Shown here one piece after another: positions 1 through 64,000 of a stretch of DNA of 64,000 bases. The stretch lies in assembly GCF_021869535.1 (NCBI RefSeq), contig NW_026262593.1, positions 14,260,001-14,324,000 of the forward strand. Reading direction: 5' to 3'. The DNA is from Mytilus californianus. Taxonomy: Eukaryota. The notes under the pieces are model-generated. The model worked only from the letters and a program-made list of their open reading frames with translations, was not told the DNA's origin and ran no database searches. A program made the position numbers and the translations under genes. Each line of letters starts with the position of its first letter. The stretch's first letter is position 1.

Positions 1-36
1 CAACACTTCTGTCATAAATTTATACTTTCGAGACTA

Positions 37-620
37 TACAAGAGAGGCGAAAGATACTTAAGGGATATTCAAACTCATTAGTCGAAAATAAACAACGCCA
101 TGGCAAAAAAAAAGGTAAACGAAAACCAAAATCTGAGTAACACGAACCAAACCAAAACCAGGTGCCCCGGAAGGGAAAGCAGATCCTGCTCCACATGTGG
201 CACCCGTCGTGTTGCTCATGTAAGTATAAATCCGGTGATAAGTCTAATGCAGATGGTCACATTCGAGGAAAAGAGGACGGGATTGTGATGACGATCGCGA
301 CAATTGGAACGTATCCGTTGTCATCTGTGAAACAGATATTCCATACCGGTCAACCAACTCGTGATGGTGTCCGTAAAATTTTCAAAGGGATTAATTCAAC
401 TTCACTACTTGGAACTCTTAGTTCAATAGCTTCCTTGAAAGCAGCAACCCTCTATCCAGGAAATTATGATAAGAAATGCAAGCCCTGGAAAATCGTTTCA
501 ACTTGAAGATATACTAGTATACTTGAATGCTACTACATAGAAATGGAAAGTTCACAATTGGGAAGCTGAAATCATCTCTTTTTCGTAAAGTTTTGTTCTC
601 AACTGGCACTCATTGTCATT
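37..620 (-). mobile_element. Penelope-like retroelement 3' fragment (RT C-terminus, probably Naiad-type), degenerate, inside a CBR intron
   Basis: Minus strand reads LRTKLYEKRDDFSFPIVNFPFLCS...RACISYHNFLDRGLLL...KFYGHHHELVDRYGISVSQM with stops. The same segments recur at ~18.1, 21.2 and 25.4 kb. Confidence 0.75.
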
Positions 621-1202
621 TTCTGTATGTAAGACAAGATATGAGTCAGACTTAACTGTATCTGTTGTATCATTTCTGTCAAGCACAACATAACAAATCA
701 CATCATCAACGAAAACACCGATACACGTTATATATTGAACACTACCTACTCAATTAAAAAAAGAAAATCCAGAGTGCATGTATTATTGTGTAATACTGAA
801 AAAAATATGTAATGTATATGGGGAATCACCAATATGGAGAACTTTGTTATATCCAATACCCAAAGTTAAATACTAAAAAAAATAGACTTACATAAGGAAA
901 AAATAAAAAAATATTACACAAATAACACATGACTGAAATAGATCCCTGCTTGTCTTTTTGTCTTTCCTATGTATGTGCGGTTCCTTCCTAAGAGATGGGG
1001 AAGCTCCGTCTGCCGGTACCAAACAAAAATCAATAAAATAAAATTTACACAGGACTGACCTATAGAAGACATGTACCATTTTGAGGATCTCGTAGACGAA
1101 GCTATCAAATATCGATAAATAAATACGTCTGTTGCTTTCAATTAAAATGAAGCAAAGCTGTTGTGTCTTTCCTTTTTTTTTTCTTTTTTTTTTTTATTGA
1201 CA

Positions 1203-1660
1203 CCGCATCGGAGGTCTCGTGGTAGCGTGCTCGCCTCGAGTGCGGGGGGTCGTCGGTTCGAACTCTGGCCGGATCAATCCAAAGCCTATAACATTGGCAG
1301 TTGCTGATTTTCTGCTAAGCACGCGGCAGTAAGGAGTCATATAAGAGCAAACACTGAGTCAGAGTAATGTGTCCGGGTAGGGTGACATGTCTTTCTTGTG
1401 AACTAGCATGTTTAAAATCCGGCTTATTGTGTCTGTCTAATACAAAACAGGGTATTTTCGCTGAACTAGTATACATAACAATTTAGGGGCCAGCCTCCGG
1501 GTGCGGGATTTTCTGGCTGTGTTGAAGACCCATTGGTGACCTTGTGCTGTTCTCTCTTTGACACATTCCCCATTTCCATTCTGAATTTTATTAATATTGC
1601 ATTACCATCTCGTCCAAAATATGCGGTTAGTTTGCCATTGGACGTTAATCAGCCATCCAT
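1203..1660 (+). mobile_element. tRNA-derived SINE, interrupted by another repeat at ~1461-1590
   Basis: A-box-like TGGTAGCGTGC and B-box-like GGTTCGAACTC head, then a body. The 3' part (TTTGCCATTGGACGTTAA plus short tandem tail) resumes after the inserted repeat. Related 3' fragments lie at ~3310, 59980 and 61420. Confidence 0.7.
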
Positions 1661-1955
1661 CCACGCATCTACAAAATGACAAGTGTATCGATATCGTCTC
1701 ACAAATGTATCTTTGAATATGAAACTCAATGGAGCTTTCATGAGAACCATTTGTAGAAATATGGATTTAGATTAAAGCCATGATCTGAATTCTAATATAT
1801 GCATGATTGCATAAGATAATATTGAATGTATTATATATGATGTAGAGGTATATGTGAGCTCAATACATACTAAAAAAGAAATGCGGTTAACTATAATGTA
1901 TCTCAACCATATTAAGGAATAACATTTTTTCAACAAGTCAAACTACAATACATAC

Positions 1956-4900
1956 TCGATAAACTGTTGAATTAACGCAGTCAATTCATCCATAGTTATG
2001 TTTGGCTGTTTGAACTTTGACCTCATATCTTCATTGCACTTACTAATTGCTTCTTGTGAAGCCATGCTGGACACATTAACTACCCTGTAAAATTTGCATA
2101 TGTTTAAAAAAAAAGGAGGGGTTATTTTTGCATGATCAATAAGATTCAAGTTTAAGAAAATCAAATATTGAAAACAGCTGCTGATTTTTGTAAAGTTTTC
2201 ATCAATCTGGAAATGCCTGTACCAAGTCAGGAATATGACAGTTGTTTTCCATCCGTTAGATATGCTTCAGCTTTTGATTTTGCTATTTTATAAAGGACTT
2301 TCGGTTTTGAATTTCCATTGGAATTCGGTATTTTTGCTACTTTACTTTTTATGACAAATCATTTATGCCTTAAATACGTATGATACTGATCACATACGAC
2401 ACATGTTATGATAGAAGAATTTTCTGATTTACCCTTCTTGTCTCTTATTTTGTAAACAGAGCAAAATTCATAAAATATAATGCAACATCTAAACCACAAT
2501 GGCCTATACTAATTATAAAGGTTTTAAAACGATTTTAATGTCAGTCATTATAACTGCATGTAAATATAGACAAATAGAGGATTTAAAACGCCTGTAATAT
2601 GATGAACTTGAAATGAAGCCTACAAGATGTGCGTTTTTTTTTTGCCGTAGATTTCATAGAGGCAGAGGAGGCAGCTTCCCCTCCAACTTTCTTATAAAAC
2701 AAAATTATGTTTTTTAATATATTCTTAAAGTCACAAGAAATATGGTGTGGAAAATCTGTACCAGACAGTGCCGTTACCAGTGGTTCGACCAAAGTTACAA
2801 TGTGTATACGATCAACATCAGTACCGAAAGCAGGACCTGTTTACAAGTAGGGGCGCATGCAGCGAAAAATAGCAAAAATAAGAGACTATGACACAGCAAG
2901 GTTTTGTTTTAAGAATCTTTCCGATGAAGAACGTCGGAACATTATATATTAGTGCCTAATCGTCTATGTATTTATAATATTAAAAAAAATCAGTGGTGCT
3001 GATATATCAGATCTTTGGATGATACATTTCCTTGGCAAAGTTATTCAGTGTCTGAAGTTGGAGCTAAAAACCCAATGTAAGACAAACGAGAGCGATAAAA
3101 AAATTCACGATAAAAGTGAAAATGTTCAGCCGATTTTAACGCATCCGTACATATAACAGTGAATACTATGTCATTTTTTTCAAGCATATACTTTTCAAAA
3201 TTACGCACTTTATTTCTCATATTTCAATTACATTTTAATAATTTTGTAAGAACCTACCTATTGTATTAATTGTTAAACGTTTTTCAACCCTAATATTATG
3301 ATATAATTGACATTGGGCCTTAAGCAAGCAACAATCAATCAATCAATCAATCAATAGTTTTGTAAATCTGATGTATATAAAATTGTAGTTGCTTACATCC
3401 ACGCCATTTGGTCTCTGAAGTATAAGCTGTCTTATCGGCATTCTTTATATAAATAAGAAGATGTGATATGATTGCCAATGAGACAACTCTCCACCAGAGA
3501 ACAAATGACATAGAAGTTAACAAGTATAATAGGTCACCGTACGGCCGTCAACAGTAAGTAAAATCCATTCCGCATAGTGAGCTGTAATAGGCCCCGAAAG
3601 GACAAACGTAAAACAATTCAAACGAAAAAAACTAGCGACCTGATTTATGTATAAAACAATAAACCGAAAAACATATGATATACAGCAACAAACGACAACC
3701 AGTGAATTACATGCTCCCGACTTCGGATAGTCTCAGACAGAATGTGACGGGGTTAAACATTTCTGATGGCGCCAAAATCTCCCCCAAGTCAGCGGTGTAA
3801 CGGCACAACATAATAACAAAATGATAAAATTCAGTGGAAAAGGATTTATTTGAATAACTCGTCAGATTTATATAAAACATACAGAAAAAAAGATCTGCAA
3901 GTACTCGCAGTTACTGAAATAATTACAAATTAAAAAATTAAAAAACTTTGTATCTTAGCCTAAAATATTAATCAGTACACATCAGACATTCAACGGTCGT
4001 GAAAAAAAGAAGACCTTGTGCAATGATATTTTTAAAAAAATCAGATATTCTAACTTTGTTATGGACTTGATTTCAGATTTGGAAGCGAAATATATATGCA
4101 GCTGCGTGTGTTATGCTTTAACACATATGATATCAAACTACGTTATCAACACGTTCAAAGTTCCAAACCAAAAGAGTTGATTGGAGTATAGAAATATTGT
4201 CATTCCCTTAATTTTTCCTTTACTGCATTAAAACCCTTCCTAAAGTTAGGCGTACATTTGGCTTTGTGGAATGTACACACTTGTGGCCGCATCTTGTACA
4301 AATGATGACGTTAAATTTGATGTCTAGTGTACAAAGAGCGGGGGTCACACTCTCTGCACATTAAAAACCTTTGAAATAACTTTTTTAAAGGTCCTAAGGC
4401 TGCATTTTTTTATCAAAATGTCTGCTCTTTTCGAACAGACCCTCATCTCAATTTCCTGACCTTCACCCCGGTCGTCCTACGTTTTCAATAATGTTTGTCT
4501 TTTCGTCTTATTTCTTTGTAATGTTATTTTCTGTCCTCCTTTTGATATTGTGTTTTGTTTTCCCCTTGATTTCTTCCTGATTTCGTTGACATGACAGATG
4601 CAGATCCAGGATTTTGAAAATGGGGAAGGGCGCAGGCCCCCAAACTAGACAAAGTTTGATGTTGGGTAGGTAAATAGTCTGGATTAACTATAAATGAGCT
4701 CCATGAGGGGGGCAGGCAATCCCCCAACATAAATCCTCCTCTACATGACACTGCTGTATGAATCATAAAGGCTTTCTTGACTGTATAATTACCTAGCATG
4801 TGGCTTTAGAAGAGGAAACAAAGTATTACAAACATTCAAGGTACCAAAGTAATTTGTGCGACATGTCGTTGTAGCTCGCTCGCCAATAGTTCCTACCTGA

Positions 4901-5394
4901 AAAAATACGTCCAGAAGATATATTTCCCCACTAGAATTTGTATGATTTAAGGTGGTACCTAACACTACAGGGAGATAACTCTGTAAAAATCAGCTAAACG
5001 TTTTAATTACGTTGTATTGTTAAGGAAATATTAAGCTTCTCAATGATCAAAATAAGTGTTTGTCAAACTGCTATATAACCAAAGAAATTTTTCTGATAAA
5101 GTGGTTGGTTCAAATTTTTTGAAATTTTTATATTTTTGTCAAAGGGTCAAAGTAAACATTTTGTCAAAATTTTATGAAAATTAAACGAGCCAAATTAATA
5201 TTAGTCAAGGTGTTGGGTACCACCTTAAAAGTAAATAAAGTAAAAGTAATTTTTGTAGTTATAAAGTAAATTAGATATATTGTCCCAGACGGTTAGTAAT
5301 GCGTTGCTCTGTCATCCTCCATTAGATATTTTGTAGGTGTAAAATGATCTATGAAATTAACTTCCTTATATTTTAGTCTCAATTACAATTTTTG

Positions 5395-5468
<74 letters not shown>

Positions 5469-8400
5469 ACAAGAGCAACTCTAGCGAACTAACCTTTAAA
5501 AGAATATATTATTAAAGTTATTTGACATTTCTTGGAACCTATAAGGACCATGTTAAATATCATATTCAAACTGCTGTGTTCGTTTATTTCAGAATCAATA
5601 GGTCTTTATCATTCTTCCATTGCCATTGGAATTGGAATTTTAATCAAGAGTAGGGCAAACATTATAGCAGAAAAGAAATATGTTTTCAATGAATCGAACC
5701 GGATTTAGTGTCCAGAGGCTTCATATAACGGCAAATGTATTTGCAAAAATAATTATACTTCGGTGGCAAACATGATTCAAATCATAAGTGTTTCTCGTTT
5801 CTCGTTTTTTATATAGATTAGACCGTTGGTTTTCCCGTTTGAATGGTTTTACAATAGTAATTTTTTGGAGCCCTTTATAGCTTACTGTTCGGTGTGAGCC
5901 AAGGCTCCGTGTTGAAGACCGTACTTTGACCTATAATGGTTTACTTTTATAAATTTTGACTTGGATGGAGAGTTGTCTCATTGGCACTCATACCACATCT
6001 TCTTATATCTATGAAAGAAAATACGATACTTGATTAAATTCCTCTTCTGTTTTGATGAGTTTTCTCTCATTCTGCGTTGGCTGGTGCTTTTCTATGAACA
6101 GTTTGTACAGTTTGAGATGTTTACCATTGGTCCAACAGGTAGTATGTTATATGCCTGAACAATGGCATTTACACAATGTTATGTAATATCTCATGTTTTG
6201 TATCGGAAGAACTGGACATTTACTTTCTATAATTTCGGTTTGACAACGCGTTTTGTCAATAACATATAACGAATAACGACTAAATTTTGAAAATAGATAC
6301 CTTGTTCGAAATACCAGCATTGTTTATCAATATATCAATCCCTCCATAGTTTTCCTTGATAAAATCCTTCAGTTTGATTATTGAACTCAAGTCATCAATA
6401 TCGAGAGTATAGTATTTAGGTGAAAGTCCTTCCTTCTGTAGTTGAGTTACTGCAACTTGACATCTCTCCTCAGATCGACCTGTAAATTGTAGAGACTGTT
6501 ACAAGTATCCTTTTTTTTTTCTTTTTCTTTTTTTTTTTTTTGTGAGTAATATCTTTTATTTTAAATCACCTGGATAACATGAACCCTAAGCAGTCCAGGG
6601 CAGCTGACAGAGGGATCCCTGCTTTCATTTAACATATCCCATTTACCAGGGAAAATACAAATGGGTGAAGAAATATATATATACAAAAAAAACAGCATCT
6701 GTTTATAATTAGTTAATGTATTCTTCCCATGATTCTTTACACTTTGAAATCTTGCAATTACATATAATTTTATCCTTTTAAGGTACAATTATAAAAATAT
6801 ATTTAACTGTTATTTATATTGTATTCTAATAATTAATCCACTGTATCAGATTTACTGCTTCTATTCTTCTGACGAATATTTGTTATAAATATTCAGCGTA
6901 CAATACCTCTTCAGCAGACAGGTGTCTTGGAATACACCGAGGTCTGATAATTTATCATCATGATTCTATAAAAGTTGTGAATGAATTGAGTAGAAATTAT
7001 CGAAGGTCAGCAATCAACAGCAAGTTCTCCAAACACAAAATTGAGAAGAAAAAGACAACCCAAAAACAAAGGAAAATCAGATATGATATTAGACAACTAC
7101 TGAGGATGTTCCTGACTATGAAAGTTACAAAGAACAAACAATTAAAATCAGTACAGAAAATTCACAAAAATATTAGATAACGGTTTATTAGTTAAAAATA
7201 CAAAAGTACGAAAATTTATTTCCCACCCACTTTCAAATACCGGTTTCTGTACTTCTATGAAGATTCAATAGAAAAACGATATTCTACCCGAATGATTTTT
7301 CATAGAATCAAAAGTTACTTTATCAAGTAATGACGAAAAATCACTCAATTATAATGCCGCAGCAAATACACGTTAGTGGCCGTGGCATTTAGATTTCAAC
7401 TTTCCAACATGTCTATTAATCCCAATGAGTTCAGTTGACCCTACTAGTTTGTATTTGCGCTTTATTTGTTGAGTGTAGACTTTGGTGGATAGTTGTCTCA
7501 TTGGCAATCATACCACATCTCCTCATATTAATATTAATGTATTTTGATGAGTGTGCATACCATTCAACTTTCTTTCTGTGAGTGTGGAATAATTATTGAA
7601 AAGAGTCCTTGTTTTTAATGTTTTATAGTTTTTTGTTAATTTATAACACTATCGTATACTTATACTATTAAACGGGGCACCACGTTTTATTTTTTTCAGC
7701 TCTGTTGATGTTGTTGGCAAAATTAAAAAAAAACAAAGGTATATTGAACGAAATCACCGAAATTACCTTTATATGATATCATATAATTTTCGATACTAAT
7801 TTTTCTTCAAACATATATTGTGAGAGTGTGACCAAATCGATGACATTGTTGAAAATATGTGATGTATGGTGACAAAATTGAATAATAACAATCGACCATT
7901 TTAGATGTCATAAATTTCAGCTAACCTCTTTTCGTGTCGACATGGAAACATTCACTTTTATTCTATATTGCTGTATTGAATATAAAGGTTGAATTTTTGA
8001 AAGGAAGAAGAGCTTTATTTGTCTGTTGGTCTTTCTCTTTTTTCTAGCTATGGCGTTGTCAGTTTATTTTTCGACTTATGAGTTTATCTTATGACTTTAT
8101 CTTTCGCCTCTCTTTTGTTATTTATATCATCGTTCTATTATATAAGTACCTGTTAAGATGACGTCCCCGTCAAACTGTTTGCACAAGGATTCGACAATGG
8201 CAAAACCTATTCCTTTATTTGCACCTGTCACCTGTAAATTCAAAGCAACATTTATTGAATTCCCTCGTGAATTGTTCAAGATAGTATATACAATGTATTA
8301 TCAGCTCAGGAGTTAATGTTTCGGAACTGACACGAATTTTAACATACCATTCTAAAATTCTCCATTAATAAATTTAGATTTTAATCAAGAAACTCAGGTT

Positions 8401-9873
8401 CCCACTGCCTCAGACTAAGTTAACCTTTGCAGTATTTTGGCTAATCGTTTTTCTTTTTTTTTATCGCCTTTTGTTCATAAAACTCCTCAAGCATCTATAA
8501 ATCCTTGACCTTCTAACGTTTGGGTTTGGCTTCGGACGCACCAAGTACATAAAACGTTATTTTCATTTATTCGTGTTTCCTTGGAGATCATTTTGGTCCG
8601 GGAAGATCAAAAAACTATTTCATAAATTTAGGTAAACTTTAGCATGCAAATTTTGCACTGGTATCCTTTGTCTTCGTCCAGTAACCCCATTTTAGAAATT
8701 AAGGTTTCAACTCCCTTAGGCAAAGTTGACCTTAGATGGATTTGGCTATTTTCTGGGGTCCTTTCGATCATATAGCTCCTCAACTGTCTCATTTCTTATA
8801 CATCCCAGGCTTTCAAATATCTGGCTTTGATCGTTCCTGATGAATTAAGGTAAATCAATTCAAGCGCTTCGGACGCATGAAATTTATAGCGTGCTGTTTC
8901 CATTTTTTTACTAATGATATGTACAATAATTAAATTAGAGTACTGACTTCGTTTTTGAGTTATACATAATTGAAAGGGATATTCTTGGTTAAAAAATGGT
9001 TTCTACCACAAAACTTCGAAATAAGCGAAGTTTGTCGTCATGTTGCCGGGGTTTTGTTTTTGACGTTTTTCATTTTCATTGGTAAATTATTTAAAAAAAG
9101 TCGATGACCCTATGATTAATTATATGAATGAAATGGATATCAATTTTAATGGAAATCCTTAGAATTTTAATTAAGATTGAAGATTTCCTAGAGAACATTT
9201 TCACCCATTTTACAATGTACATCTGTTTACAAAAGAATTCATGCAATGATATTTAAGAAGTGAAAAAAATAGGAAATCAATATATATTTTTCCTAATGTT
9301 ATTTCAAGTTTAACATATCGTAGTTGTGTGTAAAATTTATAAAAATATGTGCCTTTAGTAAAGTTCGTACACTCGAAATCTAGAACCCAATTTAAAGCCA
9401 CTTTCAGACCACGAATGTAATTGATACCATATAACTTATACACGGTACATATAGTTTTTACAATTAGATATCTGAAACTATCTGAAATTTATTTCCTTAT
9501 GTTGAAAAGTTTATTTGAAATAGTATTTGTGCACAACAAAACGTGTTTATAATATGTGCGTAACACATATAATCGATATCAACTCTAATGTAAAAAAAAA
9601 ATCCGATAATTATTGGATTTCTCCTTATTTTTAGATTTTAAATAGAAACTAAATTAATTAGGATTTCACTCAGAATTAATGTTTAATTTTAAGCATATTA
9701 TTTTTATGAAAGTAGGAACAACTGATAACTATCAATAATATGTAAACATAACTGTATGCACACGTAAAAGTAAGAAAAGTAGATATATGATATATGTAAA
9801 CACAAACGTCCTATTCAAAGAGAAAGTACACATTTAACATATAATTACTTACAATTGCAACGCGTGTAGTCAT
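1956..9873 (-). CDS. CBR1: Carbonyl reductase [NADPH] 1-like short-chain dehydrogenase/reductase, 3'-partial. Exons 9873-9853, 8231-8150, 6479-6301, 4896-4793, 2084-1956; remaining exons not found in the window
   Basis: Phase-compatible GT-AG exons join to MTTRVAIVTGANKGIGFAIVESLCKQFDGDVILTGRSEERCQVAVTQLQKEGLSPKYYTLDIDDLSSIIKLKDFIKENYGGIDILINNAGISNKVGTIGERATTTCRTNYFGTLNVCNTLFPLLKPHARVVNVSSMASQEAISKCNEDMRSKFKQPNITMDELTALIQQFIE. This has TGxNKGIG, NNAG, RVVNVSS and the CBR-type helical insertion. The YxxxK exon is not seen. Confidence 0.93.
3455..3830 (+). repeat. Copy of an abundant dispersed repeat (GAGACAACTCTC family)
   Basis: Core AAGAAGATGTG(G/A)TATGATTGCCAATGAGACAACTCTC recurs at ~5.99, 12.14, 14.08, 38.71, 48.83 and 62.73 kb in both orientations. 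Confidence 0.8.
4951..5224. mobile_element. MITE with TTAA target duplication (Kolobok- or piggyBac-type non-autonomous element)
   Basis: TTAA|GGTGGTACCTAACAC ... GTGTTGGGTACCACC|TTAA: 15-bp TIR with 1 mismatch, TTAA at 4947-4950 and 5225-5228. Lies ~50 bp from the CBR exon 4 acceptor. Confidence 0.85.
5396..5468. repeat. (TA)n microsatellite of ~30 units followed by a short (GT)n
   Basis: Directly visible. Confidence 0.98.
5765..6012 (-). repeat. Dispersed repeat copy (GAGACAACTCTC family, reverse orientation)
   Basis: Near-identical to 62520-62770 and reverse-complementary to parts of 12118-12330. Confidence 0.8.
8385..8905. repeat. Two degenerate tandem units of a dispersed repeat (CTTCGGACGCA family)
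   Basis: Both units end in GCTTCGGACGCA (~8530 and ~8870). A related unit lies at ~19560-19720. Confidence 0.55.
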
Positions 9874-10022
9874 CGTCCTGCTTTCTTTCTTTTTGATTTG
9901 AAAGGCGTGTTGAAAATAAAAATTTAAAAGATATTGAATGTATTATTAAGACGTCGTACAATTTTTCCTTTACGTTAGCTACATTAACTAGCTACTGTAA
10001 CATTATTTTCATTCACTTTGAA

Positions 10023-10031
10023 CCGGAAGTG
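10023..10031. promoter_or_regulatory. ETS/GABP-type motif CCGGAAGTG ~150 bp upstream of the CBR start codon
   Basis: Exact consensus match in a promoter-proximal position; function is inferred only. Confidence 0.35.
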
Positions 10032-11297
10032 ATAATGATTGTTTTAATCAATGAAAAATACTCCTATTATAGTAATGTTAACAGTTCTTCTTAATTGAGT
10101 GCAGTGTAAAGTCTTAGCAACTTGTAAACACAATTTAAGATATAAAACTGATATCTGACAGGCTTGTGTCTCTTGAACATCTGAAACATTTTATTTCATA
10201 GGTTTATATTTTTTCAGTAACTTTTTTCTATTATCGAATTAGAAAAAAAAAACTACAAAAAATAGTCTTATTAACCAATTTCTCTTCACAATATCCTCCT
10301 TCTCCATACGTAAGTAATACGTAAAGGGCGTCTGTACAATTAAAACACCAGATATTCAGATACACAGAACGACAATAACAGAAGAGATTCCTGACTTTAA
10401 ACTTGTTAATTTTAAAAATATGTGACGGGATTTACCAATAAGTTGTTTTATTTATTAATTGTTCGCAACATGAATCGCTATAAGTCTAGATCGATGGATT
10501 AACCAATGTTTATTGAAAACACACAACCTTATTTCAGTACAAATCGTGTATCTCTATACAGTGCATTACAGATTTGAAAAACACATACAGGTTCAAATAA
10601 AACAAAACTAAATAATACCATACGAAAGAAATCTTCGACTAATTGAAATAAAGCTTAAAGTAAGTAATCTGCCGAAATAGACCTCAGATAGTCCTACGCT
10701 GTTTTATCAGCCACTTTAAACACCAGGTTTAATACATACGGGACTAACCTGTATCATCATAAGCAGTCTTCCAACGATAAACACTTTTGGAACTATCATG
10801 ACAATGTCTCACTATATCAACTTAACGACAAACATTTATCTATTCAAAGAGCCTATATGCTAACTGTTGTTCATCTGACATAATGTTCGGTTTTGTTCAT
10901 ATAAATTATTTTGGAATCGTATGGGGTATGACACATGCAAATAAGAATATTATAAAATAAGGTGATTTGGAAAGATTTTAAATGAGTTACGTATCAACCA
11001 GAGACCAAACGACAATGTTAGCAACTATAGATCACTGCATACCTTACGGGCTTCATCAACGAGCAAATTCCACACCGTATAGCAAACTGAAAAATGATAA
11101 AATGTAAAACTAAAACAATTCAAACTTGAAAACTAACGGCCTAATGTAAAAACAGAACAGCTAAGGAAAACAAATATGATATAAATACATGTACAGTGGC
11201 AAACGAAACAATTGAATTCTAGTCTTGGGACAGGCAAATACAACATGCTTGGTGTCTATCTCGTCTACGCATCCAATTCAGACTTCTTACTAAATAA

Positions 11298-12080
11298 CGT
11301 GTCTTCTAAGTCTGCTTGTGTCTGAACTGGTTACGTGTCCTTTCAGTCTGTGTGTGTCTGAACTGGTCACGTGTCTTCTAAGTCTGTTTGTGTCTGAACT
11401 GGTTACGTGTCCTTTCAGTCTGTGTGTGTCTGAACTGGTCACGTGTCTTCTAAGTCTGTTTGTGTCTGAACTGGTTACGTGTCCTTTCAGTCTGTGTGTG
11501 TCTGAACTGGTCACGTGTCTTTTAAATATGTTTGTGTCTGAACTGGTTACGTGTCCTTTAAGTCTGTTTGTGTCTGAACTGGTTAGGCGTACCTTTAGTC
11601 TGTTTGAGTCTGAACTGGTTATAACATCTTATAGTCTGTTGGAGTCTGAACTGGTTACGTGTCCTTTTAATTTATTCTGTTTGTGTCTGATCTGGTTACG
11701 TGGCCTTTTAGTCTGGTTGCGTCTGAACTGGTCACGTGTCTTTTAAAGTTGTCTGAACTGGTTACGTGTCCTTTTAGTCTGTTTGTGTCTGAACTGGTTA
11801 CATGTCCTTTTAGTCTGTTTATGTATGTACTGGTTAGGTGTCCTATAAGTTGCTGTGTCTTAACTGGTTACGTGTCCTTTTAGTCTGTTGATGTCTGAAC
11901 TGTTTACGTGTCCTTCTAGTCTGCTTGTGTTTGAATTGTATTCCTCTCTATTCAGTCTGTTTTTGTCTAGACTGCTTACAACTCCTTTAAGTCTGTTTAC
12001 TTTTGAGGGCTGCCTACCTGTCCTTTTAGTCTGTTTGTCTCACGGCTGCGTACATTTCCTGAAGTCAGTTTGTGTCTGGG
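11298..12080. repeat. 36-bp minisatellite, ~20 units, decaying towards the right
   Basis: Unit ~GTGTCTGAACTGGTTACGTGTCCTTTCAGTCTGTTT. The left units alternate as a 72-bp dimer, which explains the repetitive ORFs in the track. Confidence 0.95.
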
Positions 12081-12117
12081 CTGCTAACGTGTTCTTAATG
12101 TGTGTTTGTATATATAT

Positions 12118-12420
12118 AAAAAGAAGAAGATGTGGTATGATTGCCAATGAGACAACTCTCTACAAGAGACCAATTGACACAGAAATTAACAATATATAGG
12201 TCGCCGTATGGCCTTCAACAATGAGCAAACCCCATACCGCACAGTCAGCTATAAAAGGCTCCGAAATGACAATGTAAAACAATTCAAACGAGAAAAACTA
12301 ACGGCATAATTTATGTACAAAAAATTAACGAAAAACAAATATGTAACACATAAACAAACGACAACCACTGAATTACAGGCTCCTGACTTGGGACAGGCAC
12401 ATACATAAAACATTAAACGA
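12118..12420 (+). repeat. Dispersed repeat copy (GAGACAACTCTC family)
   Basis: Colinear with 3455-3730. Confidence 0.8.
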
Positions 12421-14854
12421 AAAACATGTATAGCAGAAACAAATAAGGAAATCTAATGCATTTCAGCCTTCTGACTTAGGAAAGTAGTCAGCATAATTAT
12501 TCGGGATTAAACATGTCTGCGAGCGCTAAACTCTGCTCTACCCGGGGGCAGTGCGGTAACAACACTACATAGGATATAAACTATAACAAAAGTTCACACG
12601 CTGAATTGTCTCACATGCGTTACTATTCGTGATTATTTGCTGTTGATAGTCCTGAATATATAGTTTTACTACAAGTATCACATATAAACTTAACAATACC
12701 AATGATTATAAGAAATGCGTTCAATGTAAGATAAACCAAGCCAGATAGACATGTTCACCATGCAATCATTACAAAGTATAGAGGACTTATAGCTTTAAGT
12801 ATACAAAAAAATAAAACAGACCAAACCATTAAAACTAAATATTGACCAATGAACTATGAAAATAAGGTCAAGGTCAATAACCGTCTCCAGCTACATGTAT
12901 GCCTTATACATCACCTGCAAGATAGACTCCACAACCAAAACCAATGTAACGATTTCGTATAGAACTAATCGGCAAAATTTTGATTACACTATATGTTTGT
13001 GTCTTTGAAGAGATGTAAAACTGAGAAAATATCAGTTTCTGCAAATGACACTATAACAGAGTATTGAAATTGTTTATTTTCTTTGTTTGTTTAAAATTTT
13101 GAAAAAATATTGAATTTCTTCCAAATTTTTATTTGTTGCAATAACATTTTAAACTGATTGTATGTGAACATATTAGTTTGAATTTCTCAGTCATTTGTGT
13201 TAAATGTCTGTGATGTATGTTTTAAATTACACAGTTTTTTGCAGCTGGATCTCAATAATCTAGTCTCACGTTAACCAATTTTATGTCTGCTTGGATTGCT
13301 GACCTAATTTTGTCTATATAACGGAAATATAAACAATTGCCATACAAGTGGGAGGTTAGGCTAGCTATAAAACCAGGTTTAACCCACAATTTTCTTCGGA
13401 CAATGCCTATACCAAGTCATGAATATGACAGTTGTTTTACATTCGTTCCGTTTGTTAATATGGTGGATTTTTCAGGTTTTCTGGACTTGCAATTTTTAAT
13501 TTAACCGTGGAATTAGGTATTTTTGTTAATATTTTTAAGCATTGTATGGGTAAATAAGCCATTGTTTTTTTATAGTTTATCACGCGGTATGGATTTTGCT
13601 CATGTATAAAGTCCACGTGGTGACTACTTGTAGTTGTTTTCATCCTTCTTGCATGCATTTTTTGTGGATATTTGTCTTATTGGAAATCACACTACATCTC
13701 CTTATTTTATTTACGGTCTAAAAACTAGTTTCCCTTGGAGATCAACATATGTTGGATAAATAAAAGAAATTTAATGCCATTTAATGATTTGTAAAATAAT
13801 TTATGAATGAATTTTAATAAAAATATATAATGGGTTACATTGTAATGAAAGCAAGTCATTAGATACTTGAAATATATTAATGTTTTATGCAATATTGACA
13901 TTTCATAAGTTAACATTACTTATTTATAAAAAGACCTTCAATTGGATGCTCTAACTGAATTGGTTAATATGACACAGTCTTAAGAAAACAATTAACGTGA
14001 TGGCCCTTTGAACAAATATGCATGCTTACGGTGACCTATAGTTGTTTACTTCTATGTCATCTGTCTCTTATGTGGAGAGTTGTCTCATTAGCAATCATAC
14101 CATATCTTCTTATTTTCATATTAATCTATCTTCAAAGACTAAACGAAACGTAGGTCTTACCTTTCACGTGTGTCCACAGACAAAGTAAAAAAGCCATGAC
14201 ACAAATCAATACATGAACTGCAAAACAACACACAAAAAGCAAAGGAAAACCGCGTTTAGTGTTGTTCTTCATCTCGAAGTCACTGTGAGGCCTTCAACAC
14301 GTAGCAATAAGCTCTCACCTCACTGCAAGTTTAAAACGACCCTATGGAATCCGTTTGAGCGGAGATCTTTGCAAAATAAGTCGGGTAGACTTTGTAAGAT
14401 GTAACACCACCAAATCAGGCCCGGTCAAAAAGAACATACTAGGAAGGAGTACATATTCAAAACAAAACAGTTCCTACTAAAGGTGAAAATATCAAACTAT
14501 TTAAAATATCTTTTGCCAATTTAATGAAAGGTGGGTGAAGGACATGTGATCCTTGTAGAACACATTTTGACTGATAATTTTGAATAATACAAAAATGTAT
14601 GAATAAATCTAAAAAGGAGGGTATATATTGACTGTTTATTCTTATTGGTATAGATATTGTTATAAACATGTGTACATTCACGGTCTTACAATTAGTCGAT
14701 ACCTATATTTTTGTATTGCACAAGGTCATGTTTATTTTTGTATTTACACTAAATCAATTGGATGTTGGATTTCAACTGATTGATATTTTAGTCTTAGATT
14801 CACGATTTTTTTTTTGTTAGTTAATTGTTATTGGTTTTGAACTAGCCCTTAATA

Positions 14855-15210
14855 AATGCGAGTACTCTATGATCTGTCCTCTTCTCTGTGTCTTTTGTGA
14901 TTTTTATGTGCTTTGTATCGATCTGATGAGGTAAACTCTTCTGTGTGTGCCTGTCCCAAACCAAGAGCCTATAATTCGGTGGTTGTCGTTTGTTGCTGTA
15001 TATCATGTTTGTTATTCTTTCACTGGCCATTAGTTTTCTTGTTTGCATTGTTATACATTTATCATTTCGGGGCCTTTTATAACTTAATGTACGGTGTTGG
15101 TTTTGGTCATTGTTGAAGGCCGAACTGTGACAGATAGTTGTTAACTTCTAAATCATTTCGTCTCTGGTGGTGAGTCCACTTTTCTCATTGGCAGTAATAC
15201 CACATTTTAT
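14855..15210 (-). repeat. Dispersed repeat copy (GAGACAACTCTC family, reverse, diverged)
   Basis: Reverse complement matches 3455-3730 and 12118-12400. Confidence 0.65.
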
Positions 15211-15681
15211 TTATAGTGTTAGTATCGTAAACACACGACAGTTACCTCATCAAATATCCCATGGTAAGCGTACACTTAGACTTTTGACATCAAATTGTAG
15301 TAATTCCTTCTACCGGAATTCGTACACCAGTGAAAGGGTACACATTTCTTGAAAAACTGTGTTTACAAAATCCTAGTTTTCTTTAACTAAATGATGCTTT
15401 TGTATTATTTTTTACGTCATTTTCAATCGTCATTTTGTTAAATTAATGTTATATGTGTATCCTTTTTGCTTATAATAAATGTTTTATATATACAGTAACA
15501 ACATGTCATTTGTGGTCGCTATACACCATATTACATAAAATGGTTTTAAAGATATCTTATACTATATACAGTCTCGTGTGACTTTTCGACAGTACATCCG
15601 GTTGAATTTTTTATATTTTGTTGTTTCCACTTTCTTGTCGATATCTGAAATTGTTGAGTCGCATCCATAGAAGTAACCATC

Positions 15682-18600
15682 TTACGGTAATCCCACTTTC
15701 TTGTCGATATCGATATCTGAAATTCGTGAGTCGCATCCATAGAAGTAACCATCTGAGGATAATCCCACTTTCTTGAGATACACAATATATCCTACAAACT
15801 GAAAATATACTTAATCCTGTAAAATTTGCTTTAAGTTTTGACATATCATTTATATACAATTGTGTTTTTTTTCTCTCTCACTTTTGTGATTTAATCAGTC
15901 TATAAATTCAGGGTATACTATTGAAATTAGAAATAAATCGTTTCATTTTCCCTGAATATAGTTCTTAAGACAGAAGTTTCTATTTGGGTCGTTCATCCAG
16001 TTTTATCAATATAATAGAACTATAAACAACTGTCATACACGTCGGAGGCTTAGATATCTATAAAACAAGGTTTAACTCGCCATTTCCTTCAGAAAATGTC
16101 TACACCAAGTCAGGAATATGACATTGGTTTTCATTCGTTCCTTTGGTTAATACTATTCCTATTCCTACACTTATGAAGATGATGATAATCATCTTTAACC
16201 TGATAAGTTATACATTGTATGGTTATTCTAAGAACACATATGAAGTGTGTACACTAATATGTAAGATATGTACTATTTGTTATTAGGGTCTAGGGAAAAT
16301 GGTTTATTTTTTTAGTTGAAACTGGGCTTGAGTAGTACTCCTGTGCTAACATCAAATATCACTGATACTGTAATTTTCCGTCCATTCATGAATTAATGAT
16401 TTATTAATTGCTAATTAAATTCACAAAAGTTTTGCCATATGATTAATGATTTTTAATTGACATGCAAACTCGGTCTTCAGAAATACTGTGAAATTATATA
16501 CCTGGTGTAAATCGGATTGAAATATTAAACAATACCGAGGTCTATTAGAAAACAAACACTCAATCTCGTCGTGCAATAGTATAGAAATATCTAAGCTTTA
16601 CAGAAACATTCCCCTTTCTGGACAGAAATACAGAAACCTAATAGAAACAAATATCTACTTTTAGAAATATACAAATCGTTAACGAAAATAACTTTTTTTA
16701 AATATTATGCGCCTGACGCTTTTTTTTTTTTTTTTTGTGTTGTTGTTGTTGTTTTTACCTTCATTAGAAACGCCCCAAAACATTTGAAAGCCAGGGATAT
16801 TTGAATACTAGTACGTAGCCGGAGATATTTGAATACTAGTACGTAGCCGGGGATATTTGAATACTAGTACGTAGCCGGGGATATTTGAATACTATTACGT
16901 AGCCGGGGGTATTTGAATACTAGTACGTAGCCGGGTATATTTGAATACTAGTACGTAGCCGGAGATATTTGAATACTAGTACGTAGCCGGGGACATTTGA
17001 ATACTATTACGTAGCCGGGGATATTTGAATACTAGTACGTAGCCGGGGATATGTGAATACTAGTACGTAGATACTTTAGGAGGTATATAACCAAAAGGGA
17101 ACTTAAATGTAAAGGCAAATTCATCTAAGGTCAAATTAGCAAATATTAAGCCCCCCTCCCCCCCCCCCGGGAAAAAAGTAAAAGAATTTAAATGAGAATA
17201 CTAACGGCCTGATTTATGCTATAATAAAAGATGAATGTGTCTGAGGACACGAATGCCCCCGCTGAAGCTTCAATTAAACGAAAATGGGACGGACGGACGG
17301 ACGGACGTAAAGACGGAAATACAGAAGGACAGACGGCCGGACGGAAGGACGGAAAGACGGACGGTCAATGGTAACACTTTAGTGCGTTGGTGGTAACACT
17401 GAAGTGCTATGGATTACATAAACTATGTGTTCTATATTTTGCATGTTCAAATGTCGATGTAGGATTCAATGTGTTTGTTAGTAGCAGAATGTCAGGCTGT
17501 TAAGTAAATCGTCGATGGTATGAAGCAAATTAAATAGGACGATCTCTTTTACGAACTGTAACGAAGGACATTCAATATATTCTTGTATTTTAAATGTCGA
17601 AAACACCGTTTAAAAAATGTACATCAAAGGTAGAAATGGAACTATATTATTAGCAAGGTACTTTTAGATGATATTTTAACAGTATTTCATTATCCCAAAT
17701 TCTTATATGTATGATAAACAGGCTTATTGCATGATGAGAATTCATTTTACGATTGTACTATTCCAACGAATACATATGATCAATACTTAAATGTCTTAAA
17801 TGCCATAAACTTTTGATGGACAATAATGAATGCAAATGTATGCACTTACTAATGCAAAACAATATTTCTAATAATAAATGCAAATGTTGATTTTAAACCA
17901 GCAATCACGCGTGATATGAATCATCTCACATCAGCAAAAGGTTAATCACACTTCGTCGAAGACCATCGCACTTCAGTGTGACCATCGCACATAAGTGCAA
18001 ACATATATCCTAGTTCCGATATTTCATGGCTTCAGTTTCATATATTGATTTCCAAGATAAAAGGTTGCGGTTTACAATAAAACCTCTAGAAGCAAAGATT
18101 CCAAGTGGTAAAACTGAATTAATCGATTTGAAGGTTTTATCGGCACCCCTATGAGTTGGTTGACCGTTATGAAATTTTATTGTCACAAAGGATCACGCAT
18201 ATGTTCAAATTGTAATAGTCACAATGCCATCTTATTTTGCTCGATTTAAACATCACAAAATGTAACTTTTAATAGATTTTCCATCGCCGAGTAGTAACTC
18301 GACGGATGTCATTAATGAAACAAGAACGTCTCACCCTTAAATAGCAAACTAAATACACCAATAGTTGTGATTGAAAGGGTTCTGTATTTAGTGCTTTTTC
18401 ATGTTGCATTGTCAGTGTTGTTTTCAGTGGAAACAGTCTTGTCTATCCTTTGTCTCAAATTATTCTATTTTCACAAATTTGGAGGTTTAAAAATATACAT
18501 GCCCAATGATTTAGGAATTTGGAGATGTCTTAAAGTTGAAAAAAAGAAAGAAACATTTATCCATTATGTTGGATGTTCAATGACGAAGACTTATCAACAG

Positions 18601-21600
18601 TTGGGAGGCTTAATCTTATACCAAGTTGAAGATCATAAAAAAACGAATATTCCAAAACGTTTTGCCAAATACGGCTTATAAATTTATGCCTAGGGTAGAA
18701 CAGCCTGATAAATATAACATTTTATAAACAGAAAAGTTATAGAAAACGAACGAATCAATAATAGTTAGGGTCGGCACAAAATAGCTTACTACCAGACTGA
18801 TGCTACCTTAAGGTACAAAACATCCAACCGACGAAGCATCAACCAAGTGGTTGTGAATAACCCATCTAATATATCAAGCTTCAAAAGACTCATCAGTGGC
18901 GCTCGAATGAAAACGGGTTGAAGACCACTTCAAAAACGATGTTGAAAAGAATTTAAAATCAAAACCGAATAATTCGAGAATCACACTGTTTGAACTCTTG
19001 AACTGTTTGATATTTTGTTATCCCTGAACCTTTATAATAGCTTAATACATGGTTAGGGTTTTGATCATTGTTGAAGGTAAATTTAGAGTGAGCTCATTGG
19101 CCTTCATATAACATGATTGTCCTCGTGTTCACACATATAATCTCATCGACATCACTATACATTCTAATATTACCTTCATTAATCCTAATATTCCACTGGA
19201 AATGCAATAAAAATATCCATCGATCTGTCTTATGTCACGTGGTGATAAATACAATCTAAGAACTGAACAACTTATAATGCACAACACTCCTATCAAATAA
19301 AAATAAAAGGAAATTAAGATAATGTATCTTAAACATTGACTGCATAACCTTCAGGATCTAAAATCTAAGAAGGAGATGTGAATTTTGCTGAATGGATTTA
19401 TCTCATTATGTCGATACCACTGCAGGTGAACTGTTAGTCCTGGAAGGTATCATCATGCAGTTCAGTTGACAGTGCTTTGATCCTGCCATAATTTATAAGA
19501 TTTTTTTCTGAAAAATTCCATGTTGATGAATGAAGAAAATATTAATAAACTATGGCTCCAACTTCCAGAAGCAAAATTGACCTTAGATGAAGTTAGCTAT
19601 TCTTTTTCTTTCCTTTTTTTGTCATCCTACGTATTTATACATGACTGACTTTTAAATGTTTGTGTTTGAGCGTTACTGATGCAAGTTAATCCACAAAAGC
19701 AATTCGGACGCACGAAATTTGTAAAGTATTAATTTCATCTACAGTCCGAAAGTTGATAAAAACTAGTTAAATTTGATGTATGTTAGGATTTTTTATGGTA
19801 GAACTGTCATGACCAGTTCTAGAGTAAAACTGTCAAAATCAGTCCTATTGCAGATCTGTATAAACATGTCATAGGCTAGACATGATACTGTCAGAAACTG
19901 TTCTATATACTGTTCTAGAACGGTTCCCCTGACAGATTTTGATCTCAATAGAGTGTCATAGGGTAGACATGCTCCTGTCAGAAACTGTTCTATATACTGT
20001 TCTACATACTGTTCTAGAACGGTTCTCCTGACAGATTTTGATCTCAATAGAGTGTCATAGGGTAGACATGCTCCTGTCAGAAACTGTTCTATATACTGTT
20101 CTACATACTGTTCTAGAACGGTTCTCCTGACAGATTTTGATCTCAATAGAGTGTCATAGGGTAGACATGCTCCTGTCAGAAACTGTTCTATAAACTGTTC
20201 TACATACTGTTCTAGAACGGTTCTCCTGACAGATTTTGATCTTAATAGAGGTTAGAACTGATCCCAATAGAAGTTCTTTCCCGAAAGTTCGGATGTTACT
20301 TAGCATATAGAGCGTGTCGTATGTGGGAACCAATATCTTGGTGACCCAAAGGCAGCCTGTCCAAAAAAGCATCACATTGCTTAGGAGCAATGTAATAAAC
20401 AAACCATTATGATATAGATTAGTGAGCACAACCTTGATAACTTGTGACTGAATAGAAAACTTACTTGAATCATTCTAAGCGAGATGATTTCGGGACATAC
20501 ATGTATTAAGAAACACAAAGAATTGTATTTTTCATTTACTTATAAACTGAGAGATGTTTGAAGTTTAAAGTTAGATATAGTTTTAACTCACCTACTACGA
20601 ATCCTTCTAACAATATCCATACCCAACGGAAACAGTCACTAAAGCATAATCCTAGGAAAATTTTGCTGACTGTACACGTTGTACACCAAGAAAAAAATAT
20701 GTGAAAACAACAAACGCTATGTGGAAGCAGAAAGATGACTATGATGAACTGGAAGAAGACACATATTGCTTGTGTATAGTAAAAGAATTCAAAAGCATAT
20801 TCTCCTAAAATATAAAAATACATACATGGTCATAAAACAGGGACGAACGTTATTTGTTTAAAGAGTGTCCGAAAATGAAAGTTTATTCTCCTGTATGTTT
20901 AAAAACAATAATGATATATTTTGGATATTGTTTGCCTTAAGACTTAACAAACTATTTGCCTGATATATAAAATGTCTATTATGGGCATGTGTATCGTTTG
21001 CATTGAACACAAAGATCCCTGGGTTTGAATACATTGAATGAAATATGTTCTATAGGAGCCAACTGAGCTCTTCATTTTATCGACTTGTTCCTTTAATCAT
21101 ATGAGGAGGAAAGAAGCAAGCACTATCATTTAACATCACATTCTACTTCACTTGTAGATGATGTACTCTCACCTAATAATACAAAATTTGGTGACTATGT
21201 TGAACTCAGTTTCATCGAACTTGAAATAAAGGATATCTCAGAAAAAGTTAAGTCCGCGTCATATCTTGACATACATCTAGAAATTGACAATGATGGTTGA
21301 CGGTTGAGAACAAAACTTTACGACACAAAATATAATTTCAGCTTTCTGATTACGACCCTTCCGTTTCTATGTACAACATTCCAGCAGGCTTGCACATGGA
21401 GTATACGTCTCAAATCTTTCAGTTGATACGATATTCCAGAGCTTGCGTTTTCTATCATGATTTCTAGGATAGAGTGGTGCTGTCTTCATGGAAGTTAATG
21501 AATTGAATACTCATTAGTGGTCAAGTTGAAATAATCACTTGAGAAGTTTACAGGCGACATCATGAGTTGGTTGTCCGTTATGTAATATCTGTGTCACAGC

Positions 21601-23247
21601 TGACCACGTACATGTTACACCTTTCGTAGTCATTGTCTAGTTCGTTTTTCCTCTATTGTGACATCACCGAACGAGACTTAGCAACGAATGAGTGCCTACT
21701 ATGAGCAACACGACGGATGCTACTTGTGGAGCAGGATATTATAACCCGTCCGGGCAACTGATATAATCCATGGTATTAGTTTGTACACAATGGTCTTAAA
21801 GTAAAGATTCTGGGTACTGACGTTGTTTATCATCTTAATAACGTGTTATATAGTATTCTTGTATTTGTCTTTTTGAATATTACTTTTACTGTTTAGTTTA
21901 TTTTTGGTGTTATTCATTTGACGTGGCTCGGTACTTATACATCCCGTCATTGTGTTATTGTGCTATGGTAAATTTTTGTATTCTCGTCTTTCATTTTTGC
22001 TTATGTGCTTTGTCTTTATGTCTTTTTGTGTTTATTTGTTACATATTTGTTTGTTTTCATAGTGATTAAGATTATAACACAATGTTGACTGTTGTACCCC
22101 TATTTTGACATTTTTACCTATTATGTCTGTTTGTTTTGTTCACACATCATTATCAATATAATGGAATTTAATGCGACTGTCATACAAGTGAGAGGTTTAG
22201 CTAGCTATAAAACCAGTTTTAATCCACCATTTCTACATAAGAAAATGCCTGTACCAAGTCAGGAATATGTCAGTTGTTATCCATATGGTCGTTTGATGTG
22301 TTTGAGCTTTTGATTTTGAAATTTGATAAGGGACTTTCCGTTTTGAATTTCCTCGGAGTTCAGTATTTTTTTTATTTTCCTTTTTTTTGTAGGTAGTGTT
22401 GTATAGACTGTTGTTCGTCTTTTCGTTTCTTTTTGTCATTAATTAGTCAGCCTCTCTTCGAATTATGAATTTGATTCTCCCCATGATGTTTCCCGCCTTT
22501 TTTTTACCAAATAACAGAAGAACAACAAAATATATCTCTAACATGAATATATGACTATTTCTTAATTTTTTTTTGTCAGGTGATATTTGTAGTAGAAAAT
22601 CACCCTCGCGACCATCGTACTTAAGTTTGCGCTGCAGAAATTGAAATTAAATGTTTGGCAGGAAATGCTAACCTGAATTTAACACGTAAACTGTTTGAGA
22701 GAAAATAGTGCTATACTGTATACTATAAGTACAAGTAACAAAATTTTATTACATTTACATGCAAGTTTTATTTACTCCCGATGTATGGTGTTAAGATGTA
22801 AGTTTTATAACATAAAAATCAATATTTATTTGCTTTTTGTTTCGCTTATATACTTATTTGCTTATTTGCCTAACCGTTTTCGCATGTTTTAAGATTATGA
22901 GTATTATTGAGTATTGAAATAACTTATAAGGTCTTATAAATTAGCACCATAATCTTTGTAAATATATGCAGATAGCAGGAAATATAAACGTAACTCTACT
23001 CACCCATACTTCTCGTTGAATTTGGGAAACCATCTTCATTTTCTAACTTAAAAGTACAAGAATCGCTAGAGGGGAGTACTCTACAAAGATCTGATGTATC
23101 CGTTTTTTGGTTGAAAGGATCTAGCTTCAAAAATCCTATTAACTCCAAAGAAAAACCTCCCCCAACTAATACAAGTAGAACGAACGGTAGAAAGATACAG
23201 TTTTTGCTATTGCCTTTCGAATTTCGTTCGTCCCTATTTACCTCCAT
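15682..23247 (-). CDS. Uncharacterised four-transmembrane protein, paralog A (229 aa, C-tail truncated). Exons 23247-23004, 20804-20592, 19289-19174, 15798-15682
   Basis: All introns are GT-AG with phases 1,1,0 shared with paralog B. Translation: MEVNRDERNSKGNSKNCIFLPFVLLVLVGGGFSLELIGFLKLDPF...MG/EYAFEFFYYTQAICVFFQF...WVWILLEGFVV/GVLCIISCSVLRLYLSPRDIRQIDGYFYCISSGILGLMK/FVGYIVYLKKVGLSSDGYFYGC...VGLP*. The last exon has a ~70-bp internal duplication with an early stop. Confidence 0.8.
16795..17070. repeat. 28-bp minisatellite, 10 units, in intron 3 of paralog A
   Basis: Unit GATATTTGAATACTAGTACGTAGCCGGG at 28-bp period (GAATAC at 16803, 16831, 16859...). No spacers. Confidence 0.95.
17228..17400 (+). 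repeat. Fragment of a (GGAC)n-containing non-autonomous element (pearl/HINE-like bivalve repeat)
   Basis: GTGTCTGAGGACACGAATGCCCCC followed by a GGAC microsatellite. A similarly organised element in opposite orientation lies at ~33420-33520. Confidence 0.5.
18090..18350 (+). mobile_element. Penelope-like element 3' fragment, degenerate
   Basis: TATGAGTTGGTTGACCGTTATG segment shared with the other PLE fragments. Confidence 0.55.
19870..20250. repeat. 99-bp tandem repeat, ~4 copies, with an internal 12-bp subrepeat, in intron 2 of paralog A
   Basis: GTAGACATGCTCCTGTCAGAAACTG at 19963, 20062 and 20161; internal (TATACTGTTCTA)-type subunits. Confidence 0.93.
21060..21770 (+). mobile_element. 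Penelope-like RT fragment, degenerate, in intron 1 of paralog A
   Basis: GTAGATGATGTACTCTCA (DDVLS-type RT motif C region), TCATATCTTGACATACATCTAGAAATTGAC, TTGAGAACAAAACTTTACGAC; frameshifted. Confidence 0.75.
21905..22400. repeat. Dispersed repeat copy (CCTGTACCAAGTCAGGAATATG family)
   Basis: Shared segments at ~2210-2350, 13340-13520 and 16020-16150; reverse copies at 51740-52150 and 53030-53250. Confidence 0.8.
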
Positions 23248-24385
23248 GTTATAATGTTAGATTTAACTGTCATATATTAATAGACCAATGTATTTCATTG
23301 GCATTGAATAGGATAATTCATCCGTACAACTAAAGAGGAAGTAAAAAATATAAAAATTTCTTCTTTCAGCGGAACACTTCCGTTACATTTTTTAAAATCC
23401 CATGAGAATAAATATTCTTTTCATCAATATTTTAATTTATATTGTCCTTACGTTAAAAAAAACGACCATCCGATATAGCTTACACATATCGTGCCGGAAC
23501 TGTAGTGATCGGGGAACATTTCCCTGGCTGTCATCAAACAAAACAAATGGGTTATATGATATTTGTTTTTATCGGCCATTTGGACATTTTTCCTTTGAGC
23601 CTACTGCCTAATATTTTATAAAGAAAGGACAGAACGTGATACTGGAGAATATTAAGCAATGACGTGACGTAACAATACAACAATGACACGTTTTCATGTC
23701 AATCCGCGTCAATTTATCAATGAAATGCAGGCAACGTCTATTATACAACCCAACAACTATCACAACGCTGTGTAAACGTAAATAAATGACTGAAAGTATT
23801 ATTATAATGTAAGAATATTTTCAATGCAAATAAAAAAAATATCAAGGTCAAGTAAACGTAAATATTTCAATATTTCTGGTGGTGGTAAAATACGTAGTGC
23901 AAATATCAGGTAAATAGTTTATTGCAAAAATATGTCTAGCGTAAAAAAAAATCTATTTCTCAAGATGAAAAAAAAAAAATTTAATTGAATTTCACAAAAT
24001 AAACAGAAACATGTACAAATACCTGGTAATGAAAAATACACTAAGGCAGGGGTAATTCGAAATATAAGTTCAGGTTTCAGACCAGGCATATATTCTGACT
24101 TTCTCGCGAAAAGGGGGGGGGGGGGGGGGGGGTAAAAAGGGGGGGGGGGCTATTATCCTCGCATTTTGTTCAGGGAATATAAACCCAATGCCTGGAATGT
24201 CACATTATATTCCCTCTCTAAGACCTGAATAACATATGATATGCCTCCGGTTCGCCCTAGTGTCAGTACAACAATAACCACAACAACATCAAGAATGCCA
24301 TATATACGTGTGCTTTACTCGTGCAACTCGTAAATATTTTCATTGCTTCTTTTTATAGATTGAACAGCAACTGCACAGTGTATAG

Positions 24386-25040
24386 TGTTACGGCCAGAAA
24401 TCACCTTTAAATTGTAGCCAACAAAAAACACAAAATTAATAATAAAATTTAACAAGATCATTATACACAAGTTTACAAGAAATATTATACAAATTGAAAT
24501 GTCACCTTAACTGTTTAAAAATATATGTCCGATCCTTTGTCTTTTCTTTATCCGGAATTCTTCTCTTAACTGTACGGAATCCAATGAAATATGTCCAATA
24601 CGTTCACAATCTAGTGTGATGTTGATCGTAAATAAAAGTGTCAATTCAACAACTCCAGAGATCTTCTGAGAATCCAAGTATATTAATGTCGGTCTCTCTA
24701 ATTTCGGTGTCTGTATATAAAGTTGCCACGGAAACTTCTAGAACACTGTAGAAGAGAAACTCCTAGAAATCTATAGAAGGGAAACTTCTAGAATACTTTA
24801 GAAGTTTAAATTACGCATCGTTGATTATGATCATTCTGGAATTATTATGTAAGTCAAATAGAAAGTTCTAACATTCCATCAGTAGCTATGATTGTTCCAG
24901 TGATTTCTAAACTGCGCAATTATAACATTATTTTGTAAACAACTATAACCCAATTATATAAATATATTATGCATGTTATAAGGCCACACAAAACAAATTA
25001 GGCCAAGATAAATAAACACGATAATTACAATATCATAACA
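24386..25040. mobile_element. Solo LTR, 655 bp, with 4-bp TSD (Gypsy-like)
   Basis: ATAG|TGTTACG ... CATAACA|ATAG: TG...CA termini, 7-bp terminal inverted repeat with 1 mismatch, ATAG at 24382-24385 and 25041-25044. Confidence 0.75.
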
Positions 25041-25229
25041 ATAGTTTATTGAATATCAGGACAAAGGCCCATTGATTATATTGTACTGTGACGTCACAGT
25101 TAATTTATTACAGAGAACGTTTGAGAAAATAATTAAAAAAATTGTATAAGTGATCAATGAACCACGGCATAAATATTAAGGTCAGATGTACCATGTCAAA
25201 AGAGCATGTACACCGTACAATCTTTCTTG

Positions 25230-26005
25230 CCGACTAGTTCCTTTATTCATATGAGACTGATTTCAACAAGGAGCTTCTTTAGAAGAATAAAAAAAGGTAG
25301 AATTATCCTTTAACATCGCATTCCGTTGTATAGATGATGTCCTCTCACTAAATTTTTCAAAGTTTGATGACTATGTTAAACACATCTATACCATTGAACT
25401 TGAATAAAGGGAAATATGACTTACATCTAGAAATTGTAAATGAGGGTCGGTTGAGAACAAAACTTTACGACAAAAGAGATGACTTTAACCTCCCAATTGT
25501 GAACTTTCCATTCCCATGCAGCAACATTCCAGCAGCGCCTGTATTTGGAGTAGATATCTCCCATTTGATAGGATATTCCAGAAATTGCATTTCCTATTAC
25601 GATTTATTTGGTAAAGCGTTCTGCTGACAGGGAAACTATCAAACTTAAGAGTTCAAAGTGCTCAAGTTGTAATCATTCCTTCGAAAACTTTACGGGCACC
25701 ATCACGAGTTGGTGACCATAATGGAATATCTGTTTCATGGACGACGAAGAATATATTCCAATTGACGTAGTCGTAATCCCGTCCTATTTTCCTCGTATGT
25801 GACATCAACGAATTAGACAAATCAATTGGTACGTACATGAGCAACACGACGAGTGCTACATGTTGACAAGATCTGCTTACCCTTCCGTGCAACTGTTACG
25901 CAGTCTTCAGTTTTCCATGTTGTGTTTTGTATTCTATTATTTGTCTTTTTGTCCTTTTTTTGCAATGGCGTTGTCAATTTGACATCGACCTATGAGTTTG
26001 ACTCA
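25230..26005 (+). mobile_element. Penelope-like RT 3' fragment
   Basis: ORF 25364-25627 contains LHLEIVNEGRLRTKLYDKRDDFNLPIVNFPFPCSNIPAAPVFGVDISHLIGYSRNC. Upstream RYIDDVLS-like DNA (CGTTGTATAGATGATGTCCTCTCA); same 3' tail as 37-160. Confidence 0.85.
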
Positions 26006-26594
26006 TAACACAAAGAAGCCATACACAACGATGACAATATCCCAAGCTTCCAGCCAAATTAAGTAGGAAGACATGTGTTTGTGTGTGTAGATGTTTACAT
26101 AAAACAAAACGTGAACTATATGAGCTAATCTGCAAACTGTGCTTACTATCTTCTGTATAGTAAAGACAAAAGTCACATTTTTGTTATCAAGTATTGAATT
26201 TAAATCGAGTCTTATCTTAATGAGAATAGTAAAACTTCAGAATGACAAAAGACATTTCAAATATTGAAATAATATTCAATAAATAATATTGTTATTTTGC
26301 AATCTCGACAACATCATGGTGTACATGTAAAGAGGTATTTGCTTCTGTCCTGTGGCGGGGATAGATAGTGCTATGTGCGTATTCATGTACATCATGATGT
26401 TGTCGAGATAGCATTTTACTTTAGTGTGTCCTGTGTATAGATTTGTAAGCAGTTTTATGTGACAGGGCAAAAGTGGACATCACGTCTTATTAACTTATTT
26501 ATAAAATTTACAATTAAATTTTATGTCCAATAAATAAATTCAATTATTTAAGGAAAAAATGGGTAAAGAAATAAATGTCTCAATTTTATTAACA

Positions 26595-28446
26595 TGTAAC
26601 GATTTTTGTTTACAAAGCTTTTTGTGTTTAAGGTTACAAATAAGTGTCAAATATATTTCACAAAGACGGAAATAAGACTTTTGATAAATAATAGATAAAG
26701 TAACAGCTTTACATAGTCTTAAGATTTCTTATGTAAAGAATAATTAATCCTGTAGTCTTTTCAATTAGCTTTTATTCGGCCTAAAACCCAAGCGACAGAT
26801 ATTTATGATGTAATAAGGCATGAGGACCGTCAAGGGGTCTCAATCAGTTAATTCTTTGTTAAATTGAGAAATAAACTTTCTTGTGCCTCACCTGGAAACA
26901 AAGTCACATGACTTTGGTATTTTTGGTAGCCTTTGTGGTCACTTGCAAAGCGACCATCAACGAATAAAGTATTATATTTCAAATTGTCTGTATTTTTCCA
27001 GGTGAGTGCAAATATTAATAGTTATTTAATATTTCAAATGTAAGAAGTTAATTTATATTATGTTTAGTGAAAACTAATATTCTACATTATTCAGAAACTG
27101 ATTTTAAAAGATTTCATATTTAAACTTAAAAGAATCAAGTCATTATATATATCTCTGAAAAGATAAGTAGCGTGGCGTCATCATAAAATCTAAATAATGT
27201 TAAATAATCAAAGTAATAATTGTTTCACATTTGTATCTAAGTAATTCAAGTTAAGTCTTTTAAATGTTCAATTAAATCAAATGTTTAAATAGAGTTGCAG
27301 TCGTAACGTATTTGTTATGTTCAGTCTAGTTTTACATTTAAAAGAATGATTTCAATCTACAGCTAAGGAAGTGTTTCAGTTATTAAATGTACATATGTAA
27401 TTATTGTTTTATGTGTGTGAAAAGAACAAGCTATTTGTCTTATTTTAGCTTAGTTAGTTTTCTTACTTTATTCAATGTATTTTATTAATGAAAGTATCAG
27501 TGCGCTGCTGCAAGGTATAGTCAGGTTTTTAGGCAGTTCAAATATAGAGTTACCTCCCATTTGAAAACAGCGTTTTCAGTCAAATCAGATATTCAGTCAA
27601 CATGGGATTCTCTTTATTAAGTTCTTATATCATGTATATCATAGACTCTGAAGGTAAATTCAATTTATAATTTAAGCATAATCATGCAATCAATAATCTT
27701 GTCATGTCGAAAGATTGAGATGTCTCCTCATCAAGGGTGACCCAAGTCAAACATATGAAATTGCAGCAAGCCACTGTTTTTATGTAAATAGCACATATTT
27801 GGTTAATTATTGTAATGTTTTATAGTGTCTTTATTCTTCATTATCATAAGTCACAATTCCTATTGTCATGTTAAAGCTATCAAAGCAAGTTTTATAAAAT
27901 GTGTATGTAAAATACAGTCAGTCTAAATTGAGCATTGAAACTTATAGTCAAAATTTATATTTGGTATTAAATGAGCTAAGATATATTGATATCTGTTTTA
28001 TTAAGTAAGGCAAATAAATTCAGTCATTCTTTTATTATGTTTCGAGTTAGTTTCCCCCGTCATTCAATATTCTGCTAGTTTCCCCATTCTATTTCATAAA
28101 TCAGTCATTAATGATGTCATATCATTATTCAGATTAAATGTGACTTTTGCTTGGCCCGATACAATGTTTCAGTCATTTATTTGTATCCGTATAAAGAATT
28201 GTGTGATTGCTATTCATATGTCATTATATTGTGTATTATATTATATATCATTCTATCATGTCTATTGTGTATTGTATAATATATCATGACTTGCAAAGCG
28301 ACCATCAACGAATAAAGTATTATATTTCAAATTGTCTGTATTTTTCCAGTTAACCAGTCAGAGGTTATTATAAGTCAGAGTCATCAACCAGTCAGTGGTT
28401 CTCAGTCATTCTATTGGTCAGACACAAATTGGTCGCTCACATTACA
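26595..28446. mobile_element. Possible LTR-like segment containing a perfect 61-bp internal direct repeat
   Basis: TGTAA...TTACA termini, but no matching TSD. Identical 61-mers at 26941-27001 and 28289-28349. Confidence 0.3.
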
Positions 28447-28829
28447 TCTGCACAGTCACAAGTAGTTCAACAAAGCAATTCCACACATCAAACAAACACG
28501 CCAAGTCTAAAGCTCACATTTAACCAAAGTACTATTGTTTGCTACCGAATATGACAAAATTAAGGTATCAAACAGAATCTAGATCATTGGTTGGAAAATT
28601 GTGTAATTATTTGAAATCCGCTTGGCAGAGTAGGTCAAATCTGACAATACACAATAATTTATTATTACACCTCAGACACAGTGTACAAGAGGACATCATA
28701 TATACACATAAACACAATTTTGTACTCAATACATTCACACAAAACATAATAATGCATGCATGGTAAAATACAGCCAAATTCCAATTTATAAATTACCATA
28801 ACATTCAACTCAAAAAGACAAACGGGTTA

Positions 28830-29430
28830 TGTTCTTCTCATATATTTTATGATGGTATAATACTAAACCCCTAACAGGAGGGATTGTGCCTGATATTCAT
28901 ATGATGAAGACATAATCTTTCAATCAGTTTAATTGAGGTCTGGAGCTGGCATGTCAGTAACTGCTAGTAGTCTGTTGTTATTTATGTATTATTGTCATTT
29001 TGTTTATTTTCTTTTGTTTCCTATTCTGACATCGGACTCGGACTTCTCTTTAACTGAGTTTTACTGTGCGTACTGTTGTGCGTTTGTTTTTTCTACATTG
29101 GCTAGAGGTATAGGGGGAGGGTTGAGATCTCAAAAAACATGTTTAACCCGCCGCATTTTTTGCGCCTGTCCCAAGTCAGGAGCCTCTGGCCTTTTTTAGT
29201 CTTGTATCATTTTTAATTTTAGTTTCTTGCAAATAATTTGGAGTTTAGTATGACGTCCATTATCACTGAACTAGTATACAATTTGTTTATGGGCCAGCTG
29301 AAGGACGCCTCCGGGTGCGGGAGTTTCTCGCTGCATTGAAGACCCATTGGTGGCCTTCGGCTGTTGTCTGCTCTATGGTCGGGTTGTTGTCTCTTTGACA
29401 CATTCCCCATTTCCATTCTCAATTTTATTT
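28830..29430 (+). repeat. Dispersed repeat copy (GAAGGACGCCTCCGGGTGCGGG family)
   Basis: The 3' part matches the fragment inserted in the SINE at 1461-1590. Confidence 0.8.
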
Positions 29431-29559
29431 TAAAAATAAACCATATATATCGTGTAAGTATTTTTAAAAATATTGCTAAGTTTTTGTTAAGTTCTACATG
29501 ACAAAACATTAAAAGCTGTTTTTATTTGTACTCCGTTGGATTTGCAGTATAATATTGTG

Positions 29560-32500
29560 GTATATATATATATTTCTATGGAGTTTTATTTCCTGTTTTT
29601 GATATTTGAATAGATAATGAAATTCATCCCCTACTCCATTTCCACAGAGATGACAAATTCGCTAATTTTTTGGTATCCCTGACCATCTTCCCGTTTCTAT
29701 AGGAAATTTTGAATTTGAGCATCTGAGTTTTGCTATGTAAATCCTGTCACATGGCTTCAACTTTATCAAATAGGTTTCCAAACGAAAGTCCTGTTTGTAT
29801 TCTGAATAAAATGCACATCTTGAAGAGTTATTCATTTGGGAAAACCAATGTTGGATAAATTGATCATTCAGTTGTCTTGAAATTATGTTCTTTAAACCCA
29901 GTTTATCCAATGGAAGTTGATCTTGCCAAATAAAACTAATTACATTTTCGTCAAATATGGATTTAACGTACACAATCCATTTAAATTTTGTGGGATATTG
30001 AAAATGTAATTTTAGCATTAATTAATACATAATGGAAGATAACTTGTTGTTCTCCAATAGTAAACTATTCCAAAACAACACCATTTTACTTTTAACACTA
30101 GTTTCCAAAGGGAATCTTCAGAGTTCCCTATACACCATATAATTTGGTGTACTGCTTCTTAATTTCAAAATGTGTTTGCAAAACTGAAGGTGTATTTTCT
30201 CAATGCTATCTTTACTTTCAAATCCCCATACCTCTGAAGCATAAAATTATACAGGACTAACTAGTGAGTCAAAAAGTTTTAGCTGCAAATCGACGGGAAT
30301 ACATATATTTTTAATTTTTCGGTACTGAGTATACAAAGACTTCTGTGCCTGATCAAGAAGATTTTTTCGTGCAGTACAAAAGCTACCGTTGTAATTGAAA
30401 AGTACACCAAGGTAGCAGTAAGAATCAAATATTTCAATGCTTTTTCCATATATAATAAAATTCTGAATATTTTTTACTTTCTTCTTACTTAAAATCACTG
30501 CTTTAGGTTTGTTCGTGTTAATCTTTAGTTTCCATTTTTTTTTTTACAGTATTCTTCAAAACATACAAGGATTTTTTGTAATCCTTCTGCACTTTCAGAC
30601 AATAGCGCAGTATCATCTGTGTATAGTATAATAAACAATTTAACATACATTTGTAATGACTCCATGCGAAATATTACCTAGACTTTCTATATTATTTTCA
30701 ACAAAATAATTTTCTAAATCATTTAGGAACAAAGAAAATAAAAAAGGTGATAAATTTTCACCTTGTTTGACTCCTGTGTGAGATATGAAAAATCGTTTCC
30801 TTTCTTTACGCATGTTTTTTTATTTAAGGAATGACTGTAATATGAATATGAAGAAATAACATCAAAAATGTGGTGCACACTGAATAACCCGTGTAGCGGG
30901 TTATTTTAAAGTGTGCACCACATTTTTTATGTTATTTCGAATAGACAGAAAAAATATTACAGTCATTTCTTATAATTTAATTCTAAATTCCATTTTAAAC
31001 CGGAGTAAACCATGAAAAAACGTTGATGACGTCACGGTCACATGACAAAATTATGTCTATGAGCTGATAAACAAAACAACGTCAGCCAATCAGAAGACGC
31101 GTTACATCCAAAATTAAATTATATTTTGATACATATTATAAATCACTTTAAATATTTTAGCTTTAATGTTTGATTTTTGCATTTTTTGCCACCATCCCGA
31201 TCTATATACAGTGTCAAAAGCGCTTTTAAAGTCTATAAAAGTGCAAAATAGCTACTTACCAAATGAAAAATTAATAGTAATTAAAGAATACACTACACAT
31301 ATATTATTAACAGTAGAGAATCCTCTACGAAAACCTGCTTGTGACTTTGAAAACAGGTGTACGTGATCTGCATAATTATTTAACCTGTAATTCAACATAG
31401 CAGAAAAAGTTTTACTAAAGCATAAATTTAATGTGATTACTCTGTACATTTCGGGATCGGATATTGATCCTTTATTTTTAAATATAGTAATCATGATTCC
31501 ATTAGACCAACTGTCTGGGACAATTCCAGTATCAAAAATCAATTGAATAGCTTAACGTAAATTGGCATTAAATCGTCAATGTATTCTTTGTATATTCATA
31601 TAAAATTTCATCACTACCTGAAGAATTGCCGTTTTTAAAATTCGAAACCACCTTTTTAATTTCTTCTTCGGTTACTGGACTATTTAAAAATAACTCAACA
31701 TCGTCTGATATAGTACCAAAGTCAAAATCTCGTTCGGAGTCATGTGCTGGCTCGACATTTTCATTTAGGATTTTAAAATGATCATACAACGCTTTTAGAA
31801 ATATCGTCATTGTTATTTTGTTTTACTACTATTTAGATTATTAAGGATTTTCTATAGAGCTTTTGTATCCGTTTTAGAAATGTTACGCAACTCTTCAGCA
31901 GCCCTCTGTTGATAGTTTACAAAAGCATTATTTATTATTTAATGTTATTTTATGTTATTTAATGTTATTTTATGTTATTTAATGTTATTTTATGTTCTTT
32001 ACTAGCTTGTCTCATTTTGCGTCTGTTTTCAACGTTTTTCAAAAAACTTTATCTCTTTCGAGCTTTATGAAATTTGTTTCTACTCATCGAGCATTTTCTA
32101 TTAAACCAAGGTTTTGAGTCTTCATGTTTGTAAAATTTTTTATGTTTTTTAATCTTCCCAAACGTTTCTGCCGCCGCGTTTTTTAAAATTTTTGCTGATA
32201 TCTAAAACTATATTGTTTATATCATTTTGAGTTGCATCATTCTTTACGGACAATTCGTCCAGTTTATTCATAACAATGGCCAGAATACCTTCGGGTCTTT
32301 GTGAATTCGATCAACGTATTCAGATTTCTGTTCACTTTTCCACCTGATGAAAATTTTATCACTGCTATTGTCGGTAACAATTGAATCTGAGTTACTAAAT
32401 GTGGCCTGAAGTCTGAAATGTATAAATGAATGACAATCAGAATATAACGGAATAATGTCAGCAATTTCAAAATAAAAAACCAGAGGAAATAATTAAATAA

Positions 32501-33410
32501 TCAACAACACTTGAATCGTTACATGTTTTCTCCCCAATATCTTTATCTGGTCCAACTCTTGAATTAGCAATATATAAATTATTTTTTCTGCACAACTCTA
32601 GCAGTCTATGACCATACTTTTTAGGTCTACATGTACACTGAGACCCTCTTTGCAAGGTGATTTTGTGTTGAGTCAGATTCTCAAAATCATATAAATACTC
32701 TAATATATCAGCATCACAATTTAAAACAAACATACTAACAACTGACTCATCAGGTATATAATATAATAAGGTAAAGACTCAGTTTTTGAGTTAAAATCGC
32801 CAACTAGGGCAACATAACTTTTTTCAGTGTTGGTTAGGATATTCAATTCATTTTCCAATTCTTCAAAAGCTTCTATCGTAGAATACTTAGAATTTTCAGG
32901 TGGTACACAAACACAGCTAAAAATTACATCTGAATTAAGTGATAGAAGTGATTTCAAAATTTGAAACCATAAAACAAATTGACTCTCAGTATCATGAAAT
33001 TTCAACCTTTTTTCTAAACTCTTTCTATAAATAACTACTATTCACTCTCGTAAAGATAATATGTTGTACGTGTAATTAAACCCAGGCAAACAAGTCTAAC
33101 ACAGTGCAGACAAAATACAAAGTGGTGTCCCTTGAAATATGGTGAATTAATTTCCATTCATTATTATTTTCAAATATTCAATTAAATCTTACAAATGAAT
33201 TTTATAATAAGGTCTTAATGCATTTAAAATCTTTTTGTAATTCTGAAGTAAATTATTCATTTCCTCAAATATATTTTGAACTTGAAAATTTTCTATTTTA
33301 CCATCTACAGAAAAAATAGATTTACATATATTTATTTCGTCTACAACACTCAGCTTTCGAATAGACATAAATGTTGTGCAATGAAAAGATAAACACAAAG
33401 AAATGTAAAA
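29560..33410 (-). mobile_element. Decayed non-LTR retrotransposon (APE endonuclease + RT, CR1/L2-group-like), many stops and frameshifts
   Basis: Minus-strand pieces in order: VALVGDFNSKT, SSVVDYLIIS (APE); PDSWSNGIMITIFKNKG, YRVITL, QAGFRRGFST, FIDFKSAFDTV, GVKQGENLSPFLF, YTDD (RT); YCYLGVLF, LKLFDSLVSP, IAKLRCSNSKFPIETGRW (C-terminal region). Confidence 0.92.
30822..31119. mobile_element. Non-autonomous hairpin element (possibly Crypton/tyrosine-recombinase type) inserted in the LINE RT
   Basis: Nested inverted repeats TAAGGAATGACTGTAATAT/ATATTACAGTCATTTCTTA, ATGTGGTGCACAC/GTGTGCACCACAT and AATAACCCG/CGGGTTATT. Removing it rejoins LINE ...YQNI|KTCV.... Confidence 0.7.
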
Positions 33411-33419
33411 AAACTATTA

Positions 33420-33950
33420 TGTCCCCCGTGACAAAATGTCGAGCGGGCATATTGATTTAGACCTGTCTGTCCATCCATCCGTCCATTCGTCTGTTTGTCC
33501 GTCCGGATATAGATACATGATATGTCTGCAATCTCCTCCTACAGTTTTTTAGCTACAGCTTTCATATTTTGTAGGATGTTTCTACACAAAATAGAGGTGT
33601 GCATGTCTACAGGATTTTGAATTTTTTTCAAATATTTTTAAAATGCCAGGTATTTGGACTTTTATGGTCATTTTTTGGTACTAGCTGCATATAGAGATCA
33701 TGTTTTTTCGGCTATCTCCTACAGTTTTTGATATTTAACAGGTTTATTGTACACATAATGAAAGCGTGCATGTCCACAGGATTTTTATTTTTTTCAAATA
33801 CTCTCAAAATGCCAGGTATTTGGACTTAGTCATTTTTTTTGGTACTAAAATCAGAAAGGGGTGGATGTTAGATATTCACAAAAACCGGTAGTTGGACTTG
33901 TTTTCCTTCTCACTTGCTATATAATTGAAAACATGATTTGCACTACTACA
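33420..33950. repeat. pearl/HINE-like element with (GTCC)n-type microsatellite and a duplicated internal core
   Basis: TTATGTCCCCC...GTCCATCCATCCGTCC head. Two related cores contain CTCCTACAGTTTTT and AAAATGCCAGGTATTTGGACTT. Confidence 0.55.
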
Positions 33951-34700
33951 GGTTAATGTCCCTAATGCAATAAATAAGATTTTTTTAGTACTTTCAAATA
34001 TTTATTCAATACCAGTAAAATGAACTCGGTGATCACTGGAAATAGAAAGTTAAACTTGGTGACTACTAAAACTTGAAAGTTGAAACCTTTTGGTTGGACA
34101 TTCAGTCCTGCAAGTGTAGACATTCAGAATAAAAATAAAAGATAGATCATCATACATAGTATTAAATTTATAATGTCTTATGATCAGGCGGGAGCATCAT
34201 TTGTGTCTTACAGACAGCGCAACAATTTCCAGTTGTACTTCAACATCACTGTTTGTCAAATCTAAAGTATGTAGAACTATACTCATGTATATCACAGAGC
34301 AGAGGGGGGCATCCATATCTAGTTTGTTTTTATCATTCAAAGGAAAATTTCAACAAAGTTTCAACTGGCCCGAATAAGTGCTTCTATATCTGTAAAAGCA
34401 ATGACTTGTCATCTCTGAGTCAGAAAAAATGTGTCCGGATAAGGCTTTATGATACCTTGTGAAGTAGCACTCAGATGTTTTGCGCCGAACGTTTGGTTAG
34501 TACACAGCATACTTTAATTTTTTTTCTTGTGCTTATATGCATGATATATTTCCGATTGCATTTTAAATACAATTCAGTCATCATCATGAATATGGGCAAC
34601 TGGTGCTACTACCAGAATACCAGTTGTTATCTGCTAGAATCCAAAAGCTGAAAGGCTCCATTTAGTTACAAGGTAAATAGATGTAGTAATCTTGATTACA

Positions 34701-37167
34701 ATGAACTTGTGTACAAAGTGTCAGTATAGTGCAAGAAAATTGTCAGAACTAGTACTGCATTACAGGTTTAATCATCAACAGGAACATGATTTCCAAATTT
34801 CCTGTCAAGTACACAATTGTGCCAAAACATTTAAGTTAACAGAATCCTATTTGAAACATGTAAAAAGAAAACATAAGGATTTTCACGAGGAACATTTTTC
34901 AAGAAGGAAACAGTTCTGCCGGGAACCAGATACACTTTCTTCTCTTCATGAATTTCAGAATGATCACGATAATCATTTTATGGACCATGATGGTGATCCT
35001 GTAGAAACTGATCAGTATCAGGCAGAAAATGTAATTAATTTTAAAAGAAAAATGGCATTATTTTTACTAAAATTAAGGGAATGTAACAAATTACCATCAA
35101 ATGCAGTCTTGAATGTGGTAAAAGAAATGACAGAAACTCTTTGTTATCATCATGCTGAGGTGTCGGATAGTATTTTAAAACATTTAGGTGAAAAGGGCAT
35201 AGACAGAGACTTGATAGATAGTGTTAAAGATGTTTTTAATTGTCAAACACAAACTGAAGAGGCTTGTAATGAACTTAATACAGAGTACAAGTTGAACAAA
35301 TATATAAGGGAGCATTTTGGATTTGTTAGCCCTGTACAGTACAACTTATCTAATCATCGGACTTCTCGTAAGAATGGAAAATACCAGTATGTGCCAATTT
35401 TACAAACTCTGAAAAAATTACTTGAGCATGATGATGTTTTTTCATTTGTCATGAACAATCATCAATCCAGTAATGGTATTTTTAGGGATTATTGTGATGG
35501 GGAGAACTATAAAAAAGTGAACTATTTGAAACGGATGCCAAATCTTTGCAAATAATACTTTACTATGATGACTTTACCGCTAGTAATCCAATAGGAAATA
35601 AAGTAAAAAATTTCAAACTTGGTGGATTTTATATGCTTTTGGGTAATGTTCCCCCGAAATATAGATCTCAACTTTATGTTATACAATTAGCAATTCTTTG
35701 TATGTCAAGTCTTATAAAAACAGAGGGATTTAGTGCTGTTATTGATCGTCTACTGCAAGATTTAAAATTATTAGAAGAAGAAGGTATTACTATCATGAAG
35801 TCTGATGGTGAGCATAGGTTATATGGGACAGTAACAGCAGTTATAGCAGACAATCTTGGGGCACATGCAATTGGAGGTTTCCTCGAGTCGTTCAATTGTT
35901 TAAGGAACTGTCGTCATTGTTTTGTTACAAAGCAGGACATGCAAACGATGTTTTCATGTAATGATTTTACATTAAGAAGTATTGCTATGCATAAAGCCCA
36001 GTTAGCTAATGTAGCTCAAGATTCAACCATGTCATCAGTTTATGGAATAAAAACTGACTCTCCATTAAACAGTCTAAAATATTTTCATGTTGCGGAAGGG
36101 ATGCCCTCAGATTTAGCCCATGACCTTTTTGAGGGTGTAGTTTGTGAAGTTATGACCAACACTATTGGCTATTGTGTGAGGGAAAAATTCTTTACATTAG
36201 AAGAACTCAATAATATTATTACAAAATTTGAATTTTGCACTATAGACAAAGCAAATAAACCAACAACTGTTCGAATCAGTTGCGAAACTTGAAGGTAAAG
36301 CAAACTGCAGCTCAGATTTGGTGTTTTGCCCGTTTTTTGCCTTTAATGGTAGGTGATAAAATTCCTTATAACAATCCGAAATGGAAAACATTTCTTTCAC
36401 TTAGAGATCTTTTATTTTATGTGTGTGCATCAGTTCTTGATAGAGGACATATCATGGTAATGCAAGATATAATTGAGGAGTTCCACGAATATTATCGGGA
36501 AAACTTTCCAGAAGAAACAGTGAAACCAAAATTTCACTATACATTGCATTACCCAAAACAAACTTTAGATTTTGGACCTTTAATTCATTTACAAACCATT
36601 CGATTTGAAGGTAAACACAATTATTTTAAAGAATTAGTGTATAGAACCAAAAACAAGAAAAACATATGCAAATCCTTAGCTGAACGTCATCAGTATTACC
36701 AATGTATCTTCAATGTTGCTACAATTTTTTTCGACTCGGGGCAGATTGAAACAACAGACGGCAATCTGCTTCCAATGTGTTTGTTGAGGACGGAATTTCG
36801 TCAAGCTTTACAAGTTCATGTAGGTGATGCATTGGATGTATTTGGATCTAAATCCATCGATTTCATGGGCATTACTTATCGCAATGGGGAATGCATTGTA
36901 AGCGCACAGCAGGATGGACATTTTATTCAGTTTAGTAATGTTAAACATTGTTTAGTGATTGCTGGTGCCCCATACCTATTATGTACAAAAATGTCAACCA
37001 TTGACTTTGATCGACACTTTTATGCCTTCATTGTTGAAGATTCGACTGCATGTGAAATAATTAAAATATCGGATTTAATTGAACCACATCCATTTGGAGT
37101 TTACTCACATCCTACTATAAACAATTCATCAGTTGTTATTATGAAGCATATGGTACATGTACCTTAA
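34701..37167 (+). CDS. CMC/EnSpm-type DDE transposase with two N-terminal C2H2 zinc fingers; ~820 aa after repairing two 1-nt frameshifts (~35511 and ~36268)
   Basis: CTKC...HYRFNH and CQVHNC...HVKRKH fingers; YQYVPILQTL; LYYDDF; LGNVPPKYRS; DNLGAHAIGGF; CRHC; DLAHDLFEGV; KPKFHYTLHY; GPL...RFEGKHNYFK; SLAERHQ. Confidence 0.88.
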
Positions 37168-37608
37168 CTTCCATAGAAAAGTAAGATTTCGTTATTTTGC
37201 TGTTGAGTAGTTTTGACCAGTATTGATCGTGTTGATTGCTGTTATTGTTATGTAGTAAAACAGCACATTTCTGTAACTGCCAGTTTAGTTATAAAGTAGA
37301 TATTTACTCTTTGTAGGACTGCCGAAAATTTCTGTCATTCATCTAACTATGCAAGCATAAAAGCATTATAATTTTTTTCAGAAATTGGCTTAAAATAGAA
37401 ATCATTTTGTTTACTTTCAAACTGAACATAACTTGTACCTTAAGTCTTTTTCTGGCATCTATCAAATATAAATGTGTAGGCACTTACTAGTATATAATGT
37501 TTTAACAAATTGTATACATGGTATAAATATATGTATGAAAATGTTTATTTAAATTGAAATATTTTTTTTTACAGGTCATTGATTTGAATTGAATGCACCA
37601 TCATTACC

Positions 37609-40600
37609 ATGGAGCGAAAGTTTTTGTTATTAAATTATGGTGAAAGAACAAAAAAAAATATCTGTGACTAATGATTTAAATGTAAATTTTATTCAAGAAA
37701 ATGTTCAATCAAAATTTGGTTTGAATGATCATGATGTACATCTCCAAATTTTAGACAATGATGTAGGAGAGTACATCGACTTGGATTCAAATGAAGATAT
37801 AAATTTAGAATTAAATATAATCAGAGTAAAAATAACAAAGGCATTTGTAAGTGCGGATTCCCAAGAAATTCCAAGAACAACAGCTTGTACTCCCTTTACG
37901 TTGCCAATTGTGAATGAATCAACAGAATCTTTCAGTACCTGTACATCACCAGTACCTACATGTACATCTACATGTATCAACTTGAGCAGCCCATCTAGAC
38001 AAGTGCCTACATCTAGCAACATATTCACGAACAGCCCATCTGGAGTAGAGATTATTGGTAGTGATGTGCCGACCACAAAAAAACAGATAACACGGTGAGA
38101 TTCAATGGTGTATTTTTTCTTGTAAAATATTATACTACATTAATTGTTATATTAAATTTTTAATATGGTATAGTTTTAAAGAATATTGTGTTGTTGATTA
38201 TTCATAGTGTGGACCATTGTTTATCATGTTCAAACTATCAGTACTATGTTATACAATGAAATAATTTGCATTGAACATGTAAATCAATCTTTGGTTGATC
38301 TATTTAGACTGGTTTATACTATTATCTTTAATTAATGTTTCTGTAATCACCGTCCACAGTCAAAAAGTAATGAACAAATCTTTAAGTGACGTGTACAGTA
38401 TAAAGGAACTGATCGCCATATTATTAATTTAACAAGGGTTCATTTATTATTGTTTTTAATACACCTTTTATTTTGGTTTAGGAAACAATGGCCTAGAATT
38501 TACCACTTTCCATCTGCCAGTGCACCTAGGGCATTATATATCAAAATAGAAAGAAAAGAACCTCTTGAAAAATCAGACAGAAGTCGACTGCTGGATACAA
38601 TTTATAACAATGTAACGCAGTTTGAAGGTGGTCTGTAAGTAATAACATGTAGAATAACCGATGTTTTCTTTTTAAAATGAATATTATATGTGGTTCATGT
38701 ATGATTGGCAATGAGACAACTCTCCAATAATAACAGGTAATAAAAAAAAACATGTGTCTAGGTCTTACATTATTGACTGGAATTTTGCTTTAATACTACT
38801 AGTATTTTTTTAAGGAAGGATAAATTCTGAAACACAAAATTTACATTATACACAGGTTTCCTGGTCATAGACCAACTTCCTTAAATCAACAGATCCAAAT
38901 TCTTGGGTTGAGAAACTTTTATCCAAAATTTTGGGTGGGTTTCAATTTGTCATAGGAATAAAATCTGGGAAAAATATGTACTTGCAATGATATGTGAATT
39001 ATTTTTTTCAGCTACCCCTCATCAGACATGTATGACCAGATAGTGGACGGGATTCTTATGGAATTTCCCATGCTTATGCAAGAAAGTGGAACACCTCTTT
39101 AGTCTGTTAGAGTAAGTTTGAAAGAAATTGCTTTTCATATACTATGATATATATCTCATGAATTCTGAAATGCAAAAGAATAATATATTCAAGACTTAGA
39201 AAGTTTTCAATTGTCAAAAAGAAAGAAGAAAAGTTTCTTTGGAAAAAAATTTACATGTTTAATGGATATTCTCATTGTTTATGTTTTTACTAGTAATCTA
39301 CTTCAAGAATATATGATATTAGAGTGTAGCCTGAATATATGATATCCACCAAGTAGATTTTTCAATTTTTCTTGTGATGTCTTTACATAAGTTTTCACAA
39401 TGTAATCTTGTATGTTTGTAGTAAACCTAAAATACTGTGAAATTAAAAAAAATATCTCTCCTTTCTTGATGTGACATTAAATTTAGAATTACTATCTACT
39501 TTTAAAGGTCTATTGGAGAGAGAAATTAAAATATAAATGGCAGAATGAAAGAAAATCAAAAGATAAAAATCTCCCAGAAGTAAAGGCAAAGAAGAGGAAG
39601 GTAACGACCGAGTTGAAAGATGATATGCCAAAAGCCAAGAAAAATTTGACATGGGGAATGTCGAATTATTTGCCGATGAGGCCAGATTCGGAAGATTTGG
39701 AATCCATAAAATTGCACAAAACTTGGCTAAAGCAGGAGTACAGAAAAGTTGACCAAGATTTTAGACTGGTTGACTTGAAAATGGGCCTGACATTTCCTGA
39801 CAGAAGAAAAGATATAGTTCAAGATGGAAATATTTTATCAGAAATTATTAAAGAATATCCATTTTTACAAGACAGAAGACAGGTATTATGTATTTCAGAA
39901 CTTTATTGTAATGATCAAAACACGGAGTAATGTTCTGAAATCTTGATTTTGAGTTATTTCCTTTTTTTTGTTTTGGTATTAATTTTTTTTTATTTTCTCT
40001 CAACATTTATGTATAAAAAGTTTTTAAGACAACCATAACTTTGACAATCCGTCATTGAATTTTAAGAAATTCATTGCTATTTTTAGACACAATATATCAT
40101 GTATGTACTATATATATTTATTTATATTGTCTGCCTTAATTACAGTTACTTCAAGAATTTGCCAGACTAGGACCTAATACAGAAAAAAAAGAATTGGAAG
40201 ACCTCTTTTTTGATGGTTTGGATTCGTACAGAGAAGTCATAGTGAAGTTATCCAAAGGGAAGAAGCTGCATCAATTTGAAAAAGAAATTTATGATTTAAT
40301 AGCTGTACAAAGATCTGATGACCAGAGAAAATGTAAGTTTATTATTTTATTAATGTGTTTCTCTAGTTGAAACATAATTTGTTGGTACAACTATAGTATT
40401 TTTTAAAAATCTTTTTGTCTTTGGTATGTTTAATCTAGCTTCCTTTGAACTGATCCCTTAAATTGTGGACTAGCATGTTAAAAAAGGACTCAGTGTGTCA
40501 GTCTAGTACAAACCAAAGTTTATATTCATATCACATTAGCATGTTCTGATCCTGAATATGCATCTAATTTAACAGCCATCAATAGATCTATCAAAACAAA

Positions 40601-41424
40601 AACACTAGAAATGAAATTTTTATAAAAATATAAAATTATATAAGGCATATACATGTATAATCTGACTATTAAATAGATGATATAGAATTAATATTACATC
40701 TACTGTGGTATATGAAAGATAGTTTTTATATTAATTTTAATATTTATTATTAAATGACTGAATTTTCTGTTTAATTTCTCATTAGCTAAAAGAAATCCTT
40801 TTTGATAAAACGTTAAATTCACTGCAGCAAAAATCAAGAGAGGTTAACAATTCTGTATTTCGGAAAAAACTGGCAATGCTCGATAAAACTTCGCCCTTCC
40901 CCAGTTTTTCAGCCTCATACAAAAAAGTTTATATTTTTCTGACATTGACCTAATATCACTCATATATATATATATATAGTACAGAATGAGTGTATTTTTG
41001 TATACTACAACTGTATGATGTTATATTTGTTGTTTCAGACACAAGTCAGTGCGCAGCCATCTTAGGAATTGCATTGCTTTTGAAGGAGAAGTTCAATCAG
41101 ATCCTGTACTTCAGTGATTCCGAAGAAACAGAAGAACCATTTCTTCTGATAATCAAAGACAGAATTTTAAGTATGGGGAATGACCTATTTGAACTGAAGG
41201 TAGATGGGGATGTGATATTCAGATGTGACACTTTTCTTGAATTAATAACTGGATTGATAGCTTCAATTTATTGTTTCAATTTAGTCTATCCAAAACCTAT
41301 TGAAAAATCATTGTTGTTTATACAAAATTGTATCATGAGTTTAAATGATGGTGGGAAGGTTGATAAGAAGATTTTATCAGTAATAACAGAATTAAACAGA
41401 GAGAAAACTAAAACATTAAATTAG
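37609..41424 (+). pseudogene. Accessory (TnpA-like) gene of the CACTA element, 6 exons: 37609-38094, 38482-38634, 39012-39111, 39508-39882, 40146-40332, 41039-41424; ~560 aa; A9 frameshift in exon 1 and in-frame TAG at 39100
   Basis: GT-AG junctions are phase-compatible (2,2,0,0,1). Motifs LQILDNDVGEYIDL, WPRIY, LYPSSDMY, YWREKLKYKWQNER, FPDRR, LLQEFAR and CFNLVYPK...FIQ resemble the SAMD3-like proteins of animal EnSpm elements. Confidence 0.78.
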
Positions 41425-44400
41425 TATTTGAATTTTATGAGATACTGTAAAGATGTCTGGATCAAAGGATCATCTGTTGTCTTCCTCATTTTTCTGATGT
41501 AATATCACAAAAGTCACACTTGCATTGGTTAATAATTGTGTTTTTTTCTTCAATTCTATTTGACATTTTTGTAATCAATTGCAAAATATTGAAGCTTGAA
41601 TCTGGATTATAAAATTTAGAATTAAAACAAAAATGAAACAAACAGATAGATTTAAAGAAGAGTAGGTAAAAGTTATCCCTATGCCATCCTTTCGGTTAGG
41701 TGTAATGATCCTACCACTATTGGAAAAGGCTGGGTGAGCTTTTGAGATAAAGATAATAATGAACAAGTTTTTAGAATTGCCCAAAAAAAATATGAATTCT
41801 AATACATATCTTTCGATAATGGTTAAATATCGCTGAGAGTAGGATAAGTGTATTTCCTATAGCTATTGATGAGGTTTTGATACTAATAAGAGGATCATTA
41901 TGTATTTCCTCCTTTTTTTACTTTATCGGTTATTGGTGTAGCAGTTATCAGTTATTAGTGTAGCCATAATCAGTTATTAGTGTAGTTGTAATTAGTTGTT
42001 AGTGTAGTTTTTGTTACATTGTTAGAATTTTTTTTTATGTCAAGAAGTGGTGTTGAGCAGTTTTTAATTACCTCATTTGATATACATGTAGTTCACATTT
42101 TAAAAAGAATTACCAGATTACTAGTGCCAATATTTTTGTATTTTGTATTTTTTAATTATTTTTTTAGAATTATACATACAGTTATAATATTAGATTCAAC
42201 TTGTAGTATTTTGTATACATATTGAATAACAATTGTTCTGAAATTGTTTGTGATTAGTCATGAAAGTCAAATTTAGATAATTTGTCATTGATACCAGCCT
42301 GGCCCATAATGTTTTTTTTTTATTTACTGTTAAATGTAAATTCTGTAATGTTAGTAGCACTGAAACTGTTTACAATATAGAAATGCATATATCTTTTTTT
42401 TAAGTTTGTCATTGATAAGATATTTTTACTGTTTTTCTGGGTATCCTGCATGTGACTTGCTTATTAATAGATTATATCATAATTATGAGAATTTGTAGTG
42501 TTCATTTTTTTTAAAGAAAAAAGTGTAAAATTGAATAGATGTTTCTGTCTAGTTTTATGTATATAGTTAAGGTTTATAGGTTTATCAAATACAAAGGCCA
42601 TCCCAAAGAAAGTTTGTCACAACACAAGCTCTTTTAGAAGAAAGGGTTTGGGTGTTTATTTTTACCTTTCTCTTTTTATCAAGTGACTTATAATGGAATT
42701 ATAGCATATCTCAACTTAAATTTTGAATACCCCAACATGATTAAAATACTGAAAAATTCATTAACGCAAGTGCTTGAGTTATGAGCAGTTATCAGTGTTG
42801 TCTAGATCTCACACTTTTGTATGGAAAGTGCTGCTACACATAAATTAAAGGATACAGGTTAGATTTTTTTTATTCAAAACCGTAGGCATATTATATAGGT
42901 AATCGTTTTTATTCAATGAACTTGGTGTGCCTGTTTAGTAGTGTAGATAAATGTTAATAAAATGTTTAAACCTGGAATATTTCTATGCATGCCTTTCTCA
43001 GTGTGTAATGTTTAACTTGACTGATGTCCTTAAACATAAATAAATGTATATCAATTGATTTTTTTGTTGTCTTACTGCCTTGTATGACTATCAAAAACTG
43101 CAAAATATAACAGAAATTGTCATAATATAGCATATCTTTAGTATTGGGGTAGCAAAATTAAAATCAATATTTCAGCTTGGTCTTCTTTTCGAGGGTCTAT
43201 CACGAAATCATTTCCAGTAAAGGTTACACACCTGTAACAATGTTTTAGAGGTATATAGGAACCGACCTGTTTAATGTGCCTTGCTATTACAACGCCTCCA
43301 AAACAGCTAGATGAACATTGCATCAAAGTTTAAGGGGTATATACATTGTAGAAATCACACAGTCTGTCTGTCCATGTTCATTGCAAGGAAAGCTCCAAAA
43401 TGCTTCAACTAAACTGATGAAACTACACAATTGTTGAGCACTACCTATAAAGATGTGCATAAGGAAATAAGTTGGATTGATAATAGTGAACTGTATGATT
43501 TAACAGCTGAGCAATAATCTTACTAAAAAAACAGTAAGATTCACTAATTATACCAGTTAATTGTGAAATTGCTTCAGTAAAAATAATGCATTCAGTAGTA
43601 ATATATACCGAACCTTCTAGTAAATTTAACTAGTCATGATAGTTAATCTCATTGTGTTATCTTGTTATTATTACTTGTTGGTTAGTAAATGATTACTGAC
43701 ATAGGCAGTAAAAAACACTAGACCTACTAGTAGAAATTTACTAGTTCAGATAGTAAATCTACTAACCCACTGGTGTTTGAATGGACAGTAAAATTTACTA
43801 CCTTTAATAGTAAATTTTACAAGCTATTTTTTTCAGTGTATGCACTTTCATAATAACAAGAAATAATGTTAAATTAAATCATTTTCTATTATTTAATTTT
43901 AATATCATAGTCCTTTAAGAAATTTCTTAACTGGTTTTCGATTTCTTTGATCGGTTAATCTATATTTTTCTCAAGTAACCACTTGACGGCTTTGTATAAA
44001 TCAGGACTTCGCATGGTTGTGGTTCAAAGTGTGTCCTGTTACAGTGTCCATTTTCACTTATACAAATTAGCCGCTAGCAACATTAACATTTTAATGAAGT
44101 ATGTGTACGTTTCTAATCAAATTTAAATATTTTGGGGTTTCATAAAATATTTCTTACCAAATACATATGTATATGTTTCCATATATCCATTAGCGTCACA
44201 TTTTGGATAAAATAAGGAGATCTGGTTGCAAATGATCCTATTCACCTGTGATCAATGTGTTAATTTCAGGAAATCTATCGTAGTAATAATGAATTTTTAG
44301 AGAAAGTTGAAAATGTTCATGAAGGTCGCCTTCTTCGTCTACACATCCCTTAAACCCTGACCTCGACGAGAACTTTGAACTTTGCGTTCAGTATTACTTT

Positions 44401-44799
44401 ATTTAAAATATTGCTTTAAGTGAAAAAAAAGTTCACAGTGTAGGAAAATTTAACTGACAAACAATGTCATTGCAAAAGCAACGCATATTTGTTATAAATA
44501 CTTAAACCGTATTAATCAGATACTGAATTTTCAATAGTATTTTTAACCGCTTTGTGTTTTTGTTAATGTAATCATCATGTAAATGGTACTGATAATGCTA
44601 TATTCATAACTTCGACTATTATTTATGAATATAAGTGTCACTATAAAGCCTTTTTTATTTTACCTAACTTGTGAATGTAAAGACTGTTCATTTCTTACTG
44701 TTTATTATTTGACAATCTGATTTGCATTTATGGATATTTGTGGAATAATCTGACCAATTCCTTGGTAGCTGTCTTTGATTTAATCCTGTTTTTCTGTTG

Positions 44800-45560
44800 T
44801 GGTTAACAGCATATGAGTTAATATGCTCGATATTAACTTCATCAAAATAGAATGATGCCAAAATCATACTTCAGGTAACATAAAAAAAAACATTATTTAA
44901 CCGTTGCTAAGCACTATTTTGGTTGCTAAATATTTGATTAGCATGATATACTATTGAATTACTTTCATTTCTTACTGCTCGTTATTCTTATAAACCAATC
45001 TGATCTGCTTTTACTCTAATTTGTACAATAAAAAAACAAATGTATTTTTGTAATTAAATTTAATTTTATCTTTTTTGGCTGTTGCTAGGCAATTTTTGGG
45101 TTGCTATGCTCAATATGAAATTCTTAAAATAGAATAAAGGTGACTCAGAAATCATATATGAACGAAAAATCATTTATGGCAGCTAAATCTTCAAACATTG
45201 CTATATTTATACCTCATATGGCAGAAATTACAAATTTTTTAACCGTTGCTAGGCAATATTCTAGTTGCTAGGTTGTTGCTAAGCATTTATTAACTGAAAA
45301 TGAAGTGACTATTCATTTGCAACTTCAAGTTATTGTTAAACAAGCAACCTTATTTTAAATTATGCTAATTTGTAATGAAAAAGCAATGCATAAGTGATAA
45401 TTTGTCTATTTAATAAAACCGTTGCTAGGCAACCTTCCTTTCACCGGAACACAAAAAAAAATCATCGTTTTGTCTAGTTTCTATACAAAGGCTATCAATG
45501 ATCTATATATAAACTTATTCGGGAAGGGGGCCAAAAACGCCCCTTATCATACCTTGTCCT
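44800..45560. repeat. Diverged ~170-bp tandem array, each unit carrying a GTTGCTAGGCAA(C) motif; probably the end of a non-autonomous DNA element
   Basis: Motif starts at 44903, 45081, 45245 and 45421 (spacing 178, 164, 176). Confidence 0.6.
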
Positions 45561-45682
45561 TTCATTAATGCATTCATTCATTCACTGTCATATATAAAAT
45601 TGATAATTTGATTATGATAATTAAGAACATATAGTTATGATTAAGCAATATTGTCAGTAGTTAGGTAATATATTAAAATATG

Positions 45683-47185
45683 GGCGTATTACGTTTCCGC
45701 ATTTATAGCAAAAATCCAGTTTCACGTTTCCGCATTTTCGTGCATTACTTTTCCGAAATAAATAGATACCACCTTTCCGCATTTTTACCTGTATTTCACC
45801 TGTAAAAAAATGGTAATAATGATATATAAGACTTTATTTTATTATAGTATTTTTTCTTAATTTGTATTTTATTATGATAATATAATTCCTTCAACAGGTA
45901 GATTATATTCTTTACTTGGGTAAATGATCAAGAAACAGGTATCATTATTTTCTCATGTTCAGTTAATTTAGAATGTCTTTGTAGTGAAATGGAGGATATT
46001 TTTATTGACGGAATTTTCAAGTATTGTCCAAAGTTTTATTATCAATTATACTCAATATATGGGTGTCTAAATGGCAATTATATTCCACTTGTTTTTTGCT
46101 CTCCTACCTAGAATTTCCTAAATGCTTCTTGCCAACAGAGAAATTTAGTGCTCTCTCCGAAAGCAATACATATTGACTTTGAACAGGCCATGCACAATGT
46201 TGTAAGAGTAATTTTTCCTAATGCAGATATAAGCGGCTGCAGATTCCATCTAGGTCAAAGTTGGTGGCGTAGAATACAAACTATTGGACTAAGTACCGAA
46301 TATAAAGAAAGGTCAAGTGAAGTAGGGAAATGGCTCAACCAGTTCTTTGGACTCGCCTTCTCATCACCAGAAGAGATTGAGGATTGTTTTGTAGAAGACA
46401 TTATGGCAGTTACTCCACAAAACGAAAAATGTTTGAAATTTTGCTGACTACATCCTAGAAAACTACATTGCCGCTGATTCTAAGTTTCCACCGCAAATAT
46501 GGGCATCTCCTCCCGACACAGAAGCCAAAAGAACCACAAATGGGCCGGAATCGTTTCATTCTCATTTTAACTCCCAGTTCAATGCATGTCACCCAAGTAT
46601 ATTTATCTTTATGGACGTTTTGCAGTGGATCCAAACAACAACTTACATCAAAATTCGGTCTTTATCAGCAATAGCACCAGTTCGTAAAAATGACCGCGAA
46701 CGAATTGAATTCGTATCCGAACAGTTTGTCAAGTATGGTAGAGAAGAGATTACGAGGTTAGACTTCATAAAGTCAGTTGGCTACAAGTTTTCCGCTTTGA
46801 CAAATATGGAAACTGTGCTACATGTACTGTATAATAGTATACTGACGTTTACTGTTTTATCTGTATATATAAACTTTTAGTGCTGAACATTGACTTTTAA
46901 TTGATATATGACCATGTATAATTTTTATCATTTTAAGTTGATAGTTTCATTTTAATCATAAGACTTATCCTGCTCGAAGTCCTACTTAGACCTCCCCGTT
47001 GGTGAGCAGGGGGCAACAGATTTACCTGGCAAATAGAAGAGGCATACATTAAAAAAACGGAAATGTAAATAACCTTTAACAAAATCAATGTAAAAACAAT
47101 GCGGAAAAGAGTACTATAAAAATGCGGAAACGTAGGAATTTTAATGCGGAAACGTAGTACCAAAATGCGGAAACGTAAAACGCCG
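45683..47185 (+). mobile_element. Mutator-like (MULE) internally deleted element, 1.5 kb, with 9-bp TSD
   Basis: TSD TAAAATATG at 45674-45682 and 47186-47194. Inverted ends GGCGT(A/T)TTACGTTTCCGCATT; tandem ACGTTTCCGCATT subterminal motifs at both ends. Confidence 0.88.
45910..46820 (+). pseudogene. MULE transposase remnant, frameshifted
   Basis: FIDGIFKYCPKFYYQLYSIY...YIPLVF; IHIDFEQAMHNVVRVIFPNADISGCRFHLGQSWWRRIQ; RTTNGPESFHSHFN...HPSIF. Confidence 0.85.
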
Positions 47186-47653
47186 TAAAATATGTCGCTC
47201 AATGTCCACACTGAGTATTTCATAGTGCGTATCAAAACATGTTGATTAAAAGTTATGGATAAGAAATGTAAAAAGAAACCGAAATACAAAATAAATAAGG
47301 AAACACAATAAATTTAACTCCAGAAAGTCAGAATTGTGAATTATAAGTAAAATTTCCAAAATGATAAGAGCATCATTATATTGTATGATAACTCTAAAGA
47401 TTCTTTAAATGTGGTTTAAAATAACCTTTAACCGGTACTGTGAAAATATGGACTTTGTGTGTATCTTAATAGCATGAAACTGCTTGATTCATATGTTACT
47501 CCGTGGAAATAGCGACCACGCTTGTAATATTTTTCTTAAATCTTTAAATTTATTCTTATAATAGTTTGAGATAAATAACAGCTTTCAGATTGAGATACAT
47601 TGTTAAGTAGCAACATGCCGACAGTTCTCAACTATACATTACATGTAACGGCG

Positions 47654-50600
47654 TTAATGATAGCTTATGCTATATATAAACTCTTTTTCCTTTCTGATAG
47701 TACGTCCGGCCGAATTTTTATATTTTCTTATGCCCACTTGCTTTTTCTCAACCGTGATGTTTTTAAATTGATAGTTGCATCCATAGAAGTAATCGCCTGA
47801 AGGAAATCCAACTTTCTTTTGGTAAACAATATAACCTACAAACTGGAAAAAATAATCTTGAAATAAGTTTTTAAAAATGTAAAATACTAATTAAAGAAGT
47901 TAAATGATCTGCTGCAACATGTATGTATCAACCTACCGTAGTACTCAGAGCCTGTTATGAGAGCACCGATGTTGACACATTGATGATGATGCAAATGATG
48001 AAGATGGATGGCTGTTTAATAGGTAGTGACAAATCAAATGCAAATGCTGGACGAGATAATTTGTATGTGATATCAACCATGATTTGACACATTGGACTCT
48101 GATTAAAACTAATAAGCAAAGTTACAAGGTTACAGACCACAAGAAGTCGCATTATTCTGAATCTGAACCTAACATTTTTACATTTTTTTTCCGGCTTCAT
48201 AACGTGTACTCAGCAAAAATCTGCACATATCAATTTGCGTTTGTTTCACTCCGACAGCGATAAATCCCGAGACTTCCGACACACAAACAGCATCTGGATA
48301 TGGACAATAAATAAGCGTAAATATAAAACTGTTGAAAAATCGAGATAAATAAAATCCCTGAATTGCTTTAATCATACGAAATTAGGCAACCTGTGCCCTT
48401 CTGTTTGATCTCCGTTTCTAAAACTGGTTTAAATAATCAATACATTTTTTGATATTCCTTCAAACATTTTTAACATAAAATGCTAATTTTATTTCAGCAT
48501 TAAGTGGTGTTATTTTATATACCACTGTCCCAAATAAGGGAAGGGTTGAGGGCTTAAAATGTTTAACCCAACCACATTCTTTATGCCCCTGTCCCATGCC
48601 AGAAGCCTGAAATTCAGTGATTGTTGTTGGTAACTCTTTGTGATATTTGGTTTGTATCTATTGTAGTTTAGAATCAAATTATTGGTTCTCAAATTTGATT
48701 TATTTAACATGTTGCCATGTTAATGCCTTTTAAAGAGTACTTTTCAGTATGAGTTTGCCTATTGTTGAAGTCCGTACGGTGACCTATAATTCAAACCATC
48801 TTTGTCATTTCAAGTTTGGTAGAGAGTTGTCTCATCGGATATAATACCACATCTAATTGTTTCAATAAACAACGCGGTATTTGTATTATCCAGAACTCCA
48901 ACCAAATGCTTTTTTTCCATTTTACAAGAAAAATGAAATGTATAACATTGTACAAGTTCAGATGTAGCAGAATACTGCGAACTATGTAAATTTGAAATAT
49001 ATATTGTTTCTCCTTATCAATGATGAATTATAAAATTACCTTCAGTATTCCTAATATTCCATTGGAAAGGCAATAAAAGAATCCATCGATCTGTCTTATG
49101 TCACTTGGTGACAAATACATTCCAAGAACCGAACAACTTATTATGCAGGTAATTCCTATCAAATAGAAAATGTTGAATCATCACTATATTTTTTACGGTT
49201 TCAAATCTATGAGTTTGAGCGAAAAGATGTTTGACTAATTTCCCTTAATTTGTTTCACTCACCAAGTCACAATCCGAAAGACGATAAAACCTTGTGTAAT
49301 TGAATACCAATGAGTGTAACCGATATACTGTTATGATAATTTAAATACTTTTAACAAACACACCAAAACAAAGAATCTAATCATTACAGTACAGTGTCCT
49401 TGATATTGCAATGTTAAAAGTTGCAAATTGAATATATTGTAATGTATACATTTTGCTACTGATCCCCTACAAAGGCCAAACCGCTATGCCTCTCTATAAA
49501 TCCGTAGGGGGTCAGTAGCAAATCGTATAAAGAATTTATCTCCCTCTATTAAATCACCACGTAAAGGGGTTAAACCAATCGCAGCGTCACTAACTCACCT
49601 GAGATGTTATAATATAAGTGAGAGGGTATGCTACTGACCCTATATGGATCACGGCATAGAGGGTATGTTTAATCCATAGGGGTGAGCCGTAAGGGTTTAG
49701 CAGTACAACGATTTATCGCACGCGGCATTTTTTCTGGCAAGTTTTGTAAAACAAACAAAAAAGAGCGAAATACAATTATAACACTTATAATGTGACGTCA
49801 TGATACCCATACCTACGGATTCATAGGGGTTTATTACGTGACGGAGTTAAACCAATCATCTAAATCAACTAAATCACCCGAGGTGCAATAATGTTTAAAA
49901 TATAGTTTTTCTTACCTACAAAGCCTTCTAACAGTATCCATACCCAGTGGAAACAGGGACAAAAGCATAACCCCATACAGCATCGGATAATTTGTCGCCT
50001 GATACAACAATTGCAACATACATAGAAGCAAAAACATATATGAGGAAGAATTATGTTGACCGTAATGAACTGGAAGAAGATACACTGCGCCTGTGTATAG
50101 GAAAAGAATTCAAACGTATATTCTCCTAAAAATAAAAATAAAAAATACTTGCAATGGCATAAAATGGAACGATTTTTTTATGCTAATGGGGTATCTCTAT
50201 ATCAATAAACTCATCAGATAGTAGGATTAAAATAATGTACACTAGACGCTGTTTATACTACTGAAATATGGTAACTTTTCAAGCTAGGACCAGTAATTGT
50301 TGTATTCAAGCAGTCTACACTATGAACTTTTCAATCTGCGGAGCTCAATTTTTGGACAATTTTAGTTAGATTTTGTTGGCCTGTAGATAAGATTTTACAG
50401 GCCCGAGAGCAATTTTACATGCCTTGGCCACTGGGCATGTGGTTCAGCGTGAAGACTGTTTAAGGGGTATTAGATTTCAAATTCTTGTTCATCGATTCGA
50501 CCTAAACATTTCGTATGTTATTTGAAACATACTGAAACGTGTATTCAAATTACAAAACGTCTTATATTAGAGAAACAATTTCCAATGCATGTATTTTATT

Positions 50601-51221
50601 ACCAAATATGAGTGTAACAATCGAGATGATGTCCGAAGAATACCGTAGGTCACATTACGCGATGTTGACATAAATATAAATATGAAAACACAGGCAAGCA
50701 CCGCCAATCGTATAACAACGATTTTTGTAGGTCTGTTTGATTTCATATCATGGATAAGAAAACAATTCAAATCATCGTTTTACCTGTATTCGAAAGTTTT
50801 TGTGGTTAGATTCAGTCAACGAAGGGAATCACTTTCTCGTGTAAGTGTTCTTTTCTTCTCAATATACGTTTGATCGAAGTAAAACAAGAAGATAATTAGT
50901 TCCGTTTTGTCTCTGCTTGAAAGGAAAAACATCTTTTCGTCGGAATAATATTTAAATGTAAATGTATCTCTACTCACCCATACTTTTCGTTGAATTTGGC
51001 AAAATATCTTCATTTTCCGGCTTAAACGTACAAGATTTGCTAGAGGGAAGTAATCTGCAAAGATCTGACGTATCATTCCTTTGGTTAAAGGGATCTAGCT
51101 TTAAAAATCCAAATAATTCTAAGGAAAAACCTCCCCCAACTAAAGCAAGTAGAACAAACGGTAGACAGATACAGTTTCTGCTGTCGCCTTCCGACTTTTG
51201 TTCGTTCTCATTTGACTCCAT
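47654..51221 (-). CDS. Uncharacterised four-transmembrane Cys-rich protein, paralog B (252 aa, intact). Exons 51221-50978, 50125-49916, 49155-49040, 47842-47654
   Basis: MESNENEQKSEGDSRNCICLPFVLLALVGGGFSLELFGFLKLDPFNQRNDTSDLC...MG/EYTFEFFSYTQAQCIFFQFITVNIILPHICFCFYVCCNCCIRRQIIRCCMGLCFCPCFHWVWILLEGFV/GITCIISCSVLGMYLSPSDIRQIDGFFYCLSNGILGILK/FVGYIVYQKKVG...FIYSISYH*. Intron positions are the same as in paralog A. Confidence 0.85.
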
Positions 51222-51739
51222 GTTAGAACAGTAAGTATAATTGTCATATATTAATAAAATGTATTTAAATTGTCTTAAAAAAGATAGTGCATTCATCCGT
51301 ACAATCAAAAGGAAATAAAAAAGCATTTGATGAAGTCAGTCTTTCAGCGGAATACTTCCCTGTAAAATTAAAAAATAAAACAATATGAATACAATTTTTT
51401 TCACAAATATTTGGTTTCTTGTTAATTGTCATATTAGTCATTTTTTTTATTCCACAAAGATGTAGCATTTACCAGGGCTTACAAATATCATGCTGTATCT
51501 TTTGTGATAAGGGAAATTTGACCCTGAACAGATAAGAAAAATAAATTGGCTTACATGATAAGTTTCTGTGTCAGTTCAACAATAATAAACGTTAATAATG
51601 ACATATCTGACCGATGTCGACAAACATACTAATACTTGATAATTTCATTGCTCCTGATATTTATTGAACACAAACTGCACAATACATCGAATCGGATCAG
51701 GAAAACGAGTCATTGCTTATGTTCAAAAGTAAAATAACA

Positions 51740-52150
51740 AATATACATTATTGTCAATGTAATGGGGGAAAAAGTAAAATCACAAAAAATACTGAACTCC
51801 CAGGAAAATTCAAAACAGAAAGTCCCAAATCAAATGGCAAAATCAAAAGCTCAAACGAATGGATAACAACTGTCATATTCCCGACTTGGCACATCATTTT
51901 CTTATGTAAAATGGTGGATTGAACCTGGTTTTATATCTAGCTAAACCTTTCACTTGTATGACAGTCGCATCAAATTCCATTATATTGACAATGATACGTG
52001 AACAAAACAAACAGACATAATAGGTAAAAATGTCAAAAATAGGGGTACAGCAGTCAACATTGTGTCATAATCATAACCACAATAAAAACAAACAAATATT
52101 TAACAAAGAAGCACAAAAAATCATATATCAAATTTAACAACCTCGTTCAT
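51740..52150. repeat. Dispersed repeat copy (reverse of the 21905-22400 family); a second partial copy lies at 53030-53250
   Basis: Shared TTCCATTATATTGACAAT...GGGGTACAGCAGTCAACATTGTGT. Confidence 0.8.
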
Positions 52151-52269
52151 TGCTTTTTTTATTTTAGTATTTTATTTATGTATGTTAAGTCCACTCATAA
52201 AGGATCGAAAGATTTTAAGTACTGGGACCGAATAGATTAACATTAACTCTGACATAGAATCGCGCGTTT

Positions 52270-52720
52270 GGCGTTCATCACTTGTTCAGAATGTGGAAAT
52301 TTTGTTTCTCTAATTTTTGTGCTATTTTCACATTTCTTGATCGGTGTGAGAAAAATGTTTCTCCTCACTAGTGAAATATCTGTTCTCGGCAAATGATTGG
52401 TCGAAATTTAATTATGACGTTAAATTTTCTTGGTTTCTTCTGAATTTCCTATTGTGACGTCATGAAAAAAGGCGACCATGCCTGATGACGTCACATATAA
52501 AGAACACAATTTTCTGCAAATCTTTGAAAAAAGAATGATAAAAATCATTAGAGAAACAGATTCCACCACTATAGCTCGTGTATTACTATATTTCTCTACT
52601 CTCAACAGTTAAATTTTAATTATTTAAAAAGCTCGGCAAGCCTCGCGCTTTAAATATTAAAATTTAACTATCTCGAGTGGAGAAATATCGTAACACACTT
52701 GTTGCAGTGGTGAAATCTAT
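52270..52720. mobile_element. Second hairpin-type non-autonomous element (Crypton-like architecture)
   Basis: Nested inverted arms AGATTCCACCACT/AGTGGTGAAATCT, ATATTTCTCTACTC/GAGTGGAGAAATAT and AGTTAAATTTTAAT/ATTAAAATTTAACT around GCTCGGCAAGCCTCGC. Confidence 0.5.
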
Positions 52721-55700
52721 ATGCAACTGTCATACAAAACAAGTAAAATAGCAAACAACAAACTAAATCCGAGGAACATTCAAAACAGAAAGTCCTTTAT
52801 CAATTGGCAAAATCAAAACCTCAAACACATCAAACAATCGATTCCTGGCTTGCTACAGGTATTTTCTTTTGAAGAAAATGGTGGGTTAAACCCGATTTTA
52901 TAGCTAGCTAAATCTCTCATTTGGATGTTTTCTATTCGTTTGGTGTGTTTGAGCTTTTGATGTTGACATTTGATTAAGGACTTTCCGTTTTGAATTTTCG
53001 ATATTTTTGCTATTTTACCTTTTTTGTATGACAGTAGCATAGAATTCCATTATATTGACAATAATATGTGAACAAACCAAACAGACATGATAATAGGTAA
53101 AATGTCAAAAATTGGGGTACAGCAGTCAACATTGTGTTATAATCTTAATCACTATAAAACATAATTAAAAAAAAATGGCATATAGAAAAAGCACATAAGC
53201 AAAATTGAAAGCCAAGAATACAAGAAATGGCCATAGCACAATATTACAATGGCGTGATTTATTAATACCGAGCCACGCCAAAAAAAAAAAAAAAAAAAAA
53301 TTCTTGAACAATTTTGCAGGTTCAACCAATCAGAATTCGTTTCTACTTATTAATCCATGGTAACGCAAAAATTAAAATTACCACGTGTTAGGATTATCCC
53401 CTATATCGCTCGGAGAAGTTTTATGTAAAAGCTTAATTGAAACTAATGTAGACATTCTGATTAACAAAGAAATTACTTCTATTTGAACAAAAGAGTGTAA
53501 GAGGATCTTATGTAATAAAATCTGTCACTTAAGATTTGACAAAGAGAAAAGTGTGTTCTTAATTGAACACCGGTTTCTTATGTCCTTAAGAATTTCTAAA
53601 TATAACCAAGAATAAATAAAGTGTCCATTTGTAACAAAACGTCAAAATGTTTTTCATTAAAAATAAAATTATTGCAATAAAAAAATTCAAATATAAAAAT
53701 AAGGCTTTTCTTAATAAAAATTCAAATAAGAATTTTTATCCATTTTTACAACATGACAACTCTCCCAACATCCCTCTAGCTTCGGACCCCGAAGCTGTAT
53801 AAATTTTGACATCAACATCTACATTTGACATAAACTTTTCTCAATTTTTATAATCTTGCATATTAATTTTGAAAAAAAAATCTATCATCCGGACGAACCT
53901 CTACTTCGTAAACGTAATTGAGAACCATTTACACGAAAATAAAAACCAAGTAATAAAAAAAAATAAAACATCGTCTATTTAATGCTAGGTTTTGGTCCGT
54001 TGAGGTTCGAAATTCATCTAAGGCAGGCCCCCTATAACCTACTTAAAATTTCAACCCGGACAGAATACCGTTCGCACTTTCAATAGAACAATATCTTGGT
54101 CAAAGTTATCAGAATGCCTTCCTTAGCTTTGGATAACCTGTCAATTGCCTTAATTAGCTTTGTGACAAATACCAACGATATCCAGTTTTCTGTTTTCGTA
54201 GATTACAAGGTGCGTGATCATGCGTTTTAAATCGCTCGTCTTCATGAATTAAAAATAAAAAATTATGTTGCTTACAAATTTATATTGATTTTGACTGAGC
54301 TTTAAATTTTTTTGTAGTTGTACAGACTACGTTTAGCACTATAAACATCAAGAAAAAGAAACAATAGACCGGCTATTGGACTTCAACTAGATACGAAATC
54401 GTTCAATCAAAAGCAATAAAATATGCAAGTGTAAAATAAAATGTAAATTAGAAAGCAAATGTAATATAAGTTCAAACAGAAGTTCAATACAAGTGTCAGT
54501 AATTTCAAATAGAATATCATTTCACAAATGAATTCCAACCGTCTTCTCTGCATACAATACATCACATCCATGGTAGAAATCCACCATACTGCGAATACAA
54601 GTGGTCACATCCACTTTAGAAATAAATCAAAAGCGGTAAATCTTATGTTCTTCCTAGTCATGGTCGAGGAATGTCATGTTGTTTCGATATTCTTCATAAG
54701 TCGCTGTTCGTTGATCGTATTTATGGTCGCTTCGTCAAAAGGTATGTCCATATTGAATAAGTGATTCTGGAAACAAATTTCGGATAACTGGTATAACGTT
54801 CTTCTATGGGGACACTCAGCTTGGCAGCGAAAGGTAAACACAGGATCGGCACTCATCCTCCGCCATTTGACGTGACTAGAATTTCTCCAACATCGGAGAT
54901 AAATAACATTGTTTTACAATCCAAATGATTTAGGCCCAATTTCATATGACAAAGGGTCCATACTGGAAAGTTGTTGTAAATCAATACACGAGACTGGATA
55001 CATGAACGTTCACATACTTTATTTTTCCATCCAACATATTTACAGTCAGTTCATTAAACATATTTACAAAACAGTAATCATGGCAACATACATTAACCCG
55101 CCGCTAATCGCAGATCGAGAGCGGGGCGAACCAATGCGTCACATGGTTCTCTCTCTTTTCTCTCTCCTATGTTTTCAAAATTAACCTTTATAAAACATGA
55201 TCATAGAAACGTTTTGACCAATGAAAATAGAAAAGGGTACTTCTAAACAAATAGTTTCCAAACAATTAAATATATCAAAAGCAGATTGAATTAAGACTTA
55301 GTGTTAATTGACATTATTCACTCTATATAAAGTTTGGGTGTTGACAAATAAATTACATTGATGACCATTGTTGTCAAAAAGTATTCTCACGACATAATCT
55401 TAATCTTAATCCATAAATATTTCCAAGTAACGCTAAAAGTAGTAAAACGGCTTATAAATGTCTTTTATGAAATTATTTGAAAAATAGTTCAAAATCTTGT
55501 TTCCCTAACAAAATGCACTTCTTCCGTATATTGAAACCTAATTACTCATAAGAAATAATGACTTTTGATACCAAACACGACATAAAAAGATGAAAATGCT
55601 AAAATTCACAATTTCCCGCATTTTTACAACATGACAAAAGCACGAGACGTTCTTTGACATAATCCTGGTTCATCAACTTTCTGCCCAGACACTGGTAAAG

Positions 55701-56554
55701 TTTTATGACGTATTTGTAGCAGCTGCAAGCTCTTGAATACAGAATGAGTTTGGAAATGTATATTCCACATTAGTGAAGTTGGTTCATTGCTATTAAGGTG
55801 GGGGAAATTAGTAATTTCAAAATTAAAATTATCTCGTTTGTCATAGATTTTTAGTACTTAGATGACCGCTTATATCAAAGTCGAGGTATAAGTCTAAAAA
55901 TGAGGTGTAGGAAGCCTTGTCTGTTGTTTCTTTAATTTCTAGTTATATATATTAATGGAACCCAATTAAAACAAATTTGGATTGTTCATTGAAAGAACGC
56001 CGTGTCATGTTTTATAAAATCACATATCATCTCATCACAATCACAAAAACAGACAGACTAATACAACCGCTCATGACAGTCCCGAAACATGCACATACTA
56101 TCATACCAAATTCCATCCTGCAGAACACAAATACGCTAACAATCATTTTGTCCATGAACAATTAAAAACTGGAACAGCCTTCTTCTGAGTTTTTTAATGA
56201 GCGACTCTATAGAGTCGTTCAAACCAGCCATCTCAACCTACACCTACAGTCAGTAAACTCATCATGTGTAAAACGTTTGATCTTAATATTAAAAATGAAT
56301 AAAATAAAAATATTCAATACCACTATGTAAAAATGTTATTATCAATTTTGTTGATAATTATAAAAATTGTTAAATGTTCACTGTATATACGTCTCCTCAA
56401 AGCAATGCTTAATACAAGAGTGACATAAACTTCAACGTGTTGAAGGCAGTCACAACAAATTAGAAATTAGAAGTTAGAAGAGCATCGTCAATATATATGA
56501 ATGTGAAATTAAATGTTCTTGGTTGTCTGAAGAAAATCCGACTCATACAAGAAA

Positions 56555-56995
56555 AGAAGAGGTCGGTAAGGAGAGGCGCACAGTTTGTTCCAATTGGAAT
56601 GTCGACAATTTGTTGCAAAAAATCTACCTAAAAATTCAACAAATATGTTGTCATTTTGATCACTTTTTCCTCGATGTAGGATGTTTTACGTTTTTGTTCA
56701 TTACTAACAAAATATGCCGTAAAGTTTCCCAAAGCAATACATTTATAGCGTATGCCTCAATTTGTATATTGAAAAGCAATGGGATTATTTCTAATATACG
56801 ATTTTCCAATTTGATATGGAGAATGGTGATATGTAAAGGGCTAGAAAAATCATTGGTCTTGATAGAAAGATCGAGATTTAAAATGATCCAGAAGTTTTTT
56901 ACAGCTTTATCTAGAATCCACATATGGTGAATACCACTACTCGAGTACACAGTATTTCTGAAGACCTTCTTTAAACTGTTACATCAAATAAGTTC
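56555..56995 (-). mobile_element. Penelope-like RT core fragment, degenerate
   Basis: Minus strand MWILDKAVK...IKTNDFS...HIKLENRILEII followed by QQIVDIPIGTNCAPLL, matching the GIPMGTNCAPLLADL RT motif B. Confidence 0.75.
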
Positions 56996-57695
56996 AGTGT
57001 TTTCTCTTTGGCACATTCCCCGTTCCTATTCTCTATACTTTATTGCGTATGCAGTTTGTAAATAAATGATAAGCAGCCGCAAAACGCAATTTTTGCATTC
57101 CCCATCCACCCATCCCAGTAGCATTATCAAATGGGTGTGGTTAAGCATAGATTATATATAACTTTTGCATTAATTATAGAATACTACAGGTTTTTGGTTG
57201 TTTTTTTTTTCGTTTATAGTTATTCATATATCTGTTATATCTTTCAGAATTGCATTCTGAATTGACTTTAAAGGAATATAAAGCATTGGGGATTGCCTAC
57301 CTTTTATTATACTGATTGCACTATTAATTGCATTTTCTTATTATTAAAATTTGGCCGATTACACAGCCGTATGTTTATTTGCCATGTATATATATTTTGC
57401 AAAACTTGGAATCAAACACGAACATTTTGTTCTATCTTTTAATAATTGAAATCGGGTCTTAATTTAATGAGGAATGAAAATCCTTTGTCAGAATACTAAA
57501 ATGTTAAAACTATTTCAATCCACCTGAAAACTCCATCAATAGTACTGGTAAATTCTTGCAATTCTCTTTCTGTTTAACTGGTCTATATTAGTGTCCCGTA
57601 CAATACAGCTGGTATATTCTTGTAAAACATTTTGTAACTAATTTATACTGACACACTACCAAGGAAAATAAATTATGTTTCGGTGGACTAAATTT

Positions 57696-60674
57696 TCAGG
57701 TTAGTTCCACATTAAAGACGTCCTTTAATAAAATATAATCACATAGGACTTTTGGCAAACCGATTTGATCTATGATTGTATGGGGATAATACCCAAGTTG
57801 TTTGCGTATACTAATACGACATAATTCCTTTAACTTGCGCGGCTTAAGATATTTTCTCGTACAATTCAGATCTTTGTCAGTCCCAGGAAGGTCATACTTT
57901 AATATGTCATGCCATTTGTAAATTTCACATCCAGATGCAACTAAAATTTGTATAAACGTCTGCATTTTTTGATAAGCATGTATAAGTGGTGGAAACTGTA
58001 TCATTTGGTCTGGGAGATCTCGGTATAAGATATTTAAATCACAGTTTACGTATAGAAGCTGATGTAAAATCTCATAATTGCCAGTATCTATAACATAGCC
58101 AATCGAAGGAAAACCTCGTTGGTCACGGAAATCTGGGTTTATTCTACACTCTAAAAACAGACGAAAGCACCTTCCAACTTCAAGTGAATAGTTTGGAAGA
58201 TAATGCGATAGCATACAAAAGTGAGGAGCTATATGTCCCCGTCTCTGATTCATGTTATACATATCACATCCAGTCTGAAGTAAGCGTTTAATTTCTTCAT
58301 ACTTAATTTGGCCGGAACTTTTCATAAGCGGGGTATTGCCATCGTTGTCTCTGGCTTCTAAGTCTATTTTGTTAGTTTTAAGAAGACAGTCAAGAATTTC
58401 TATGTTATTTTGTGGACTTTCCGGTCCACTGACACAGACATGGAGAGCTGTGACTCCATTTTGACTACTTTTGAGATTAACATCTGCATCGTTCTGAAGA
58501 AGATATTTGACGACAGATAAATGTCCATATCTGACGGATTGCATGAGGACCGTCTCTCCAAACATCAGATTCGTATCATCTACTCGGACATGTCCTAGTT
58601 CGATGAAATATCGTACTATATCTAGATTACCGTTCTGAATAGCTGTTCCATAGGCGAGAATGATGCTACTTTGTTCTCCTTTGATGGTGCATAAAATGTC
58701 CCGAACTGTTTCAGAGTCGTTTCTTTCAATGGCTTGAATTAAACTTTAATAAATATAAAATAAAATATATAGAAAAATAATATCAATAACGTAATATAAA
58801 AAGAAAGCGTGAATTGTAGTTAATCATATCTTAATGTTTGTCGTTCTCTTGATATGTTGATGTAAACAAAAGTTTTTGTTTGATCCTATTAAATTAATAT
58901 GCAACTTTAAAGATTCTGGACATTTTATAACTTGATATATTGTATAAACATTAGTTTATTGTTGAAGACTATATTGATCTATATATATGTATGTATGCTT
59001 ATTTGTTGTTGATGTGCTGTCTTCTTAATATATACCCCATATAACTTTTTTGCTCATTGTTAATGGTCATACGGTGACCTGTAGTTCACCTTGTCCTTTG
59101 GTCTTTGATACATATGTCTCATTAGCAATCGTATTTTATATGATTTAACATATCTGGACCTTCGATTGGGTTATTTCCTTTGACCGATAACGTAGTTTAT
59201 ATGAAATGCTGTTTGATGTCCGATTTATTTCTACTATTTTCTTTATTTTTTCGTGATTACTGGGTGCAAGCAATTACTTGTTTTAAGGCTAAAACAGTTC
59301 GACTTCAGTGTCTGGCGTTTTGACATTGAATTAATTGTGTGTTGTTGGTTGAATGCTTAACATCCAGTGGCAAGTAATTTTGCAAGTCCAGGACAAAATC
59401 AACTTAAACAATACCTGTTAATCAAAAACTGTAAATTCTGAAATTATTGCGATGTTTTTATAAATGCGAATAATAAATGCGGCAGTATCAGGTTCGCATT
59501 GATAAAAGCTCGCATTCATAATTTCAGTTGTGATTTTCCTTAACAAAGCTTTTGCAATCCCATTAATAAGATCTCGTACTTTTAGCAATTACTAGTAATC
59601 AATGAATCGCAAAAATAAATGCACGCCTTAATTTCTGAATTTACAGTACCCAGTTACTGTAGACTGGTGGCCATGGATGGGGACAGACATTTATACTTGC
59701 AACAAGCCACCTATACGGACTTCAAAAAGTTGTTACAATGATTTTTTATCGCGCAGATTGGGATAGACGTCCATAAGAAGTCCAATCGCATTGATTGCAT
59801 AAAAGTTGCAATAATTTTCTTTTCCTTGGAAATCCGTCGTTAGTTTGACATTTGACCTACTAGTTTGACATTTGACCTACCCAGGCAATATTTCATGCAT
59901 TGGTTTCTATAATTAAGATTTGATGAATTATTTGTTGAAATATGAAGTAGCATACAAGGGCCAATGATGAAAACAAACGTCCAGTGGCAAATGTTTCATG
60001 CTTATTCAGGTCGAAAACAAAGCAACAATAAATCCAACAGGCTCTTTATAATGGATTGACTCTTAGTGTGACACTTGAGTCGTTGGGTATAATGTCCTCA
60101 TTCCGACCAGATTTTCTCTAACCGAGTCGTTGGGTATTATGTCTTCATTCCGACCAGACATTGTATACAGCCAAACAGACCTCCGTCTCACGAGTTTCAA
60201 TATGGAATCTGCGAAGTTCTGGTGACCGCATTATGTTAGCAAATCCAAAGAAGAATGGCAATATATATGACCAGCTGTTACAATTAAACAATGAGCAAAC
60301 ATTTAATAAAGACAACGCTAAAATGAGAAAGAAGATTTATTGAAACCCCTATATTTGAAAAGGAAAGTCCCAGGAAATGACTATGGAAAACACATACTAA
60401 TCAGACTTTAAAAGATAAAAGAATAACTAATTGATTTACTTTTTAGCATTCCTCGATCCTTTTAGACTCTTAATAGATAAGAAAATTAATTCATTTCCAA
60501 ATAATTTGATTGATGAGTTTCTTAATCTTTACCTGGTTTACAGATAACGTTACCTCCCTTGATCTCCCTTGCAATTATTGCTTAAATTTTTTTTATGATT
60601 ACTAGTTACCTTGATAAAGTTCGTGTGATGATTTCACGCTTTTCGTACAATTGTCCAACGTTTCGTGCATACAT
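57696..60674 (-). CDS. Ankyrin repeat and SOCS box protein (ASB-like), copy 1, ~370 aa. Main exon 58743-57696 plus an inferred first exon 60674-60610
   Basis: Ankyrin repeats (GETVLMQSVRYGHLSVVKYLLQNDADVN, GVTALH, GNTPLM) and C-terminal SOCS box PRKLKELCRISIRKQL...IGLPKVLCDYILL. The ORF extends to an acceptor at 58744. Candidate exon 1 MYARNVGQLYEKREIITRTLS ends AG|GTAACT in the matching phase 2. Confidence 0.85.
59428..59648. mobile_element. MITE with ~19-bp TIRs (TA-flanked type)
   Basis: ACTGTAAATTCTGAAATTA ... TAATTTCTGAATTTACAGT, 1 mismatch. Confidence 0.75.
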
Positions 60675-61972
60675 TTAAATTTTCCTTTTAAATGGTTTTA
60701 CCCAACGAAGTACACCACGACACACACATATGTTTTTGTGTACTGCGTGTATGTTTACAAAATAAATGACTAGAAGTCTCGTAGTTGCTTCCCTTTCCCC
60801 ACAGAACTAGACTAAACTTCACGATATATGTCAAGGGTTGACTTAGAAGACGACCATTAGAAATTCTTGAGGATGGGGGCAGGATATTTTGCGGATTGAA
60901 TATTCATTTTCATCGGATGCTATGCGTTGCTATTTGTTCTCGGAGCCAACATTTATTTTCACTTTTGGACACAATAAATTCAGTCCTTCATTTTGAGTTG
61001 TAGATAATTCATTTTCATCCTGTCTTCATCATGATTATATTCATTTCAAAAATCCAATCTCCCATCTCAAGAAAATCAAATGTTCGTCTCCTTATGTAAA
61101 TAAATTCGGTCATCCCATTGACTTCTTGTCCGGCAGTAAAAACCTCGCTGAAGGTTAATGTTGTCTAACTGGCTGGCGGGATGTATAAATACACAGCAAC
61201 ATCCAGTCGGAATATGTCGTATAGAGATAATTCCAAGATCTGTACGTTAAAGAACCATTGAAACAACTCTTTGAGGGGTCCACATATCCAGTGTAGCAAG
61301 GTGAAATTTCTGTCTCCTATCTAACGTACTCTCAATTTCCAATTACAGTCGAAATTCTCGCAATCCATTTCACAGAACCTATATTAATTGCTTTCATTGT
61401 TAATTTGTTTTCTTCCTGAATATGCATGAACTGTTTGCCACTGGACCTCACACAATCAACAAACAACCATCAATCAGTTAAATGTCAACGATAAACATAG
61501 AAGTCGTGCTATTTCCAAAGTAATGATGCAGTTCCAATAATTTACGTATATATCTAGAAATTAATGTCCACAATGGGCGTGCCTGTAAGTTTATTTACAT
61601 GCATCCATCACAACCAAATGACGCATCTCCGCAAGGGAAGCTACAGTGGTTTTGTGGTTCCATAAAGCCCGGGATACTCCAACACATGCTCACGTCTGAA
61701 ATAAGTTACAACGTGACTGTGTATTTATACACCTCCAACCGCCATTCAGACTTGAGTGTGTCAAAGTGATAGGTTAAATAAAATTCTTACAGTATAAAAG
61801 CCGTAGGACTTTGTCACTTAAATGCCAATATCATAATATCTAGTTCTATGATATTTAATAGTAATTTGATTTTTTATGCTCACAGCTTTTTATATAGAAT
61901 GATTTTCTTCCTTCTTTTTTTTTTAAGAAAGCAGATGTCAAAGGGGAAACCAAAATCATAAATAGAAGGTCA

Positions 61973-62100
61973 GACAAACCCATAGCCAAAACCAAGACGA
62001 AAAGACAAACCATAGCCAAAACCAAGACGAAAAGACAAACCCATAGCTAAAACCAAGACGAAAAGACAAACCCATAGCCAAAACCAAGACGAAAATAACA
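61973..62100. repeat. 30-31 bp tandem repeat, 4 copies
   Basis: AAACCCATAGCCAAAACCAAGACGAAAAGAC units. Confidence 0.9.
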
Positions 62101-62429
62101 AACAAAGCAAACACAGAAAATAAATGATGAAAGAAAACGACTCAACCTACTAAACCATGCAAGGATGTGGTGTTCAAAAGTTAAGAAAGGCAAAAGTTCC
62201 CGTGTTTTCGAAAACTGTCGGTCCTGACTACGGAACAGGTACTGTTTTGAGTCCGCTCCTCTTTATCTAAATCACCTTACAAAACATACCAATTGATTTG
62301 TGTTCAATTCTTTGAAACATATTTGCCACAGGACCACGATCTCCTTATGCAAGTTAATCTATATGTTTGATAACGACTTGGATTTATCCAGGTGAAGTTT
62401 GTAATGTTACACTATTGTTTCAGGTAAGA

Positions 62430-62770
62430 GTAAAGGTTGGTACCTATTAAAACGTTTAAACCCGCTGCATTTGTCTGCACCTGTCCTAAGTCAGGAACCT
62501 GATGTTCAGTGGTTGTCGTTTGTTAATTGATGTGGTTCATAAGTGTTTCTCGTTTCTCGTTTTTTTATATAGATTAGACCGTTGGTTTTCCTGTTTGAAA
62601 TGTTTTACATTAGTCATTGTGGGGCCCTTTATATAGCTTACTGTTCGGTGTGAGCCAAGGCTCCGTGTTGAAGGCGGTACTTTGACCTGTAATTTGTTAC
62701 TTTTTACACATTGTGACTTGGATGGAGAGTTGTCTTATTGGCATTCATACCACATCTTCTTATTTCTATG
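62430..62770 (-). repeat. Dispersed repeat copy (GAGACAACTCTC family, reverse)
   Basis: Near-identical to 5765-6012 over the shared part. Confidence 0.8.
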
Positions 62771-62817
62771 TATATATGCAAGAATGTATATGCTTCTTAG
62801 GATATATATTTATGGAT

Positions 62818-62895
62818 TCATATACTTTTGTATTTATTAATCCATATACCTTTGTATTTATTAATCCATATACCTTTGTATTTATTAACCCATAT
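62818..62895. repeat. 24-bp tandem repeat, 3 copies
   Basis: CATATACCTTTGTATTTATTAATC units. Confidence 0.9.
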
Positions 62896-63348
62896 TCAAT
62901 TGCATTTATTTATAAATATATCTTTGGTGTTGGGTTGCTGTCCTATTGGCGTATATCCCACATCTACTCTTATTTATCTGCTTCGTGGATTCTTTAAAGC
63001 TTAAAAGATAAACAATACCCCTTGGAAACCTACACCAAAAATATATTCTTATTATTTTGTTTTATTTTAGTTTAATGTAAAAACGACAAAATTGCCTAGA
63101 GACCGCTCCGACTATATTTTGATTAACATTGGCGATATAGATTTTGCATAGTTCGATGCATGTCTGATGAAGGTATAGAGCATTTGAATCTATCTTGGTC
63201 TTGGCGGAATAGATCCATGACTTTGTCAAACCACACTTTTAAATTGATACATGTCGAGGACTATTACACTGCTTTAGCATTTTGTCCATCGTTTTAATTA
63301 TATCACGACTATAACATAAAGAATTGCATAAATGTATAAATAAACTTT

Positions 63349-64000
63349 TTATGATAATTCAACATCAATAACATCTTTCAATAAAATGTAGTTAGAAACA
63401 GTTTTGGGAAGACCTAATTGATCGATAAATATATGAGGGTAATATCCAATTTGTTTGCGTATGAGAATTCGACATAATTGTTTTAAAGTTCTGGGGGATT
63501 TCCCAATATCAGACAAGTTAAACTGATTAAGGTCATCACATACAATGTCACACCATTTATGTACATCACATCCAGCGGCAAATAAAATTTCTATAAGCCG
63601 CCTTTGTTTTCGTTGACAAGCATGGACGAATGGTGGACAAATTGATCTCGTAACTAGCATATCTTGGTATAAAATATTAATATCACAGTTTGAATAAATA
63701 AGTAAGCACAATATTTTGTAAATCCCAGTGTTTATTGCGTAACCAATAAATGGAATATCAGATGTGTCGCGGAAGTCAGGGTCTATTCTATTTTCTAAAA
63801 ATATACGGAAACACTCAACTACGACTGTGAATGCTGAGAAATATCTTGATGACATACAGAAATGTGCTGCTATTTGTCCTCGTTTTTGGTGTATGGCGTA
63901 CATATCACATCCTGCCACAATTAATCGTTTAATTTCCTCAATTTTGGCTTGGTTAGAGGCTAGGATAAGAGGCGTCTGACCATCGTTATTTCTTGCCTCT
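63349..64000 (-). CDS. Ankyrin repeat and SOCS box protein (ASB-like), copy 2, 5'-partial (runs off the window)
   Basis: EARNNDGQTPLILAS...GCDMYAIHQKRGQIAAHFCM...PRTLKQLCRILIRKQIGYYPHIFIDQLGLPKTVSNYILLKDVIDVELS*; colinear with copy 1. Confidence 0.9.
   Translation of the reverse strand, partial: EARNNDGQTPLILASNQAKIEEIKRLIVAGCDMYAIHQKRGQIAAHFCMSSRYFSAFTVVVECFRIFLENRIDPDFRDTSDIPFIGYAINTGIYKILCLLIYSNCDINILYQDMLVTRSICPPFVHACQRKQRRLIEILFAAGCDVHKWCDIVCDDLNQFNLSDIGKSPRTLKQLCRILIRKQIGYYPHIFIDQLGLPKTVSNYILLKDVIDVELS

What the first reader, a model, noticed from the sequence alone, without database searches (positions are those of the whole stretch)
47654..51221. Duplicated gene for an unrecognised four-transmembrane, Cys-rich protein
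Seen: two 4-exon paralogs (A 15682-23247, B 47654-51221) share intron positions and phases. Each has four hydrophobic segments and a ~60-aa first loop with two conserved Cys; N-x-S/T sites are NDT and NST in B, NST only in A. Known: this layout matches the claudin/PMP22/EMP tetraspan clan, but the claudin W-GLW signature is absent. The ancestral termini end ...SYH and ...RYL, with a penultimate Tyr as in claudin YV tails. Inference: a lineage-specific, fast-evolving tetraspan family I cannot assign to any named family.
Basis: partly seen in the sequence, partly recalled or inferred. Interest (0 to 1): 0.7.

Follow-up and report, generated by a model that had tools for sequence, protein, structure and literature searches.

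The report
Mussel-only four-pass membrane protein gene pair
Two neighbouring, spliced and transcribed genes of the California mussel encode a small four-pass, cysteine-rich membrane glycoprotein found so far almost only in Mytilus mussels and matching no named protein family; it is a real but ordinary orphan gene pair of unknown role.

Summary
On the minus strand, gene B (CDS 51221-47654, 252 aa) and gene A (CDS 23247-15682, 229 aa) each have four GT-AG exons with the same intron positions and phases (1, 1, 0).

Gene A's spliced product is letter-for-letter RefSeq LOC127719613, "uncharacterized protein" of Mytilus californianus. That names the genome.

All three B junctions are spanned by one 1190-nt spliced contig from a related species' run. 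Two runs labelled with the assembly's own species show the exon 3-4 junction. A transcript from another mussel confirms the junctions of A.

The protein has four hydrophobic helices. Its first loop is about 50 aa, with a conserved C-x8-C pair and N-x-S/T sites. The TM2-TM3 region is Cys-rich and the tail Tyr-rich.

The 1.65-Gb genome holds only these two copies. dN/dS is 0.34 between paralogs and 0.45 for A against an ortholog.

No Pfam or PDB sequence match appeared. A six-frame PMP22_Claudin scan found other claudin-like exons in this genome but not these. AlphaFold models were poor (pLDDT 48 and 56), and fold searches returned only generic helical bundles.

Database relatives are four Mytilus proteins, two short fragments and one distant exon-1 fragment.

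Verdict: a real, mussel-restricted, unassigned tetraspan family. Its function is inferred only.

The parts
50978..51221 (-). Gene B exon 1 (CDS): start codon, N-terminus, TM1 and most of the first loop with C55, C64, N49 and N76. The donor is GTGAGT, phase 1.
   Evidence: Junction 50977|50124 is spanned by the 1190-nt spliced contig of run X2.
49916..50125 (-). Gene B exon 2: end of loop 1, TM2, Cys-rich cytosolic loop and first half of TM3. Phase 1 in, phase 1 out.
   Evidence: Both of its junctions are in the X2 contig.
49040..49155 (-). Gene B exon 3: second half of TM3, short second loop (SPSDIRQIDG) and first half of TM4. Phase 0 out.
   Evidence: Junction 49040|47842 is seen in contigs of X1, X2 and X4.
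47654..47842 (-). Gene B exon 4 (CDS part): end of TM4, KKVG, YFYGC motif, tail ending IYSISYH, stop TAA.
   Evidence: The tail is shared with M. edulis P0007.
47304..47653 (-). Gene B 3' UTR, at least this far.
   Evidence: The X2 spliced contig continues to 47304, with a 48-nt replaced stretch. The X4 contig starts at 47579.
51222..51412 (-). Gene B 5' UTR and promoter-proximal block, conserved with A (23248-23432). The related-species transcript reaches 51272. In-frame upstream ATGs lie at 51326 and 51296, beyond that end.
23004..23247 (-). Gene A exon 1 (CDS).
   Evidence: The spliced product equals P0005. The orthologous transcript L036 maps here.
20592..20804 (-). Gene A exon 2 (one codon longer than in B).
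19174..19289 (-). Gene A exon 3.
15682..15798 (-). Gene A exon 4 (CDS part), ending at a TAA inside the second copy of a tandem duplication.
15638..15775 (-). 72-nt tandem duplication (1.9 copies, 92% match) in exon 4 of A. It brings in the early stop. It is absent from the orthologs P0002 and P0006.
14546..15681 (-). Gene A 3' UTR, as far as the orthologous transcript aligns (92% identity). It contains the out-of-frame remnant of the old tail (...YSIRYL).

Best explanation
A and B are two functional paralogs, 24 kb apart on the same strand of a Mytilus californianus chromosome. They arose by a duplication older than the split from M. edulis.

Each encodes a small integral membrane glycoprotein with four transmembrane helices. 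From the charge distribution and the position of the N-x-S/T sites, both ends are inferred to face the cytosol.

Inferred layout:
- The first exoplasmic loop is about 50 aa. It is probably N-glycosylated and stapled by a C55-C64 disulfide.
- The short TM2-TM3 cytosolic loop and the helix ends carry cysteine clusters, which are the likely sites of S-acylation.
- The cytosolic tail carries an invariant YFYGC motif. In the B type it also carries a conserved terminal IYSISYH, a candidate sorting or docking motif.

The most likely mode of action is non-enzymatic. The protein would act as a cell-surface or secretory-pathway tetraspan that organises membrane patches or partners other membrane proteins, as claudin, PMP22, LHFPL and TARP-type proteins do. 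It cannot be shown to belong to that or any other named family.

Shown here: the gene models, splicing, transcription, copy number, purifying selection, four helices, and the lack of detectable relatives outside mussels. Inferred only: topology, glycosylation, disulfide, acylation, cellular location and role.
For: Gene models and phases. Spliced A is identical to RefSeq LOC127719613.

Transcription and splicing:
- All three B junctions lie in one spliced contig of run X2. The exon 3-4 junction is also in X1 and X4, which carry the same species label as the DNA runs that hold this stretch.
- An A-type mRNA contig, L036, has a contiguous CDS and maps exon by exon onto A.

Copy number: only two copies in the 1.65-Gb genome.

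Selection: dN/dS is 0.34 for A vs B (Fisher p 1e-8) and 0.45 for A vs its ortholog (p 0.002).

Age of the duplication: the split {B, P0007} against {A, P0002, P0006} has 100/99 support.

Structure: four hydrophobic segments and four long helices. Conserved C55, C64, YFYGC and IYSISYH appear in the alignments.

No named family: with the positive control.

Restricted range.
Against: - Nothing here tests function, location or topology.
- Both structure models are of low confidence (pLDDT 48 and 56). The fold class beyond 'four-helix membrane bundle' is therefore open.
- Only exon 1 (81 positions) was searched with full HMMER sensitivity. The full-length profile was searched only through a word index, so relatives below about 30% identity could exist unseen.
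- The RNA-seq run of the same study as the DNA runs that hold this stretch (X7, 6% of it read) showed no reads on the exons of B. X1 also holds unspliced pieces. Expression is therefore low or tissue-limited.
- The M. edulis B-type model P0007 spans 454 kb and may be mis-joined.
Confidence: 0.6

Rival explanations
1. It is a true but highly diverged member of the claudin / PMP22 / EMP / LHFPL / amastin superfamily. It would share their ancestry and fold but has lost the W-GLW signature.
For: - The layout is the same: four helices, a long glycosylated first loop with two Cys 8 residues apart, a short second loop, and juxtamembrane Cys.
- The nearest named clusters in the ESM Atlas feature search are a molluscan amastin-like cluster, claudin, and LHFPL/PMP22 clusters. 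They score 0.80-0.81, a level the tool itself calls chance-prone.
- TARP gamma-2, GSG1L and a designed claudin fold appear among the weak structural matches.
Against: - No Trp at all in the first loop.
- No Pfam hit at E<=10 for the exons or for full-length proteins.
- A six-frame PF00822 scan of the genome finds 33 other exon matches but none at A or B.
- hhalign against a same-genome Claudin_2 protein gives probability 0.4%.
- No beta strands are predicted in loop 1, though the model is of low confidence.
- The structural hits do not stand out from unrelated bundles.
Confidence: 0.28
2. It is a vesicle or organelle tetraspan of the MARVEL/synaptogyrin or sarcospan type rather than a surface protein.
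For: Synaptogyrin and sarcospan are among the best weak structural matches:
- 8a6m, Z 6.5.
- 9c3c_n, Z 6.7 and 7.9.
- The ESM Atlas synaptogyrin cluster, TM 0.44/0.49.

The tail is Tyr-rich, as in physins and gyrins (from general knowledge).
Against: - No MARVEL or other Pfam hit.
- All Z values fall within the range the tool reports as normal for any helical bundle.
- The models are of low confidence.
- The first loop is much longer than I recall for synaptogyrins (from memory).
Confidence: 0.06
3. It is a metal-handling membrane protein. In this reading the many cysteines in and around TM2-TM3 (including CC-x-CC and CPC in B), together with the conserved Pro-His and Glu/Asp inside helices, bind or pass metal ions.
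For: - Cys is 7.9% of B, with 12 Cys within a 29-residue stretch.
- Conserved polar residues Q100, P109-H110 and E/D148 lie inside the predicted helices.
Against: - The CPC and CC-x-CC motifs are not conserved in A or in the M. edulis proteins.
- No match to any transporter family.
- Juxtamembrane Cys clusters are more commonly acylation sites (general knowledge).
Confidence: 0.04
4. One or both copies are decaying genes without function. A in particular would be a pseudogene in the making, because of its frameshifted and then truncated tail.
For: - The A-type tail lost the ancestral reading frame through a 1-nt change in an A-run. In M. californianus it gained an earlier stop through a 72-nt duplication.
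- Expression of B is low.
Against: - Both reading frames are intact through all four helices.
- dN/dS is significantly below 1.
- The A type is transcribed and spliced in another species.
- RefSeq models A as protein-coding.
- The truncation removes only about a dozen poorly conserved tail residues.
Confidence: 0.04

Closest known systems
Claudin / PMP22 / EMP / MP20 / LHFPL / TARP superfamily (Pfam PF00822, PF13903, PF10242)
   Same: - Size is about 230-250 aa.
- Four helices with both ends inferred cytosolic.
- The first exoplasmic loop is long, with N-glycosylation sites and two Cys 8 residues apart.
- The second loop is short.
- Cys clusters lie at the cytosolic helix ends.
   Different: - No Trp and no GLW in loop 1.
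- No profile match at all, while a same-genome member scores 4e-15.
- The tail ends -SYH or -GLP, not -YV or -TTPV.
- No beta-sheet is predicted in loop 1 (low confidence).
MARVEL-domain tetraspans (synaptogyrin, physins)
   Same: Four-helix bundle of similar size, with a cytosolic Tyr-rich tail. These are among the best, though weak, structural matches.
   Different: No PF01284 match. The first loop is much longer and carries the conserved Cys pair. Match scores are at background level.
Sarcospan / tetraspanin-like proteins
   Same: Four-pass small membrane protein. Weak structural match at Z 6.7-7.9.
   Different: Tetraspanins and sarcospan have their large, Cys-bearing loop between TM3 and TM4. 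Here that loop is about 10 aa and has no Cys. No PF00335 match.

Membership tests
Claudin/PMP22/EMP/LHFPL superfamily | Four transmembrane helices with a long first and a short second extracellular loop. | tested here: met
   Hydropathy gives four segments. AlphaFold helices are 10-42, 81-124, 138-165 and 177-201. The orientation is inferred, not tested.
Claudin/PMP22/EMP/LHFPL superfamily | Loop-1 signature W...GLW...C-x(8-10)-C. | tested here: not met
   The alignments show no Trp anywhere in loop 1. Only the C-x8-C pair is present.
Claudin/PMP22/EMP/LHFPL superfamily | Significant match to the family profiles (PF00822, PF13903, PF10242 and clan relatives). | tested here: not met
   No hit at E<=10 for the four B exons, P0002, P0005, P0006 or P0007. 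The PF00822 six-frame scan of the genome misses A and B. The control ORF L035 scores 3.9e-15. hhalign against that ORF gives probability 0.4%.
Claudin/PMP22/EMP/LHFPL superfamily | Claudin fold: a left-handed four-helix bundle with a beta-sheet formed by the extracellular loops. | tested here: inconclusive
   The models have pLDDT 48 and 56 and no strands in loop 1. Fold searches are flat, with best Z 7.6-8.1. A designed claudin fold reaches Z 7.3 and TARPs reach Foldseek E about 1.
Claudin/PMP22/EMP/LHFPL superfamily | C-terminal PDZ-binding motif (-YV in most claudins, -TTPV in TARPs). | tested here: not met
   B ends -SYH and A ends -GLP. The -RYL of A is out of frame.
Tetraspanin (PF00335) | Large second extracellular loop with a CCG motif, and a profile match. 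| tested here: not met
   The second loop is about 10 aa (SPSDIRQIDG) without Cys. No Pfam hit.
MARVEL (PF01284) | Profile match to the MARVEL domain. | tested here: not met
   No Pfam hit at E<=10. The structural resemblance to synaptogyrin is only at background level.
Connexin / innexin / pannexin | Conserved Cys in both extracellular loops, and a profile match. | tested here: not met
   No Cys in loop 2 and no Pfam hit. Connexins appear only at Z 6.3-6.8 among unrelated bundles.

The most novel reading that the evidence does not exclude
The family is a tetraspan born or remodelled beyond recognition within mytilid mussels, unrelated in sequence and perhaps in fold to claudin, MARVEL or tetraspanin proteins. 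It would serve a mussel-specific cell-surface function, with its own conserved loop motif (L-x-P-F...LC-x2-[LV]P-x-S-x-SCT) and a B-type C-terminal IYSISYH docking motif.
Probability: 0.3. Interest if true: 0.45.

Novelty: new variant of a known kind. Interest (0 to 1): 0.3.

Why it matters
Bivalve genomes are full of lineage-restricted genes whose roles are unknown. This is a clean, well-supported example.

- It is a two-copy family with confirmed splicing, purifying selection, and a membrane layout like that of junction and accessory tetraspans.
- It shows no detectable tie to those families.
- If a deeper profile or a good structure showed it to be an extreme claudin-clan member, it would extend the known sequence range of that clan in molluscs.
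- If not, it would be a small new membrane-protein family.
- It also flags a likely gap: no protein matching gene B of M. californianus turned up in the databases searched.

None of this bears on a long-standing open question, so the interest is modest.

Tried and rejected
- **Pfam on the four B exons and on four full-length relatives at E<=10.** The only hit was a chance one to DUF3671 (E 0.03, 14 bits against a cut-off of 34).
- **PDB sequence search with a single protein and with a profile.** Noise only: a BTB protein at E 0.59 and RuBisCO at E 0.04.
- **Word search with exon 1.** Found one 82-aa fragment.
- **Word searches with P0002 and with the family profile.** Both returned the same four Mytilus proteins.
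- **Full HMMER search with the exon-1 profile.** Three hits in total.
- **ESM Atlas by features and by structure.** No usable hit for exon 1. For P0005 only leads at 0.80-0.87 and TM below 0.5.
- **Two AlphaFold runs.** pLDDT 48 and 56.
- **Four fold searches.** Flat lists of helical bundles.
- **hhalign against a same-genome claudin-like ORF.** Probability 0.4%.
- **Search for more paralogs in the genome** with exons, the family profile and the distant fragment. None found.
- **M. edulis locus of P0007.** No DNA was returned because the gene model spans 454 kb, so orthologous dN/dS for B could not be computed.
- **Literature.** No paper names LOC127719613.
- **PLAC8-like CC...CPC motif in B.** Considered and dropped. 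The spacing is wrong, it is not conserved in A, and Pfam shows nothing.
- **Joined 252-aa product of B.** It has no reference, so it was not sent to any search or fold tool. B was searched exon by exon. Full-length work used P0005 (identical to A) and P0007. Exons were joined only inside local scripts, for length, hydropathy, dN/dS and a small tree.
Full report
**What is there**

Three-frame translation and the DNA at the block edges put both genes on the minus strand.

| Gene | Exons (window coordinates) | Exon lengths (nt) | Product |
|---|---|---|---|
| B | 51221-50978, 50125-49916, 49155-49040, 47842-47654 | 244, 210, 116, 189 | 252 aa |
| A | 23247-23004, 20804-20592, 19289-19174, 15798-15682 | 244, 213, 116, 117 | 229 aa |

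- Every intron is GT-AG with a pyrimidine-rich acceptor.
- Intron phases are 1, 1, 0 in both genes.

**Independent support for the models**

- The spliced product of A is identical, letter for letter, to P0005. This is RefSeq [quoted passage not shown].
- That names the genome. The assembly size of 1.65 Gb in 175 contigs agrees with the published reference (PMC9710001).
- For B, a 1190-nt contig of run X2, from a related species, joins 50977|50124, 49915|49154 and 49040|47842. These are exactly the modelled junctions. The contig runs from 51272 to 47304.
- Runs X1 and X4 carry the same species label as the DNA runs that hold this stretch. Both show the 49040|47842 junction at 99-100% identity.
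- X1 also holds short unspliced pieces. The raw RNA-seq run X7, of which 6% was read, has no reads on the exons. Expression is therefore low or restricted.
- For A, a 1806-nt Logan transcript (L036, SRR13891791) encodes P0002 as one open frame. It maps exon by exon onto A, with a 3' UTR reaching 14546.

**The protein**

- Kyte-Doolittle windows give four hydrophobic segments.
- Both AlphaFold models give four long helices, at about 10-42, 81-124, 138-165 and 177-201.
- The first loop (about aa 41 to 88-95) is acidic. It has two invariant Cys (C55, C64; C-x8-C). It carries NDT and NST in B and NST only in A.
- The TM2-TM3 link is basic and very Cys-rich. B has 20 Cys in total and A has 14.
- The second loop is about 10 aa, without Cys.
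- TM4 is followed by KKVG and an invariant YFYGC.
- B and the M. edulis B-type protein P0007 share the last seven residues, IYSISYH, although the residues before them differ.
- From the positive-inside rule and the site of the sequons I infer both ends cytosolic, loop 1 exoplasmic, glycosylated and disulfide-stapled, and the Cys clusters as acylation sites. None of this was tested.

**Evolution**

- The genome holds only these two copies. This was checked with exon queries, the family profile and the distant fragment.
- Outside the exons, A and B share only about 190 nt upstream of the ATG and some repeats.
- For A vs B, dS is 0.59 and dN/dS 0.34 (Fisher p 1e-8).
- For A vs its ortholog L036, dS is 0.19 and dN/dS 0.45 (p 0.002).
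- A small ML tree separates {B, P0007} from {A, P0002, P0006} with 100/99 support. The duplication therefore predates the split from M. edulis.
- The A-type tail lost the ancestral frame. The remnant still reads ...YSIRYL in another frame.
- In M. californianus a 72-nt tandem duplication (15638-15775) adds an earlier stop. The orthologs P0002 and P0006 lack this duplication.
- Both genes thus look constrained, with a loosely constrained tail in A.

**Relatives**

- The joined B product has no reference, so B was searched exon by exon.
- The word search with exon 1 found one 82-aa fragment at 93% identity.
- A full HMMER search of 1.84 billion representatives with an exon-1 profile found three proteins. 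They are P0002 (full length, A type), an 83-aa fragment, and P0004.
- P0004 is 91 aa and 44-45% identical to exon 1 of A and B. It comes from a 1440-nt contig of SRR29152234 and has the same phase-1 donor.
- Word searches with P0002 and with the family profile found only P0002, P0005, and the M. edulis proteins P0006 and P0007. All are unnamed or "uncharacterized".
- The P0007 gene model spans 454 kb and may be mis-joined. Its first exon lies just downstream of an ankyrin-SOCS gene, as B does here.

**Family assignment**

- No Pfam family matches the exons or the full-length proteins at E<=10, apart from a chance DUF3671 hit far below its cut-off.
- PDB sequence searches give noise.
- A six-frame PF00822 scan of the whole genome finds 33 exon matches elsewhere and none at A or B.
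- A same-genome single-exon claudin-like ORF (L035) scores 3.9e-15 against Claudin_2 in the Pfam scan. This is the positive control.
- hhalign of the family against that ORF gives probability 0.4%.
- ESM Atlas features list a molluscan amastin-like cluster, claudin, and LHFPL/PMP22 clusters as the nearest named clusters. They score only 0.80-0.81, which the tool rates as chance-prone.
- The AlphaFold models are poor (pLDDT 48 and 56).
- Fold searches return flat lists of unrelated helical bundles (best Z 7.6-8.1; Foldseek E at least 0.2; Atlas TM at most 0.49). Sarcospan, synaptogyrin, TARPs, connexins and a designed claudin fold are scattered among them.
- The layout is therefore claudin-like, but the defining loop signature and every profile test fail, and the fold test is inconclusive.

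**Verdict**

- This is a real, transcribed, selectively constrained pair of genes for a four-pass membrane glycoprotein. On present data it is confined to Mytilus plus one more distant sample, and it belongs to no named family.
- My working mechanism is a non-enzymatic surface or secretory-pathway tetraspan that organises or accompanies other membrane proteins. I put this at about 30%.
- True but unrecognisable claudin-clan ancestry is the main rival.
- One member is already in RefSeq as an uncharacterised protein. Orphan genes are common in mussels, so the interest is modest.

**Limits**

- Only exon 1 had a fully sensitive database search.
- No HHpred-type library search, no DeepTMHMM and no search of other bivalve genomes were available.

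Noticed in passing
window 57696-58565 (-) and 63349-63918 (-): Two ORFs with ankyrin repeats and a SOCS box (ASB-like) lie upstream of gene B on the same strand. In M. edulis an Ank+SOCS gene likewise sits about 4 kb upstream of the first exon of P0007, so local gene order is conserved.
   Followed up: partly
I only saw its long ORFs in the ORF list.
   Followed up: no
window 48557-48875, also 12120-12408 and 3438-3762: A dispersed repeat sits in intron 3 of B. It also occurs in the 3' UTR of the A-type transcript L036 (1149-1423). It is very abundant in the RNA-type contigs of all runs laid (summed depth 400-970), with many loose ends at 48754, 48788 and 48822. No tRNA was found there.
   Followed up: partly
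window 51769-51995, 22146-22385, 16003-16139, 13310-13447, 2218-2350: Another repeat family (75-86% identity) lies upstream of B and, in the opposite orientation, in the introns of A and at two other places in the window.
   Followed up: no
window 51296 and 51326 (-): Two in-frame ATGs without an intervening stop lie upstream of the B start codon. Used, they would add a hydrophobic 25-35 aa extension. The related-species transcript ends at 51272, and A has stops there, so they are probably outside the mRNA. An X1 contig does reach 51361.
   Followed up: partly
M. edulis GCA_963676685.2, locus of P0007 (no DNA returned): The B-type gene model spans 454 kb and encloses several other genes, including an unannotated 233-aa gene without Pfam hits. 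This suggests a mis-joined model or extra copies of the family in M. edulis.
   Followed up: no
L024 1129-1737 (-) = G000:C143 near 6978092: This is the last exon of a stargazin/TARP-like gene of M. californianus. It ends in the classic PDZ ligand ...RRTTPV.
   Followed up: no
L005 1-50: The first 35-50 nt of the distant relative's contig match several places in the M. californianus genome at 86-97% identity. This is probably the end of a shared mobile element and hints that the source is a bivalve.
   Followed up: no
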